Source: Corallococcus sp. bb12-1
GTDB taxonomy: Bacteria > Myxococcota > Myxococcia > Myxococcales > Myxococcaceae
Reading direction: 5' to 3'
DNA length: 64,000 nt
Assembly: GCF_026626765.1 (NCBI RefSeq)
Contig: NZ_JAPNJZ010000012.1
Location: 205,012-269,011, forward strand
Shown here in pieces: positions 1-64,000 of this stretch. Below the pieces are notes generated by a model that saw nothing but the letters and a program-made list of their open reading frames with translations, ran no database searches and was not told the DNA's origin. The position numbers and the translations under genes were made by a program. Positions within the stretch are counted from its first letter, which is position 1, and every line of letters starts with the position of its first letter.

Positions 1-570
1 GCCAGCCTGATAGCCCGGACGCAGGGCCAGTGCGTCGAACATCCACCCCAGGGCCCGGTCCGCGAAGACATACCAGGACTCTTCACAGCCCGTGGCGTCC
101 ATGGTGATTTGAAGCACTTCCACCATTCCGTCCGCCAGGGCCAGCACCCGGATGTCGTCGTCCCCGGGCTCCGAGGGCAGGCCCTCCCGGAGGGACTGAT
201 ACACCGCATCCAGCTTGAACAGCCACGCGCGACGCTGCTCCAGGGCGTTGATCATGAGCTGGATGTTGTCCTGGACCCGCATGTTCGGCGTGGGGCGCTG
301 GTTGAAGAAGCTGTGACACCAGCAGTAGCCCCCCATGCTCTCGTTGCCCAGGTACACCCCCGTCTCCGTGTACCAGGCCGGCAGGTTCTCGTTGAGCAGG
401 TGTTGGATGTGCTTCGCCATGTCCTTGCGCTGCTCGTCCGTCAGCTTGCGCGTCCCCGGCGGAACCCGGGGCTCCAGGTACGCGCGCAGCACCTTGGCCA
501 GCCGCTCCGGCTCATAGCCGTCCATGCTGTCGCGGATGAGCTGCCAGGAGAAGCTGGACGTCTTGCTCAT
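1..570 (-). CDS. Hypothetical protein (paralog of the next gene); N-terminal 190 aa in window, C-terminus beyond window start
   Basis: Reverse-strand ATG at 570..568 overlaps the upstream gene's stop (ATGA). Translation begins MSKTSSFSWQLIRDS... and shares the motif LGNE.(M/L)GGYCWCH(S/A)FFN..PTPN plus N-terminal W..IR.S...Y.PE.LA..LR similarity with the 567-1262 protein. Confidence 0.6.
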   Translation of the reverse strand, partial: MSKTSSFSWQLIRDSMDGYEPERLAKVLRAYLEPRVPPGTRKLTDEQRKDMAKHIQHLLNENLPAWYTETGVYLGNESMGGYCWCHSFFNQRPTPNMRVQDNIQLMINALEQRRAWLFKLDAVYQSLREGLPSEPGDDDIRVLALADGMVEVLQITMDATGCEESWYVFADRALGWMFDALALRPGYQAG

Positions 571-1262
571 GGCGTCACCTCGTCGTTCAGCGCCGCCACC
601 GACACCCGCTGCGCCGAGGCCCGGAACGCCTCCGGCGGCGGTGGTGACCACGACTCGAACACGAACAGCGTGCCCATCAACGCCTGTGTGGATTCGCCCA
701 CCGACACGTCCAGAGCATCGAAGCACCAGTCCATCGCCGACTCCGCGACCTGATACCAAGCCTCTTCGCAGTACGTCTCCGCGGCGGTGAAATCCACCGT
801 CTGGACCAGCGCCTCCGCGAGCACCGTCGCCTGGAGGCCCTTGTCACCCCGCGCCGCGAGGAACCGGGCGCGCGCGGCTTCAAAGAGGGCATCCAGCGCA
901 TACAGATACTTCCGGGTGCGCTCCAGCGCCTCCAGCATGGCCCGGACGTTGTCATCCACGTCCAGGTTCGGCGTGGGAACGCTGTTGAAGAACGCGTGGC
1001 ACCAGCAATAGCCCCCCAGGTTCTCGTTGCCCAGCGGCAGGCCGCTCTCGGTGTACCAGGGGCCCAGGGTGGCGCCGAGCAGGTCCTGCACCTGGTGCTT
1101 GAAGGGCGTGAGCACCCCTCGGCTGAACGCGCCCCCTCCGGACCTCATCGACCGGAGCGGCGCCAGGATGTCGCGCAACCGGACCGCCAGCGGCTCCGGC
1201 GCGTAGGTGCCCAGGCTCTCGCGGATGCGATTCCACGGGCGCTTTGAAGGATCGCTGCTCAT
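567..1262 (-). CDS. Hypothetical protein, 231 aa, GYCWCHAFFN motif; tandem paralog of the downstream gene
   Basis: The real ORF is the 3' part of track ORF 567..1706. Start ATG at 1262..1260 overlaps the Fic stop (ATGA). No recognised domain. Confidence 0.65.
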   Translation of the reverse strand: MSSDPSKRPWNRIRESLGTYAPEPLAVRLRDILAPLRSMRSGGGAFSRGVLTPFKHQVQDLLGATLGPWYTESGLPLGNENLGGYCWCHAFFNSVPTPNLDVDDNVRAMLEALERTRKYLYALDALFEAARARFLAARGDKGLQATVLAEALVQTVDFTAAETYCEEAWYQVAESAMDWCFDALDVSVGESTQALMGTLFVFESWSPPPPEAFRASAQRVSVAALNDEVTP

Positions 1263-1888
1263 GGCTGCACCTCGTTGCGACACGGGGCGTCCGGCCCCGC
1301 GATGCTCCGGGCCAACAGACGCGCGAAGCGCACGTAGCGTTCCGCGTCTCCCGGACGCTTGGGAAACAGCACGATGGGCGCCAACGGTGGGGTGGGCAGC
1401 CCGCCCCGCCGCAGCATGTATTCCAACCACAACCGCGCCGCCCTCGCGTTCCCGTCCGGGAACGGGTGGAAGAAACACAGGTCCAGGTACAACCGGGTGG
1501 CGTGCGCCACCGGATGGCGTTCCTCCCGCGCCTCTCCCTCCACCTTCCCGACGAAGGCCGCCTCCAGGCCCGGGGCCTGCGCATAGCGGTGCGCACCCCC
1601 GTGCGCGAAAGCCTCCCCGGTGCGAAACGCCGTACGCACCCCCAACACCGTTTCCTGCACTTCCACCATCCGGGAAAACGTCAGCGCCTCCCCCGCATCC
1701 GCCCACTGCCGCACCCGTGCCAGGGCCCGCTCGAAGCGCTCCGTGCGCTCGGGCCCCTGGGGCTCGTGGGCGGGCGCGTCATGCCGGAGGAGGAACTCCT
1801 CCTGGGCCCCCGTCTCCCGGAAGGGCTGTCTTCCTGCCGCGTCCAGGTCCGCCCGGAGCGCCGGCAGGGCCCAGTCCAGGGCTTGCAT
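1259..1888 (-). CDS. Fic/Doc family protein (small stand-alone Fido domain; variant active-site motif HPFPDGNAR)
   Basis: C-terminal part of track ORF 1259..2902 contains HPFPDGNARAARLWLEYML, matching Fic HPFx(D/E)GNGRxxR with the second Gly replaced by Ala. First plausible ATG is at 1888. The upstream part of the track ORF is antisense to the DAG-kinase gene. Confidence 0.8.
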   Translation of the reverse strand: MQALDWALPALRADLDAAGRQPFRETGAQEEFLLRHDAPAHEPQGPERTERFERALARVRQWADAGEALTFSRMVEVQETVLGVRTAFRTGEAFAHGGAHRYAQAPGLEAAFVGKVEGEAREERHPVAHATRLYLDLCFFHPFPDGNARAARLWLEYMLRRGGLPTPPLAPIVLFPKRPGDAERYVRFARLLARSIAGPDAPCRNEVQP

Positions 1889-2089
1889 GGCGTCGCGGTG
1901 GGGACCGAGCTGCTCGGTGGCGGAGGGGGCTTTCACTCGGGGGCCGGGAGGAAGGCGGGGAGGGGAGGGCCCAGCATGGCACGGCCGGGGTGACAAACAC
2001 CCTGGTCGGAGGACCCTCCGGTGGGTCATGGAGTGGAGCACCGGCGCACAAACGCGTAAACAAGCGCGTCTCGCAGGGAAAGGTACTGA

Positions 2090-3010
2090 ATGAAGACGTT
2101 CCTCGTGGTCAACCCGCGCAGCGCCAACGGGCAGACGGGGAAGCGATGGGTGGAGATCTCCGCGCAGGTGGGCCGGGTGCTCGGCGAGTTCGGGCACGGC
2201 TTCACCAGCGGCGGCATGGATGCGGCGCGGCTGGCGCGGCAGGCCATCGATGATGGGTATGAGTGCATCGTCGCGGTCGGCGGCGACGGCACCCTCAACG
2301 AGGTCACCAACGGCTTCTTCCGCGACGGTCAGGTCATCAACCCCCAGGCGGCGCTGGGGCTGTTGCCCCGGGGCACCGGCGGCGACTTTCGACGCACGTT
2401 CGGGTGGGACCTGGAGCTGACGTCCGCGCTGGAGCGGCTGCGCACGGAGAAGACAGAGCCCTTCGACGTGGGCCGGTTGGACTTCATCGACAACGACGGC
2501 CAGCCCGCCACGCGCTTCTTCGCCAACATCGCCTCGTTTGGCGTGAGCGCGGTGGTGGCCCGGGAGGTGAACTCCGGCAGCAAGGCGCTGGGCGGCAACC
2601 TGAGCTTCATGTGGGGCACCGTGAAGGGCCTGGTGAAGTACACCGAACAGCAGGTGCGCCTGACGTTGGATGACAAGCCGCCGGAGACGGTGAGCGTCAC
2701 CGCCGTGGCCGTGGCCAACGGGCGCTACTTCGGCAGCGGCATGTTCGTCGCCCCCGACGCGCTCACGCACGACGGCCTCTTCGACATCACGCTCTGGTCC
2801 AACTACAAGCTGAGCGACTTCGTGCTCAAGTCCAAGGGCGTCTACAACGGCGACCACGTCACCTGGAAGGGCACGCGGCGCTTCCAGTGCCGCACCCTCC
2901 ACGCCGAATCACAGACGGGCGACGTGTACCTCGACGTGGACGGTGAGACGCCGGGCCGGCTGCCCTGCACCATGACCATCCTGCCCGGGGCCATCCGCCT
3001 CAAGGTGTAG
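2090..3010 (+). CDS. Diacylglycerol kinase catalytic-domain lipid kinase (YegS/BmrU family)
   Basis: VVNPRSANG...ECIVAVGGDGTLNEV glycine-rich DAGK_cat signature; 306 aa. Confidence 0.85.
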   Translation: MKTFLVVNPRSANGQTGKRWVEISAQVGRVLGEFGHGFTSGGMDAARLARQAIDDGYECIVAVGGDGTLNEVTNGFFRDGQVINPQAALGLLPRGTGGDFRRTFGWDLELTSALERLRTEKTEPFDVGRLDFIDNDGQPATRFFANIASFGVSAVVAREVNSGSKALGGNLSFMWGTVKGLVKYTEQQVRLTLDDKPPETVSVTAVAVANGRYFGSGMFVAPDALTHDGLFDITLWSNYKLSDFVLKSKGVYNGDHVTWKGTRRFQCRTLHAESQTGDVYLDVDGETPGRLPCTMTILPGAIRLKV

Positions 3011-3896
3011 CGCCCGGACGCGGGTGCCCGCGCGAGGTGTCCTCCACCGGCGCGGTCGCGCTCGCAAGGGGAGAAGGGCGATACCAGCTCGTCTGGCCAA
3101 TGAGGTTCCGGGAGAAGCCGTCCTCCGCCAGGGGGGCGGCCTCCGCGGCGCCCAGCACCAGGTAGCCGTCGAAGTGCAGCATCCGCCGCACGCGGGCCAG
3201 CACCGCGCGCCGGGTGGGCGCGTCCCAGTAGATCATCACGTTGCGCAGGAAGATGACGTCCACCGGGGTCTCCGGGTGGAAGTCGTCCATCAGGTTGAGC
3301 GGGCGGAACTCCACCGGCTTGCGCACCTGTTCGTTGAGCCTCCACCCGTCGCGCTCCTGGCGGAAGTAGCGCTGGCGCAAGAGGGGCGTCAGGCCCCGGT
3401 GGACCTCGCGCGCGTCGTAGCGGGCTTCGCTCGCGCGTCCCAGGGCGCGGGTGGAGAAGTCGGTGGCGAGGATGCGCACCGTCCAGCCGGTGATGAGCAG
3501 CCCCGCTTCCGCCAGCGTCATCGCGACGCTGTAGGGCTCCTGTCCGTAGGCGCACGCCGCGCACCAGATGCGCAACGTGCGCGTCCGGCCTCGCCGCGCC
3601 AGCAGGGCGGGCAGCACCGTGGTGCGCAGGGCCTCGAACACGGACGCGTCCCGGAAGAAGGCCGTCTCGTGGTTGGCCAGGGCCTCGGCCAGCCGTTGAT
3701 GGAGCAGGGTGTTCTCGGGCTGGGCGCGCAGCCGGGCCACCAGGGCGGTGACGTCCGCCACGTGCTCCTCGCGCACGAGCGAGGCGAGCCGCGTCTCCAC
3801 CAGCGCGTGCGTGTCGTGCTCCAGCACGAGCCCGGACAGCCGCAGCACGCGCTGCCGCAGCCAGGCGAAGTCGTCGTGAAGCAGGGGCATGCTCAA
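3000..3896 (-). CDS. cheR: Chemotaxis protein methyltransferase CheR
   Basis: CheR N-terminal and SAM-methyltransferase regions (…FFRD…LRIWCAACAYGQEPYSVAM…). Start overlaps the cheB stop. Confidence 0.9.
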   Translation of the reverse strand: MSMPLLHDDFAWLRQRVLRLSGLVLEHDTHALVETRLASLVREEHVADVTALVARLRAQPENTLLHQRLAEALANHETAFFRDASVFEALRTTVLPALLARRGRTRTLRIWCAACAYGQEPYSVAMTLAEAGLLITGWTVRILATDFSTRALGRASEARYDAREVHRGLTPLLRQRYFRQERDGWRLNEQVRKPVEFRPLNLMDDFHPETPVDVIFLRNVMIYWDAPTRRAVLARVRRMLHFDGYLVLGAAEAAPLAEDGFSRNLIGQTSWYRPSPLASATAPVEDTSRGHPRPGATP

Positions 3897-4957
3897 AGCC
3901 TCCGTCCGCGCGCTTCCACGCGCCGCACCAGCTCCGCGGCCACGTCGTCCAGCGGCAACACCCCGTCCGCCAGGCCCGCCTGCTCCACCGCGCCGGGCAT
4001 CCCTCCGATGACACAGGTGGCCTGGTCCTGGACCACCACCTGTCCGCCCGCTTCATCCACGCGACGGCAGCCGCGCAGCCCGTCCTGTCCCATGCCCGTG
4101 AGCACCACCGCGAGCACGCCCGGGCCATACACCTCCACCGCCGAGCGGAAGAGCACGTCCACCGCCGGACGGCAGGCATTCTCCGGCGGCCCCTGGTGCG
4201 TGAGGATCCGCACGCCGGTGGCATCCGAGGAGAGGGCGAGGTGGAAGTCCCCCGGAGCGACCCACACCGAGCCGGGCCTGATCAGGTCGCCGGAAACGGC
4301 CTCGCGCACGCGCAGCTTGCTGACGCCCTCCAGCCGCTCCGCGAGCAGCCGCGTGAACAGGGGCGGCATGTGCTGCACGATGAGCACCGGCACCGACAGG
4401 TCCGCCGGCAGCGCGGACACCACCCGCACCAGCGCGCCCGGGCCTCCGGTGGACGCGCCGATGACGATGATCTCCACCCGCGCCGGACCCTGCGGCCTTG
4501 GCGGATGCAGCCTGGGAAGGAGCCCCGGTCCCCCCGCGGCGCAGGTGTTGCGCACGTGGAGGGCCTTGAGCTTGCGCACCAACTCATCGCGCACCGCCTC
4601 CACGGTGATGTTCATCCCTCCGGAGGACGTGGGCTTCGTCACGTAGTCGCGAGCCCCCAGCGCCAGCGCCTCCAGCGTCAGCACGCCCGCGCGTTCGGTG
4701 AGCGCGCTGAACATCACCACCGGCAGCTCCGGCGCGCGCTGCCGCAGGAGCTTCAGCGTCTCCAGTCCATCCAGCTCCGGCATCTCCAGGTCCAACAGCA
4801 CCACGTCCGGTTGGAACTGCTCCACCTTCGCCAGCGCGATGCGTCCGTTGGCCGCGGTGGCGACGACCTCCAGGGCGGGGTCGCTTCCCAACAGCAACGA
4901 CACCTGTCGCCGCACCACGGCTGCGTCGTCCACCACCAGGACCCGGATGGTGTTCAT
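3893..4957 (-). CDS. cheB: Chemotaxis response regulator protein-glutamate methylesterase CheB
   Basis: N-terminal receiver (MNTIRVLVVDDAAVVR…DLEMPELDG) plus CheB methylesterase domain (VIGASTGGPGAL…). Start was chosen at the internal ATG 4957, not the track start 5143. Confidence 0.9.
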   Translation of the reverse strand: MNTIRVLVVDDAAVVRRQVSLLLGSDPALEVVATAANGRIALAKVEQFQPDVVLLDLEMPELDGLETLKLLRQRAPELPVVMFSALTERAGVLTLEALALGARDYVTKPTSSGGMNITVEAVRDELVRKLKALHVRNTCAAGGPGLLPRLHPPRPQGPARVEIIVIGASTGGPGALVRVVSALPADLSVPVLIVQHMPPLFTRLLAERLEGVSKLRVREAVSGDLIRPGSVWVAPGDFHLALSSDATGVRILTHQGPPENACRPAVDVLFRSAVEVYGPGVLAVVLTGMGQDGLRGCRRVDEAGGQVVVQDQATCVIGGMPGAVEQAGLADGVLPLDDVAAELVRRVEARGRRL

Positions 4958-4968
4958 GGGAGGTTGCT

Positions 4969-5307
4969 TCACCGGGCCGCGTGCGCGACCGGGCAGCGGC
5001 CCGTCGGGATGCTGGGGGCCGTATCGCCGCCGTACACCTCGTGCCGGGGCCGGCTCGCGAGGATCGCGCTGGCGCCCCAGTCCGTCACCCGGTGGAAGGC
5101 CTCGGACGCGATGAAGGCGTCGAAGCCCTCGCGGCTGTGCCATTCGGAGACGATGAGGTAGCGCCCGGCGGCTCCCACGCTCCGGAACAGCTCCGTCCGC
5201 GCATGCGTGGGCAGCGTGCGCATCGCCTCCAGCACGAGCGCGAACTTCTTCTCGAAGGCCTCCGCCTTGCCCTCACGCACTTCGTAGTTCATGCCAATGG
5301 TGACCAT
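4969..5307 (-). CDS. ABM (antibiotic-biosynthesis-monooxygenase-like) domain protein
   Basis: 112 aa ferredoxin-like dimeric α+β fold signature (MVTIGMNYEVREGKAEAFEKKF…LIVSEWHSREGFDAFIASEAFH). Confidence 0.7.
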   Translation of the reverse strand: MVTIGMNYEVREGKAEAFEKKFALVLEAMRTLPTHARTELFRSVGAAGRYLIVSEWHSREGFDAFIASEAFHRVTDWGASAILASRPRHEVYGGDTAPSIPTGRCPVAHAAR

Positions 5308-5329
5308 CCGCCGCCTCCTTGGTTCCGGT

Positions 5330-6859
5330 TCATTCCAGCCACACCCGGACGTGGCGTTCGCCCTCGTCCAGGTGGAACAATTCCGACGGCCGCAGTCCCG
5401 CCGCCACCGCGGTCGCCGCGATGGCCACCGGATCCAACCCCCGCGCCGCGAGCCGCGGCCTCAGGTCCTCTGGCAACAGGTCCTCCAGGTGCGCCGTCAC
5501 GTCCGCGCGGAAGGTGAGCGCCACCCGCGTGTGCGCCCCTTCCGTCACGCGAACGCGCAGATACCGCGCGGTGCCCTCCACGTGCGCCTCGGGCGGGAGT
5601 GGCGGCGGTGGCAGCCGTGGGGCGCGTGACTCGTCCAGCAGCGCTCCCCACGCGATGGGTGCCTCCAGCACGTCCAGGTGGCGCATCAGCCCGTGGAACG
5701 CACGCAGCACGAAGAGCAGCGACGCGGGCCCCGCGGCCCGGAAGTTCCAACGGTGCGGCCCCAGCGCTTCGGTGAGCCGCGCGCCCAGGTTCCACCGCGC
5801 GACGTGGAACGGGCCGTCCTGGAGGAAGGGCTCCAGCAGCACGCGGCTGACGGCGGGCAGCACCTCCGCCATGGGCTCCAGCAACTCCGGCGTGAAGCCC
5901 AGCGTCACCCACGTGGACAGCAGCCGCCGTGGATCCGCTTCGGTCCCGGGGACCCGGAGCAAGGCGATCAACCGCCCCAGCCCCAGGGGCAGCTCGGGAG
6001 GCAGCGGCTTCACGCAGCCGAAGTCGAGCACCCCCAACGTGGGCCTGCCCTCCGGCCCCCGGATGACGCGGTAGTTGCCGGGATGCGGATCCGCGTGCAG
6101 CGCGCCCCAGGTGAAGAGGCCCTGGAGGAACAGCCGCACCAGCGTGGTGGACAACTCTCGCCGGTCCGCCTCGCTCCAGCGCCGGGCCTCCGCGATGGGC
6201 TCCCCGTCCACCCAGGACATCACCAGCAGGTCCTCGCGGGTGAGCGCGTCCACCGGCACGGGGACCACCACCCCCGGCACGTCCGCCATGCGCGCGCCCG
6301 CCTCCGTCAGCGCGCGGGCCTCGTGGTGGTAGTCCAGCTCCTCCTGGAGCATCTGGGCAAGCTCGCGCCGGTAGGCGGACAGATCCAACTTCCCGCGCCA
6401 GCCCCCCAGCGGCGCCGCCAGCCAACCCAATGCACGCAGGTCGGCGCGCACCGCGTCCGCGATGCCCGGGTGCCGCAGCTTCACCGCCACCGCGCGCCCG
6501 TCATGCAGCACGCCCCGGTGCACCTGTCCTAGAGACGCCGCGATGCCCGCGCCGTCGAGCGACCTGAACACCTCGCTCCACGGCCGGCCCAACCGGCGGG
6601 AGACCTCCGCCAGCGCAGCCTCGGGCGCGAGCGGGGCGGGGGCCTCCGCGAGCGACCCGAAGCCAGGTGTCTCCGCCCCCAGCTCCGCGAGCGTGAGCAC
6701 CTGCCCCACCTTCTGCGGCAGTCCGCGCAGCCCGAGGAGCCGCTCGGCCAGCTCGCGCCGCGCGTCTTCCGCCTCCTGGGGCCGGGCGCCGCGCCGCAGC
6801 CGCGTGGACGCCCGCGCGACCTGTCCCAGCTCCCACCATCGTTTCAGTCCGGTCCTCAC
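5330..6859 (-). CDS. ABC1/UbiB/ADCK-family atypical protein kinase with roughly 110 aa C-terminal extension
   Basis: ABC1 kinase motifs (ASLGQVHRGVL.DGR.VAVKLRHPGI…; HADPHPGN). 509 aa. Sits between the MCP and ABM genes in the che operon. Confidence 0.85.
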   Translation of the reverse strand: MRTGLKRWWELGQVARASTRLRRGARPQEAEDARRELAERLLGLRGLPQKVGQVLTLAELGAETPGFGSLAEAPAPLAPEAALAEVSRRLGRPWSEVFRSLDGAGIAASLGQVHRGVLHDGRAVAVKLRHPGIADAVRADLRALGWLAAPLGGWRGKLDLSAYRRELAQMLQEELDYHHEARALTEAGARMADVPGVVVPVPVDALTREDLLVMSWVDGEPIAEARRWSEADRRELSTTLVRLFLQGLFTWGALHADPHPGNYRVIRGPEGRPTLGVLDFGCVKPLPPELPLGLGRLIALLRVPGTEADPRRLLSTWVTLGFTPELLEPMAEVLPAVSRVLLEPFLQDGPFHVARWNLGARLTEALGPHRWNFRAAGPASLLFVLRAFHGLMRHLDVLEAPIAWGALLDESRAPRLPPPPLPPEAHVEGTARYLRVRVTEGAHTRVALTFRADVTAHLEDLLPEDLRPRLAARGLDPVAIAATAVAAGLRPSELFHLDEGERHVRVWLE

Positions 6860-6889
6860 GCGCCTGGTTCTCCGGGTCCGAGCGGTGCG

Positions 6890-8950
6890 CTACTTCGACC
6901 GGTTCTGTTTGTCGGTGGTGTCTACCTGGATGACCAGCCGTTGCAGCGACTGCGCCATGTGGGCCAGCTCCACCGCCGAACGCTGCGTGCGACCCGCGCC
7001 CTCGGTGGTGCTGCGCGCGGCCTCCGCGACGGCGGCCATGTTCTCGGAGATCTGCTGGCTGCCCTTGGCCGCCTCGCCCACGTTGCGCAGGATTTCGCCC
7101 GCCGTGGCCGTCTGCTCCTCCACCGACGACGCGATGGACGTCTGCAATTCATTGATGCGGCCGATGGTGGCGCCAATCTCCAGGATGGCGTTGACCACCT
7201 CCTCGGTGTCGTCCTGGATGGCGCCAATCTTCTGCCCGATGTCCTCGGTGGCCCGGGCCGTCTCGCGCGCCAGCTCCTTCACCTCGTTGGCCACCACCGC
7301 GAAGCCCCGGCCCGCCTCGCCCGCGCGGGCCGCCTCGATGGTCGCGTTGAGCGCCAGCAGGTTGGTCTGCTGCGCGATGGAGGTGATGACCTTGATGACC
7401 TTGCCAATCTCCAGGCTGCTCGTGCCCAGCTTGCTGACGACGACGGACGTCTTGTCCGCCAGCAGGACGGCGGACGACGCGACCTTGGCGGCGGTGCTCG
7501 CGTTGCGCGCCACCTCGCGGATGTTCGCGTTGACCTCCTCCATGCCGGACGCGACGCTCTGCACGTTGCGGCTCACCTGTTCGGCGCCCGCGGACACCTG
7601 GGTGGCCTGCGCCGCGGTCTCCTGCGCGTTGCTCACCATCTGCTGGCTGACGCTGGACAGCTCCTGCGAGGACGCCGCGAGCGTCTGCGAGTGCTGCGTC
7701 ACCTCCTGGAAGATGCCGCGCAGGGTGGTGTCCAATTCCTTCTCACGCTGCTGCACGGCGAGCTTCTCCGTGATGAGCTCCCACGTCACCATGGGCCCCA
7801 GGTAGCGGCCCTGGCCGTCGTACACCGCCGTCACCAGCAGGTCCGCGATCTCCGGGCCGATGGGGATGTTCGCGCGCACCGGCAGGTTCTTGTCGTTGGA
7901 CAGGATCTTCCGCTGGTACGCCGCATCCTTGTGGAAGATGTCGATGGTCGCTCCGAGCACCTTGTCCGCGGTGATGGGCAGATGCTTCTCCACCCGCTGC
8001 AACAGCCGGCGGGAGGCCGGGTTCAGGTAGACGATCTTCAAATCCTTGTCGGCCACCATCACGCAGGTGGGCGCGTTCTCCAGCATGGCCCTCAGGCGCG
8101 CCATCTCCGTGTCCGAGCGCAGCTTCTCCGTGATGTCGTCCCACGTCACCACGTAGCCCGTGAGCTTCCCGCCCCTGCCGAGGATGCCGTCGACGCGCGC
8201 CTTGAGCGTGATGTCGCCCACGGAGAAGATGGCCTCGTGGGGCAGGGCCGACGGCGTATTCAGCCGCGACTCCTCGCGCCGCAACTGGTGCTCGAAGCGG
8301 GACAGGAACTCGCCTTCCGTCGCCTCCGCCCCGCCGTCGTGGAGCGAGCCCGACTGTTCGATGCGCTCGATGGCCTCCGTGGACGACGCGTTGACGAAGA
8401 CCACCTCCAGGCGTTCATCCATCACGAGGACGTTGACCCGCGCCGCGTCGAGCAGGGCTTCGCCCACCGCGCCTGAGAGGGGCGACGTCGCGCGGCTCCG
8501 GGCGGACCGGGGCGCGGGCTGCGCGATGGCGACCTTGCGGCCCTTCACGGGAGCGCGCTTCGCTGCGGGCTTGCGCACGGGCTCCTCCTCCAGCGTCCCC
8601 ATCGCCGCCAGCACCTCGCGGGCGACGGGGCCGGACACATCCAACTCGTCCAGCACGGAGGCCAGGTGTTCGGTGACGCGCTCGAAGTGGTGCGGGCGCA
8701 GGTTCAGCTCCGCGTGCAGCTCGCGCATGGACGGACCGCGATAGACGCCAGGGCCGCCCAGGTGCTGCGTGAGGTACGCGGCCAGTTGTCGCTGAAGGGC
8801 GACGAGGTCCGCGCGGCGGAAGAAGGGCTTGAGCAGGGCATCCGTCATCACCCGGGCGTAGAGCTTCTGCACGGCGGCCGTGAGGGCGGCCTTGCCCCCC
8901 AGGCGCTGAAAGAGGGTGTTCTTCACAGCGGGCGCGGCGGTGCGGGCCAT
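6890..8950 (-). CDS. Cytoplasmic methyl-accepting chemotaxis protein: N-terminal truncated-haemoglobin-like domain + 2 PAS + MCP signalling domain
   Basis: N-term [32 protein letters not shown]…[28 protein letters not shown] fits the trHb (2/2 globin) pattern. Two PAS-like blocks follow. The C-terminus carries the highly conserved MCP hairpin (…[34 protein letters not shown]…). No TM segments. Confidence 0.9.
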
Positions 8951-9438
8951 CAGCGGAACTCCTGGGAAGACGCAGGGAAGGAAGGGGAGGCGGAAGGGCT
9001 GGAGGAGGGCGCGAGCCCGTCCACCACCGCGTCCGCGGACAACACCAACAGCAGGCGCTCCGGCAGCGCGTGGACGCCCAGTAACATCGTGCGCAGCGAC
9101 CCGCGCAGGTTGTCCGGCAGGGGCGCCAACGCCGCGTCCTCCAGGGGAAGGATGTCGCCAATGGCATCCACGCGCAGGCTCACCGCGCCGTCATCGCCCC
9201 GCAGCACGACGTGGGGCGCGTCCGGGGGGGCCGTGCCCTCCAGCAATTCCAGACGGCGGCGCAGGTCGATGGCGGGGACGATCTGCCCACGCAGGTTGAG
9301 CAGCCCCGCCACCTCCGGCGGAGCGCCCGGGACGCGCGTGAGCGGGGGCGGCAGGAGGATCTCCTGCACACGTTCGATGTCCAGGCCGAACAGGTGCTCG
9401 CCCACGTGGAAGGTGCACAACTGACGCAGGGACCTCAT
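8950..9438 (-). CDS. cheW: Chemotaxis coupling protein CheW
   Basis: 162 aa CheW domain ([19 protein letters not shown]…[13 protein letters not shown]). Only the 3' portion of track ORF 8950..10719 is real. Start overlaps the cheA stop (ATGA). Confidence 0.9.
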
Positions 9439-11603
9439 GGCGCACCTCCCGACAGCAGCTCCGGGTGCACGGCGCGCACGGCGCCCTCCACGTCCAGGAA
9501 CTCGGTGGCTCGGTCCAACACCACCATGGAACCCAGCACCCCCGCGCGCCGCGTCTCGCGCTGGAGGACGACCTCCACCTCCGCGACATCGAGGATGGCG
9601 TCCACCACCAGACCCACCCGCGTGTCCGCGTGCGTGGTGACGACGATGGACAGGGACGCATCCGCCGCATGCTGCAGGCCCTCGGTGAGTCGCGCTGGCG
9701 TGCTGGCCTTCGCCTCCAGCACGGAGGCCACGCGCACCAGGGGCAGCAACTGGCCGTGGTAGCGCGCCAGCTCCATGCCGCCGCTCAGGTGCTCCACCTC
9801 GGTGAGGGGCAGCTCCTCCAGCCGCGCCACACGCGACAGGGGAATGGCCACGCGGCCCTCCGCGCCCGTGCGGCACAGCAGCACCCGTTCGCGCGTGTCC
9901 TCCGGGGGAGGCGCCACCGGGGGCGCGGCTTCCGGGACGACATGGGTGGGCGCCTCGCTGACGGCGCCCACGCGGCGGCCCAGGCCCATCGCGTCCAGGA
10001 TGAGCGCCACGCGCCCGTCGCCCAGCACCGTCGCGCCCGCGTAGCAGGCCAGCCCCTTGAGGTGCTTCCACAGCGGCTTGACGACGATCTCCTCGGTGTC
10101 GTGGATGGCGTCCACCCACAGCCCGAAGGTGCGCTCCCCGGCCTGCAACACGACGAGGGTGGCGCCCTCGTCCAGCTTCGGCGCGGCGGGCCCCACGCCC
10201 AGCTCCGAGGCCAGCACGACGAGCGGCAGCAGCTCCCCGCGAAGCCGCAGCACGGAGGCGTCCTGGAGGCGGGTGATGTCGCGCCGGGCCTGGTCGGGCT
10301 CCAGCCACACCACCTCGCGCAGGCTCGCCTGGGGCAGCGCGTACCGGTCCCCCCGGCAGGTGACGAGGAGCGCGGGGATGATGGCCAGCGTGAGGGGAAT
10401 CTTCAGCGTGAACGTGGTGCCCTGGCCCTGTCGGCTGTGCACCTCCACGGTGCCGCCAATGCGCTCCACCTGCGTGCGCACCACGTCCATGCCCACGCCC
10501 CGCCCGGACAGCGACGTGACGCGCTCCGCGGTGCTGAAGCCCGGCATGAAGATGAGCATCAGCGCGTCCGCGTCCGTCAGCCGCGCGGCCTGGTCGGCCG
10601 TCAGCAGGCCCCTCTGCACCGCGACCTGCCGCACGCGCTGCACGTCGATGCCCGCGCCGTCGTCGGACATCCCCAGGTGCACGAGCCCGCCCTCGTGCGA
10701 CGCGCTCAACGTCACGCACCCCACGGGCGGCTTGCCCCGCTGCACGCGCTGCTCGGGCGTCTCCACGCCGTGGTCCACGGCGTTGCGCAAGAGGTGCGTG
10801 AGCGGATCATGCAGCGCTTCCACCAGCGTCTTGTCCAGCTCCGTGTCCGCGCCCTGGAGCACCAGCCGCACCTGCTTGCCGCACCCGTGCGCCAGCTCCC
10901 GCACGAGCCGGGGGAAGCGGTTCCACACCTGCCCCACCGACTGGAGCCGCGTCTTCATCACCACCTGCTGCACCTGCGTGGTGACGACATCCAGGCGCTG
11001 CGACGCGGTGGCCAGGTCCGCGCCCGGCGTGGGGCCCGTCGCGCACTGGAGGATGCGGTTGCGCGCCAGCACCAGCTCGCCCATCAGGTTCATCAGCCGG
11101 TCGAGCAGCGCCACATCCACCCGCAGCTTGGAGTCCACGCCAGTGGAGGATCCGCGCCAGGGCAGGATGCCCGGAACGGGCGGCGCCTCCGGGGTCTCCA
11201 ACGGGACGGAAGCGGCCGTGGCGCCCGCGAGCCGGGCGAGCAACGCGGCGTGGTCCACCGCGGGCTCCATGCCCGTCGCCTCGATGTGCTCCAGCGCCCC
11301 GCGCGCCGCGTCCGCCAATGCCAGCAGCGTGGACACGCGCTCGCGGTCGAGCGTGAGGCGCTTGTCGCGCGCCAGCCCGAGCATCTCCTCGGAGGCATGC
11401 ATCAGCCCCTCCAGGCGGGTGAAGCCCAGGAAGCCGCAGGTGCCCTTCACGGTGTGCAGGTTCCGGAACAGTTGCGCCAGCAGGGCCTGTGAGCCCGGCT
11501 GCGCCTCCAATTCCAGCACCGTCGCCTCGATGCTCTGCACGTGCTCGCGGGATTCGATCAGGAACTCCCGCATCACGTCGTCCCAGCCCGGAGTGTCACT
11601 CAC
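9435..11603 (-). CDS. cheA: Chemotaxis histidine kinase CheA
   Basis: HPt (…LHTVKGTCGFLGF…), dimerisation, HATPase_c (HLLRNAVDHGVE…G..D.G.GID) and C-terminal CheW-like P5 domain. 722 aa. Confidence 0.9.
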   Translation of the reverse strand: MSDTPGWDDVMREFLIESREHVQSIEATVLELEAQPGSQALLAQLFRNLHTVKGTCGFLGFTRLEGLMHASEEMLGLARDKRLTLDRERVSTLLALADAARGALEHIEATGMEPAVDHAALLARLAGATAASVPLETPEAPPVPGILPWRGSSTGVDSKLRVDVALLDRLMNLMGELVLARNRILQCATGPTPGADLATASQRLDVVTTQVQQVVMKTRLQSVGQVWNRFPRLVRELAHGCGKQVRLVLQGADTELDKTLVEALHDPLTHLLRNAVDHGVETPEQRVQRGKPPVGCVTLSASHEGGLVHLGMSDDGAGIDVQRVRQVAVQRGLLTADQAARLTDADALMLIFMPGFSTAERVTSLSGRGVGMDVVRTQVERIGGTVEVHSRQGQGTTFTLKIPLTLAIIPALLVTCRGDRYALPQASLREVVWLEPDQARRDITRLQDASVLRLRGELLPLVVLASELGVGPAAPKLDEGATLVVLQAGERTFGLWVDAIHDTEEIVVKPLWKHLKGLACYAGATVLGDGRVALILDAMGLGRRVGAVSEAPTHVVPEAAPPVAPPPEDTRERVLLCRTGAEGRVAIPLSRVARLEELPLTEVEHLSGGMELARYHGQLLPLVRVASVLEAKASTPARLTEGLQHAADASLSIVVTTHADTRVGLVVDAILDVAEVEVVLQRETRRAGVLGSMVVLDRATEFLDVEGAVRAVHPELLSGGAP

Positions 11604-11782
11604 GGACGGAGCGTCCCTGGCGCGAAGGCGCGCACGACGGGTGTTTCAATGAATGCGAAAAGGTCCTGCCTGGCGCTGCCCATGGGCAACGGCCCCCCCG
11701 ACCCGCATGACTCCGGAGTCGAACCGACAGCATGTCGCAATGCCAGAAACGCGAAAGCTGTCCCGCAGGGAAGGTGCCCTGG

Positions 11783-12730
11783 TCAGAAGAACAGGCGAAG
11801 CAGGTCAAACCGTGTTTCCGCGCCCAGCTTCCGCAACAGATTGGCCTGATGGAATTTTACGGTGCGCTCGGTAATCCTGAGCACGGTCGAGATGTCGATG
11901 GGGGAGCGGCCGAGCGCGAGGTAACGCAAGACATCGCCTTCGCGCTCCGACAGCCGCGCGGCCTGCGCCAGCCTTCGCACCTTGGCTTCGAAGAGGCCGG
12001 TGAGCGTGGAGTCCCCAATCGTGTGCACGCTGATGTGCGCGGTGCCGGCGCTCGTCGGGGTGGCGGTGACGACCTCGAAGCCCTCGCTGACCGTGGAGGC
12101 CTGTCTGACGATGGTGTGGGGCCAGGACGTGGGCGACACCGCCGTCAGCGGACAGTCCTGACAGGGGGTGTCGCGGTGGGCTAACGCGCCGAAGCACGGA
12201 CGTCCCACCATGTCCTCGTGCTCCGAGTGGCCCGCGCGCCAGACCGCCTTGAGCGTCCCGAACGTCGCCAACTCGGTGGAGATTTCATAGCTCAGGTCCA
12301 GGCCCTGGCCGGGCTCTCCATGGGCCACCGCACGCTGCGGCACGGGCAGGGGAGGGCCGGCGCGGGTGACGATGCAGACCAGCCGCAAGGGAGGCCGGCC
12401 CACCGCCGCGACATCCAGCTCCACCGCCAATCGCTCACCTTCGCGCGTCAGCACCTCGGTCTCCAACCGGTGTTCGGCGCTGGTGAAGACCGCGCGCAGG
12501 GCCTGTCCCACCTTCCGGCCCTGTTCTCGCGGCGTACACACGTCCGTCCAGCGACGGCCCAGCAGCTCCTCACGAGGGCGTCCCAGGAGCGATGTGAGCG
12601 CTCCGTTGGCCAGCTCGATGCGCCCCCGCCGGTCCATCACGACAATGGGGCGCCCATCCCGCTCCGCCAGCAGGGATGCCGTCAGTGACCAATCCAAGGT
12701 AACCCCCCGCCCGTTGCAACCCCAATCCAC
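11783..12730 (-). CDS. PAS-domain LuxR-family (HTH) transcriptional regulator
   Basis: N-terminal PAS-like region. C-terminal LuxR HTH (…EREGDVLRYLALGRSPIDISTVLRITERTVKFHQANLLRKLG…). Apparent GTG start. Confidence 0.8.
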   Translation of the reverse strand: MDWGCNGRGVTLDWSLTASLLAERDGRPIVVMDRRGRIELANGALTSLLGRPREELLGRRWTDVCTPREQGRKVGQALRAVFTSAEHRLETEVLTREGERLAVELDVAAVGRPPLRLVCIVTRAGPPLPVPQRAVAHGEPGQGLDLSYEISTELATFGTLKAVWRAGHSEHEDMVGRPCFGALAHRDTPCQDCPLTAVSPTSWPHTIVRQASTVSEGFEVVTATPTSAGTAHISVHTIGDSTLTGLFEAKVRRLAQAARLSEREGDVLRYLALGRSPIDISTVLRITERTVKFHQANLLRKLGAETRFDLLRLFF

Positions 12731-13328
12731 TTTTCCAGTGGAATGAAGGGCTTCAACGGTTTCATGAGCTTACCCTGAAACGACTGGCTTCGCAGGATGG
12801 GGCAGGTCGTGTGGCAACCCACCGACCCCGCGGATTGAGTCACGCCGCCGGGCGGGGCACTCCAAGGCGCGCCGGCTCCGCCCTTCGTCTCGGCTGGGAA
12901 GGTGAGGGGGCATCCCCCGGGGACGGGTGGGGGATGGGGTCACCGCCGCGGACCTTCACCCTGGCATGGACGGCGGGGGGCCTGCCTCAATCCCAGACAC
13001 GGAGCCGCGCCCATGGCGCATGAAATCACCGTGCGGATTGTCGGAGGGGTTGTCTTCATCGGCTCCTGACGGCAAGGAGCTGGAAGCCCTCCTCCTTCCG
13101 CTGCTTGACGCGCTGCCGGAGCGGGACGCCTGGGGCTTCGTCCTGGAGCTGGGGCGGGTCCGTCGCTCCCTGGAAGTGGCCTTCATGACCCTTCGGAGCT
13201 CGGCTGGCTGGTAGGCATGCCGGAAACCTGGAACGTCACCTCGATTCGAGGCAACCTCCTGCATTGTGTGGCCTTGGGGATTACTCCCAGGAGCTCACCC
13301 GGACCTCCGCAGGAAGGGAGCTGACTGC

Positions 13329-14387
13329 ATGAGCGCCTCGCGACGACCCGCCCAGTTCGACCTCTTCACCGGTGCGCTCGAGGAAGCCCCCGTGTCCTCA
13401 CGCCGCCGCACCCAGCCGCTAGCACCGGCCCCGGTGTCCGACGACCTGCGGGTCCTGGGCGAGCGGCTGCCCCAGGGCGTCTACCTGGGCACGTCGTCGT
13501 GGACCTTCCCGGGGTGGACGGGGCTCGTCTACGACCACGAGGCCAGCACGACGCAGCTCGCCAAGGAGGGCCTGGGCGCCTACGCGCACCACCCGGTGCT
13601 GCGCACGGTAGGCATCGACCGGACGTTCTACGCGCCCGTGCCCGCCACCGCCTTCGCCGAATACGCCCAGCAGGTGCCCGACGGCTTCCGCTTCCTCGTG
13701 AAGGCCCACGAGGCCTGCACGCTGGCGCGCTTCCCCGTGCACGAGCGCTACGGCGCGCACCGAGGGCAGGTGAACGACCGCTTCCTCCAGGCCGCCTACG
13801 CGATGGACCACGTCGTGGGGCCCTTCCTGGAGGGCCTGGGCGACAAGGCCGGCCCGCTCGTCTTCCAGTTCCCCCCACAGGATCCGGCCTCGCTCGGAGG
13901 CCCAGCGCGCTTCGTGGAGCGGCTGCACGGCTTCTTCTCCGCGCTGCCCAAGGGACCGCTGTATGCGGTGGAGGTGCGCAACGAGGAGTTGTTGACGGAG
14001 GGCTTCGCCCAGGCGCTCGCGGACACCGGCGTGAGCCCCGTGCTCGCGGTCTGGGCCCACATGCCGCCCGTCGCGCGCCAGGCGAAGCTCACGCGCGCCT
14101 TCGAGTCCCGCGCCGTGGTGGTGCGTTGGATGCTGCCGCCCAACCTGGGCTACGAGGAAGCACGCGCCCGCTACGCCCCCTTCAACAAGTTGGTGGACGA
14201 AGATGTTGGCACCCGCGATGTGCTGGCGCGGGTGTGCATGGCGGCGGTGCGGCGCGAGCGGCCCGTCTTCGTGACCATCAACAACAAGGCGGAAGGGAGC
14301 GCTCCCTTGTCGGCCATCCGGCTCGCGGAACGCGTCGTGTCACACAAGGAGGAGGGCGGGCAGCGAAGCGTTGCTCACGCGACATGA
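13329..14387 (+). CDS. DUF72 (UPF0759/YecE-like) family protein
   Basis: GTSSWTFPGW motif and overall DUF72 pattern. Start was chosen at ATG 13329 (MSASRRP…) inside track ORF 13266..14387. Confidence 0.75.
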   Translation: MSASRRPAQFDLFTGALEEAPVSSRRRTQPLAPAPVSDDLRVLGERLPQGVYLGTSSWTFPGWTGLVYDHEASTTQLAKEGLGAYAHHPVLRTVGIDRTFYAPVPATAFAEYAQQVPDGFRFLVKAHEACTLARFPVHERYGAHRGQVNDRFLQAAYAMDHVVGPFLEGLGDKAGPLVFQFPPQDPASLGGPARFVERLHGFFSALPKGPLYAVEVRNEELLTEGFAQALADTGVSPVLAVWAHMPPVARQAKLTRAFESRAVVVRWMLPPNLGYEEARARYAPFNKLVDEDVGTRDVLARVCMAAVRRERPVFVTINNKAEGSAPLSAIRLAERVVSHKEEGGQRSVAHAT

Positions 14388-14425
14388 CTTGCGCGCGAGC
14401 ACGGCGCTTGCTTACGTGAAAGCCC

Positions 14426-14731
14426 ATGAAGGCGATGACCCTGGGTGTCCTGCTGATGCACATGACTTCCGCCGGAGGTGCCGGCGCGGAGGAGAAGCGG
14501 GCAGGCAAGCATGTGCAGGACGCCGGTGGCGATGAGAAGGGCGGCGTGACGAAGGAGGTCTCCTCCCTCAAGGGGGAGATCACCAGCCTGAAGGAAGAGT
14601 TCAGGGTCGCGCGCGAAAAGCAGCGTCTGGCGGCTGAAGAGAAGAAGCGCCTGGAGGAGGCCCGCTACGGTGTCCCGGCGAAGACCCCCCCTGTCACTGC
14701 CTCCGGAGGGACCGGAGCCACCGCCCGATGA
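14426..14731 (+). CDS. Small hypothetical protein with N-terminal hydrophobic segment and charged coiled-coil-like tail
   Basis: ORF only. Overlaps the following Smr ORF by about 60 nt, so the boundaries of one of the two are wrong. Confidence 0.3.
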
Positions 14732-15002
14732 GGGCGAAGCGGTAGAAATCCCGGTCGATGGCAACCTCGACCTGCACCTCTTCCAGCCCCGCGAGGTGAA
14801 GGAACTCGTCACCGAGTACCTCTGGGCGTGCCGGCAGAAGGGTGTGCTCGACGTGCGCATCATCCACGGCAAGGGCACGGGCGCGCTGCGGCGCACCGTG
14901 CAGTCCCTGTTGCCCACGTTGCCGGAGGTGGACAGCTTCCGGAGCGCCTCGGAAGGCGACGGAGGCTGGGGCGCGACGTGGGTGCGGCTCAAGCCCCTCT
15001 AG
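14670..15002 (+). CDS. Smr-domain protein
   Basis: C-terminal [49 protein letters not shown]… matches the Smr (MutS2 C-terminal) domain. Start uncertain. Confidence 0.6.
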
Positions 15003-15005
15003 ACG

Positions 15006-17927
15006 TCAGGACAGCCAGAAGTACGCGGAGGCGATGAGGGTGCGCTTCTCCGTCACGCGCCCCTTCTGGGCCAGCTCCGCCATCTGGCGGTCCTTGGCTG
15101 CGTAGCGCTTCTCCTCCTCGTTGCGCAGCGACGCCAGCTTGCGGCGGTACTCGCGCTCCATCCGGTCCGAGTGCGCCCGCGCCTTCGCGCGCTCCGCGGT
15201 GTCGTCCACGCCCGCGACTTCCTTGCGCGCGTCGATCCACGTCTGCCGCGCGGCCTCCACCACCTCGCGCGACTCCATCAGGCAGTCCTCGACGTAGCGG
15301 TCCGCGCGCTCGCGGGCCTTGTCCAGCTCCAGGGCATTGCGGCGCTCGGCGGCCCGGATGAGTTCATCCTTGGCCGTCATCAGCGACTGCTCTTGCATGA
15401 GCTGCACGGACACCGGGGCGGGCTGCCGGCGCTTCTCTTCCTTGGCTTCGAGCTTCGTGAAGTGGACCCCGTCCGTCAGCGGCAGGGCCCGGAAGCCGCC
15501 GTCCCGGTCCTTCACCAGCACCAGGTGCACCAGCTTCTCTTCAGGCTTGAGGCCGGTGATCTCGAACTTGTAGGCGAACCACCAGCCCTCGCAGCCGGCC
15601 AGCCGCGCCAGCCGGGACGGCAGGCTCGCCGCGTCCAGTTGCAGGTAGCTGACCGCGTCCTGGGTGCGGTCGCGCACGGCATAGGCGGCCTTGGCCACCT
15701 GGAGCCGGCCGGAGGTGCGGCTGCCCAGCACGGAGCCGGTGAGGGCGCGCGCTTCCTGCTGGCGGCGGGCCACGACCTCCTTGGCCTGGTCGCCGGCCAC
15801 GCGCAGCCGGCGGCGCACGTCGCCGTCGAAGCGCTCCAGCACCACGGACTTCATCTCCGTCATGCGCTGGGTGATGGCGCCTTCCAGCTCCTCGCGCAGC
15901 TTGTCGAAGGCGATGTTGATGTCGGCCGGGCTGCGGCAGGACTGGTAGATGTCCAGCACGCGCCGCTCGAAGTCGACGCCGCTCTCCAGCGCGCCCAGGA
16001 TTTCATCCGACGCGCCGAAGACGCCGTCGAAGAGGTTGAGCTTCTTCTCCAGCAGCTCGAACAGGCGCGCATCCGCCGCGTTCTGCCGGTTGAGGAAGTT
16101 CACCACCAGCACGTCGCGCTGCTGGCCGTAGCGGTGGCAGCGGCCAATTCTCTGCTCCACGCGCTGCGGGTTCCACGGCAGGTCGTAGTTCACGACCAGG
16201 TTGCAGAACTGGAGGTTCAGGCCTTCCGCGCCGGCTTCCGTGCAGATGAGGATCTGCGTGCGGTTGCGGAAGTCGTCCACCAGGGCCCGGCGCTCCTCGG
16301 GCGAGCTGCCCGAGTCCCCGGACAAGAGCGAGATCTTGTCCTGGTAGCCGTGCTCCGACAGCAGGTTGAACAGGTACTGCTGCGTGCGCTTGGACTCGGT
16401 GAAGATGAGCGCCTTCTCCGGCCAGCTGTGCGTGCGCATCACCGCGAAGGTGCGATCCAACGCGCGCTTGAGCGCCTCACCCTTGGCGTTGATCCGGATG
16501 GAGTCCGCGAGGTCCGCGTACTGCCGCAGCTCCCAGACCTCCTGCTCCAGCGTGCGCACCGCGGGGGCCTTGGCGGGGTCGTCGGACCACTCCTCGCCTT
16601 CCTCCACGAACTGCTTGGCCTCTTCCGGCTCGAAGAGCGCCAGGGCCTGCTGGCCCAGGCGCGCCGCTTCCAGGCGCTTCTGGAGGTTCTCCGACAGCTT
16701 GCGCAGCGTGGGCGCGATGGCGAACGTGGAGGAGGCCAGGAGCTTCCGGTAGCACAGCGTCAGCAGCGTCTTCTTGCCCGGCTCGATGGCGGCGACTTCG
16801 GAGCGCTGGAGGTACTCGCTGACCTTCTCGTAGAGGTCGTGCTCCTCGGGGGACGGGTTGAAGTCCTCCACGATGCTGCGCCGGTTGGTGTAGCGCACGT
16901 ACTCGCGCACCTGACGGCGCAGCGTGCGTTGCACCACCGGGGCCAGCCGCTCCTTGAGTTCGCAGGCGGCGGCCTCCGTCATGCCGCCGCCCTCGTCCGC
17001 GCGGTAGCGGCTGCGGAAGGCGTGCTCGGGCCCGAGAATCTGCTCGTCCAGCAGCGACATCAGTCCGAACAGCTCCATCAGGTTGTTCTGGAGCGGCGTG
17101 GCGGTGAGCAGCAGCTTGGGCCGGCCCGCGAGTCCCGCGCGCAGCGCCTGCCCCATCTTGTTGTTGGGCCGGTGTGCGTTCCGCAGCCGGTGGGCCTCGT
17201 CGATGATGACCAGGTCCCAGGGAATCTCCGCCAGCAGGGCCACCCGGTTGGCGGCGAACGGGTGCGAGCAGATGACGGGGAAGGGCTGGTCGAAGCAGTT
17301 GTTGTGGGCGCGCACGTTGCGGCCGTCCACCAGCACGCTGTCCAGGTCGAACTTCTCGCGCAGTTCGGCATTCCACTGCGCGCGCAGCACCGCGGGCGCC
17401 AGGATGAGGATGCGGTTCTTGCCCTCGGCCATGAGCTGGGCCACGACGAGGCCCGCCTCGATGGTCTTCCCCAGGCCCACCTCGTCCGCGAGCATGCAGC
17501 CGCCGCGCGACAGGGCGTCCATCGCGAACATCGCGGCTTCGACCTGGTGGGGGTTCAGGTCCACCTTCGCTTCGGACAGGGCGTTGGCCAGCCGCTGCTG
17601 CGTGTCACCGCTGCGCGCGAGCAGCTCCTCCGCCAGCAGCCGCTCATGGAAGGGCGTCAGCGCCGCCGCCACCAGTTCGTCGGCTGCGCGGGCGGCGACC
17701 GCCGCGGCGTCCGCCTCCACCTGCACCCTCAAACCCCTCGCGACCTCCGCCAAGTCCCGCCTCCCATCCGTGGTTTGAAGCGCTCGCGCACGTGCGCGGA
17801 CGTTTGAGGCGCGCCATTCTCTTGAGCGATCCGCATCTGTAAAGGGGGTCCTCCGCGAGGCCGAAAACTCGGCCTCCGCGCGATTGGCAAGCACGCTGTT
17901 CGGCGGAGTGTTTTCGCGTGCCCTCAT
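15006..17927 (-). CDS. Snf2/RapA-family DEAD/DEAH-box helicase
   Basis: Motif I DEVGLGKTIEAG. Motif II DLVIIDEAHRLRN. C-terminal helicase domain (…NLVVNYDLPWNPQRVEQRIGRCHRYGQ…). 973 aa. Exact start uncertain. Confidence 0.85.
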   Translation of the reverse strand: MRARENTPPNSVLANRAEAEFSASRRTPFTDADRSREWRASNVRARARALQTTDGRRDLAEVARGLRVQVEADAAAVAARAADELVAAALTPFHERLLAEELLARSGDTQQRLANALSEAKVDLNPHQVEAAMFAMDALSRGGCMLADEVGLGKTIEAGLVVAQLMAEGKNRILILAPAVLRAQWNAELREKFDLDSVLVDGRNVRAHNNCFDQPFPVICSHPFAANRVALLAEIPWDLVIIDEAHRLRNAHRPNNKMGQALRAGLAGRPKLLLTATPLQNNLMELFGLMSLLDEQILGPEHAFRSRYRADEGGGMTEAAACELKERLAPVVQRTLRRQVREYVRYTNRRSIVEDFNPSPEEHDLYEKVSEYLQRSEVAAIEPGKKTLLTLCYRKLLASSTFAIAPTLRKLSENLQKRLEAARLGQQALALFEPEEAKQFVEEGEEWSDDPAKAPAVRTLEQEVWELRQYADLADSIRINAKGEALKRALDRTFAVMRTHSWPEKALIFTESKRTQQYLFNLLSEHGYQDKISLLSGDSGSSPEERRALVDDFRNRTQILICTEAGAEGLNLQFCNLVVNYDLPWNPQRVEQRIGRCHRYGQQRDVLVVNFLNRQNAADARLFELLEKKLNLFDGVFGASDEILGALESGVDFERRVLDIYQSCRSPADINIAFDKLREELEGAITQRMTEMKSVVLERFDGDVRRRLRVAGDQAKEVVARRQQEARALTGSVLGSRTSGRLQVAKAAYAVRDRTQDAVSYLQLDAASLPSRLARLAGCEGWWFAYKFEITGLKPEEKLVHLVLVKDRDGGFRALPLTDGVHFTKLEAKEEKRRQPAPVSVQLMQEQSLMTAKDELIRAAERRNALELDKARERADRYVEDCLMESREVVEAARQTWIDARKEVAGVDDTAERAKARAHSDRMEREYRRKLASLRNEEEKRYAAKDRQMAELAQKGRVTEKRTLIASAYFWLS

Positions 17928-18006
17928 GCGTGCGGTGAAATGTTCCGACGCATGTCCAAAGGTCTTGACGAATGCGTCTGGCGCGCTCCACGAACCCGCG
18001 CGTGTT

Positions 18007-19335
18007 TCAGAGCTGTCCGCGCGCCTTCACGTCCAGGTACATGTTGAGCGCCGCGGCCCCGAAAGCGCGTGCCGGCGCGCGCACCACCAGGGCTCCGGCG
18101 TCGCGCAGCGTGGTGGCGGTGCGGCGGTATTCGGCCTCCATGCGCTGGGCGGCCTGACGCGCGTAGGCGGCGGTCGCGTCGCCGGGCACGTCGGTGGCGG
18201 CGGCCTCCAGGTCCTCGTCCAGGAGCGACGCGACGACGGGCAGGTGCCGGGGCCTGAGGGCCAGCGTGCGCGTGAGGAGCGTGGCGGACGCGTCCGGATC
18301 CACCAGGTCGGTGAAGAGCACCACCAGCGCGCGGCGCGTCTGGCGCGCGAAGGCGAAGTCGAACGCGCGGCCGTAGTCGCTCTCCTCCAGGCCAGCCTCG
18401 GCGCGGTAGAGGGATTCAGTGATGAGGCGCAGGTGTTCGGCGCCCTTGCGCGGGGGCAGGAAGGAGCGCACGTCGCTGGCGAAGGCCACGACGCCCACCA
18501 CGTCGCCCGCGTCCAGGCTCACGCGCGCGAGCCGCAGCGCCGCGTCCACCGCGTGGTCCAGCTTCCTTCGTCCCTGCACCCGGCCCGCCATGTGACGGCC
18601 GCAGTCCAGGAGCAGCAACACCGGCTGGTGACGCTCCGGCTGCCACGTGCGCACCAGCGTGTGGCCGTGGCGCGCGGAGGACTTCCAGTCGATGTGGCGG
18701 AAGTCGTCGCCGGGGCGGTACTCGCGCAGGGATTCGAACTCGCGGCCTTCCATGGCCTTGCGGCGCTGCGTGCGCGCGGACACGGCCTCCGCTGCTCGCG
18801 CCAGCGTGAGCGCTTCGCGCGAGAGGGCGCTCAGGTCTGGATACACCTTCACGTCGCGGGACGCGGGCAGGCGCACCTGCCGCGAGCACAGGCCCAGGGG
18901 CCCCAACAGGCGCAGGTGCACGTCCCCGAAGTGCGCATCTCCCCGGGAGGGAGGACGCACGCGGTACATGAGGCGCGTGGGCGGTGCTCCGGCTTCCAGA
19001 AAGAAGGGCTGCCGGTGGCCGTGGCTCTCCACGTCCAGGGGCGGCTCGTCGCGCAGCTCTCCGCGCATGGCGCTGTCGGTGCGTGCGTGCAGCACCCAGC
19101 GCACGGGGTTGTCCACGCCGGAGGAGAGGATGGGCTCTACCTCCCGGTGCGCTTCGATGTCAGCGGCGCGCGGCGCGCGAACGAAGTCCACCGCGCACAA
19201 GAGGAGGACGGCCACGTCCACCGCGAGCGCCAGCCACCCGAAGGCGGGGCTCGCCACCGCGAGCGCCGCGGGCACGAGCGCCCCGGCGAACAGCGCGACG
19301 GCGAGGCCGGTGGGGACGGGACGCCCGACGCTCAC
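18007..19335 (-). CDS. DUF58 family protein (vWA-like, MoxR partner)
   Basis: EFESLREYRPGDDFRHIDWKSSAR motif typical of DUF58. N-terminal TM segments. Start overlaps the MoxR stop. Confidence 0.85.
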   Translation of the reverse strand: MSVGRPVPTGLAVALFAGALVPAALAVASPAFGWLALAVDVAVLLLCAVDFVRAPRAADIEAHREVEPILSSGVDNPVRWVLHARTDSAMRGELRDEPPLDVESHGHRQPFFLEAGAPPTRLMYRVRPPSRGDAHFGDVHLRLLGPLGLCSRQVRLPASRDVKVYPDLSALSREALTLARAAEAVSARTQRRKAMEGREFESLREYRPGDDFRHIDWKSSARHGHTLVRTWQPERHQPVLLLLDCGRHMAGRVQGRRKLDHAVDAALRLARVSLDAGDVVGVVAFASDVRSFLPPRKGAEHLRLITESLYRAEAGLEESDYGRAFDFAFARQTRRALVVLFTDLVDPDASATLLTRTLALRPRHLPVVASLLDEDLEAAATDVPGDATAAYARQAAQRMEAEYRRTATTLRDAGALVVRAPARAFGAAALNMYLDVKARGQL

Positions 19336-20267
19336 CGGGGCACTCGCACCCGTTCGAGCATCTGCCGGAGGACGTCGTCCGTGGTGACGCCCTCCACCTC
19401 CGCCTCCGCCTTGAGCAGCAGGCGGTGGTTGAGGACGCTGGAGGCCACGGCCTTCACGTCATCCGGCGTGACGAAGTCGGTGCCCTTGAGCGCCGCGTGC
19501 GCCTTGGACGCCGCGAGCAGGGCCTGCGCCGCGCGGGGGCTCGCGCCCAGTCGCACGCGCGGGTGGGCCCGGGTGTCGCGCACCAACTGCACGACATACT
19601 GGAGGATGGAGTCGTCGCACGCGACGCGGGCCGCGCGGTCCTGCAACTCCGTCAGCGTGGCCGCATCCAGCACGCGGGAGACACCGGGCGGCTTGCCCTC
19701 GCGCTGGTGGTAGGCGCGCAGCAGTGACGTCTCCGAGTCCGCGTCCGGATAGCCCACGCGCACGCGCATGAGGAAGCGATCGAGCTGGGCTTCGGGGAGG
19801 GGATAGGTGCCCTCCAGCTCCAGCGGGTTCTGCGTGGCGACGACGAAGAAGTGCGGCGGCAGCGGGTGGGTGACCCCGTCGATGGTGACCTGCCGCTCCT
19901 CCATGGCCTCCAGCAGCGCCGCCTGCGTCTTGGGCGGGGTGCGGTTGATCTCATCCGCGACCAGCACCTCCGTGAAGACGGGGCCCTTCATCAGGCGGAA
20001 GGACTGGGACTGGGGCTGGAAGATGTTGGTGCCCAGGATGTCCGCGGGCATCAGGTCCGGCGTGAACTGCACGCGGGAGAAGGACAGCCCCAGGGCGCCG
20101 GCCATGCTGCGCGCGGTGAGCGTCTTGGCGACGCCAGGGACACCCTCCAGCAGCACGTGGCCCCGGGCGAGGAAGGCCGTCACCAGGTCGGCCAGGACGC
20201 GGGGCTGGCCCACGACGGCCGAGCCCAGCGCATCGAGGAGGCGGGAGAGGGGCGTGGCGTCGGACAT
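19332..20267 (-). CDS. MoxR-family AAA+ ATPase
   Basis: [32 protein letters not shown] Walker A. AAA_3 pattern. 311 aa. Confidence 0.9.
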
Positions 20268-20342
20268 GGTGGCCGGCGACGGTAGCCCGCCTCCCGGCCG
20301 GCACGGCAGCGAAATCCTCGCCGCCGGGACCCGGACTGGCGG

Positions 20343-21332
20343 CTACTCCTGCGGGCGACGCAGTCCCATCAGGCTTCCGAGCAGCGCCACCACCGCGCCG
20401 AGGATGCCCAGGAAACAGCCGATGCTCGGTGAGGAGATCATCATCTCCGAGTTGCCGAGCGGCGACGGCACCAGGTTGGTGTCCGAGGAGATCTTCAGGA
20501 AGATGAGCGACCAGACGAGGCAGACGACGCTGCTCGCGGTCTGCGCGCCCCACGGCAGCATGGGATTCACCCAGGCCATGACGTTGCGCACGCGGATGCC
20601 GACGAACACCATCGTCGAGACGGCGAAGAGGAACGAGATGAAGCCCAGGCTGATGAGGCCCAGGAAGTCTCCGTCCGCGGCCGTCTCCTTCCACGGCATG
20701 AAGCAGGAGAGCACCACCAGCGCCGCGCCCCAGAAGGCGATGCGATCCGCGCCCTCCAGCTCGAACAGGAAGTTGCGCGCGTCGGCCAGCAGGACCTCGG
20801 GGTCCTCGATGGGCGAACGGAAGCCGTCGCGGCTGCTGTCACGGGCCCAGGGCTCCGGCGCGCCACCGTCCGCGTCGGAATCCAGGTCGTCCTCGTCGCG
20901 GGCCACGGGGGCCGCCGCGCGGCGGGCGGCCGTGCTGCGCGAGGGGGCGGGCTTCGCGGCGGGCGTGCTCTTGGTGGGGGGACGCTGCGCGCGCTCCTTG
21001 GCGATGTCGTCCATGCTCCGCACGTTGGTGGAGTCATCGCTCGGCGGGGCCGCGGCCCGGGTGCTCGGCTTGGAACGGGTCGGTGCGGGACGTGCGCGCG
21101 GCACCGGCGCGGAGGGACGCGCCTTGGGCTGCGGCCCGACCCCGGTGCTCTCGTCACCCCCGGACTCTTCCTCGGAACCCGCGAGGAAGGACTTGTCGAT
21201 GATGTAGTCGCATTCGGGGCAGATCGCGGTGTCGTCCGCGACCTTGCTCTTGCAGCCTGGGCAGTTCAGGGCCGGTGCTCCGGGAGGGGGGAACGGCCCG
21301 GCATCTTCCCGGCCCTCGCGAGCGGCTGTCAA
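20343..21332 (-). CDS. Zinc-ribbon (CPxC…CPxC) N-terminal, Pro/Ala-rich linker, C-terminal multi-TM membrane protein
   Basis: LNCPGCKSKV…ICPECDYII. C-terminal hydrophobic helices. No family assignment. Confidence 0.5.
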   Translation of the reverse strand: MTAAREGREDAGPFPPPGAPALNCPGCKSKVADDTAICPECDYIIDKSFLAGSEEESGGDESTGVGPQPKARPSAPVPRARPAPTRSKPSTRAAAPPSDDSTNVRSMDDIAKERAQRPPTKSTPAAKPAPSRSTAARRAAAPVARDEDDLDSDADGGAPEPWARDSSRDGFRSPIEDPEVLLADARNFLFELEGADRIAFWGAALVVLSCFMPWKETAADGDFLGLISLGFISFLFAVSTMVFVGIRVRNVMAWVNPMLPWGAQTASSVVCLVWSLIFLKISSDTNLVPSPLGNSEMMISSPSIGCFLGILGAVVALLGSLMGLRRPQE

Positions 21333-21389
21333 ACCCGTTCAGCGCCATAACCCCTGGATTTTCGCGGGAAATTGACCTACCCCCTCCGG

Positions 21390-23602
21390 ACATGGCCCGT
21401 CTGCCCGCCGCCGTGTCCACTGGCCTCCTCCTGTTGACCGCGTGTGTGCGCGCGGTGCCACCGCCCGACGTGGGAGGGCGTCCAGACCCGGTCCTGGAGC
21501 GGATCGCGGACTGGGAGGATCGCCGCTCGCTGGGAGGAGGCGATCTCGTGCGGCTCGCCACGGCGGCCCCGGACCCGGTGGTTCGCGGCCGGGCCCTGCG
21601 TGCACTGGGACGCATCCAGGACGTGACGACGCTGGACGCGGTGCGGGCCGGGCTGACGGCCCCGGACGCGACGGTGCGTGACGAAGCGGCCTTCGCGGCG
21701 GGGGAGCTGGCGTTGTCGTGGGAGCCCCTGCCGGAAGATGTCCGGACGTCGCTGACCGAAGCGCTGACGAAGGCTGAGTCCACCGAGTCCGAGCCCACGG
21801 TGCGGACCACGCTGCTGGAGTCGCTGGGAAAACTGGCCACGCCCGGCGCGGTGGAGGTGCTGACGGCGCGCTTGTCTCCGCCCGACGGTGCGTGGGCCGG
21901 GTCCGCGGCGAAGGCCCTGGGCGTGGCGGCGCGCAAGGCCGGGGCGCCGCTGGTGGCACAGGTCCCCCTGGCGACGATGGTGGCGCTGACGGAGTCCGCG
22001 CGTCCCCAGGCCGTGCGCTACGGCGGGGCCTATCTGCTGGCGACGGCGAAGCGCCCGGAGGCGGTGCCCGCGCTGAGCGGTTGTGTGGGTGATGCGGATC
22101 CGGACGTGCGGGCCCTCTGTGCGAAGAGCCTGGGAGACGTGGGTGGAGTCGCGGATGTCCTGGTGCTGGCGCCATTGCTCTCGGATGCGGCGCCCCGCGT
22201 GGCGGCGGAGGCGGCACGGGCCCTGGCGAAGTGGGCGGTGAAGTGCCAGGCCGATGAGGGACCCCGGTGTCCTCCGCTGGGTGCACTGGCCCGGCTCGAG
22301 TCCCAGGTGAAGCAGGTGGGCATGGGGAACGCGGCATGGGGGCACCCGCTGCTGGCGGTGACACAGCAAGGACTGCCGACCAGCGGTCAGCCCCTGTGGA
22401 TCCGCCTGCGGCTCGCGCTGGCGGAGGCTGACCGGGTCGCCACGTCCGAGGAGATACACGCGGATCTCGCGTGGCTGGACTGCCGGGTCGCGGCGGCGAT
22501 GGACCGGCAGACCGGCGAACTGAAGCAGGTGCAAGGGTGCGGCTTTGGCCGCGTGTCCGAACCCCGGCGGCTGTCCCTGGGGCTGCACGAGGTGGCGAAG
22601 TTCACCCCGGTGCTGGCTACGTTATCGCCGCTGATCAACGGGGCCCCTGTGTCCGCTGCTTCGTCGCCGCCGAACAACGCTGCCCCTGTGTCGTCCGGTA
22701 CTTTGTCGCCGCCGAACAACAGCGCCCAGACGTCCGGAGCGGTCTTCGCGGTGCCGCTGTTGGGCCACGCCAGTCCCCTGGTGCGCGGTGCGGCGTTGGA
22801 TGCGCTGTCCGAGCGTCCGGTGCCGGAAGCGAAAGCGCCGGTGCGAGCCCTCATCGCGGGAGACGACGCGGTGGTCGCGGGGCTCGCCGCGTCCACGGCG
22901 GGCAAGCTGCACGACACCGAAGCGCTGCCCGCGGTGGAGGCCCTGGCGGCGCGGGTGCCCCGGGAGCCGGACCTCGCGGAGTCGGTGGCGGGCGCGCTCG
23001 TAGCGTTGCAGGGAAGGGCGGCCGAGCCCCGCCTGCGCGAGTGGCTCAACCATCCGCACGCGAACGTGCGCCGCGTCGCCGCCGAATCCCTCACGGCATT
23101 GACGGGCGCCCCGGTGCGCTCCGCCCGCGTGGAACTGCCTCCGGACACCTACCGGCCGCCACCCGCTCCGCCAGGCACGACGCTCACGCTGCGCACGCGC
23201 AAGGGGGACATCACCGTCCTCCTGGAGCGCGACGCGCCGCTCACGGGAGGCAACCTGGTGGCGCTCGCGAAGCAGGGCTACTTCCGGGGCATCACCTTCC
23301 ATCGCGTGGTGCCGGACTTCGTCGCGCAGGGCGGAGATCCGCGCGGAGACGGGGAGGGCGGCCCGGGACACTCCATCCGCTGTGAGATGACGCGCAGGCC
23401 GTACACGCGCGGTGTCGTGGGCATGGCGCTGTCGGGCAAGGACACCGGCGGCAGCCAGTTCTTCTTCACCCACGCGCCGCAGCCGCACCTGGACGGTCGC
23501 TACACGGTGTTCGGCGAGGTCGTCGCCGGCATGGACACCGTCGATGCGCTGCTGGAGGGCACGGTCATCGACGACGTCATCGTCGGCACCCGCGTCCCGT
23601 AG
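21390..23602 (+). CDS. Lipoprotein with HEAT/PBS-lyase-like repeats fused to a C-terminal cyclophilin-type peptidyl-prolyl isomerase
   Basis: Lipobox LLLTAC after MARLPAAVSTGL. Repeated …VRxxAxxALGxxG… HEAT-like units. C-terminus has FHRVVPDFVAQGGDP…GxxxxGVVGMA…GSQFFF, a cyclophilin signature. Start was moved to ATG 21390. Confidence 0.8.
22628..22740. repeat. Short in-frame tandem repeat inside the HEAT-cyclophilin gene (…cgccgccgaacaac… twice)
   Basis: Direct repeat of about 45 bp encoding (S/L)SPPNN(A/S)A(P/Q)(V/T)S. Confidence 0.5.
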
Positions 23603-23613
23603 CAGCCCGGACG

Positions 23614-24735
23614 TCAGGCCCCGCTGGCGCGCGCGGGCTCCGTCTCGCCCTGGGCGTTGAGCTTCCCGCTGTTCCAGCGGCGGTTCTCCGCATCCTCCAT
23701 CACCTCCACCTCGCGGCGGATGCGGGCCCACTCCGTCTCCGGCAGGTTGAGGAAGGCCTCCGCGAGCGCCGGATCGAACTGGGTGCCGGCGCAGCGGCGC
23801 ACCTCGTCGCGCGCCACGCTCATGGGGCGGCCCTTACGGTAGGGACGGTCGGAGGTGATGGCGTCCAGCGTATCCACGAGACAGAAGATGCGCGCGCCCA
23901 CGACGATGTCCTCGCCCTTGAGCCCCAACGGGTAGCCCTTGCCGTCCCAGCGCTCCTGGTGCTGCAGGACGATGAGCGCCGCCTCGTGCAGGTAGGGCAT
24001 CTTCGCCAGCATCCGGTAGCCGAACTCCGGGTGCTGCTTCATCTCCACCCACTCGTCCGGCGTCAGCGGGCCGGGCTTGAGCAGGATGGAGTCACGAACG
24101 CCAATCTTCCCGATGTCATGCAACAGCGCGCCCTGTTCCACCACGTCCAGCGCCGGTCCGGTGAGGCCGATCTCCTGCGCCAGCCGCCGCGCGTACAGCG
24201 ACACGCGCCGCGAATGCCACTGCGTCTCCGTGTCCCGGTAGTCCAGCGCGCTGATGAGTCCGTCCAGCAAGCCCGCGGTGCGCTCGATGACCCGGCGCTC
24301 CAGGTCCTGGTTGATCTCCAGCAGCTCCTCGTTCTTGTCCGCCACCTCGCGCGTCAGCCGCTCGTTGGCCTCCACCAGCCGGCGGTGCTCCACGGCCTGC
24401 CGCACGCTGCTCGTCAGCTCGCTCAACGCCCACGGCTTGCCCAGCAGGCGGAACACCTCGCCCCGGTTCACCGCCTCCGACGCCGTCTTGAAGTCCGCCG
24501 CCGCGGTCAACATCAGCCGCACCGCCCGTGGATTCTTCTCCCGGAGCGCCGACAGCAGCTCGATGCCGTTGAGGTACGGCATCATGAAGTCCGTCAGCAC
24601 CACGTCGAAGCCCTGCTCGCGCGCCGCCAGCACCGGATCGCTGTGCGTCACGACCTCGTAACCTTCCGCATGGAGGATTCGGGACAGCGCGGCGAGGATC
24701 AGCACGTCGTCGTCCACCACGAGGATTCGAGCCAT
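23614..24735 (-). CDS. Response regulator with HD-GYP domain (c-di-GMP phosphodiesterase class)
   Basis: Receiver (ILVVDDD…TDFMMP). HD-GYP (…LLHDIGKIGV…HQERWDGKGYP…). Confidence 0.9.
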   Translation of the reverse strand: MARILVVDDDVLILAALSRILHAEGYEVVTHSDPVLAAREQGFDVVLTDFMMPYLNGIELLSALREKNPRAVRLMLTAAADFKTASEAVNRGEVFRLLGKPWALSELTSSVRQAVEHRRLVEANERLTREVADKNEELLEINQDLERRVIERTAGLLDGLISALDYRDTETQWHSRRVSLYARRLAQEIGLTGPALDVVEQGALLHDIGKIGVRDSILLKPGPLTPDEWVEMKQHPEFGYRMLAKMPYLHEAALIVLQHQERWDGKGYPLGLKGEDIVVGARIFCLVDTLDAITSDRPYRKGRPMSVARDEVRRCAGTQFDPALAEAFLNLPETEWARIRREVEVMEDAENRRWNSGKLNAQGETEPARASGA

Positions 24736-24981
24736 GGGTCCGTACGCTCCGAGCGAGTGGACTGCGTTATTCTCAAAGTCTTATAGCGAGTTCGAAGGCA
24801 GGCAGACAGGCCCCCCCAAGCTTTCCAGTGTCGGTAAAGTGCCGGAATTCTTGAAGATTCCCTGAAACCCGTGGTCGCCGGACTCCACGTCACGCTTGCC
24901 TGCCTGCGGAAGCGTGTTCTATGGTGCATTCCTACCCGCCGTAAGTGCTTGTAACCCCTTGGAATTCGGGAGCAATTTCCG

Positions 24982-25983
24982 ATGGCTAAAGCCCCTGATG
25001 GGCCAGTGCCGGTCGTGGTGATGGGGCTGGGGTTCATCGGGCAGGAGATTGCCAAGGCGGCTCTTTCCTCCCAGGAAGTGGAACTCATCGGAGCGGTGGA
25101 TCCGCAGCCCACGCTGGTGGGACGCCCGCTGGGCGACGTGCTGGGGCAGGCAGGACCGCGCTTCAAGATCTCCGAATCGCTGGAGCGCGCGGTGGGACGC
25201 CGCAAGGGCGTGGTGGTGCTGCACGCCACCAGCTCGCGGCTCGCGCAGGTGATGGACCAGTTGATGGAGGCCTTGAAGCTGGGCCTCCCGGTGGCGAGCA
25301 CCTGCGAGGAGCTGGCGTTCCCGTACCTCAAGTACCCGGAGCTGGCGGAGAAGCTGGAGCGCGCGGCGCAGAAGGCGGGCGTCGCCATCGTGGGCACCGG
25401 CGTGAACCCGGGCTTCGTGTTGGATCGGCTGGTGGCCACGGCGGGGCAGGTGTGCGGCCCGGTGCGCAAGGCGACGGTGAGCCGGGTGGTGGACGCGCGC
25501 ACGCGGCGTGAAGCCCTCCAGCGCAAGGTGGGCGCCGGCCTGACGGAGGAGGAGTTCTTCGACCTGGTGGACCGCGAGGAGCTGGGCCACGTGGGCCTGG
25601 TTGAATCCGCGGCGCTGGCGGCGCTGGGCCTGGGCCTGGACTGCGACGACTTCGAGGAGGAGGTCGCGCCCGTGTTCGCCGAGGAGGACATCACCGGCGG
25701 CGCATTTGTGGTGAAGAAAGGCCGCGTCGCGGGCATGTTCCAGTCCGTGGTGGGTTTGGAGGAGGGTCAGGAGCGGGTGCGCCTGGAGCTGACCATCGCG
25801 GTGGGGGCGGAAGATCCAAGGGACCGCATCGAAATCGACGCGGACCCCAGACTGGTGCTGGAAATCCCGGGGGGAGTGGCGGGCGACCGGGCCACCGCGA
25901 ACGCGCTGGTGAATGCCGCGCCACGATTGACGGCCGCGGAAGCAGGGCTCCTGACGGTGCTCGAGCTTCCGGCAGGACGCTGA
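24982..25983 (+). CDS. NAD(P)-binding oxidoreductase of the DapB-N/amine-dehydrogenase-like family
   Basis: N-terminal Rossmann VVVMGLGFIGQEIAKA. Overall resemblance to the dihydrodipicolinate-reductase-like / 2,4-diaminopentanoate dehydrogenase family. Exact function not resolved. Confidence 0.55.
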   Translation: MAKAPDGPVPVVVMGLGFIGQEIAKAALSSQEVELIGAVDPQPTLVGRPLGDVLGQAGPRFKISESLERAVGRRKGVVVLHATSSRLAQVMDQLMEALKLGLPVASTCEELAFPYLKYPELAEKLERAAQKAGVAIVGTGVNPGFVLDRLVATAGQVCGPVRKATVSRVVDARTRREALQRKVGAGLTEEEFFDLVDREELGHVGLVESAALAALGLGLDCDDFEEEVAPVFAEEDITGGAFVVKKGRVAGMFQSVVGLEEGQERVRLELTIAVGAEDPRDRIEIDADPRLVLEIPGGVAGDRATANALVNAAPRLTAAEAGLLTVLELPAGR

Positions 25984-26003
25984 AGACTCATCAGGAGAGG
26001 GAA

Positions 26004-26453
26004 ATGCTGGACAAGAATGCGATTGGCCGCGCCTCGCCGCCGACGCTCAACGAGGTGGAGAAGGGCGCCATCCGGCGCTTCGCCGAGGCGATCGGCGACT
26101 ACAATCCCATCTACTACGACGAGGAGTACGCTCGAGCGTCGGGCTACCCCACCATCGTCGCGCCGCCCACGTTTCCCGCGTCGTTCCATTCCGCCGCGGA
26201 CCTGAGGGAGCTGCTGGGGGTGGGCATCAAGAGCCTGCTGCACGCGGAACAGGGGTTTGACTACGAGCGGCCCATCTTCGCGGGGGACCGCATCTACGTG
26301 TCCACCCGTGTCTCGGATGTCTTCGAGCGACCCAACATGTCCGGGAAGATGGACATCGCGGTCATCGAGGACGAAGGCCGTGACGAGGAGGGCAACCTCG
26401 TCTTCCGCGCCCGTCGCACGCTCGTCGTCCGGGCCGCCAAGGAGAACGTTTGA
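26004..26453 (+). CDS. MaoC-like (hotdog) dehydratase, N-terminal/HadA-like subunit
   Basis: FAS1-like dehydratase pattern (…FAEAIGDYNPIYYDEEYA…TIVAPPTF…). Translationally coupled to the next gene. Confidence 0.75.
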   Translation: MLDKNAIGRASPPTLNEVEKGAIRRFAEAIGDYNPIYYDEEYARASGYPTIVAPPTFPASFHSAADLRELLGVGIKSLLHAEQGFDYERPIFAGDRIYVSTRVSDVFERPNMSGKMDIAVIEDEGRDEEGNLVFRARRTLVVRAAKENV

Positions 26454-27148
26454 TGCCCGCGCGCAAGCTCTACTTCGAATCCATCCGCGTCGGTGACGAG
26501 CTTCCGGCGCTGGCCAAGGCCCCGGTGGATCGCGTGCAGTTGTCCCGGTACGCAGGCGCCTCTGGCGACTACAACCCCGTCCACGTGGACGAGCTGTACG
26601 CCAAGAGCGTGGGCATGCCGTCCGTCTATGCCCCGGGCATGCTCGTCATGGGCATGCTCGGCCAGCTCATCAGCGACTGGGCGCGCGGCGGCCAGCTGCG
26701 GCGCTACAACGTCCGCTTCATCAAGATGGTGTGGCCGGGCGACACCGTGGTCTGCAAGGGCAGGGTGAGCGACCGCCACGGCTCCGGTGGCCGGTACTTC
26801 GTCGAAATCGACCTCTGGGCGGAGAACCAGAAGGGCGAGCTCGTCATGAAGGGCGGCTCGCAGATCCAGCTCTTCTACTCCCTGGAGGACGAGAACCGGC
26901 AGCGCTCCGGCCAGTCCCCCATCGTGGTGGAAGTGCCTCGCGAGAGCCTGGTCGTCCAGGCCCCCCAGGCCGCGACCTCGGAGGCTGCCTCCTCTCCCAG
27001 TGTGCCCTCCGCCCCCGAGGAGGAGGCCGACGAGGACGAGGACTCAGACGAGCCCCGGACTGGCGCCTCGTCCAAGAAGACCGCCCCCCGGGAGAAGCCC
27101 GCCGCCAAGACGGCCTCCCTCCCGGCCGCGAAGAAGGCCAAGAAGTAG
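26450..27148 (+). CDS. MaoC-family dehydratase (HadB-like) with Lys/Ala/Pro-rich C-terminal tail
   Basis: …YAGASGDYNPVHVDELYAKSVGMPSVYAPGML… MaoC hotdog signature. Confidence 0.8.
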   Translation: MMPARKLYFESIRVGDELPALAKAPVDRVQLSRYAGASGDYNPVHVDELYAKSVGMPSVYAPGMLVMGMLGQLISDWARGGQLRRYNVRFIKMVWPGDTVVCKGRVSDRHGSGGRYFVEIDLWAENQKGELVMKGGSQIQLFYSLEDENRQRSGQSPIVVEVPRESLVVQAPQAATSEAASSPSVPSAPEEEADEDEDSDEPRTGASSKKTAPREKPAAKTASLPAAKKAKK

Positions 27149-27319
27149 GCGTTTACAGCGCAGGTCCCGCGTTCGAGAAGGGCGGCTTCGACCGCTGCTC
27201 AACGCGGGGTGTCATTCAGGGTTGACTCAAAAATCAGCCGACGCCACACTTCCTGTCGTTAGATGGGCCGTTGACCCCTTCCCGCCAAACGGGAGGGGGC
27301 AGCGAGCCCCCACGCAGGA

Positions 27320-29170
<1,851 letters not shown>

Positions 29171-29198
29171 TCCACACCGCGCCTCGCGCTGAAAAGTG

Positions 29199-29234
29199 AA
29201 AAGGCCCTCCGGCATCCGTGCCGGGGGGCCTTTG
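29199..29234. terminator. Bidirectional intrinsic terminator between convergent acyl-CoA dehydrogenase and exbD
   Basis: GC-rich hairpin aaaggccctccggca-tccg-tgccgggggg-cctttt flanked by T-runs on both strands. Confidence 0.5.
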
Positions 29235-29265
29235 TCTTTCGCTTGGGTGGAGCAGGAAGCGGAGG

Positions 29266-29721
29266 CTAGTTGCCTTCGCGCACGCCGATGGCGAGCTGCC
29301 CCAGGCCGGCTTGCTTCGCCAGCTCCATCACCTGCACCACGGTGCCGTGGGACACGCCTTCGTCCGCCTGCACGATGACCACGGTGTCGGGGTTGAGCTC
29401 CTTGGCCTTGTCGAAGGCCTGCTTCAATTCCGCCTCCGCGACGACGTTGCCCGCGAGCACGAAGCGGCCATCCGCCAGCACCGCCACGGAGATGTCCGTG
29501 GTGCGCGCGGTGACGTCCGCGGAGCCGCCCTTGGGCAGGTTCACCTTCAGGCCCGTCTTGGTTCCGCCGCCCGGGCCCTGCTGGGTGATGACGGTGCTGG
29601 TCACCATGAAGATGATGAGCAGCACCAGCATCACGTCCGTCAGCGGCGTGATGTTGATCTCCGCGAAACCCGGGCTGTCGCCTTCATCGTCGGAGGAGCC
29701 CGGCGTCTTTCCCATGGCCAT
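29266..29721 (-). CDS. exbD: ExbD/TolR-family biopolymer transport protein
   Basis: Single N-terminal TM (INITPLTDVMLVLLIIFMV) plus periplasmic ExbD fold. 151 aa. Confidence 0.85.
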   Translation of the reverse strand: MAMGKTPGSSDDEGDSPGFAEINITPLTDVMLVLLIIFMVTSTVITQQGPGGGTKTGLKVNLPKGGSADVTARTTDISVAVLADGRFVLAGNVVAEAELKQAFDKAKELNPDTVVIVQADEGVSHGTVVQVMELAKQAGLGQLAIGVREGN

Positions 29722-29739
29722 GGTGGACGTTCTCTCCTG

Positions 29740-30471
29740 TCAAGACGAGGCGGGCTGCGGATCCGGACGTGTGGCGGGTGGGGTGGACGGCTCGCGCGAG
29801 GGGGGCGGCTCCGGCAGCAGGGCTCCAGTCGCGCGCTCCTTGAGCAGCTCGGAGAACTCGTCGCCCAGGAGGCGCAGCTCCACCAGCACGCGGGAGAGCC
29901 GGGCCTGGAAGTAGTTGTAGAAGACCATCGCCTGCACGGCGACGAGGATGCCCACGGCGGTGGCGACGAGCGCTTCGGAGATGCCCGTCATCACGGCCGC
30001 GGAGCCGCCGGTGCCGCCGGCCTCCACGTCCACGCCCAGGTCCTTGAAGGAGCGCATGATGCCGGCCACGGTGCCGAAGAGGCCCACGAAGGGCGTCGTC
30101 GAACCGATGGTGGCGAGCAGCCACAGGTTGCGCCTGAGCTTGAGGCCCACCTGGGCGCGCTCGCGCTCCACGGCGGACTCGATGCCATTGCCGCCACTGG
30201 CGCGGCTTCGCTCCCAGCGGTCGAAGCCCGCGAGGAAGATGTCGGCGGCCACCGCGTCGGAGCGCTCGGCGGCGGTGCGGGCCGCGGCCACGTCCCCGCG
30301 GAGCAGGTGCTTGTTGACGATTTCGCCCAGGCTGCGGGACCGCTCGCTCACGCCCCAGAGGGCAATGAGCCTTTCGACGGCCACGCCCAGGGCCACCACG
30401 GAGGCGCCCAGGAGGAGGGCGAGGGTGACGCCGCCCAGGCGAAGGTAATGAAGTAGATCGTTCAGGCTCAT
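29740..30471 (-). CDS. exbB: MotA/TolQ/ExbB-family proton-channel protein
   Basis: Three TM pattern and conserved …TIGSTTPFVGLFGTVAGIM… segment. Confidence 0.85.
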   Translation of the reverse strand: MSLNDLLHYLRLGGVTLALLLGASVVALGVAVERLIALWGVSERSRSLGEIVNKHLLRGDVAAARTAAERSDAVAADIFLAGFDRWERSRASGGNGIESAVERERAQVGLKLRRNLWLLATIGSTTPFVGLFGTVAGIMRSFKDLGVDVEAGGTGGSAAVMTGISEALVATAVGILVAVQAMVFYNYFQARLSRVLVELRLLGDEFSELLKERATGALLPEPPPSREPSTPPATRPDPQPASS

Positions 30472-30513
30472 GGTTGATGACCGGGCAGGGAGCCCTGGCT
30501 CACACTAGGACAT

Positions 30514-31341
30514 ATGAACCGCGCAGCCGCCGCAATCTTCCTGGCCCTCCTCTGTTCGGCCTGCCCCAAACGCCTCGAGTTCGGTCCGGAGGGCCGCATC
30601 GAGGACGCCCAGACGCTCTACCAGCATGTGCAGGAGCGGCAGGGTCGGGTGGTGACCCTGGAGGGCGACTCCAAGCTGCGCGTGGATTCCCCCCAGGGCA
30701 GTGGAACGCTCTCCACCTTCCTCTCCATCACCCGGCCGGGCCTCATCCACCTGGAGACGTACGACTTCTTCAACCGCCCGGTCGCCTCGCTCGTGTCCGA
30801 CGGGACACGTTTCGGCGTCTACCAGGCGCAGGGCAACACCTACTACCAGGGCCCCTCCAGCCCTGAGAACGTGTCCCGCTTCCTGCCCATCGTCCTGCCG
30901 AGCGAGGAACTGGTGGCCGTCATGCTGGGCCAGGTCCCCCTCCTGCCCCCGGAGTCCATGACCCTGGCGCTGGATGAGAAGGCGCGCGTGTACGTGCTCA
31001 CGCTGGTGCGGGGCGCGGCCACACAGACACTCCGCGTGGATCCCCGGCACCTGCGGGTGGTGAAAAGCGAGGTCCGGGGCGTGCCGGGCTACGACCTAGC
31101 GTTCGAGGACTTCAAGCAGCGCGGCGAGCTGCTCTTCCCCGGCAAGGTCATCCTCACGGCGTCCCAGGCGGACACGAAGCTGGAGCTGCGCTACACGGAG
31201 ATCACCCTCAACGGCCGGCCGGACCTGACGCTCTACGAGCTGACGGCCCCGGAGGGCGCGAAGGTGGTGGACGTGGACGAGCGGGGCCGGGAGCTGGGTG
31301 GGGGCGCGGTGTCGCCACCGCCCCCAGCGCCGGGTTCCTGA
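30514..31341 (+). CDS. Lipoprotein, LolA-like / DUF4292-type fold (outer-membrane lipoprotein-carrier-like)
   Basis: Lipobox LALLCSAC. β-rich sequence with LolA-like pattern. First gene of the long plus-strand block. Confidence 0.55.
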   Translation: MNRAAAAIFLALLCSACPKRLEFGPEGRIEDAQTLYQHVQERQGRVVTLEGDSKLRVDSPQGSGTLSTFLSITRPGLIHLETYDFFNRPVASLVSDGTRFGVYQAQGNTYYQGPSSPENVSRFLPIVLPSEELVAVMLGQVPLLPPESMTLALDEKARVYVLTLVRGAATQTLRVDPRHLRVVKSEVRGVPGYDLAFEDFKQRGELLFPGKVILTASQADTKLELRYTEITLNGRPDLTLYELTAPEGAKVVDVDERGRELGGGAVSPPPPAPGS

Positions 31342-31400
31342 GCTTCCAGGCGTCGAAAGGCAGCGTACCAGCCCAAGTCGGGTACACTGACGCGCACGAC

Positions 31401-32159
31401 ATGGCACAGATCAAGCTCGGAGAACTGCTGATCAAGGCGAACGTCCTGCAGGAGAGCCAGCTCAAGGCGGCGCTCGCCGAGCAGGCCAAGTGGGGCGGGA
31501 AGCTGGGCGAGATCCTCGTCCGGATGAACCTCGTCTCCGAGGACATCCTCGTGCGCGCCCTGTCGAAACAACTGGGCATGCCGGCGGTGAACCTGGACGC
31601 CGTGCAGATGGTTCCGCCGCACGTGAAGGCGAAGATTCCCTCGCAGACGGCGCGCGACTTCTCCGTCGTGCCGCTCCAACTGCGCGACGACGGCAAGACG
31701 TTGGTGGTGGCCATGTCGGACCCGCTCAACGTGCGGGTGCTCGACGAGCTCCGGGCCCTGTCCAAGTGCCGCATCGTGGCCAACGTGGCGGGCCGTACGT
31801 CGGTGGCGCGGGCGTTCGCGCGCCTCTACGAGGAGTCCGCGGAGCTGGAGGACGCGGACACGAACTTCAAGGTGGTGGACGCCCAGGGGCGTACCGTCGT
31901 GAAGAGCCTCAAGGACCTGGAGGCGGCCGGCGCCGCAGCCACCGCGCCCGCTCCGGCCCGTCCGGCGGCCCCCGCGGCCCGTCCGGCGCCCCCCGCGGAG
32001 GCGCCCCGTTCGGCGGCCTCCGGCAGTCCGGCGGAGCTGCTCAAGAGCGTGGAAGAGGTCCAGCGCAAGGAGGTCGCGGCGCTCAAGGCCATGGTGGAGC
32101 TGCTCATCGAGAAGGGCGTTTTTTCTCGCGAGGAATACCTCGCCAAGGTCAAGCGGTAG
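31401..32159 (+). CDS. Stand-alone MshEN (T2SSE_N / GspE N-terminal) domain protein; predicted c-di-GMP binding
   Basis: N-terminus KLGELLIKANVLQESQLKAALAEQ fits the MshEN motif RLGxxL(V/I)xxGx(I/V)xxxQLxxALxxQ. Second …DARDF..VPLQ…D..L.VAM.DPLN region. No ATPase domain. Confidence 0.75.
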   Translation: MAQIKLGELLIKANVLQESQLKAALAEQAKWGGKLGEILVRMNLVSEDILVRALSKQLGMPAVNLDAVQMVPPHVKAKIPSQTARDFSVVPLQLRDDGKTLVVAMSDPLNVRVLDELRALSKCRIVANVAGRTSVARAFARLYEESAELEDADTNFKVVDAQGRTVVKSLKDLEAAGAAATAPAPARPAAPAARPAPPAEAPRSAASGSPAELLKSVEEVQRKEVAALKAMVELLIEKGVFSREEYLAKVKR

Positions 32160-32168
32160 CCAGCGGCC

Positions 32169-33154
32169 ATGCGCAAGAAGATTGGTGAACTCCTCGTCCA
32201 GGCCGGAGTGGTCACGGACGAGCAGGTGAAGCAGGCCCTTGCCTCCGGGCGGCGCGGTCAGGGCCGCAAACTGGGGGAAGTGTTGGTGTCCATGGGCCTG
32301 TGCACCGGCCAGGACATCGCGCGCGCGCTGGCGGCGCAGCACGAGCTGCCCTTCGTGGAGATCCCCGAGTACATCCCCCATGGGGTGTCCTCGCTGGTGT
32401 CCATGGACTTCCAGTCCGAGCATCGCGTGCTGCTCTTCGCGCTGGAGCAGGACGGCCGCAGCGAGAAGCTCCACGTCGCGGTGGAGGACCCTGGCAACCT
32501 CATGTTGGTGGATGAACTGCGCTTCCAGTTGCGCAAGCCCCTGAAGGTGTTCGTCGCTTCCTCGGACGACATGGATCAGGCGCTGGCGCGCGGCCGGGGC
32601 GAACCGCTGGACATCGTGGAGGCTGAACCCATGGATGAGATGGACGACGCGGACGATTCGCCGGACATCCTGCCGTCCCCGCCGCCCGCGCCCGCACGGT
32701 CCTCCGCGCGTCCGCCCGCGCCGCCGCCGCTGGACTGGGACCTGCCGCCCCCACCGCCGTCCGACTCACGTCCCGACGGCGCGGACGTGCTGGAGGACCT
32801 GCTGAGCGCGAAGCCCCGCTCCGCGCCGCCCCCGCCGCCCAAGCCCGCCGCGTCGAGGCCGCCGCCTCCGCCGCCCCCGGAGGACTCCGACCCGAACAAG
32901 CCGCGCGTGCCGGTGGTCGTCTTCGGCGGCGCCGCGCAGGGCGTCCGGCCGTCGATGGCGCTCACGCCCACGCCGGACTTCTCCGAGGAGGACCTGGCGG
33001 TGCTGGACGACATCGAGCGCATCTCGCGCGGTGAAGAGGCCAGCCTGGACACGGAGAAGGTGAAGCCCGCGCGCATGGTCGCGAGCCTCATCCGCCTGCT
33101 CATCCGCAAGGGCCTCATCCAGGAGTCGGAGTTCCTGGAGGAGCTGGCCCAGAA

Positions 33155-33158
<4 letters not shown>
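32169..33158 (+). CDS. Stand-alone MshEN (GspE N-terminal) domain protein with long Pro-rich C-terminal region
   Basis: [26 protein letters not shown]…[24 protein letters not shown] (two motif copies). C-terminal helix …[23 protein letters not shown] resembles the C-terminus of the preceding protein. No ATPase domain. Confidence 0.75.
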
Positions 33159-34176
<1,018 letters not shown>

Positions 34177-34180
<4 letters not shown>

Positions 34181-35232
34181 GCGAACCGCTGGTCCAGGTG
34201 CGTGACCTGAAGGTGCACTTCCCGGTGCGCGGCGGCTTCTTCGGACGCGCGAAGGGCGCGGTGCGCGCGGTGGACGGCGTGTCCTTCGACGTCGCGCGCG
34301 GTGAGACGCTGGGCCTCGTGGGGGAGAGTGGTTGCGGCAAGAGCACGCTGGGCCGCGCGGTGCTGCGCCTGCTGGAGCCCACGGCCGGCTCCATCCGCGT
34401 GGACGGACGCGAACTCACCGGCCTGTCGCAGCGCCAGTTGCGGCCCCTGCGTCGGCGCATGCAGCTCGTCTTCCAGGATCCGTACGCCTCGCTCAACCCG
34501 CGCATGACGGTGGGGGACATCCTCGCGGAGCCCTTCGCCATCCACGGCCTCGCGAAGGGCAAGGCGCGCGAGGAGGAGGTGCTGGCGCTCCTGGACGCCA
34601 TGGGCCTGCCTCGCGAGGCCCGGCACCGCTACCCGCACGAGTTCTCCGGCGGGCAACGTCAACGCATCGGGATTGCACGTGCCATCGCGTTGCGTCCGGA
34701 CCTGGTGGTGGCGGACGAGCCCATCAGCGCGCTGGACGTCTCCATCCAGGCGCAGATCGTCAACCTGCTGGTGGACCTGCAGCGCGAGCGCGGGCTCACC
34801 TATGTCTTCATCGCGCACGACCTGAAGATCGTGGAGTACGTGTCCACGCGCGTGGCGGTGATGTACCTGGGCCGCATCGTGGAGGTGGCGCCGTCGCGCG
34901 TGCTGTACGCCGGGCCCCGGCATCCGTACACGCAGGCGCTCCTGTCCGCGGTGCCCGTGCCGGATCCGGAGCGTCCCCGCACGCGCCTGCTCCTGCCGGG
35001 CGAGCCGCCCTCGCCGCTGTCTCCCCCGTCCGGGTGCTCGTTCCACCCTCGCTGCCCCTACGTGATGGAGCGCTGCCGGCGTGAGTCGCCGCCGCTCTAC
35101 CCGCTGGGGGACGGCCACGCCGCCGCGTGCTTCCTGGCCGAAGGGGACGCGCAGCGCGCCGGGCCCGTTCCCCCTGTTTCCGCGTCCGACGGAGGTCCCG
35201 GTGTTCTGGCTCAGCCATCATCACGCGGATGA
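34177..35232 (+). CDS. ABC transporter ATP-binding protein, OppF/DppF type
   Basis: Walker [10 protein letters not shown]. Signature [12 protein letters not shown] overlap with the previous gene. Confidence 0.9.
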
Positions 35233-35608
35233 GTACAACCGCACGTACGTGCTGGGCGGAGTGCGCGTCTGCGCGCGCTGCCTGGGCACCTACCCGGTGC
35301 TCGCCGCTGTCTTCATGGGGCTGTTCGCGCTGAAGGCGCCCCTTGCGTGGACGTGGGACGTGCCGGTGGGAGTGGCGCTCACGCTGCCGGCGCTGGTGGA
35401 CTGGGCGGTGGGGCGCTTCCGTCCGGCCTCGGGCAGCAACGCGGTGCGCACGCTGACGGGGGTGTTGCTGGGGCTGGGACTTGCCCGCTCGCTGTACATC
35501 CACGTGCAGCGCCCCCTGCCGGCGGTGCTGCTGGCACAGGCACTCCTGGTGACAGGGGTGGCGGTCCCTGTCATTCTCGCCACTTACCGGCGTCCACGGC
35601 CGGAATAG
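35201..35608 (+). CDS. DUF2085-like small membrane protein
   Basis: [28 protein letters not shown] matches the conserved H…C.RC.G.Y core of DUF2085, followed by TM helices. GTG start at 35201 is preceded by GGAGG. Overlaps the 3' end of oppF in another frame. Confidence 0.5.
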
Positions 35609-35671
35609 ACCTTTCCCGCGTGCCTGTCCGTTACAGGCAATGGGCGGGAAGGGGATGGCACCCGTGGCTTC

Positions 35672-36319
35672 ATGGGCACAGGGGGAGTGTTGGCACCCGA
35701 AACCTCAGACGAGCGGCTGATGCTCGCCTTCCAGGCGGGAGACGCGCGCGCGTTCGAAGCGCTGATGCGAAAGCACCGCGCGCCGGTGTTCAACTTCATC
35801 CTGCGCTTCGTCGGGCAGCGGGCGCGGGCGGAGGACGTGCTGCAGGAGACGTGGCTCAAGGTGGTTCGCAGCGCACGGGAATACACGCCGAAGGCCCGGT
35901 TCACGACCTGGCTGTACACCATCGCGAGGAACCTCTGCGTGGACAGCACGCGCAAAGAGAGCTACCGCCAGACGACATCCTTGGAGGCCCCCGTCGGTGG
36001 CACGGACGGGGACGAGGGACGTCCGCTGGGCGAGGGGCTGCCGGACTCCGGTGCCAGTCCGGAGCGCGGGGCGCACAACGCGCGCCTGCGGCCCCTGCTG
36101 GAGCGGGCCCTCGCGGGCCTGCCGGAAGAGCAGCGCGAGGTGTTCGTGTTGCGCGAGTACAGCGGCATCCCGTTCAAGGAGATCGCCGAGGTGACGGGCG
36201 TGTCCGAGAACACGGTGAAGAGTCGGATGCGCTACGCGTTGGAGGGACTGCGCCGTCGTCTGGGAGAACTGGGCGTGGATGGTGACCTGTCGGAGGATGG
36301 AAGGACGGTGGCGGGATGA
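35672..36319 (+). CDS. ECF (group IV) sigma-70 factor
   Basis: Region 2 (…FNFILRFVGQRARAEDVLQETWLKVVRS…) and region 4 HTH (…EVFVLREYSGIPFKEIAEVTGVSENTVKSRMRYALEGLRR…). Confidence 0.85.
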   Translation: MGTGGVLAPETSDERLMLAFQAGDARAFEALMRKHRAPVFNFILRFVGQRARAEDVLQETWLKVVRSAREYTPKARFTTWLYTIARNLCVDSTRKESYRQTTSLEAPVGGTDGDEGRPLGEGLPDSGASPERGAHNARLRPLLERALAGLPEEQREVFVLREYSGIPFKEIAEVTGVSENTVKSRMRYALEGLRRRLGELGVDGDLSEDGRTVAG

Positions 36320-37761
36320 GTGCCCAGAATGCCCATGCGCACGAGGACCGGCTCCTCGACTTCGCCTACGGCGAGCTGCCTGCGTCGGAGGCCCAGTCGC
36401 TGGAGCAGCACGTCCAGGGCTGCGCGCGCTGCTCCAAGGCCCTGTCGGACATCCGCGGCGTGCGCTCCACGATGGCGCACCTGTCGGTCGAACCGCCGCC
36501 GGACGCCGGCCTGGAATCGCTCCTGGCGTACGCGCAGCAGTCCGCGCGCCGCGCCGCCGCGGGGCCCGAACCAAAGCCCTCGCGCTGGCGCCGCTGGCTG
36601 TTGCCCGTGGTGGGCCTGGCCTCGGTGAGCACCTTCGGCTTGCTGACGCTGGAGGTCAGCAAGGACGTCAACCTCCAGCCGACGCTGACCCAGAAGGCCG
36701 AACCGGCGGCAGCGAAGGCGGACCGGACCCGGTCCTATGACGACGCCCCGGCCCGGCCCGCGGCGCCCGCGGCCATGCAGGCCGCGCCGCCCCCCGCGCC
36801 CATGGAGGGCGCGCTGCTGGACCGTGCGCAGCGGATGCAGGCGGAAGCCACCGTGGGCACCAAGGGTGGGGGCGAAGGTCGGCCCTCGGACTGGATGAAC
36901 GCGGGCAGTGGTGGCGCGCTGCTGGAGCGGCGTCGCGGGGCGGAGTCGAAGAAGCAGATGTCCGGCTTCAGCAAGTCGAAGTCGGAAGCGGCGAGGGACG
37001 CGCTCTCGGCCCCGTCGGCGGTGATGGACGACGAGGCGAAGGACTCCGCGCTCGCGCAGGGCTCGCTCGTTGGGAGCCGCTCGGGCCTCGGTGTCAGCAA
37101 TGGTATCGGCAATGGGGGCGGTGGCAGCGACAAGCTCCGCAAGGAAGAGGAAGGCTCGCTGCGGCTGGGCGGCGCGTCCTATGGGCGGGGCCTCGCCAAG
37201 GACGACGACGAGCTCGCGGAAGAGGCCGCGCCACCGCCGCCTGCGGATTCAGTGGTCGCCGCCGCGCCCATGGCGCCTTCCACGCCGCCGATGCCCACGG
37301 GCTCCATGCCCACGGGCTCCGTCCAGCGCAATCAGCAGGCTCCTGGCAAGGCGATGGCCGCCGCCGAGCAGATGCCCGCCACTGTTTCCAAGCCGAAGTC
37401 CGCGCCCGCGGAGAAGGCGGCCCGCGCCGATGCGATGACGACCGCGCGCGATCTGTCGCGTCAGGCGCAGGAAGCCGCGAGCCAGGGCGACCGCGCTCGG
37501 GAGTCCCAGTTGCTGCGCGCCGCGCTCGCGGCCGGGGCCACCGGAAGTGAACGCCTGTCGCTGCTCTCCCGCCTGTGCGAATCGGAGTACGCCCAGGGCC
37601 GGAGGACCGAAGGCGCGGAGGTCTGCGCGCGCATCCTCTCCGAGGCACCCGATTCCGAAGCGGCCCAGCGGGCCGGGCTGTGGCTGGGGCAGGGCGGGGC
37701 GGCGACCGTCCCCGTCAAGAAGGCCCCGGCCCAGGCCGCCCCTCTGCCGTCCAAGCAGTAG
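36316..37761 (+). CDS. Anti-sigma factor (zinc-finger HxxxCxxC N-terminal domain, one TM, large Ala/Pro-rich periplasmic region)
   Basis: ATGA overlap with the ECF gene. LEQHVQGCARCSKAL motif. TM WRRWLLPVVGLASVSTFGLLTL. Confidence 0.75.
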   Translation: MSAQNAHAHEDRLLDFAYGELPASEAQSLEQHVQGCARCSKALSDIRGVRSTMAHLSVEPPPDAGLESLLAYAQQSARRAAAGPEPKPSRWRRWLLPVVGLASVSTFGLLTLEVSKDVNLQPTLTQKAEPAAAKADRTRSYDDAPARPAAPAAMQAAPPPAPMEGALLDRAQRMQAEATVGTKGGGEGRPSDWMNAGSGGALLERRRGAESKKQMSGFSKSKSEAARDALSAPSAVMDDEAKDSALAQGSLVGSRSGLGVSNGIGNGGGGSDKLRKEEEGSLRLGGASYGRGLAKDDDELAEEAAPPPPADSVVAAAPMAPSTPPMPTGSMPTGSVQRNQQAPGKAMAAAEQMPATVSKPKSAPAEKAARADAMTTARDLSRQAQEAASQGDRARESQLLRAALAAGATGSERLSLLSRLCESEYAQGRRTEGAEVCARILSEAPDSEAAQRAGLWLGQGGAATVPVKKAPAQAAPLPSKQ

Positions 37762-37811
37762 CAGCTCCGGGGGACGGCGACGTCCGTCCCCCAGGTGACG
37801 CTCCAGTCCAG

Positions 37812-38114
37812 ATGACCGATGCAGCGGGCCTCCGGAGCCTGGATACTGGGAGGATGACGCCGGTCGTGGATCATCCCCCCGTGAGCACCCCCCGGAAGAC
37901 AGCGTCGCGCTCCCTGCGCCGGGCCAGTCGGGGTCAGGCGATGGTCGAGTACTCGGCGCTCAACTGGGTGCTGCTCGTGGCGCTCGTCGTCGGTGCCACC
38001 GTGAAGATCCAGTGGTCCGATGACCGGCAGAGCAACGTCATCGACCTGTTCCTCGAGGCGTACGAGATCTATTACGACTCGTTCTACTTCGTGTTGAACC
38101 TGCCGTTCCCCTGA
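37812..38114 (+). CDS. Flp/Fap-family type IVb prepilin (Tad pilus subunit)
   Basis: …RRASRG/QAMVEYSALNWVLLVALVVGATV… matches the Flp processing motif G/XXXXEY followed by a hydrophobic helix. Mature length about 59 aa. Alternative start ATG 37854. Confidence 0.6.
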   Translation: MTDAAGLRSLDTGRMTPVVDHPPVSTPRKTASRSLRRASRGQAMVEYSALNWVLLVALVVGATVKIQWSDDRQSNVIDLFLEAYEIYYDSFYFVLNLPFP

Positions 38115-38223
38115 CGCAGGGAGCCACGCGGATCATCGGCGGTCGCGCGGCCCAACCCAACAGGCAGGGAGGCGCTGGGGCCTCCGGGTGTCCTGGGATT
38201 CCGTTCTATCGTGAGAGGTGGTT

Positions 38224-38253
38224 TTGACACCTGCTCTGGCGCATGGCTAACAT
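38224..38253 (+). promoter_or_regulatory. Candidate sigma-70-type promoter upstream of cpaB (TTGACA-N18-TAACAT)
   Basis: ttgaca at 38224-38229 and taacat at 38248-38253 within the 228-bp flp-cpaB intergenic gap. Confidence 0.35.
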
Positions 38254-38341
38254 CCCACCCGTTCGCGCCCTGGCACCGCCCCCTCGTCAAAGCTGTCTTG
38301 CCGCCACGACGGCGCCCCACCGTTCTGGAGGACCTTGAACC

Positions 38342-39157
38342 ATGTTGAAGGGTAAGACCCCGCTCGTCGTCGCGCTGGTGCTCGGTTTGCTCGCGGGCAT
38401 CGTGGCCTATTCGGCCATCAAGAAGAAGGAATCGGATGTGCGTCGCGGGTGGAATCTGGTGCCCGTGGTGGTCGCGGGCACGGACATGCCCGAAGGGACG
38501 GTCATCACGTACGAGATGATCTCCCAGCGCTCCGTGCCCGAGCAGTTCGTCACCTCGTCGGTGGTGAAGCCGGACTCGGCCAACTACATCGTGAACCAGA
38601 AGGTGTTGGTGGCGCTGCAGGCCGGCGACCCCATCCTCTGGAGCCAGTTCGAGACGACGAAGGCCGCCGAGCGCCTGTCGACGAAGGTGCAGAAGAAGGC
38701 GCGCGCCATCACCATCGAGGCGAAGCACACGACGTCGGTGGGCGGCTGGATCCGTCCCAACGACCACGTGGACATCATCGGCACGTTCCGCGATCCGCAG
38801 ACGGACGAGAGCGTCGCCGTGACGCTGCTGCAGAACATCATCGTGGTCGCCACGGGCAAGATCACCGGCACCACGAACATCAACCTCATCCCGGAGAGCC
38901 AGCGCGAGTACTCCAACGTGTCGCTGATGGTGCTGCCGGAAGAGGCGGAGATCCTGGTGCTGGCAGCGGAGCTGGGCAACCTGACCCTGTCCTTGCGCAA
39001 CGAGGACGACGTGGACCTCATCGAGGAGCGCGGTCGCGCCACCATCAGCACGCTGCTGTCCGGCGAGCGCACCCGGGTGCTGGAGCAGAAGCGCCGGGAG
39101 ATCATCCAGATCATCAAGGGCGGCACCGGCGAGAAGGCCTCGGCCGGCTCTCCGTAG
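38342..39157 (+). CDS. cpaB: Flp pilus assembly protein CpaB/RcpC (SAF-domain)
   Basis: N-terminal TM (LVVALVLGLLAGIVAY). SAF-like region. Characteristic …ITIEAKHTTSVGGWIRPNDHVDII… CpaB core. Confidence 0.85.
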   Translation: MLKGKTPLVVALVLGLLAGIVAYSAIKKKESDVRRGWNLVPVVVAGTDMPEGTVITYEMISQRSVPEQFVTSSVVKPDSANYIVNQKVLVALQAGDPILWSQFETTKAAERLSTKVQKKARAITIEAKHTTSVGGWIRPNDHVDIIGTFRDPQTDESVAVTLLQNIIVVATGKITGTTNINLIPESQREYSNVSLMVLPEEAEILVLAAELGNLTLSLRNEDDVDLIEERGRATISTLLSGERTRVLEQKRREIIQIIKGGTGEKASAGSP

Positions 39158-39229
39158 TGGCCCGCGGGGGCTGCTTCGTCTGAAGCAGCCCCGCCGGCTT
39201 CTCCCTCTTCCTCACGGGGATTCCCGCCC

Positions 39230-40075
39230 ATGCTCGCAGGTATCGTCCTCCTTCTCGTCACCGGCTCGGTGTTCTTCTTCAGCCTGGTGATCTTCAGCGT
39301 CCTGTCGAAGGCGTATGAGCAGTACCAGGAGCGCTACGTCGCCAAGTCGATGAACGACTTGAGCGACATGTTCCTCTTCATCGACGCGCGGCAGATGTTG
39401 ATCCTCAACATCGCCATGATGTGCCTCCTGGGCATCCTCAGCTACATCATCTTCAACCCCATCCTGGCGTTGATCGCGACCATCTTCGGCTTCTTCCTGC
39501 CGATGCTGATGGTGAAGCACTACCGCAAGCGCCGGATCAAGAAGTTCAACGTGCAGCTCGTGGACGCGCTGCAGGCCATGGCCAACGCGTTCAAGGCGGG
39601 CCTCACGTTCCCCCAGGCCATCGAGCACGTGGCGCGCGAAGCAATGCCGCCGCTGTCCCAGGAGTTCGGCCTGTTCGTGAAGGAAGTGAAGCTGGGCGTC
39701 CCCCTGGAAGAGGCCCTGGTGAACATGGGCCGCCGCGTGGGCAGTGACGACCTGGAGCTGGTGGTGGTGTCCACCAACATCGCGCGCCAACTGGGCGGCA
39801 ACATGGCGGAGATGTTCGAGACCATCTCCACGGTGATCCGCGAGCGCTTCCGCCTGGAGGGCAAGATCGACGCCCTCACGTCCCAGGGCAAGCTGCAGGG
39901 GTGGATCGTCGCGGCCATGCCGGCTGTCCTCGGCATGGTGCTCAACTACATGCGCCCGGACCTGATGGAGCCGATGTTGGATCACCTCTTCGGCTACATC
40001 CTGGTGACCATCATCGCCATCATGGAGATCATGGGCATCCTCATCATCCGGAAAATCGTCAACATCGACATTTGA
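39230..40075 (+). CDS. tadB: Tad pilus inner-membrane platform protein TadB (T2SS-F domain)
   Basis: N-terminal TM. T2SSF domain pattern (…LVDALQAMANAFKAGLTFPQAIEHVA…). C-terminal TMs. 281 aa. Confidence 0.85.
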   Translation: MLAGIVLLLVTGSVFFFSLVIFSVLSKAYEQYQERYVAKSMNDLSDMFLFIDARQMLILNIAMMCLLGILSYIIFNPILALIATIFGFFLPMLMVKHYRKRRIKKFNVQLVDALQAMANAFKAGLTFPQAIEHVAREAMPPLSQEFGLFVKEVKLGVPLEEALVNMGRRVGSDDLELVVVSTNIARQLGGNMAEMFETISTVIRERFRLEGKIDALTSQGKLQGWIVAAMPAVLGMVLNYMRPDLMEPMLDHLFGYILVTIIAIMEIMGILIIRKIVNIDI

Positions 40076-40088
40076 AACGAGGCGCACC

Positions 40089-40979
40089 GTGCAGGAGATT
40101 CTGACAGCCTTGTTGATCGGTGGCTCGACGCTGCTGACCGTGGGGGCCTTTACGTTCCTGGGCGTGGGCCTCTACACCAACGTCCTGGAGCACTTCCTCA
40201 CGGAGGTCCGCGACGAGTCCGCGGGCGGCATGAAGGGCGTGGGCTCCGTCGCCATCCGCAAGTTGGGGGCGATGAACCGGCGCTTCATGTGGCCGGGCTA
40301 CGAGTCCAAGACGCGCCGCAAGCTCATCAAGGCGGGCGAACCGTCGCAGTACAAGCCCGAGGACATCATGGCGCTGCAGGAAGTCAGCGCCTTCCTGGCC
40401 CTGCTGGCCGGCCTCTTCGTCATCAACGGCATCGGGATGAACCTGGCCTGGTCGCTGCTGGTGATGCTGTTGGGCCTGTTCTATCCGCTCATCTGGTTGA
40501 ACGATCAGGTGAAGCGCCGTCACCTGGCCATCAGCCGCGCGCTTCCGTACAACATCGACCTGCTGACGCTGTCGGTGGAAGCGGGCATGGACTTCACGGG
40601 CGCGCTGGCGAAGGTGGTGGAGAAGGGTCGCCAGGGGCCGCTGCGCGAGGAGCTGCAGCTGGTGCTCAAGCAGCTCAAGATGGGCAAGACGCGTGAAGAG
40701 GGCTTGAAGGGCATGATCGCGCGCGTGGACCTGCCGCCCCTGACGACGTTCGTCACGGCGCTGATCCAGGCGGACAAGATGGGCACCAGCCTGGGCAAGG
40801 TGCTGCGCATCCAGTCCACGCAGATGCGCATCGACCGGACGCAGCGCGCGGAGAAGCTGGCGGGTGAAGCGCCGGTGAAGATGCTCTTCCCGCTCATCGC
40901 CTGCATCTTCCCGACGGTGTTCATGGTGCTCTTCGGGCCCATCGTGTTCCAGTTCATGTACGGCAACGTCGGGGGCTAG
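40089..40979 (+). CDS. tadC: Tad pilus inner-membrane platform protein TadC (T2SS-F domain)
   Basis: T2SSF domain (…LPYNIDLLTLSVEAGMDFTGALAKVVE…). GTG start. 296 aa. Confidence 0.85.
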   Translation: MQEILTALLIGGSTLLTVGAFTFLGVGLYTNVLEHFLTEVRDESAGGMKGVGSVAIRKLGAMNRRFMWPGYESKTRRKLIKAGEPSQYKPEDIMALQEVSAFLALLAGLFVINGIGMNLAWSLLVMLLGLFYPLIWLNDQVKRRHLAISRALPYNIDLLTLSVEAGMDFTGALAKVVEKGRQGPLREELQLVLKQLKMGKTREEGLKGMIARVDLPPLTTFVTALIQADKMGTSLGKVLRIQSTQMRIDRTQRAEKLAGEAPVKMLFPLIACIFPTVFMVLFGPIVFQFMYGNVGG

Positions 40980-41052
40980 TCCTCTGCCGATCCTGCTCAC
41001 CATCACCCAGGGGCTCCAGGTTGGTAGGGAGCTCGCCTTCGAGCAGGCCGAG

Positions 41053-44000
41053 GTGAAGATCGGCCGGACCTCGGAGAACGACCTGGTGCTGCATGACCAC
41101 GGGGTCTCCCGGCGTCATGCCCGCATCACGGCGAGGGACGGGCAGTACTTCGCCGAGGACGTGGGCAGCGCCAACGGCACGCAGCTCAACGGCCAGCCGC
41201 TCGGCGGGCAGAAGCAGCTGCGCGACGGGGATCGCATCACCGTCGGGCCGGTGGAGTTCACCTTCGTCTGGATGCCGCAGGACGACGAGGCGGACGTCAC
41301 CCGGCCCATCCGCAGGGTGCTCGCGCCGGCGCATGCGCAGGTGTCGCCGCCGCAGGGCCTGGAGCAGGCCTCGCTCGCGGAGATCGAAGCCGCGCCCACG
41401 AGCTACCAGCAGTCGCTGCCGGTGATGGCGAGGCCGTCCTTCCTGCCGACCCCGCAGCGTTCCGGGGCCGCGGTGAAGAGCCTGGCGACGCCCGCGGCGC
41501 CGCTGGCGCCCCCTCCCACGAAGAAGCCGGAGGCCGTGGTGCCTCCGCCGAAACGGCCCTCCGCTCCCGACCTTCCGGCGGTGGGCGCGCCCGCGCAGGG
41601 CCGCGCTTCGGGGCCGCGCCTTCCCGCGCTGGGAGCGCCCACGTTGAACAGGGCCGCCCGTCCGGCAGGGGACGCCTCCTCGCAGGGCCGTGCATCCGGT
41701 CCGGGCCTCCCTGCTGGCGGAGCATCCACGTCAAACCGGGTCGCGCCTCCCCTAGAGGGAACTCCCGCGCAGGGCCGTGCATCCGGTCCGGGCCTCGCCG
41801 CTGTCGGAGCGTCCACGCCGAACCGGGCCGCGCCTGACGTGCAGGGGGCGCCCGCGCAGGGCCGCGCTTCGGGGCCGGGTCTCCCCGTCGCGGGTGGTTC
41901 CGCGAAGGGCGGACCTTCTGCCCCAGGCCAGTCCGCCGCTTCAGGCAAATTCTCGGCACCGGGCCCAGCCTCGCCTGACGCCTCCTCCGCACCGAAGCGG
42001 GTCGCCCCTCCGGGCCCGCCCGTGCTCGATGCCGCCGCGCCGAAGAAAGCCCCGCCGGGCCTGCCCTCGGTCGGCGCTCCCGCGCTGAACCGTCCCTCCC
42101 TGGGGCGCGGTGCCGCGCGAGGGGCCGAGGCGGCGAAACCTCCGTCGCTCCAAGCGGACGCCGCCGCCGCGCCGCCTCCGCCGGGCCCGCCCGCTCCGCA
42201 CAGGGATGCGCCGTCTGTCTCTCCCCCCGCGAGTGGAAGGCCGCCCGCGTCGCCTCCGGTGAACAGGGGCGCGGTGGCTTCGGTACCCTTGCTGCCCTCT
42301 GTTCCGGCGCTGACGCCTCCCGTGGCGCCCACGCCCGTGCGGGGTCCGTCAGCTCCAGCTCCCGGCCTTCCCGTACTGTCTCCTTCCGGGTTCGTGCCGC
42401 CTCCGGTGACCGCTCCTGTCGCTTCATGGGACGCGCCTCCGGCGGGCCTGTCCCCGGTGGATCCGGACGAGCCCGAGGAGCGCACGCTGATGGCGATTCC
42501 CGTGGTGCAGTCGCCTGGGCCTGTCCTGGCTGCTCCTCCGGTGGCGCCCCCCGCGTTGTCCTTCGTGGATCCGGACGAGCCCGAAGAGCACACGCTGATG
42601 GCGATCTCCACGGTGGACTCGCCGGAGCCCCTGCTTCCTGCGCCCCCGGTGGCGTTCCCCGCGCTCGCCTTCGTGGATCTGGAGGAGCCCGAGGAGCGCA
42701 CGTTGATGGCGATCTCCGCGGTGGACTCGCCTGAGCCCCGGACCCAAGCCGCACCGTCATTCGGCCCTCCGGAGGCAGCGGCCCTTCCGTCGGTGGCGGA
42801 GGAGGAGCCCGAGGAGCACACCGTCCTCGACCTGCGGCCCATCGTCCCCGTCAGTCCGCTGGTGCCGCGCCCGGTGTTGCATGGGGCGCCTCCACCGAAG
42901 GCGGCTGCCCCTGCCTTCTCCGCGGAACCGCCGACGTACGTGGGGCAGGACCAGGACATCCCTTCCGCCCCGCCGGACGACGCCTTGTCCGACGTGCAGA
43001 CCTTCATCGGCAAGGACGGACCTGGCGCGCCCCCTGTTCTGGCGCCTTCCCCGGCGCGAAGCGCTCCGGTCGCTCCGCCTCCGCCTTTTGATCCGGCCTT
43101 TGATCCGGTGACGTTCGTGGGCAAGGACCGGCCGGACGCGGCGGCGCCCCCCGCATCGCTGGCCGCTTCACCGCCGGCCGCGGAGGCCGGCCTGCTGGCC
43201 CTCCTCTCTTCGGACGAAGGCGACGCCACCCAGCCCCTCCCGCCGTCCGACCCGGACGCCTCCTCCTCCCAGCCGGCGCGCTCCGTGACGGTCGTCGCCA
43301 AGGTCGAACCCTCGACCGCCGCCGACAAGGCCCGGAAGCGGCGCCAGCTCGCCCGCACGCTGGGCGGCCAGTTCGTCCTCTTCTGGAATCGCCAGTCCCT
43401 GCTCCGCCGCGTCGGCTACGCGTCCCTCGCGGGTGTCGTCGTGCTGGCGGCGCTGTTCGGCGTGGTGACCGCCGTGACGTCCCAGTCGCTCCGGCTGCCG
43501 GGCCGGGAGCCCTTCAAGCTGGGCCTGGAGCCGGTGCCGGACTCGTTCGGCTTCGGCCAGGGCGTGCGCTGGTCCCACGTAGACGACAAGGTCTTCGACT
43601 TCCGCTTCGTCTCGCCCACGCGCGCGGTGGCGGTGCTGCACTACCAGGCCAGCAACATCTCCAAGGATGAGGTCAACCTGTCGCTCAACGGCGTGTCCCT
43701 GGGCTGGGTCCCGCCGGACACGGCCCAGACGCAGGAGCGCGAGCTGGAGCAGGTGATGCCCCCGGGCCTGCTGCGCCGCAACGAGAACAACCAGCTGCTC
43801 TTCGACAACGCCCTCAACCCGCCCGGTCAGGAGAGCTGGCGCATCTGGAACCTCCGGCTGGAGATCATCCCGGTGCCGGAGCTGCCGCCGGCTCAGCTGT
43901 TGGCGTCCGCTCGGGAAGCCGCGATGGCGGGTGCCCGGTTCTACGAACTCAAGGACGTGGGCGGGGAGAACCTCTTCAGGGCCTGGCAGCAGTACCGCGC

Positions 44001-44253
44001 CGCGTGGATCACCCTGGAAGCGCTGGATGAGAAGCCGGAGCTCTACGAGGACGTCCGGGAGCGGATCGCCCGGATTTCAACGGAGCTGGACCACCGGTGC
44101 GGTCAGCTGATGCTGGAATTCCAGCAGGCCGTCCAGTACCGGAGTCGGCGTCAGGCGGTCGCGGCCCTGGCGGAAGTGCGGAGACGCTTCCCTAGCACCG
44201 AGCATCGCTGCCACAATCTCGCGCTGGAAAAAGCCTATGAGCATGAACTCTAG
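41053..44253 (+). CDS. FHA-domain protein with long Pro/Ala-rich repetitive linker, one TM, and about 270 aa C-terminal (periplasmic) domain
   Basis: FHA core …IGRTSENDLVLHDHGVSRRHARI…GSANGTQLNGQPL…RDGDRITVGPVEF. TM LAGVVVLAALFGVVTAV near residue 800. FHA similarity continues in-frame upstream to about 40981 with no canonical start codon. Confidence 0.8.
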   Translation: MKIGRTSENDLVLHDHGVSRRHARITARDGQYFAEDVGSANGTQLNGQPLGGQKQLRDGDRITVGPVEFTFVWMPQDDEADVTRPIRRVLAPAHAQVSPPQGLEQASLAEIEAAPTSYQQSLPVMARPSFLPTPQRSGAAVKSLATPAAPLAPPPTKKPEAVVPPPKRPSAPDLPAVGAPAQGRASGPRLPALGAPTLNRAARPAGDASSQGRASGPGLPAGGASTSNRVAPPLEGTPAQGRASGPGLAAVGASTPNRAAPDVQGAPAQGRASGPGLPVAGGSAKGGPSAPGQSAASGKFSAPGPASPDASSAPKRVAPPGPPVLDAAAPKKAPPGLPSVGAPALNRPSLGRGAARGAEAAKPPSLQADAAAAPPPPGPPAPHRDAPSVSPPASGRPPASPPVNRGAVASVPLLPSVPALTPPVAPTPVRGPSAPAPGLPVLSPSGFVPPPVTAPVASWDAPPAGLSPVDPDEPEERTLMAIPVVQSPGPVLAAPPVAPPALSFVDPDEPEEHTLMAISTVDSPEPLLPAPPVAFPALAFVDLEEPEERTLMAISAVDSPEPRTQAAPSFGPPEAAALPSVAEEEPEEHTVLDLRPIVPVSPLVPRPVLHGAPPPKAAAPAFSAEPPTYVGQDQDIPSAPPDDALSDVQTFIGKDGPGAPPVLAPSPARSAPVAPPPPFDPAFDPVTFVGKDRPDAAAPPASLAASPPAAEAGLLALLSSDEGDATQPLPPSDPDASSSQPARSVTVVAKVEPSTAADKARKRRQLARTLGGQFVLFWNRQSLLRRVGYASLAGVVVLAALFGVVTAVTSQSLRLPGREPFKLGLEPVPDSFGFGQGVRWSHVDDKVFDFRFVSPTRAVAVLHYQASNISKDEVNLSLNGVSLGWVPPDTAQTQERELEQVMPPGLLRRNENNQLLFDNALNPPGQESWRIWNLRLEIIPVPELPPAQLLASAREAAMAGARFYELKDVGGENLFRAWQQYRAAWITLEALDEKPELYEDVRERIARISTELDHRCGQLMLEFQQAVQYRSRRQAVAALAEVRRRFPSTEHRCHNLALEKAYEHEL
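41575..41900. repeat. About 3.6 tandem copies of an 87-90 bp in-frame repeat (AQGRASGPGLPA…NRAA) in the FHA gene
   Basis: cagggccg(c/t)gc(t/a)tc(g/c)gg(g/t)ccg recurs at about 41593, 41683, 41770 and 41857. Confidence 0.7.
42445..42790. repeat. Three tandem copies (plus a partial fourth) of a roughly 108-111 bp in-frame repeat (DPDEPEERTLMAI.VVDSPEP…PPVA.PAL.FV)
   Basis: gatccggacgagcccga(g/a)gagc(g/a)cacgctgatggcgat recurs at about 42457, 42568 and 42676. Confidence 0.7.
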
Positions 44254-44280
44254 GGTTCGTGCCCCCCTCAGCAGGACGCG

Positions 44281-46029
44281 GTGAACACCATGTCGAACGG
44301 TCCTCCCCCAGCCCGCCGAAGGCCCACTTCGGGTACGCCCTCTTCCGGGACCGGACAACGCGCGCCGGTCCGTCGGTCGACCGCCGGTGTCTCCGCGGCG
44401 AAGCCCGCGAAGCTCGTGGTCATCGCGGGCCCCAGCGAGGGCGCGGAGTTCCCGCTCTCCGAGCTGGAGTACACGGTCGGCCGCGCCTCCGACAATCCCA
44501 TCTGCCTTCAGGACACGTCCGTCTCCCGCAAGCACATCACGCTGCGCAAGGAGTCCGCAGGCTGGTACGTCAGCGACATGAAGTCGGGCAACGGCACGCT
44601 CGTCAACGACGAGCCCGTCACCGACGAGACGCTGCTGGCCAACGGCGACGTCATCACGCTGGGCGACTCGGAGATGCGCTACGAGGACGTGGCCAACAGC
44701 ACCGCCAAGGTGCAGGCGCCGCCGTCGGGCCCCAGGCCCCGTCCGTCCACGGGCGGGAGCCGTTCCTCCCCGGCGGTGCCCGTGCGTCCCGGCCCCGGTC
44801 GCGCGCGCCCGCAGACGTCGCGCGCCTCCGCCGCCGCGGAGCAGACGCCGGAGATGCAGCGCAAGAAGCTGCGGATGAAGCTCGCGGGCGTGGGCGTGGT
44901 GGTGGTGCTCCTCGCCGGCCTGGGCGTCGCGCGCACCCGCATGCAGAAGCAGCAGGAGGAGCAGGTCCGCATCGAGCAGGAGCAGCTCGACTACCGCGCG
45001 CAACTGGGCGCCCTCTTCCAGGAGGCCAAGAACCTGGTGCGCGAGGGCCAGTGGCAGCAGGCCAAGGTGAAGTTGATGGAGCTCCAGGAGCAGGCGCCCG
45101 AGTACCCCGGCGTGGCCGACTACCTGAAGGCCGCGGAGAAGGAGATCCCCAACCAGGGACACCTGACGGCGGCCCAGTCGGCGATGACCAAGGGGGAGCT
45201 TGCCTCCGCGCAGGCGTCGCTCGCCAAGGTGGGCAGCGACACGCAGTTGTACGAGCAGCTGAAGACGGCCCGCAGGGCGCTGACCAACGCGGCCGACGCA
45301 CGCACGAAGGAGGCCAACACGCTGATGGCCACCCGTCAGCTGGAGTCGGTGCAGAAGGCCAAGGCCATCACCGACGACGTGCTGGTGACCTTCCCGGAGC
45401 ACCGCGACGGCAAGCTCATCAACGAGGAGGCCGCGCGCATCATCGCGGATCTGACGCGTCCGGAGCCCGTGCGGGTGGCGGCGGCGCCCAAGCCCTGGGA
45501 GCCCGCGGTGGACCGGTTCCGCGACGGTGACATGACCGGCGCGGTGGCCATCCTCAACACGTGCCTGGGCAAGACGCCCCAGTGCAAGCAGTACATGACG
45601 CAGATGACGGAGTTCGGGAACCTCTACAAGAAGCTGGAGGACCTGGACGCCAAGGGCCTGACGCGGCTGCTGGCGCTCGACAAGGACATCACCGACGGCC
45701 GGGGCAGCAAGATGGCGCGCAACGCGGGCACCCGCGCGGCGACGACCTTCTACAAGAGCGCCGCCGCCGCGAAGGCCTCCGCGCAGTACACGCGCGCGAT
45801 GGAGCTCGCCCGCCGCGCGCTCCAGGCGGACCCCAACCACACGGGCGCCGCCAACATCGTCAGCGACCTGCGGGCCAAGGCCAAGGACCTGTACATGCAG
45901 GCCTACTCCATCAAGGACTCCAGCCCGGACGAAGCGCTGCCCCAGTTCAAGGACGTCGTCTCCATGACGCCGCCGGACGACGAGCTGCACGGCAAGGCCC
46001 AGGGCTGGGTCGAGAAGCTGTCGCGATGA
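44281..46029 (+). CDS. FHA-domain membrane protein with C-terminal TPR-like/helical domain
   Basis: FHA (KLVVIAGPSEGAEFPLSELEYTVGRASDNPICLQDTSVSRKHITL…SGNGTLVNDEPV…). TM GVGVVVVLLAGLGVA. Stop overlaps the xseA start (ATGA). Confidence 0.8.
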   Translation: MNTMSNGPPPARRRPTSGTPSSGTGQRAPVRRSTAGVSAAKPAKLVVIAGPSEGAEFPLSELEYTVGRASDNPICLQDTSVSRKHITLRKESAGWYVSDMKSGNGTLVNDEPVTDETLLANGDVITLGDSEMRYEDVANSTAKVQAPPSGPRPRPSTGGSRSSPAVPVRPGPGRARPQTSRASAAAEQTPEMQRKKLRMKLAGVGVVVVLLAGLGVARTRMQKQQEEQVRIEQEQLDYRAQLGALFQEAKNLVREGQWQQAKVKLMELQEQAPEYPGVADYLKAAEKEIPNQGHLTAAQSAMTKGELASAQASLAKVGSDTQLYEQLKTARRALTNAADARTKEANTLMATRQLESVQKAKAITDDVLVTFPEHRDGKLINEEAARIIADLTRPEPVRVAAAPKPWEPAVDRFRDGDMTGAVAILNTCLGKTPQCKQYMTQMTEFGNLYKKLEDLDAKGLTRLLALDKDITDGRGSKMARNAGTRAATTFYKSAAAAKASAQYTRAMELARRALQADPNHTGAANIVSDLRAKAKDLYMQAYSIKDSSPDEALPQFKDVVSMTPPDDELHGKAQGWVEKLSR

Positions 46030-47738
46030 AGAAGCGCAAGGGCGCGGAGCCGCCGCCTCCCGAAGAGGGACAGGGCGACCTCTTCGGCACGTCGCTCTTG
46101 CCACCCCTGCGTCCGGCCTCCCCGGTGGCGAAGGCCGCTGGGAGCAAGCCTCCGCCGCCCGCGTCCCAGCCCCGGGCGGAAGCCGTCCTGCCGCCACCGG
46201 CCCCGGCGCCCATCCCGGTGCCGCGCGCGGAGCGAACGGTGTTGTCGGTGGGCGAACTCACGCGTCAGTTGAAGCAGACGGTGGAGTCGCGCTTCCCGCG
46301 CGTGCTGGTGCGCGGCGAGGTGTCCAGCTTCCGGGGCGCCAACGCGCGCGGCCACTGGTACTTCACGCTCAAGGACGCGGACGCCTCCATCGACGCCAAG
46401 GTGTGGGCCTCGATGGCGTCGCGGATCCGCTTCGCGCTGCGCGACGGCATGGAGGTCCTGGCCGAGGGCAGCGTGGACCTGTACGAGCCGCAGGGCCGCT
46501 ACAGCCTCATCGTCAGTCGGCTGGAGCCTGTCGGCGAGGGCGCGATGGCGCTCGCGTTCGAACAGCTCAAGCAGCGCCTGGCGGCCGAGGGGCTCATCGG
46601 CGACCGGCGCGTGCGCCCGCCCCGTCCCGTGCCCTTCCTGCCCCGGCGCATTGGCGTCGTCACCAGCCGCACGGGCGCGGCGCTCCAGGACTTCCTGCGC
46701 GTGCTGCACTCGCGCAACCCCCGGCTGGGCGTGCTGCTGGCGGACGCGCGGGTGCAGGGCGAGGGCGCTGAAGAGGACGTCGCGCGGGCCATCGAACGGC
46801 TGGGCCGCACCGACGTGGACGTCATCGTCGTGACGCGCGGCGGAGGCTCCGTGGAGGACCTCTGGACCTTCAACGAGGAGCGGGTGGCGCGTGCCATCTT
46901 CGCCTCGCCGGTGCCGGTGGTGTCCGCCATCGGCCACGAAATCGACTTCACCATCGCGGACTTCGTCGCGGACCTGCGCTCGCCCACGCCCAGCGCGGCG
47001 GCGGAGCGGCTGTCTCCGGTGCTGGCGGACCTGGAGCTGACGCTGGCCACGCAGTCCGGACGGCTGCGCCGCGCCTTCGAGCGCCGCGTGCTGGAGCTGC
47101 GCGAGCGTCAGGGCCAACTCGCGGCCCGGCTCACCGACCCGCGCCGCGCGGTGAACCAGCAGCGCCTGCACCTGTCCGAACAGGTGGAGGCGATGATGCG
47201 CGTGCTGCGTCCCCAGGCGCGCGAACACCGCGAGCGGCTGCGGGCCCTGCAGGAGCGGTTGCAGCGGGCCCGGCCCCAGACGCGGCTGGGAGAGCAGCGC
47301 TCGCACCTGCTCAAGCTCGCCGGGCGCCTGTCGGAAGCGGCGCGCGCGGGCGTGTCCCGGCGGCGGGGCGGACTGGCGGACGCGCGGCTGGGGCTGGAGC
47401 GTCTGACGCCCACGGCCCTGGTGGCGGCGGAGCGCGCGCGGGTGGCGAAGGCGCGCTCGCGGCTTTTGGAGCTCCAGCGGGGGACGCTGTCCTCCGCGCA
47501 GACGCATTTCGGACGCCTGGGGGGACGGCTGGACGCCCTGAGCCCGCTGAAGGTGATGTCGCGCGGCTACGCGGTGACGTTCCGCCAGCGGGACGGCGTG
47601 GTGGTGCGCTCCACCGGGGACGTGGTGGTGGGGGACGTGCTGGGCATCAAGCTGGCCGCCCATGGCGCCCAGACGCTGGGCGGGTGTGAAGAAATCGAAG
47701 CCACCGTCACGGGCCTGAAAGGGCCGGTGGACTGCTAG
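46026..47738 (+). CDS. xseA: Exodeoxyribonuclease VII large subunit
   Basis: OB-fold N-terminus (…VRGEVSSFRGANARGHWYFTLKD…). Catalytic region (…IGVVTSRTGAALQDFLRVLHSR…VIVVTRGGGSVEDLW…). Start is ATG 46026 within track ORF 45561..47738. Confidence 0.9.
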   Translation: MKKRKGAEPPPPEEGQGDLFGTSLLPPLRPASPVAKAAGSKPPPPASQPRAEAVLPPPAPAPIPVPRAERTVLSVGELTRQLKQTVESRFPRVLVRGEVSSFRGANARGHWYFTLKDADASIDAKVWASMASRIRFALRDGMEVLAEGSVDLYEPQGRYSLIVSRLEPVGEGAMALAFEQLKQRLAAEGLIGDRRVRPPRPVPFLPRRIGVVTSRTGAALQDFLRVLHSRNPRLGVLLADARVQGEGAEEDVARAIERLGRTDVDVIVVTRGGGSVEDLWTFNEERVARAIFASPVPVVSAIGHEIDFTIADFVADLRSPTPSAAAERLSPVLADLELTLATQSGRLRRAFERRVLELRERQGQLAARLTDPRRAVNQQRLHLSEQVEAMMRVLRPQAREHRERLRALQERLQRARPQTRLGEQRSHLLKLAGRLSEAARAGVSRRRGGLADARLGLERLTPTALVAAERARVAKARSRLLELQRGTLSSAQTHFGRLGGRLDALSPLKVMSRGYAVTFRQRDGVVVRSTGDVVVGDVLGIKLAAHGAQTLGGCEEIEATVTGLKGPVDC

Positions 47739-47779
47739 CGGGCCACCCTCTACATTCCGCGCCCCGCTCGGGGAGGTGG

Positions 47780-48118
47780 ATGGACGTGGCGAAGTCGGAA
47801 AAGAACCCGAAGGTGGAGGCCGCCCCCGAGCAGTACGGGGACGTGGTGTCGCGTCTGGAGCAGACGGTGGCGCGGCTGGAGAGCGGCGAGCTGTCGCTGG
47901 AGGACTCGCTCAAGGCATTCGAGGAAGGCATCCGGCTCGTCCGCCGGGGCGAGAAGCTGCTCACGGAGGCCGAACAGCGCATCGAGCAGTTGCTCGTGGA
48001 CGAGGACGGCCAGGAAGTCGTCGCGCCTCTGGCGGTGGCGTCCCGTCCTGCTCCCCAGGCTGCTCCCCGGGCGAGCAGCACGGCCCGTCCGCCGCCGGAG
48101 GACGATGTCCCGTTCTAG
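47780..48118 (+). CDS. xseB: Exodeoxyribonuclease VII small subunit
   Basis: …VSRLEQTVARLESGELSLEDSLKAFEEGIRLVRRGEKLLTEAEQRIEQL… is typical XseB. Confidence 0.85.
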   Translation: MDVAKSEKNPKVEAAPEQYGDVVSRLEQTVARLESGELSLEDSLKAFEEGIRLVRRGEKLLTEAEQRIEQLLVDEDGQEVVAPLAVASRPAPQAAPRASSTARPPPEDDVPF

Positions 48119-48145
48119 GTATCAGGGGAAGGGCGGAGGCCGGGA

Positions 48146-48535
48146 ATGTCGAAGCCGAAGATCACCATCGTGGATGATGACCGTGACACACGCGAGCTGC
48201 TCTCCGAGGCCTTGGGCTCGGAGGGGTTCGAGGTGACGTCCGCGGCCAATGGCCTGAGGCTGGTCGCCTCGCTGGAGCTGCACCGGCCGCACGCCATCCT
48301 CCTGGACGTGAACATGTCCTGGATCAACGGCTTCGAGCTGTGCCAGGCCGTGAAGCAGAACAAGCAATTCCGGGACATCCCCATCATCTTCATCAGCGGG
48401 CGGGGAGACCCGGAGGACAAGCGGCGGGGCATGGAGGTCGGTGCCGCCGACTACTTCGTGAAGCCGCTGGAGCTGGACACGCTCGTCCAGCGCATCCGCG
48501 AACTCATTCCCACCGACACGGTGCAGGAGCCGTAA
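48146..48535 (+). CDS. Single-domain response regulator (CheY-like receiver)
   Basis: KITIVDDDRDTRELL…ILLDVNMSWINGFELC…DYFVKP. Confidence 0.85.
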   Translation: MSKPKITIVDDDRDTRELLSEALGSEGFEVTSAANGLRLVASLELHRPHAILLDVNMSWINGFELCQAVKQNKQFRDIPIIFISGRGDPEDKRRGMEVGAADYFVKPLELDTLVQRIRELIPTDTVQEP

Positions 48536-48540
48536 CTCCG

Positions 48541-49434
48541 ATGGCCGCCTTCGAACTGGAACCCTTCATGCGCTCGCAGCAGGCGCGGGTGGAGGCGCTG
48601 CTGCGCGAGAAAGCCGACCGCCTGGTTCCCGCCGGCACCCCGTCCCGGCTCGCGGAGTCCATGCGCTACTCGCTGCTCGCGGGCGGCAAGCGGCTGCGTC
48701 CCGTGATGTGCATCGCGTTCGCGGACGCGGTGGCCAAGGCGAGCACCCGCAACGACGTGGCCGTGGATGCCGCGTGCGCGCTGGAGTACGTGCATACGTA
48801 TTCGTTGGTGCACGACGATCTGCCCTGCCTGGACAACGACGACCTGCGCCGGGGCAAGCCGACGAACCACAAGGTCTTCGGTGAGTCGCTGGCGCTGCTG
48901 GCCGGGGACGGACTGCTCACGGAGGCCTTCACGGTGCTGGCCAGCGGGCCGGAGCCGGTGCGCGGCATGCTGTGCGCGGAGCTGGCGCGCGCGGCGGGCG
49001 CGGCGGGCATGGTGGGCGGCCAGGTGCTGGACATCGCGGAGGACCGGGCGGCGACGGAGTCGTACCTCATCCGGTTGCATCGCCTGAAGACGGGGGCGCT
49101 CATCCGCGCGGCGTGCCGCATGGGCGTGCTGGCCGGCGGGGGCGACCTGGCGGCGCTCGTGAGCGCGGAGACCTACGGCGACGCGGTGGGACTGGCGTTC
49201 CAGATCGCCGACGACGTGCTGGACGTCACGTCGAGCGCGGAGCAGTTGGGCAAGCCCGCGGGCGCGGACGCGGAGGCCGGACGCTTCACGTTCCCGGCGG
49301 TGCTGGGGCTGGAGGCGTCGCGGCGCATGGCCCGGGAGCTGGTGGCGAAGGCGGAGGAGGCCGTGCGTCCGTTGGAAGGCAACGACGGCCCGCTGGCCGC
49401 CCTGGCGCGCTACTCGGTGGAGCGGACGTCCTGA
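48541..49434 (+). CDS. ispA: Polyprenyl (farnesyl/geranylgeranyl) diphosphate synthase
   Basis: FARM LVHDDLPCLDNDDLRRG and SARM FQIADDVLD motifs. Start is ATG 48541 within track ORF 48340..49434. Confidence 0.9.
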   Translation: MAAFELEPFMRSQQARVEALLREKADRLVPAGTPSRLAESMRYSLLAGGKRLRPVMCIAFADAVAKASTRNDVAVDAACALEYVHTYSLVHDDLPCLDNDDLRRGKPTNHKVFGESLALLAGDGLLTEAFTVLASGPEPVRGMLCAELARAAGAAGMVGGQVLDIAEDRAATESYLIRLHRLKTGALIRAACRMGVLAGGGDLAALVSAETYGDAVGLAFQIADDVLDVTSSAEQLGKPAGADAEAGRFTFPAVLGLEASRRMARELVAKAEEAVRPLEGNDGPLAALARYSVERTS

Positions 49435-51185
49435 TGGCGGACGTGCTGTCCGGTGTGTCCTCTCCCTCGGAGGTGCGAGCGCTCCCCGAGGACGCGCTGC
49501 CCGGCCTGTGCGAGGCGCTGCGCGAGGCCATCATCACGCTGTGTGGCCGCGTGGGCGGACACCTGGGTGCGTCGCTGGGCGCGGTGGAGCTGGTGGTGGC
49601 CCTGCACCGCGTCTTCCACACGCCCCAGGACGCGATCCTCTTCGACGTGGGGCACCAGGCGTACGCGCACAAGCTGCTCACCGGCCGGCGCGACCGCATG
49701 CACACGCTGCGGCAGGCGGGAGGCATCGCCCCGTTCCTGGATCCGCGCGAGAGCCCCCATGACGCCCTGGCAGCGGGCCATGCATGCACGGCCATCTCCG
49801 CGGCGCTGGGCGTGCTCGCGGGCCGGCGGCAGTTGGAGCACCGGGGCCACGTGGTGGCGGTGGTGGGGGACGGGGCACTCACGGGCGGCCTGAGCTTCGA
49901 GGGCCTCAACAACGCCGGGGGCAGCCACCTGCCGTTGGTGGTGGTGGTCAACGACAACCAGATGTCCATCAGCGCGAACGTGGGCGCCATCCCCGCGCTG
50001 CTGCGGACGCGCAACGCGCGAGCCTTCTTCGAATCGCTGGGCTTCACCTACCTGGGCCCGGTGGACGGGCACGATTTGGGCGCGCTCACGCAGGCGCTGC
50101 GCGAGGCGAAGGCTTCGTTGCGGCCGGTGGTGGTGCACGCGCTCACGAAGAAGGGGCGCGGCTTTCCTCCCGCGGAGGCCGACGAGCAGACGCGCGGCCA
50201 CGCCATGGGGCCGTACGAGTGGCGCGCCGGCAAGCTCGTGCGCTCGCGCGGCGGCCTGCCCACGTTCAGCGAGGCGTTCGCCACGGTGCTGGGCGAAGCG
50301 CTGGAGCGGGATCCGCGCGTGGTGGTCGTCACCCCCGCGATGCTGGAGGGCTCCGCGCTCACGGGCTTGAAGGCGCGCTTCCCGGACCGCGTGCACGACG
50401 TGGGCATCGCGGAACAGCATGCCGTCACCTTCTGCGCGGGGCTGGCTGCGGCGGGGGCTCGGCCGGTGTGCGTCGTCTACTCCACCTTCCTCCAGCGCGC
50501 GTACGACCAGGTGGTCCACGACGTTTGCCTGCCGGGCTTGCCCGTCGTCTTCGCGTTGGACCGCGCGGGGCTCGTGGGCGCGGACGGCGCCACGCACCAG
50601 GGCGCGTACGACGTGTCCTTCCTCCGGCCCCTCCCGGGCCTGACGCAGTGGGCCCCGGTGGTGGGCGAGGACCTGGGGCCGATGCTCACCACCGCGCTCC
50701 AGGCGGCCGGGCCGTCCGTGCTGCGCTTCCCGCGCGGCACGTTGCCGGCGGTGCCCCCGGAGCTGCACGTGGGGGACGCACCCGTGGCGGGAGCCCGCTG
50801 GCTGAAGCGCGCGCAAGCGCCCCGGCTGACGCTGGTGACGCTGGGCCCGCTGGGGCTCGCGGCGCTGGAGGCCGTGCGGGACGAACCGGACTGGAGCGTG
50901 TTGGACGCGCGCCGGGCCTGGCCGCTGGATGAGGCGGCGCTGCTGGAGGCCGCGGCGTCCGGGCACGTGGTGGTGGCCGAGGAGGGCACCACCCGGGGCG
51001 GGCTGGGCAGCGCGGTGCTGGAGCTGTACGCGGCCTCCGGTGTGCATCCCCGGGTGAAGCTCGTGGGCATGCCGGACGTGTTCCTGCCGCATGGTGACGC
51101 CCGGGTGCAGCGCGCGGAGCTGGGCCTGGACGCGGTGGGCCTCAGGCGCGCGGGCCGGGGGTTGCTCGGCGAGGAGGCCCCGTGA
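49434..51185 (+). CDS. dxs: 1-deoxy-D-xylulose-5-phosphate synthase
   Basis: TPP-binding (…GHLGASLGAVEL…GDGALTGG…), transketolase pyrimidine and C-terminal domains. ATGA overlap with ispA. Confidence 0.95.
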   Translation: MADVLSGVSSPSEVRALPEDALPGLCEALREAIITLCGRVGGHLGASLGAVELVVALHRVFHTPQDAILFDVGHQAYAHKLLTGRRDRMHTLRQAGGIAPFLDPRESPHDALAAGHACTAISAALGVLAGRRQLEHRGHVVAVVGDGALTGGLSFEGLNNAGGSHLPLVVVVNDNQMSISANVGAIPALLRTRNARAFFESLGFTYLGPVDGHDLGALTQALREAKASLRPVVVHALTKKGRGFPPAEADEQTRGHAMGPYEWRAGKLVRSRGGLPTFSEAFATVLGEALERDPRVVVVTPAMLEGSALTGLKARFPDRVHDVGIAEQHAVTFCAGLAAAGARPVCVVYSTFLQRAYDQVVHDVCLPGLPVVFALDRAGLVGADGATHQGAYDVSFLRPLPGLTQWAPVVGEDLGPMLTTALQAAGPSVLRFPRGTLPAVPPELHVGDAPVAGARWLKRAQAPRLTLVTLGPLGLAALEAVRDEPDWSVLDARRAWPLDEAALLEAAASGHVVVAEEGTTRGGLGSAVLELYAASGVHPRVKLVGMPDVFLPHGDARVQRAELGLDAVGLRRAGRGLLGEEAP

Positions 51186-51922
51186 AGTTGAAGAAGGAGC
51201 GGTTGGACGTGCTGGTGGTGGAGCGGGGCCTCGCCGAGTCGCGCACCAAGGCCCAGGCGCTCATCCTCGCCGGTCAGGTGGTGGTGGGCGACCAGCGCGT
51301 GGACAAGCCCGGCGCCCTGGTGCTGGTGGAGTCGGAGCTGCGCCTCAAGGGCGAGGTGCTGCCGTACGTGTCGCGCGGGGGCCTCAAGCTCAAGGGGGCC
51401 ATGGACCGCTTCGGCCTGGACGTGACGGGCCGCGTGGGCGCGGACATCGGCGCCAGCACGGGTGGCTTCACCGACTGCCTGCTCCAGCACGGCGTGGTGC
51501 GGGTGCACGCCATCGACGTGGGCTATGGCCAGCTTCACGAGAAACTGCGCAAGGACCCGCGAGTGCGCTCGCGCGAGCGGGTGAACGCGCGCTACCTCAC
51601 GGAAGAGGACCTGCCGGAGAAGGTGGGCGTGGTCGTCATCGACGTGAGCTTCATCTCGCTCACCCAGGTGCTGCCGTCGGTGCTGACGTTCCTGTCGCCC
51701 GGGGGCCTGCTGGTGGCGCTGGTGAAGCCCCAGTTCGAAGTGGGGCCGGACCGGGTGGGCAAGGGCGGCGTGGTGAGGGACCCCGTCGCGCGGCAGGACG
51801 CCATCGACACCGTGACGGCGTTCGTGCGCGAGCAGGGCCTCGCCGTGCGCGGGCTGATGGACTCGCCCGTGCCCGGGCCCGCCGGCAACGTGGAAGCGCT
51901 CCTCGTCGCCGACCGGCCCTGA
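51182..51922 (+). CDS. tlyA: TlyA-family rRNA 2'-O-methyltransferase / hemolysin A
   Basis: S4 N-terminus (LDVLVVERGLAESRTKAQALI). FtsJ-like MTase (…GADIGASTGGFTDCLLQHG…). Confidence 0.85.
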   Translation: MKLKKERLDVLVVERGLAESRTKAQALILAGQVVVGDQRVDKPGALVLVESELRLKGEVLPYVSRGGLKLKGAMDRFGLDVTGRVGADIGASTGGFTDCLLQHGVVRVHAIDVGYGQLHEKLRKDPRVRSRERVNARYLTEEDLPEKVGVVVIDVSFISLTQVLPSVLTFLSPGGLLVALVKPQFEVGPDRVGKGGVVRDPVARQDAIDTVTAFVREQGLAVRGLMDSPVPGPAGNVEALLVADRP

Positions 51923-51934
51923 GGCGTCACGCGG

Positions 51935-53495
51935 TTACGGGCGGACCTTGCGGTAGTCCGCCAGGGGCAGCGTCTGGACCAGGCTGTTGCCGGTCCGCAT
52001 CCAGAGGCGGTTGTCGTTGTCCACCGAGCACGACAGGCTGCTGGACACCTCGAAGCGGAACAGCTCTCCCTTCTCGCCGGAGTCCACCGCGACGATCTCC
52101 TGGGGCAGCTCGCCCGGGCCGGAGCCGTTGAGCAGGTAGAACTCGGGGCTGGTGGCCCGGCCCAACTGCACCTGGACGACCTGGAGCGTGCCGGAGGCGT
52201 CCACCGACTTGCCGTCCTTGTTGACGATGGCGCCGGTGTCCGCGTTCAGGAACCACACGCGCTGCAGGCCGATGGCGGCCACGCGCGTTCCGCCCGCGTA
52301 GGGGAGGACGAACTGGAGCGGGACGGGCAGAGCGGGGCTGTTCCACTTGAGCCCGGAGCCCTCGCAGCCCGCCGAGTCCACCCGGCAGGCCTGGATGCTC
52401 GACTGGTTGTTGCCCAAGGGGAAGGCCAGGTAGAGGACCGTGCCATCCGGGCTGAACGACGCGAGCGGCGGCGAACCGAAATCGCCGTTGTACTTCAGGA
52501 TGGCGGTCTGGCTCACGGGCACCAGGTCCCCGGTGCCGTTGGCATTCAGCCGCGCGACGACGATCTGCAGCACCTTGGCCGTGGTGACCTCCGGCTGTTC
52601 CATGTACGCCACGAGCACGTCCGAACCCTTCTGGAGGGGCGGCGCGACGAGCGGCCACTCCGAGGCGAAGGTCCACTTCGGAGCGCCGATGCCGGAGTCA
52701 TGCGGCAGCCGGTACACGATGTTGTCGTCATCGGCGATGAGCGCGTCGCCGTTGTCCATCATGGAAAGGTTGGACAGGAAGATGGTCGGCTTCGACAGCC
52801 CGCTGACCGTGAAGTTCTGGTGGACCGCCACCGCTCTCGCGCCGGGCGTCCAGACCCACCGCTTGTTCGTCGATGGGTGCAGGTCCGTGTAGACCGTGGA
52901 CGCGTTGCACGGCACGCCCATGGCCACGCTCTGCTGCAGCTTCCCGGCGGAATCCACGCGGAACAGCGTGCCGACGCCCGTGGTGGGGTTGCCGCACCCG
53001 ATGAAGCTCACGCCCGTGCCATTGCCTTCGGCGACGAAGAAGTCCGTCACCACCTGGCCGTTGGGGTCCGCGTCCTTCACCACCTTCGTCACCGGCAGGA
53101 ACGTGGCGGCCTGGGGCTGCGACACGTTGGAGCGGCCGTCCGCACAGGTGACCTTCGCGTGGAGCGCCAGCTTCGCGGAGAGGCCTGACGTGTACTTGAT
53201 CTCATTCGAGGCCAGCTCGAAGTCCATGGAGCCGCTGGTGTAGGGGACCGTCTTGAGGAACACCTCCCGGTCGTAGATCTCCGCCTGCGCCACCGCGTCA
53301 CACCCGGCGACGAGCAGCCGGATCTTCAGCAGGGGCGCCGCCGTGTTGGGCTCGGGGATGGACAGGGTCACCACCGGAGGGTCCGGCACGGGCGGTAGCT
53401 TCGGGTCACCGCCACAGGCGGACAGGGCGGAAATGGCGAGCGAGGCCAGGAAGGCGGCCCGCGACGCGGACAGGCGCGGTCTATCGAGGTGCATG
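51935..53495 (-). CDS. Hypothetical lipoprotein, β-rich (possible β-propeller)
   Basis: Start was moved to the internal Met (MHLDRPRLSASRAAFLASLAISALSAC) to give a signal peptide and lipobox. No named domain. Confidence 0.6.
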
Positions 53496-53966
53496 GGGCT
53501 GCACTCTACCGTGCTATGGGGACACAGGCGGGCCCTGGAGCCCCGCATCCCGCCCCCAGAACCGCCTTCCCGAGCGATTCCTGATCGCGACGCCGTCCGG
53601 AGTCCTCCCACCACCGCCCCCGCCGGTTGCTCGCCAGGGCCCAACCCGCCGGGTCCTCCCTGCCTGCCACCCCTGCTTTCGAGGAAGCACGGCAGGGCGG
53701 TGGGGGAAGAAAGTCACAGCCATGGCGTTCCGGTGGGGGCCCGACTCCTGTTCTCCGAGGAGAGGCGGCCCCGATACTTCGAGGTCATCCGAACGTCACG
53801 CGCGCGCGGAATCCGGGGCGTTGACGCCGGGTCGGGGTATACGTCGCGCCCCTTCTCTCACCTCTCTCCCTTGGGAGAGTCCCGTCCATCTGCTGGCTCA
53901 CGGACGGGTTAGACGGCATGATCCAGAATCGACCATGACCCCTTACGCACCCAACGGGCTTTCGCA

Positions 53967-56519
53967 GTGTCGTTCCCTGTCTGGGCGGGGCGGAGGCGTG
54001 CCGTGAGGATCGAGATGTTGGCGTCGGAGCAGCGGGGACGGGTGCTGGTGCTGGCGGCGAAGGCCGCGGGCGACGCGTTGGTGGAGCGCCTGACGGCGAG
54101 CGGCTACCAGTGCGGCACCACCGAGCGTGAGAGTGGGCTGGCGGAGATGGTGGACCAGCTCCAGCCAGAAGTGGTCCTCCTGTCGGTGACGGCCAAGCGG
54201 GCGGCCGAGCTGCTGGAGACCGTCCGCAAGGTGGACAAGCTGAACCGGCTGCCGGTGCTGGTGGACCAGGGCCGCGCGCGCTCCGCGGAGGCCTTCAAGC
54301 GTCTGGCGGTGGATGACTTCGTGCGCGGCGCGGACGAACTGGTGCCCCGGCTGGAGTCGGCCCTGCGCGCCTGGCGTCTGAAGGAGCGCGAGGAGCGCAT
54401 CCGCCTGCGCATGGGGATGCTGCTGGAGATCACCCAGGCGGCCACCAGCTCACTGGAGCTGGAGGAGATCCTCCGCATCGCGGTGGAGAAGGTGGGCCAG
54501 GTCACCGGCACGGACCGCTGTTCGGTGGTGCTGGTGGAGGGCAGCCACGCGCGCACGGCCACGGTCGTCGCGACGCAGGAGGACCCGAGCCTCGTCCAAC
54601 TGGACATCGAGGTGGCGCGCTATCCGGAGCTGCGCCGCGCGCTGGAGACGCGGCAGCCGGTGCTGATTGAAGAGGCGCAGCGCGATCCGCTGATGGCGGA
54701 GGTGCGCACGTCACTGCTCCCGCAGGGCGTGAAGTCCATCCTGGTGCAGCCGCTCATCTGTCAGGACGACCTGCTGGGCGCGCTGTTCCTGCGCGTGTCG
54801 CGGGGGGATGCGTCCATCGGTCGCGACGAGCAGGAGTTCGCGCAGGCGGTGGCGGGCGTGCTCGCCAACTCCATCCGCAACGCGCGCCTGCACACGGCGG
54901 TGAAGAAGAAGCGCGAGGACCTGGAGCTGGCGTACGTGGAGCGCTACCGCGAGCTCAACGACGCGAACCGCCGGCTGAAGGAGCTCAACCGCCTCAAGGA
55001 TGAGATCATCGCGGTGTGCAGCCACGACCTGCGCGCGCCCCTCCAGGTGCTACTGGGCCATGGTCGGCTGCTGCTCGAAGGTCCGCTGGAGACGCAGCAG
55101 AAGCAGTCCGCGGAGGCGATGATCCGCCAGGGTCGGAAAATCCTCACCCTGGTCGAGTCCCTGCTGGAGAAGGGCAAGGGCGAGGCGGCGCGGCTGTCCA
55201 TCGAACCTCGCGTCCTGGACGTGGCGCAGCTGTGCCGCGACGCGGTGGGGGAGCTGGAGATCCTCGCCGCGGAGAAGGCCGTGGCGCTGCGCTCCGAGTG
55301 CCCCGACAGCCTGATGCTGATTGGCGACGAGGTGAAGCTGCACGAGGTGCTGCAGAACCTCATCAGCAACGCCATCCAGCACGCGAGCGACACGCGCGGC
55401 GAGGTGGTGGTGCGCACGCAGCGGCTGTCGCGGCCGGACGGCGACGCGGTGCGGGTGATGGTGAGCGACAACGGGGTGGGCATCCCCCCGGACGAGCTGC
55501 ACCTCGTGTTTGATCGCTACCGCCACGGGCCCAAGGGCACGGGGCTGGGGCTGGCCATCTGCAAGGAGTTCGTGGAGCTGCACGGCGGCGAAATCTGGGC
55601 GGAGAGCCCGGCCGACGGCGGCTGCACCTTCGTCTTCACGCTGCCGCTGGCGCAGGAGGCCGCGCGCAACCCCCGGCCGCAGCCCGCGCCCGGCGCCACG
55701 CCCGAGCAGCCTCGCGTGCTGGTGGTGGAGGACGAGCCGGAGATCGCCGCGGTGCTGTCGGAGGTGCTGCGCTCGAAGTACCGCGTGGAGGTGGCGCGCG
55801 ACGGCGCGGAGGGCCTGGCGAAGGCTCGTGCGTCCCGTCCGGACCTGGTGGTGATGGACGTGTTCCTGCCCAAGCTGGACGGGTTGGACGCGGCCATGGC
55901 GCTCAAGTCCTCGTCGGACACGGCGCACATCCCCGTCATCCTGCTGTCCGCCCACCAGGGCGTGGCCGACAAGGTCCGCGCGCTCAACCTGGGCGCGGTG
56001 GACTACATGGCCAAGCCGTTCAACGCGGTGGAGTTGCTGAACCGCACCGAACGGGCCCTCAAGCTGCGCCAGGGTGAGAAGGAACAGCAGGACAAGTCGG
56101 CTCCGCTCCAGAAGCGCACCGGCAGCGACCCCGCGACGGGGCTGCACGACCGGCGCGGCCTGCTGTTGCGGCTGGAGCAGGAGGTGGCCCGCAGCCGGCG
56201 CTACCACCGCTCGCTCACGCTGGCGGTGCTCCGGCCGGACCGCAACCTGGAAGCGCTGCCCTCCAACATGGCGGACGTGATGCGCAAGCGGGTGCGACAC
56301 CCGGATGCCATCGCCCACCTGGGGCAGGGTGTCTTCGCGGTGGTGCTGCCCGAGTGCAACGCGGACGCCGCGCGCACGGTCATCAACCGGCTGATGCCGG
56401 ACGTGGAGAAGGTGACCTCCATCGAATACCGCGCTGCCCTGGCGGACGTCAGCCAGGACAGCGACCCGGTGGAGAAGCTGCTGGAGAAGCTGGGCGCTCC
56501 GCCGCCCGAGGCCCTCTAG
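53967..56519 (+). CDS. Hybrid sensor histidine kinase: N-terminal receiver-like region, GAF, HisKA/HATPase_c, receiver, and C-terminal degenerate GGDEF-like domain
   Basis: GAF (…VGQVTGTDRCSVVLVE…). H-box EIIAVCSHDLRAPLQ. HATPase (…VSDNGVGIPPDE…GTGLGLAICKEFVELHGG…). REC (RVLVVEDEP…DLVVMDVFLPKLDG). The C-terminus has RYHRSLTLAVLRPD…GQGVFAVVLPE where GGDEF should be. Confidence 0.85.
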   Translation: MSFPVWAGRRRAVRIEMLASEQRGRVLVLAAKAAGDALVERLTASGYQCGTTERESGLAEMVDQLQPEVVLLSVTAKRAAELLETVRKVDKLNRLPVLVDQGRARSAEAFKRLAVDDFVRGADELVPRLESALRAWRLKEREERIRLRMGMLLEITQAATSSLELEEILRIAVEKVGQVTGTDRCSVVLVEGSHARTATVVATQEDPSLVQLDIEVARYPELRRALETRQPVLIEEAQRDPLMAEVRTSLLPQGVKSILVQPLICQDDLLGALFLRVSRGDASIGRDEQEFAQAVAGVLANSIRNARLHTAVKKKREDLELAYVERYRELNDANRRLKELNRLKDEIIAVCSHDLRAPLQVLLGHGRLLLEGPLETQQKQSAEAMIRQGRKILTLVESLLEKGKGEAARLSIEPRVLDVAQLCRDAVGELEILAAEKAVALRSECPDSLMLIGDEVKLHEVLQNLISNAIQHASDTRGEVVVRTQRLSRPDGDAVRVMVSDNGVGIPPDELHLVFDRYRHGPKGTGLGLAICKEFVELHGGEIWAESPADGGCTFVFTLPLAQEAARNPRPQPAPGATPEQPRVLVVEDEPEIAAVLSEVLRSKYRVEVARDGAEGLAKARASRPDLVVMDVFLPKLDGLDAAMALKSSSDTAHIPVILLSAHQGVADKVRALNLGAVDYMAKPFNAVELLNRTERALKLRQGEKEQQDKSAPLQKRTGSDPATGLHDRRGLLLRLEQEVARSRRYHRSLTLAVLRPDRNLEALPSNMADVMRKRVRHPDAIAHLGQGVFAVVLPECNADAARTVINRLMPDVEKVTSIEYRAALADVSQDSDPVEKLLEKLGAPPPEAL

Positions 56520-56581
56520 TTCCGGCCGCGCCCCCTGACCGCGGGAAAAAGGGGGCGCGCCGCGCTACACTCGGCTTCCGC

Positions 56582-58480
56582 GTGCGCAAGCTCCCGTTCC
56601 TCCGCCGTGCCGCCGTGCTGTGCCTCGCCCTGGTCGCCGGGGGCGCGGGGGCCGCTCCGCCTCCGAAGGCTCCGGCCAAGAAGGCACCGGCCCCCCACAT
56701 CGACCGCGAGGCGATGCGCGAGGCGATGGACTCCGCCGCGCAGGACGACCCCGCCGCGTCGTCCGCCAGTTACGCGCACTACCTCCAGTCGCGCCTGCTG
56801 CACCTGGAGGGCAACCACCGGGGCGCGGTGGACGAGCTGCGGCTGGCGCTCGCCACCGATGATGGCAACCCGCGCCTGCTCACCCAACTGGGCGAGGAGT
56901 ACGCGCGCCTGGGAGACCTGGAGCGCGCCGAGCGCGAGCTGCGCCGGGCGGTGGAGAAGGCCCCCACGTACTACCCCGCGCACGTGCTCCTGGGCCGGGT
57001 GCTGATGGAGTCCGGCCGCCTCTCGCGCGCTCGCCAGCACCTGCGCCGCGCGATGACGCTGCGCCCGCGCGACCCGGAGGCGTACCTGGTGCTGTCTCAG
57101 CTCCACCTGGACGCGAAGGCGCCGGATGAAGCGGTGAAGGTGGTGGAGGCGCTCGCGCACGCGCTGCCCGGGGAGGCCTCCGGTTACCGGCGGCTGGGGC
57201 TGGCGCTGGCCGAACGCGGCGACACGGCCCGCGCCGAGCGGCTGCTCACGAAGGCCGCCGAGCGGGACCCGGGGGACGTGGAGGTGTGGTCCACGCTCGC
57301 CCGCATGTACGAGGACGCGGGGCGGGCGAAGGAGGCCGAGGACGCGCTCGCACGCGCGCTGGAGGCGGATCCGGACAGCCGCGAGGTGCTGTTGTCGGCG
57401 GGCCGCGCCGCGCTCAAGGGCGGTTCGGTGACGCGGGCCCGGGCGTACTTCGACCGGCTGCTGTCGCTGTCGTCCTCACCGGAGTTGGCGGTGCGGGTGG
57501 CCTTCAGCTACCTGTCCGCGCACCAGTCCTCCGCCGCGGAGGCCGTGCTGGACGCCGCCCGGAAGGACGCGCCGGACGAGCCCCGGCTGGCCTACTACGC
57601 GGGCCTCGTCGCGGAGCGGATGCGCCGCTTCTCCACCGCCGCCACGGCCTTCGCCGACGTGCCCGCCAACTCGGAGGTGTTCCTCGACGCCCGGGTGCGG
57701 CGGGCCCGCTGCCTGTCGCTGGCGGGAGAACACGCCCGGGCGCTGGTGCTCTACCGCGCCGCCGTGAAGGAGACGCCGGAGGACCTGGAGCTGCGCGTCG
57801 CCTATGCCCGGGCGCTGGAGCGCGGTGGTTCGCCCGCGAAGGCGGAAGGCGTGCTGCGCGAGGCCCTGGGAGGGGAGGGCGCGGCGATGGCCTACGAGGC
57901 GCTGGCCTCCCTGCTGGAGCGCCAGGGCCGCCCCGCGGAGGCGCTCACGCTCTTGCGCGACGCCGTCGCCCGCTCGCCCAGGGATCAGGACCTGCTCTTC
58001 TCCCTGGGCGCCGCGCTGGAGCGCCAGGGGGACGTGGCCGGGGCGCTGTCGCGGATGCGGACGGTGCTGGTGGTGGCGCCGGAGCACTCGGCGGCGATGA
58101 ACTTCATCGGCTACCTGCTCGCGCAGCACGGCCGGGACCTGGACGAGGCGGAGCGGCTGGTGCGGCGCGCGCTGGCGCTGAGGCCCGACAGCGCGGCGTA
58201 CGTGGACTCGCTGGGTTGGGTCTATTTCCAGCGCGGCGAGGCACGCAGGGCGGTGGAACTGCTGGAGCGCGCGGTGGAGCTGGCCCCCGACGAGCCCGCC
58301 ATCCTGGAGCACCTGGGGGATGCCTACCTCAAGGCCGCCCGCGCCACGGATGCCGCCGCGTCCTGGAAGCGCGCGCTGGACGTGCTCACCCTGGAGCCGG
58401 AGGCCGCCGAACCCGCCGGCCAGCGCACGGCGTTGGAGCGCAAGTTGAAGGCGCTACCCTCGCCAGCGCCGGGCCGCTAA
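56582..58480 (+). CDS. TPR-repeat protein with N-terminal signal peptide
   Basis: GTG start (VRKLPFLRRAAVLCLALVAGGAGA). Many Ala/Leu/Arg-rich TPR-like repeats (…EAEDALARALEADPD…). Confidence 0.7.
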   Translation: MRKLPFLRRAAVLCLALVAGGAGAAPPPKAPAKKAPAPHIDREAMREAMDSAAQDDPAASSASYAHYLQSRLLHLEGNHRGAVDELRLALATDDGNPRLLTQLGEEYARLGDLERAERELRRAVEKAPTYYPAHVLLGRVLMESGRLSRARQHLRRAMTLRPRDPEAYLVLSQLHLDAKAPDEAVKVVEALAHALPGEASGYRRLGLALAERGDTARAERLLTKAAERDPGDVEVWSTLARMYEDAGRAKEAEDALARALEADPDSREVLLSAGRAALKGGSVTRARAYFDRLLSLSSSPELAVRVAFSYLSAHQSSAAEAVLDAARKDAPDEPRLAYYAGLVAERMRRFSTAATAFADVPANSEVFLDARVRRARCLSLAGEHARALVLYRAAVKETPEDLELRVAYARALERGGSPAKAEGVLREALGGEGAAMAYEALASLLERQGRPAEALTLLRDAVARSPRDQDLLFSLGAALERQGDVAGALSRMRTVLVVAPEHSAAMNFIGYLLAQHGRDLDEAERLVRRALALRPDSAAYVDSLGWVYFQRGEARRAVELLERAVELAPDEPAILEHLGDAYLKAARATDAAASWKRALDVLTLEPEAAEPAGQRTALERKLKALPSPAPGR

Positions 58481-58493
58481 GGTCCCGGCACCC

Positions 58494-59333
58494 ATGGCCC
58501 GCCACGACGAAGGCTTCTTCACCGGCAAGGACAACACCCGGCTGTTCTGGACGCTGGACCTGCCGGACGCGGGAACTCCGCGCGCGCATGTCGCCATCGT
58601 CCACGGCTACGGGGACCACATCGGCCGCTACCGGCCCGTCATCGACGCGCTGGTGCAGGACGGCTTCGCGGTGCACGGCTTTGACTACCGGGGCCACGGC
58701 CGCGCCGACGGACGCCGCGCCTACGCCAGCAAGTGGCCCGAATTCCTCGACGACCTGGACGGCTTCTGGCAGCGCGTGCGCGCCGCCGCCGGCACCCAGA
58801 AGATCTTCCTGCTGGGCCACAGCCACGGCGGCCTGATGGCGGTGCACGCGCTGGCCAAGGGGATGGAGGGTCTCACCGGCGCCATCCTCTCCGCGCCCTA
58901 CCTCAAGCTGGCCATCACCCCGCCCGCGGCGAAGGTCCTCGCCGCCCGCATGGTGGGCTCGGTGATTCCGTGGATGCATGTCAGCTCCGGCCTGACCCCG
59001 GACATGCTCAGCACCGACCCGGACATCCAGAAGGCGGTCGGCGAGGACCCGCTGTACATCACCTTCGCCACGCCGCGCTGGTTCGTGGAGTCCACGGTGG
59101 CCCAGGCGCAGGCGCTGCTCCTGGCGCCGAAGATTCAAGTGCCGCTGTTCGTGCTGTGCGGACAGGATGACGGGGTGGCGCTCCCCGCGACGGCGCGGGC
59201 CTTCTTCGAGGCGGCGGGGACGGCGGACAAGAAGTTCAAGGAGTACCCCGGCATGCGGCACGAGCCGCTCAACGAACGGGATCGCTCGACGGTGTTCCAG
59301 GACATCTCCGGCTGGATCTCCGCGCATCTCTGA
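58494..59333 (+). CDS. Alpha/beta hydrolase (lysophospholipase / monoacylglycerol-lipase-like)
   Basis: HGYGDHIGRY. Nucleophile elbow GHSHGG. 279 aa. Confidence 0.85.
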   Translation: MARHDEGFFTGKDNTRLFWTLDLPDAGTPRAHVAIVHGYGDHIGRYRPVIDALVQDGFAVHGFDYRGHGRADGRRAYASKWPEFLDDLDGFWQRVRAAAGTQKIFLLGHSHGGLMAVHALAKGMEGLTGAILSAPYLKLAITPPAAKVLAARMVGSVIPWMHVSSGLTPDMLSTDPDIQKAVGEDPLYITFATPRWFVESTVAQAQALLLAPKIQVPLFVLCGQDDGVALPATARAFFEAAGTADKKFKEYPGMRHEPLNERDRSTVFQDISGWISAHL

Positions 59334-59387
59334 CATAATCAGGTCGCCCCGCTCCCATACGGAGCAGGCGCTGGCGAGGATCACCTC

Positions 59388-59729
59388 ATGGCACAGGGTG
59401 AAACGGGCATCATTGGCAAGGGCATCGTCATCAGGGGCAACCTCACGGGCGGAGGAGACCTGGTCATCGAAGGACGCGTGGAGGGGCAGATCGCCCTGAA
59501 GAACCACCTGACCATCGAGGGCACCGGCAAGGTGCAGGCGGACATCCGCGCCGAGGAACTGACCATCAACGGAGAGGCGAGCGGCAACATCGACGCGTCG
59601 ACCCGTGTGGCCATCAATGCCTCGGCGAAGGTTGCGGGCGACATCAAGGCCCCGCGCGTCGTCATCGAGGATGGGGCCGTGTTCAACGGCTCCATCGAGA
59701 TGGACGTGAAGTTGCCGGACGACATCTAG
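59388..59729 (+). CDS. bacN: Bactofilin (DUF583 β-helical cytoskeletal protein)
   Basis: Repetitive …I.G.V.G.I… β-helix pattern. First of three tandem bactofilins, as in the M. xanthus bacNOP-padC locus. Confidence 0.8.
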   Translation: MAQGETGIIGKGIVIRGNLTGGGDLVIEGRVEGQIALKNHLTIEGTGKVQADIRAEELTINGEASGNIDASTRVAINASAKVAGDIKAPRVVIEDGAVFNGSIEMDVKLPDDI

Positions 59730-59792
59730 CATCCACCGGGGTTCGTCCCACGGACCCCCCAGGCGCAAGCTTCGAGAAGGCGGACAACACTC

Positions 59793-60116
59793 ATGGCGAA
59801 TACGGTCATTGGTTCGAGCATCGTCATCGACGGGGAGATTTCCGGTGACGAGGTCCTGGTCATCCAGGGCACCGTGAAGGGGAAGATCTCCCTCAAGGAG
59901 AGCCTCTACGTGGAGGGCTCCGGCGTCGTCGAGGCGGACATCGACACGCAGAACGTGGAGATCGCCGGCCGGGTGACGGGCAACATCGTCGCCAGCGACA
60001 AGGTGGAGCTCAAGACGGACTGCCGCGTGGTGGGCGACATCAAGGCCCCGCGAATCCTCATCGCCGACGGTGCCTCCTTCAAGGGCAACGTCGACATGGA
60101 CATGAAGGAGCGCTGA
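59793..60116 (+). CDS. bacO: Bactofilin
   Basis: Same DUF583 repeat pattern. 107 aa. Confidence 0.8.
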   Translation: MANTVIGSSIVIDGEISGDEVLVIQGTVKGKISLKESLYVEGSGVVEADIDTQNVEIAGRVTGNIVASDKVELKTDCRVVGDIKAPRILIADGASFKGNVDMDMKER

Positions 60117-60119
60117 TCC

Positions 60120-60845
60120 GTGGCCACCGCCAAGGAGCTCGCAGACAATGCCGTGGACAACACCGTGGTGGGGCCTTCCATCCTCATCAGCGGTCGTCTC
60201 ACGGGTGACGAGGACCTCACGGTCCGCGGGCGCGTCGAGGGTGAACTGACCCTCAGCCGCACCCTCATCGTGGAGCCCTCGGGCGTGGTGAAGGCCAACG
60301 TGGCGGTGAAGAACGCCATCGTCAGCGGCGTGGTGGTGGGCAACATCAACGCCACCGAAAGCGTGGAGCTGACCCGCGAAGGCCGCATGGTGGGCGACAT
60401 CCGCGCCCCCCGCGTCATCATCGTGGACGGCGCCAGCTTCCGCGGCCGCGTGGACATGGGCGACGTGGAGCCGGGCCGTCTGCCGGCCGAGCGCCCCACC
60501 GTCGCGCGCCCCCAGGCCGTCACGCGTCCCACGGTGCGGCCCGGCGCCACGCCGCCGCGCCCCCCGACGCCTCCGGCGGCGCCCCCGCGCGCCCCGACCC
60601 CGCCGCCGCCCCCAGCGCGTCCCGCGCCCACGAGCACGGCGCCGGCCACGGTGGTGTCCCGGCCGTTGGCTCCGGCCAGCAAGCCGCTGCCTCCGCCGCC
60701 GCCCGCGACGCCCACGTTCACCCCGCGCGCATCCGAGCCGCCGCGCCCGCCTCCCACTGAGCAGGCGAGCAGTGCTTCGAGACCCATGTCTCCCGTGGTG
60801 GCGGCTGGCGCGAAGAAGAAGGTCGTGGTGAAGAAGTCCCGTTAG
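60120..60845 (+). CDS. bacP: Bactofilin with about 125 aa Pro-rich, Lys-terminated C-terminal tail
   Basis: DUF583 core followed by …[24 protein letters not shown]…[10 protein letters not shown]. The architecture matches BacP. Confidence 0.8.
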
Positions 60846-60906
60846 AGCCCGCCCACCGCGCCGTCATTTCCGGCGGCGCGGGGGTGGAACAACCGGGGGT
60901 GCCACC

Positions 60907-62340
60907 ATGGACGCCGAGCACAGGGCCGAGGGACAGGAAGGAATGCCGGGCACGCCTGGGGAGAACGCGACGCCGTCCCAGCAGGAGGGCGCGTCCGAAG
61001 CGTCTCCGCCGGAGTCTGGCGAGGGCGTGGCAGGGCCGCCGCACGCGCAGGGCGCGGGTGGGGAAGTGACTTCGGAAGGCGCCTCTCAGGCGGGAGCGGG
61101 TGGCGACGCCGTGAGTGGAGCGCAAGCGGAATCAATCAGTGGAGCGGGTGACGCCTCCGGGGCCCCGGTGGATGCCGGTGCTGGCCCCATGGACACGCGC
61201 AGCGGTGGCACCGACGCGGGCAATGCGGATGCGTCGTCCACGACGGGCTCCGAGGCAGGCGCGGCGTCCGGGACGGACGTCGATGCCGGTGCTTCATCCG
61301 GAACCGGCGGCGATGCGGACGCGGCGTCCGCGACGAGCCCTGATGCAGGTGCTTCATCCGGAACGGGCGGCGAGATGGGTGGTGCCTCCGCGACGGATTC
61401 CGAGTCAGGTGTGGCCTCTGGAACGGGTGTCGACGCGGGTGGAACGACCGACGCCGCGACGGGCTCCGAGTCCTCCACCGAGAACGCGGGCCCGGGCCGC
61501 TACGTCGAGCTGCCGTCGGGCGGTGACGCGACGGAGGCCCCTGCCGAGGCGAAGGACGAGACGCGCTCCGGCCCGGTGTCGGGCGTGGACGCCGCGCTCT
61601 TGAGCGCGGGCATCTGGGACGTGGCGAGCCGTGCGAGCCAGGAAGAAGCGCCCGGCCCGGATGGCGGCGCCAAAGAAGACGTGGCGACCCCGCCGGACGA
61701 GGCGCCCCTCGCGGAGGACGTGGAGCCCCGCGTGATGGGACAGGTGACGGCGATGGTGTTGCCGCTGGAGCGACTGGAGGAGGACACCACCTTCCGTCTG
61801 CGGGACGAAGGCGACGTGTCCGAGCTGGCCACGGACCTGGCGCGGCTGGGGCAGCTGTTCCCGGTGGACGTGCGCCCGCGCGGCGACGAGCGCTACCAGC
61901 TCATCTGCGGCTTCCGGCGCGTGGCGGCGCTGAGATTCCTCAAGCGCGACCAGGTGCAGGTCCGCGTGCACGAGGAGCTGTCCGACGAGGACGCGCTGCT
62001 CCTGTCCCTGGCGGAGGCCATCCACGCCTCGCCGGTGGAGCACGACACGCTGGCGGCCAAGCGGGCCTCGCTGGAGGCCGAAGGCCGGCTGACCGCGCCG
62101 GTGCGCGACATGCTGGAGAAGGCGCTCGCCACCGAGGATTCGCTGGCGCCCGAGGGCGTGGAAGAGGAGATCGACGCGGATGAGCTGGCGGCGGACGTCG
62201 CGCAGCGCATGGGCGCCCTCAACCAGGACCTGTCGCTCCTGGCGGACGTGTTCTCCTCGCTGGATGAATCCCGGCGCGCGGAGCTGCTGATGCAGGTCCG
62301 CTACTCGGCGGAGCTGGTGAAATACCTGGAGGGTCTGTAG
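60907..62340 (+). CDS. padC: ParB/Srx-like nuclease-domain protein with long acidic Gly/Ser/Asp-rich N-terminal region (PadC-like bactofilin adaptor)
   Basis: The C-terminal half has a ParB-like N-domain (…[24 protein letters not shown]…). Position immediately after the three bactofilin genes. Confidence 0.7.
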
Positions 62341-62343
62341 GCC

Positions 62344-62910
62344 ATGGCGGAACCGCTCACTCGCGACCGCGCCCGGCTCCTGGAGGTGCTCACCCAGCGC
62401 TCCTTCGAGCGGCGGCGCGTGGTGCTCTCCTCCGGCAAGGAGTCGGACTTCTACATCGACTGCAAGCGCACGGCGCTGCTCGCCGAGGGCCACTACCTCG
62501 TCGGCCGGCTGCTGCTGGAGGCCATCCGGCGCGACGCTCCGTCGGCGGTGGCGGCGGGTGGGCTGACGCTCGGCGCGGATCCGCTCGCGTCGGCGGTGAG
62601 CCTCACCAGCTTCCTGGAAGGCACGCCGCTGCACGCCTTCATCGTGCGCAAGGAGCCCAAGGGCCACGGCACCGGCCAGTGGATTGAAGGCCTGTCCGCG
62701 CTGGGCCCCGGTGCGCCGGTGGCCATCGTGGAGGACGTGGTGACGACGGGCGCGTCCACGCTCAAGGCGATTGAGCGGGCGAAGCTGGAGGGCCTGACGG
62801 TGCTGGGCGCCTTCGCGCTGGTGGACCGGCTGGAGGGGGGACGCGAGGCCGTGGAGGCTTCCGGCCACCGCCTCACCACGTTGTTCACGCGCAAGGACTT
62901 CATCCCGTGA
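62344..62910 (+). CDS. pyrE: Orotate phosphoribosyltransferase
   Basis: PRTase motif VAIVEDVVTTGAST. 188 aa. Confidence 0.9.
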   Translation: MAEPLTRDRARLLEVLTQRSFERRRVVLSSGKESDFYIDCKRTALLAEGHYLVGRLLLEAIRRDAPSAVAAGGLTLGADPLASAVSLTSFLEGTPLHAFIVRKEPKGHGTGQWIEGLSALGPGAPVAIVEDVVTTGASTLKAIERAKLEGLTVLGAFALVDRLEGGREAVEASGHRLTTLFTRKDFIP

Positions 62911-63536
62911 GAAGGCTGCTGTTGGCCGTGGTGCTGCTGGGCGTGTTCGGCGGTTGCGCCAACGCCCCCCCCTTCATCGGGGAGCCCGCGCCCACGTTGG
63001 ATGATCCGAAGGCGGAGTCCGCGTACCTGGCGGCGCTGGACCGGTACTCGGACCGCAAGGAGATCTACGACGGCTTCGACACGCGCATCTTCGCGGGGGC
63101 CACGCTTCAGACGCCCACCTTCCGCGACGCCCGCGTCCGCCGCCGCGCGCTCTTCCAGACGCTGCCCGCGGCGAAGGTGGAGGCCCTGCTCGCCGAGGAG
63201 CAGGCCGAGGCCGCGAAGTTCCACGAGTTCTTCCTGGGCGTGCACGTCAATGACATGCGCTACGACGACTTCGCCAACCGCAACAGCATCTGGCGGCTGG
63301 CCCTGGTGACGCCCGCGGGAGAAGTGACCCCCGTGGAGGTCCGTCGCATCGGCCGCGCCGACCTCAACGTGCGCGCCTACTACCCGTACACCACGCTCTT
63401 CTGGGTGGCCTACCGCGTCCGCTTCCCGCGCACCTTCACCGAAGGCCAGCCCGTCATCCCCGAAGGCACTGAGCAGGTGATGCTGCGCGTGGCCTCCTCG
63501 CTGGGGAAGGCGGAGCTCAAGGTGCACGCGCGCTGA
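62907..63536 (+). CDS. Hypothetical lipoprotein
   Basis: MRRLLLAVVLLGVFGGC lipobox. ATGA overlap with pyrE. No named domain. Confidence 0.55.
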   Translation: MRRLLLAVVLLGVFGGCANAPPFIGEPAPTLDDPKAESAYLAALDRYSDRKEIYDGFDTRIFAGATLQTPTFRDARVRRRALFQTLPAAKVEALLAEEQAEAAKFHEFFLGVHVNDMRYDDFANRNSIWRLALVTPAGEVTPVEVRRIGRADLNVRAYYPYTTLFWVAYRVRFPRTFTEGQPVIPEGTEQVMLRVASSLGKAELKVHAR

Positions 63537-63555
63537 AGCCCGCGGCCGGCGGCCC

Positions 63556-64000
<445 letters not shown>

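Follow-up and report, generated by a model that had tools for sequence, protein, structure and literature searches.

Two FHA-domain membrane proteins encoded directly downstream of tadC in Corallococcus sp. bb12-1, orthologues of MXAN_4649 and MXAN_4648 of the Myxococcus xanthus Kil cluster II

Results

Organization of the locus and gene models

The analyzed window, a stretch of 64,000 nucleotides from Corallococcus sp. bb12-1, contains two adjacent genes transcribed from the + strand (hereafter FHA1 and FHA2), located directly 3' of tadB and tadC. The genes of this region are the following:

37854..38114, +, small pilin-like ORF (86 aa), KilK (MXAN_4655) counterpart by position
38342..39157, +, CpaB/RcpC homologue (KilB); Pfam RcpC 1e-22, and SAF
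39230..40075, +, TadB-like platform protein (KilG); Pfam T2SSF 4.3e-17
40089..40979, +, TadC-like platform protein (KilH); Pfam T2SSF 1.7e-18
40984..44253, +, FHA1, MXAN_4649 orthologue; 1089 aa from a CTG start
44281..46029, +, FHA2, MXAN_4648 orthologue; 582 aa from GTG
46026..47738, +, xseA; start ATG and FHA2 stop codon overlap (ATGA)

KilB scored 189.9 bits against NCBIfam pilus_cpaB, above the cut-off of 71, and KilG shows 93-96% identity in Myxococcus loci. Translation of the pilin-like ORF revealed a hydrophobic helix preceded by the class-III-signal-like motif 'RG/QAMVEYS'; Pfam and NCBIfam searches gave no match for this ORF, which is kept in all genera and in M. xanthus L044 sits 1.8 kb 5' of kilB. 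The tadC stop and the FHA1 start are separated by 4 nt, and the overlap between FHA2 and xseA indicates that both belong to the same operon; no terminator-like site was seen in the interval from cpaB to xseB. FHA1 and FHA2 share an operon with the housekeeping genes xseAB, ispA and dxs, so that linkage alone is no proof of a Kil-specific role. The genes 3' of FHA2 track the M. xanthus numbering as far as the TPR protein MXAN_4639. Neither Ser/Thr kinase domains nor PP2C phosphatases nor T6SS genes were found among the ~46 window ORFs scanned.

FHA1 had been predicted as a protein of 1066 aa. An ORF of that length does exist (41053..44253, +, from GTG; third-codon-position GC 0.85), but judging from sequence comparison the GTG at 41053 is internal and the true start is the CTG at 40984, 23 codons upstream. 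The frame 5' of the GTG is open, contains no ATG, GTG or TTG, and codes for 'LPILLTITQGLQVGRELAFEQAE', corresponding to the first two FHA strands. At the homologous codon M. xanthus has GTG, and Corallococcus, Pyxidicoccus and Archangium have CTG; a public gene call of Corallococcus sp. BB11-1 begins at the equivalent CTG. The open frame, the homologous codons and this public call together place the gene at 40984..44253. As for FHA2 (third-codon-position GC 0.95), its start is probably the ATG at 44290 rather than the GTG at 44281, since M4 is nearly invariant among orthologues.

Domain architecture and phosphothreonine-binding residues

Both proteins were dissected by profile searches, hydropathy, compositional analysis and AF2 models, resulting in the following features:

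40984..41265, +, FHA1 cytoplasmic FHA domain (aa 1-94); Pfam FHA 1.8e-19
41266..43400, +, FHA1 disordered cytoplasmic linker, ~700 aa, Pro/Ala-rich (composition and TOP-IDP)
41281..41316, +, conserved FHA1 motif 'DDEADVTRPIRR' (Thr106, +3 Ile); candidate phospho-acceptor and FHA ligand
41590..41887, +, tandem repeat, 87 bp x3.4, 'AQGRASGPGLP..' unit (TRF)
42457..42739, +, tandem repeat, 108 bp x2.6 (TRF), bearing 'DEPEE(R/H)TLMAI' acidic-Thr motifs
43411..43479, +, FHA1 TM helix; hydropathy 2.43, AF2 helix
43534..43872, +, FHA1 periplasmic 8-stranded jelly-roll β-sandwich; AF2 mean pLDDT 88.8
43888..44241, +, FHA1 periplasmic five-helix TPR-like bundle with two invariant Cys
44410..44685, +, FHA2 cytoplasmic FHA domain; Pfam FHA 7e-19
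44701..44703, +, FHA2 Thr141 in 'NST(M/A)xV' (+3 Val/Ile), invariant; candidate phospho-acceptor
44881..44931, +, FHA2 TM helix; hydropathy 2.22, AF2 helix aa 193-254
45052..46023, +, FHA2 periplasmic all-helical TPR-like solenoid; AF2 pLDDT >90, weak Pfam TPR matches

The original prediction of two tandem FHA membrane proteins after tadC was borne out: both ORFs are present, and their FHA domains scored 70.4 (FHA1) and 68.5 bits (FHA2) against Pfam PF00498, whose cut-off is 20.7. In FHA domains, the Gly-Arg, Ser-x-x-His and Asn-Gly-Thr/Ser residues make the phosphothreonine contacts. These canonical residues are retained in FHA1 (G27-R28, S42-R-R-H45, N64-G-T66) and in FHA2, in which G67, R68, S82, R83, H85, N104, G105 and T106 do not vary across 66 sequences. 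The nearest solved relatives were the phosphothreonine-binding GarA/OdhI, FhaA, EmbR and Rv1747 (EmbR, GarA and FhaA in the case of FHA1), and both domains are closer to GarA/FhaA than to the T3SS protein YscD. From their sequences, both FHA domains are therefore predicted to be able to bind phosphothreonine.

A single TM helix in each protein, tethering the FHA domain to an extracytoplasmic C-terminal domain, had also been predicted, and hydropathy, charge and the AF2 helices agree with it. Each protein contains one strongly hydrophobic segment with a K/R cluster on its N-terminal side (KARKRRQLAR in FHA1), which points to an N-terminus inside. Invariant Cys pairs (C428-x6-C435 in the FHA2 solenoid) are confined to the C-terminal domains. 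Taken together, hydropathy, charge and Cys patterns suggest cytoplasmic FHA domains and periplasmic C-terminal domains. In Foldseek searches the FHA1 β-sandwich matched CBM6/35/36, Cry toxin domain III and BcsB; overall, the periplasmic fold matches pointed to no partner, those to TPR being generic and the CBM-like ones weak (E 1e-4 to 1e-2).

The FHA1 linker is low-complexity (P 21%, A 18%), scores as disordered, and is hypervariable in length, with orthologues of 483-1380 aa. The extent of repetition in it had been overstated: instead of about 750 aa of tandem repeats, TRF identified true tandem repeats in ~190 aa of the ~700-aa linker, the remainder being non-repetitive. A degenerate fourth copy of the 'DEPEE(R/H)TLMAI' motif lies 3' of the 108-bp array. 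The linker is enriched in acidic-Thr motifs, which were amplified independently in three lineages, although the shuffle test overstates the significance of this enrichment because repeat copies are not independent. In FHA1, 'D(A/V)TRP(I/F)RR' comes after the FHA domain. Of 35 orthologues, 26 have TR[PLIVA][IVLFM] no more than 40 aa from the end of the FHA domain (TRP[IF] in 22 of the 35), in one to three copies.

Orthology, synteny and paralogues

BLASTP searches (FHA1, E 2e-116; FHA2, E 0.0) gave matches in the same 90% clusters as two proteins of M. xanthus DK1622. FHA1 shares 74% identity with ABF92065.1 over the FHA domain and 63% over the periplasmic domain, and FHA2 shares 62% identity with ABF93059.1 over its full length. 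By gene order, ABF92065.1 is MXAN_4649 and ABF93059.1 is MXAN_4648, which in the supplement of Seef et al. 2021 are described as an FHA and an FHA + TPR protein adjoining KilH, KilG and KilB (PMC8460266).

The tight linkage to tadB and tadC, already noted at this locus, was observed widely. The order cpaB-tadB-tadC-FHA1-FHA2-xseA (kilB-kilG-kilH-FHA1-FHA2-xseA) is kept in ~50 loci of Corallococcus, Myxococcus (including M. xanthus, with AM003), Pyxidicoccus, Citreicoccus, Archangium, Hyalangium and Vitiosangium, and also in a relative of only 35% identity. In the ~30 loci with the junction read, FHA1 always lies 3' of tadC with a gap of 4-19 nt. The family is limited to Myxococcota wherever the source names the organism. 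FHA1 paralogues were found immediately 5' of TadE-like minor pilin triads, near T2SSE ATPases; through them, the tad-related context of these FHA proteins appears to extend beyond the present locus.

Discussion

A proposed role in the Kil machine

The finding is real and largely known, MXAN_4649 and MXAN_4648 being already listed in the Kil prey-killing cluster II. The excess of FHA proteins in the M. xanthus kil clusters has been remarked on, and the idea of kinase signalling has been published for them (PMC8460266, PMC10433427, PMC12428579). Neither gene is among the kil genes deleted by Seef et al. (PMC8460266), and our literature search found no experiment on either protein or on MXAN_4649/4648 mutants. 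New here are the retention of the phosphothreonine-binding residues in FHA domains nearer GarA/FhaA than YscD, the periplasmic folds (jelly-roll β-sandwich with helical bundle for FHA1, TPR-like solenoid for FHA2), the conserved acidic-Thr motifs 3' of each FHA domain with their independent amplification in several lineages, and the paralogues adjoining minor-pilin triads.

The explanation that we favor, with a little better than even confidence, is that FHA1 and FHA2 are accessory inner-membrane components of the Kil (Tad-like) system that link kinase signalling to this contact-dependent prey-killing machine. Both would be bitopic proteins in which a disordered tether leads from a cytoplasmic FHA domain to a single TM helix, beyond which a folded module in the periplasm would dock on periplasmic machine parts such as KilB/CpaB, the secretin or minor-pilin tip complexes. 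The binding partners, phosphorylation and direction of signalling that we infer are as follows. The FHA domains would recognize threonines phosphorylated by Ser/Thr kinases, located on partner proteins or in the conserved acidic-Thr motifs of FHA1 and FHA2 themselves. Through this binding, cytoplasmic Kil proteins would be recruited to the KilG/KilH platform or clustered there; among them are the KilF ATPase, itself an FHA-domain protein, and KilD, an FHA-TPR protein. The FHA1 linker, long and fast-evolving, could act as a flexible multivalent tether. Kinase-dependent control or scaffolding, as put forward in the original prediction, is thus reasonable in view of the FHA residues kept, while no kinase was found among the ORFs scanned.

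The same architecture could instead belong to outside-in sensors, a reading to which we give perhaps one chance in five: the periplasmic modules, above all the carbohydrate-binding-like β-sandwich of FHA1, would sense contact with prey or a perturbed envelope, for instance through peptidoglycan or glycan fragments, and the FHA domains would then trigger the cytoplasmic cascade assembling Kil, making the proteins receptors rather than passive adaptors. From the formation of KilD foci in the absence of a functional Tad machine, Seef et al. inferred that the kil clusters encode an upstream sensory system (PMC8460266). The β-sandwich is mobile as a module, other proteins having 3-5 copies of it in tandem, and its fold is similar to CBM6/35/36, BcsB and Cry toxin domain III, but this likeness is weak (E 1e-4 to 1e-2), with low TM-scores and no ligand-binding residues identified. 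In addition, a single pass joined to a ~700-aa disordered tether would be a poor conformational transducer, although clustering could substitute, and no linked kinase was detected among the window ORFs scanned.

It is less probable still that FHA1 and FHA2 are phosphorylation-independent structural ring subunits like T3SS SctD (YscD/PrgH), forming oligomers around the KilG/KilH platform or a bridge to the needle-less T3SS*, with the FHA domain as a protein-protein module only. Both proteins match Pfam Yop-YscD_cpl (PF16697; E 2.2e-14 and 2.9e-21), the order of FHA, TM and periplasmic domains is common to SctD, HHpred gave PrgH for MXAN_4649 (Seef et al., PMC8460266), and Kil and T3SS* are found together where prey is contacted. 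However, scores against NCBIfam SctD (TIGR02500) were 19 and 34.5 bits, below the cut-off of 86, the periplasmic folds differ from the ring-building α/β domains of PrgH/YscD, and the invariance of the phosphothreonine-binding residues in the 66 FHA2 sequences argues against a role independent of phosphorylation. Finally, that these are general envelope or cell-cycle proteins analogous to mycobacterial FhaA/FhaB in cell-wall synthesis, merely sharing the tad operon and serving the downstream housekeeping genes and not Kil, is very improbable: FhaB/FipA was the top NCBIfam match (72.7 and 75.5 bits) and xseA, xseB, ispA and dxs are in the same operon, but those scores lie below the cut-off of 125 and cover the FHA domain only, and the restriction to Myxococcota wherever the organism is named, the constant position after tadC and the association of paralogues with minor-pilin triads rather than cell-wall genes all stand against it.

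Comparison with known systems

The closest counterpart is the M. xanthus Kil cluster II, in which the orthologues (62-74% identity in folded domains) have the same domains and occupy the same place after KilB-KilG-KilH and before xseA. The two loci differ in the FHA1 linker, which is ~700 aa in Corallococcus and ~90 aa in M. xanthus (totals of 1089 and 484 aa), in the lineage-specific tandem repeats and CTG start of the former (GTG in M. xanthus), and in gene content, the Corallococcus locus having, from the anti-sigma gene to kilB, neither the minor-pilin block MXAN_4656-4660 nor MXAN_4653/4654.

The T3SS SctD proteins share with FHA1 and FHA2 an FHA-fold cytoplasmic domain, a single TM helix and a periplasmic domain, but the latter has a different fold, the FHA domains studied here are nearer phosphothreonine-binding FHAs, and their genes lie in a Tad-like locus (neighbors cpaB, tadB, tadC and xseA) and not in a T3SS cluster. 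The parallel that had been drawn with the T6SS Fha protein is not supported as it stood. Fha/TagH, of the PpkA-PppA threonine phosphorylation pathway, is cytoplasmic, and its condensates recruit machine components (10.1101/2023.12.21.572528). Its FHA domain plus intrinsically disordered region, governing assembly of a contact-triggered envelope weapon, resembles the FHA and disorder of FHA1 and FHA2, but T6SS Fha is soluble whereas these are membrane-anchored with periplasmic domains, and NCBIfam TagH (TIGR03354) matched FHA1 only, at 62.7 bits against a cut-off of 120.25. For the parallel also drawn with an FHA protein of type IVa pilus systems, none was found for comparison.

In the envelope-spanning Agl-Glt gliding machine of M. 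xanthus, the transmembrane connector GltG is composed of an N-terminal cytoplasmic FHA domain predicted to dock on a TPR scaffold, long disordered segments, a single TM helix and, at the C-terminus, a folded domain in the periplasm (PMC11761067). This layout is that of FHA1 and FHA2, but GltG additionally contains a TonB-C-like domain and another FHA domain, and its spacer is a long periplasmic extension instead of a long cytoplasmic disordered segment; NCBIfam GltG (NF033760) gave 54.1 bits against a cut-off of 650, with the FHA region alone matching. In the M. tuberculosis ABC transporter Rv1747, FHA domains and a disordered linker with Thr phospho-acceptors establish multivalent FHA-pThr contacts that drive clustering (PMC8339232). 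Rv1747 FHA domains were among the sequence and structure matches of FHA1 and FHA2, which, unlike Rv1747, are two separate proteins with one FHA domain each and without a transporter domain; an FHA domain, a disordered linker and conserved acidic-Thr motifs, the latter candidate acceptors, are present in these membrane proteins, which may form a clustering module of this kind.

Organization and extent of the FHA genes

Two genes coding for FHA membrane proteins (FHA1 and FHA2) had been predicted directly 3' of a tadB/tadC pair, as ORFs 41053..44253 (+, 1066 aa from a GTG) and 44281..46029 (+, 582 aa). Both ORFs were found, and Pfam identified two T2SSF-domain genes immediately 5' of FHA1, in agreement with that adjacency. 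Since third-codon-position GC was 0.85 for FHA1 and 0.95 for FHA2 (window GC 70%), both were taken as real coding frames; antisense ORFs 41403..43358 (-) and 44077..46197 (-) failed the codon-position GC filter and were discarded as high-GC artefacts. The genes on the 5' side are as follows:

35672-36319, ECF sigma factor
36316-37761, zf-HC2 anti-sigma factor, counterpart of the MXAN_4661 'zinc-finger' protein
38342-39157 (+), CpaB/RcpC, NCBIfam cut-off passed
39230-40075 (+), TadB-like protein, T2SSF domain (Pfam)
40089-40979 (+), TadC-like protein, T2SSF domain (Pfam)

The length of 1066 aa for FHA1 had to be revised. The frame 5' of the GTG at 41053 is open and encodes 'LPILLTITQGLQVGRELAFEQAE', corresponding to the first two FHA strands, and this open stretch contains no ATG, GTG or TTG. 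In Corallococcus sp. BB11-1 the publicly annotated gene begins at a CTG equivalent to window position 40984, and the homologous start codon is GTG in M. xanthus, whose protein begins MPILLTITQG, and CTG in Corallococcus, Pyxidicoccus, Citreicoccus and Archangium. Based on the open frame, the BB11-1 call and this GTG/CTG conservation, FHA1 appears to start at the CTG at 40984, 4 nt past the tadC stop, and to span 40984..44253 (1089 aa), the GTG at 41053 being internal. Mechanical ORF calling loses the start of the FHA domain at this conserved CTG, and the same has probably happened to many database entries. When 61 homologues were aligned, their consensus began only at the FHA-domain 'IGR', pointing to N-terminal truncation of many such entries for this reason.

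On the 3' side, FHA2 is followed in order by xseA, xseB, a response regulator gene, ispA, dxs and tlyA. The FHA2 stop codon is overlapped by the xseA ATG (ATGA, window 46026-46029), so that the kil genes (see below) run unbroken into these housekeeping genes, and no terminator-like sites were detected between cpaB and xseB. This arrangement fits the 20-gene operon predicted in M. xanthus (bioRxiv 10.64898/2026.08.20.745974).

FHA1 and FHA2 correspond to MXAN_4649 and MXAN_4648

The closest locus was that of Corallococcus terminator CA054A (98% identity for the FHA1 C-terminal domain and 97% for FHA2), together with those of other Corallococcus species. In M. xanthus DK1622, FHA1 matched ABF92065.1 (484 aa; FHA domain 74% and periplasmic domain 63% identical) and FHA2 matched ABF93059.1 (581 aa; 62% identical over its full length). 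The order cpaB-tadB-tadC-FHA1-FHA2-xseA is kept in about 50 loci of Corallococcus, Myxococcus, Pyxidicoccus, Citreicoccus, Archangium, Hyalangium and Vitiosangium, and in a metagenomic relative with only 35% identity. Cluster II of Kil, the Tad-like contact-dependent prey-killing machine of Myxococcus, comprises MXAN_4648-4661, in which MXAN_4652 is KilB, 4651 KilG, 4650 KilH, MXAN_4649 an FHA protein with an HHpred 'PrgH' match, and MXAN_4648 an FHA and TPR protein (Seef et al. 2021, PMC8460266). The window genes 3' of FHA2 match the MXAN countdown in the table of that paper as far as the TPR protein MXAN_4639. On the grounds of sequence orthology, gene order and downstream numbering, FHA1 is MXAN_4649 and FHA2 is MXAN_4648.

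The original observation was correct, and it concerns genes already catalogued in M. xanthus. FHA proteins have been described as over-represented in kil clusters, and a phosphorylation cascade has been proposed for kil by analogy with T6SS (Kil papers and two reviews; PMC8460266, PMC10433427, PMC12428579). The proposal of kinase-dependent control or scaffolding consequently agrees with a published hypothesis and is not new. MXAN_4648 and MXAN_4649 were outside the set of kil genes deleted by Seef et al. (2021, PMC8460266), and no paper treating either individually was found in the searchable literature. What the Corallococcus versions contribute is a striking expansion of the FHA1 linker.

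FHA domains, predicted membrane topology and periplasmic folds

Both proteins matched the Pfam FHA model, as predicted (E 1.8e-19 for FHA1 and 7e-19 for FHA2), and also Pfam Yop-YscD_cpl. The canonical phosphothreonine-binding residues (Gly-Arg, Ser-x-x-His and Asn-Gly-Thr) are kept in both, and none of them varies among the 66 FHA2 sequences compared. When PDB sequences were searched with profiles of the FHA domains, EmbR, GarA/OdhI, FhaA and Rv1747 were matched, and scores against the curated NCBIfam SctD, TagH, GltG, FhaB and OdhI models were all far under their cut-offs.

The claim of a single TM helix was borne out by one strongly hydrophobic segment per protein; since a K/R cluster precedes it, the N-terminus is predicted to be inside. 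Invariant Cys pairs (FHA1 'HRC...HRCH', FHA2 C-x6-C) are confined to the C-terminal domains, which would fit an oxidising periplasmic location. In the AF2 model of the FHA1 C-terminal 307 aa (mean pLDDT 88.8), the TM helix is followed by an eight-stranded β-sandwich and a five-helix bundle. In the FHA2 model, aa 141-197 are disordered and separate the FHA domain from a TM helix that extends as a long helix; aa 258-581 form, with high confidence, an all-helical TPR-like solenoid, in which Pfam gave weak C-terminal TPR matches. The periplasmic modules are defined folds, and not SctD-like.

The FHA1 linker and its threonine motifs

The linker had been described as about 750 aa of tandem repeats. 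Tandem Repeats Finder detected only two repeats:

41590-41887, 87-bp unit, x3.4
42457-42739, 108-bp unit, x2.6

The rest of the linker (about aa 95-800 overall) is non-tandem, Pro/Ala-rich (P 21%, A 18%), low-complexity and disorder-scoring. Compared with its Corallococcus BB11-1 counterpart, FHA1 of the window is more than 90% identical in the folded domains, and the linker is rich in indels. Depending on genus, the tether can be as short as about 90 aa or as long as about 1000 aa, and total length varies widely.

Length of FHA1 by taxon
Most Myxococcus, Pyxidicoccus, Citreicoccus: 483-494 aa
Archangium, Hyalangium, Vitiosangium: 527-609 aa
Some Myxococcus: about 650-680 aa
Corallococcus: 940-1124 aa
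M. dinghuensis: 1380 aa

One Thr motif adjoins each FHA domain (FHA1 T106, FHA2 T141). In FHA1, the short motif 'D(A/V)TRP(I/F)RR' occurs C-terminal of the FHA domain; TR[PLIVA][IVLFM] was found within 40 aa of the domain in 26 of the 35 testable orthologues, in 1-3 copies, and TRP[IF] in 22 of them. In FHA2, Thr141 is invariant within 'NST(M/A)xV'. Both motifs carry an aliphatic residue at +3, a preference of many bacterial FHA domains. Expanded linkers are built from tandem units that differ between lineages and share an acidic-acidic-x-Thr-hydrophobic signature: 'EPEE(R/H)TLMAI' in Corallococcus (3-5 copies in most species), 'EERTE(V/L)AL' in M. qinghaiensis (3 copies), and 'EESTAML' (x3) and 'EDDQTLPPM' (x4) in M. 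dinghuensis. In this last species (FHA1 at 6782-10921 of its locus, L019) the linker has expanded independently, with different but again acidic-Thr units. Acidic-Thr sites exceeded composition shuffles (6 versus 1.0 in the window, 17 versus 4.1 in M. dinghuensis), figures that overstate significance because repeat copies are not independent.

Distribution of the FHA1 periplasmic domain

With the FHA1 periplasmic domain as query, an exhaustive phmmer search retrieved 386 cluster representatives when E ≤ 1e-3 was allowed, of which 125 reached E ≤ 1e-30; an earlier family size of about 120, from word-indexed protein searches that missed the long Corallococcus FHA1, was discarded. The domain is mostly C-terminal, in proteins of 300-700 aa. 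The most distant members are largely metagenome proteins, and those carrying an organism name belong to Myxococcota. No Pfam model covers it. Its β-sandwich occurs as 3-5 tandem copies in a few large proteins (P0411, P0425 and P0429; 803-1763 aa), indicating that it is an independent, mobile domain.

A paralogue group, 38-44% identical to FHA1, was found in Archangiaceae and Myxococcaceae MAGs, where tadBC is not adjacent. Immediately 3' of these paralogues are three genes whose products have pilin-type N-termini, one of them matching Pfam TadE, and two T2SSE ATPases are near. The triads resemble the 'Tip' sets KilL/M/N described by Herrou et al. (2025). The neighbourhood (loci L059, L061, L064, L066, L080 and others, about 9200-14600) is conserved among these MAGs, and also contains glutathione peroxidase, acyltransferase and esterase genes. 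For a Pyxidicoccus paralogue, P0254, located at the edge of a contig, the gene context was uninformative.

Other features of the window

Four further observations concern the flanks:

37854-38114 (+), small conserved ORF with a prepilin-like 'RG/QAMVEYS' motif, a hydrophobic helix and C-terminus 'YYDSFYFVLNLPFP'
31401-33158 (+), adjacent 252- and 329-aa proteins, each an MshEN domain without ATPase domain, upstream of an oligopeptide-type ABC ATPase pair
59388-62340 (+), beyond the MXAN_4639 counterpart, three consecutive bactofilin genes and then a gene whose product has a ParB-like N-terminal domain
6890-11603 (-), globin-coupled methyl-accepting chemotaxis protein (Bac_globin, PAS, MCPsignal) adjoining a CheA-type kinase with a CheW domain

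The small ORF, found in all genera and without Pfam or NCBIfam match, is by position the counterpart of KilK (MXAN_4655). The Corallococcus sigma/anti-sigma pair lies only about 580 bp from kilB (window 35672-38342), so the minor-pilin 'Tip 4' block (MXAN_4656-4660) and MXAN_4653/4654, present in M. xanthus, are missing here. MshEN is the N-terminal domain of type II/IV secretion ATPases. We take the bactofilin and ParB-like genes to resemble the M. xanthus bacNOP-padC chromosome-segregation module.

Proposed role of FHA1 and FHA2

The best supported reading is that FHA1 and FHA2 serve the Kil machine as bitopic accessory components. Through them, its periplasmic parts would be coupled to the recruitment of cytoplasmic Kil proteins, in a phosphothreonine-dependent manner, to the KilG/KilH platform. 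Their identity, architecture, conserved residues and motifs, and linkage are direct observations; topology, phosphorylation, partners and the direction of signalling are inferred. No Ser/Thr kinase or phosphatase was found among the window ORFs scanned. The main rival is that both proteins act as outside-in sensors. An SctD-like structural ring (SctD being the T3SS inner-membrane ring protein YscD/PrgH) would recall the published 'PrgH' match but is disfavoured by the fold, the curated scores and the conserved phosphothreonine-binding residues, and deep synteny, together with the paralogues linked to pilin genes, argues against an envelope role unrelated to Kil.

A joint proposal that we consider rather unlikely is that the FHA1 linker is a multivalent phosphothreonine scaffold nucleating a Kil cluster while the periplasmic module docks tips. 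Prey contact would lead to phosphorylation of the conserved 'DxTRPI' motif and of the acidic-Thr repeats, which were amplified independently, and the FHA domains of KilF, KilD, MXAN_3104, FHA2 and FHA1 itself would then bind them, nucleating a membrane-anchored, condensate-like cluster that would position and start the machine. The jelly-roll/TPR module of FHA1 might dock minor-pilin 'Tip' complexes, as suggested by the paralogues directly upstream of minor-pilin triads. If true, this would couple kinase signalling to the choice of tip loaded.

These proteins may bear on contact sensing and on-the-spot Kil assembly in Myxococcus-type predators, where published work names the kil-cluster FHA proteins as the likely signalling link; the present analysis turns that general notion into specific features, namely predicted topology, canonical phosphothreonine-binding residues, Thr motifs, folds, tether and paralogues. 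Their layout of FHA domain, disordered segment, TM helix and periplasmic domain is shared with GltG of the gliding machine, for whose FHA domain docking on the TPR scaffold GltI has been predicted (PMC11761067). The other close analogues, Rv1747 (PMC8339232) and T6SS Fha (10.1101/2023.12.21.572528), illustrate that FHA domains and disordered Thr-bearing linkers can drive clustering, and the condensate-like FHA1 cluster proposed above would resemble theirs.
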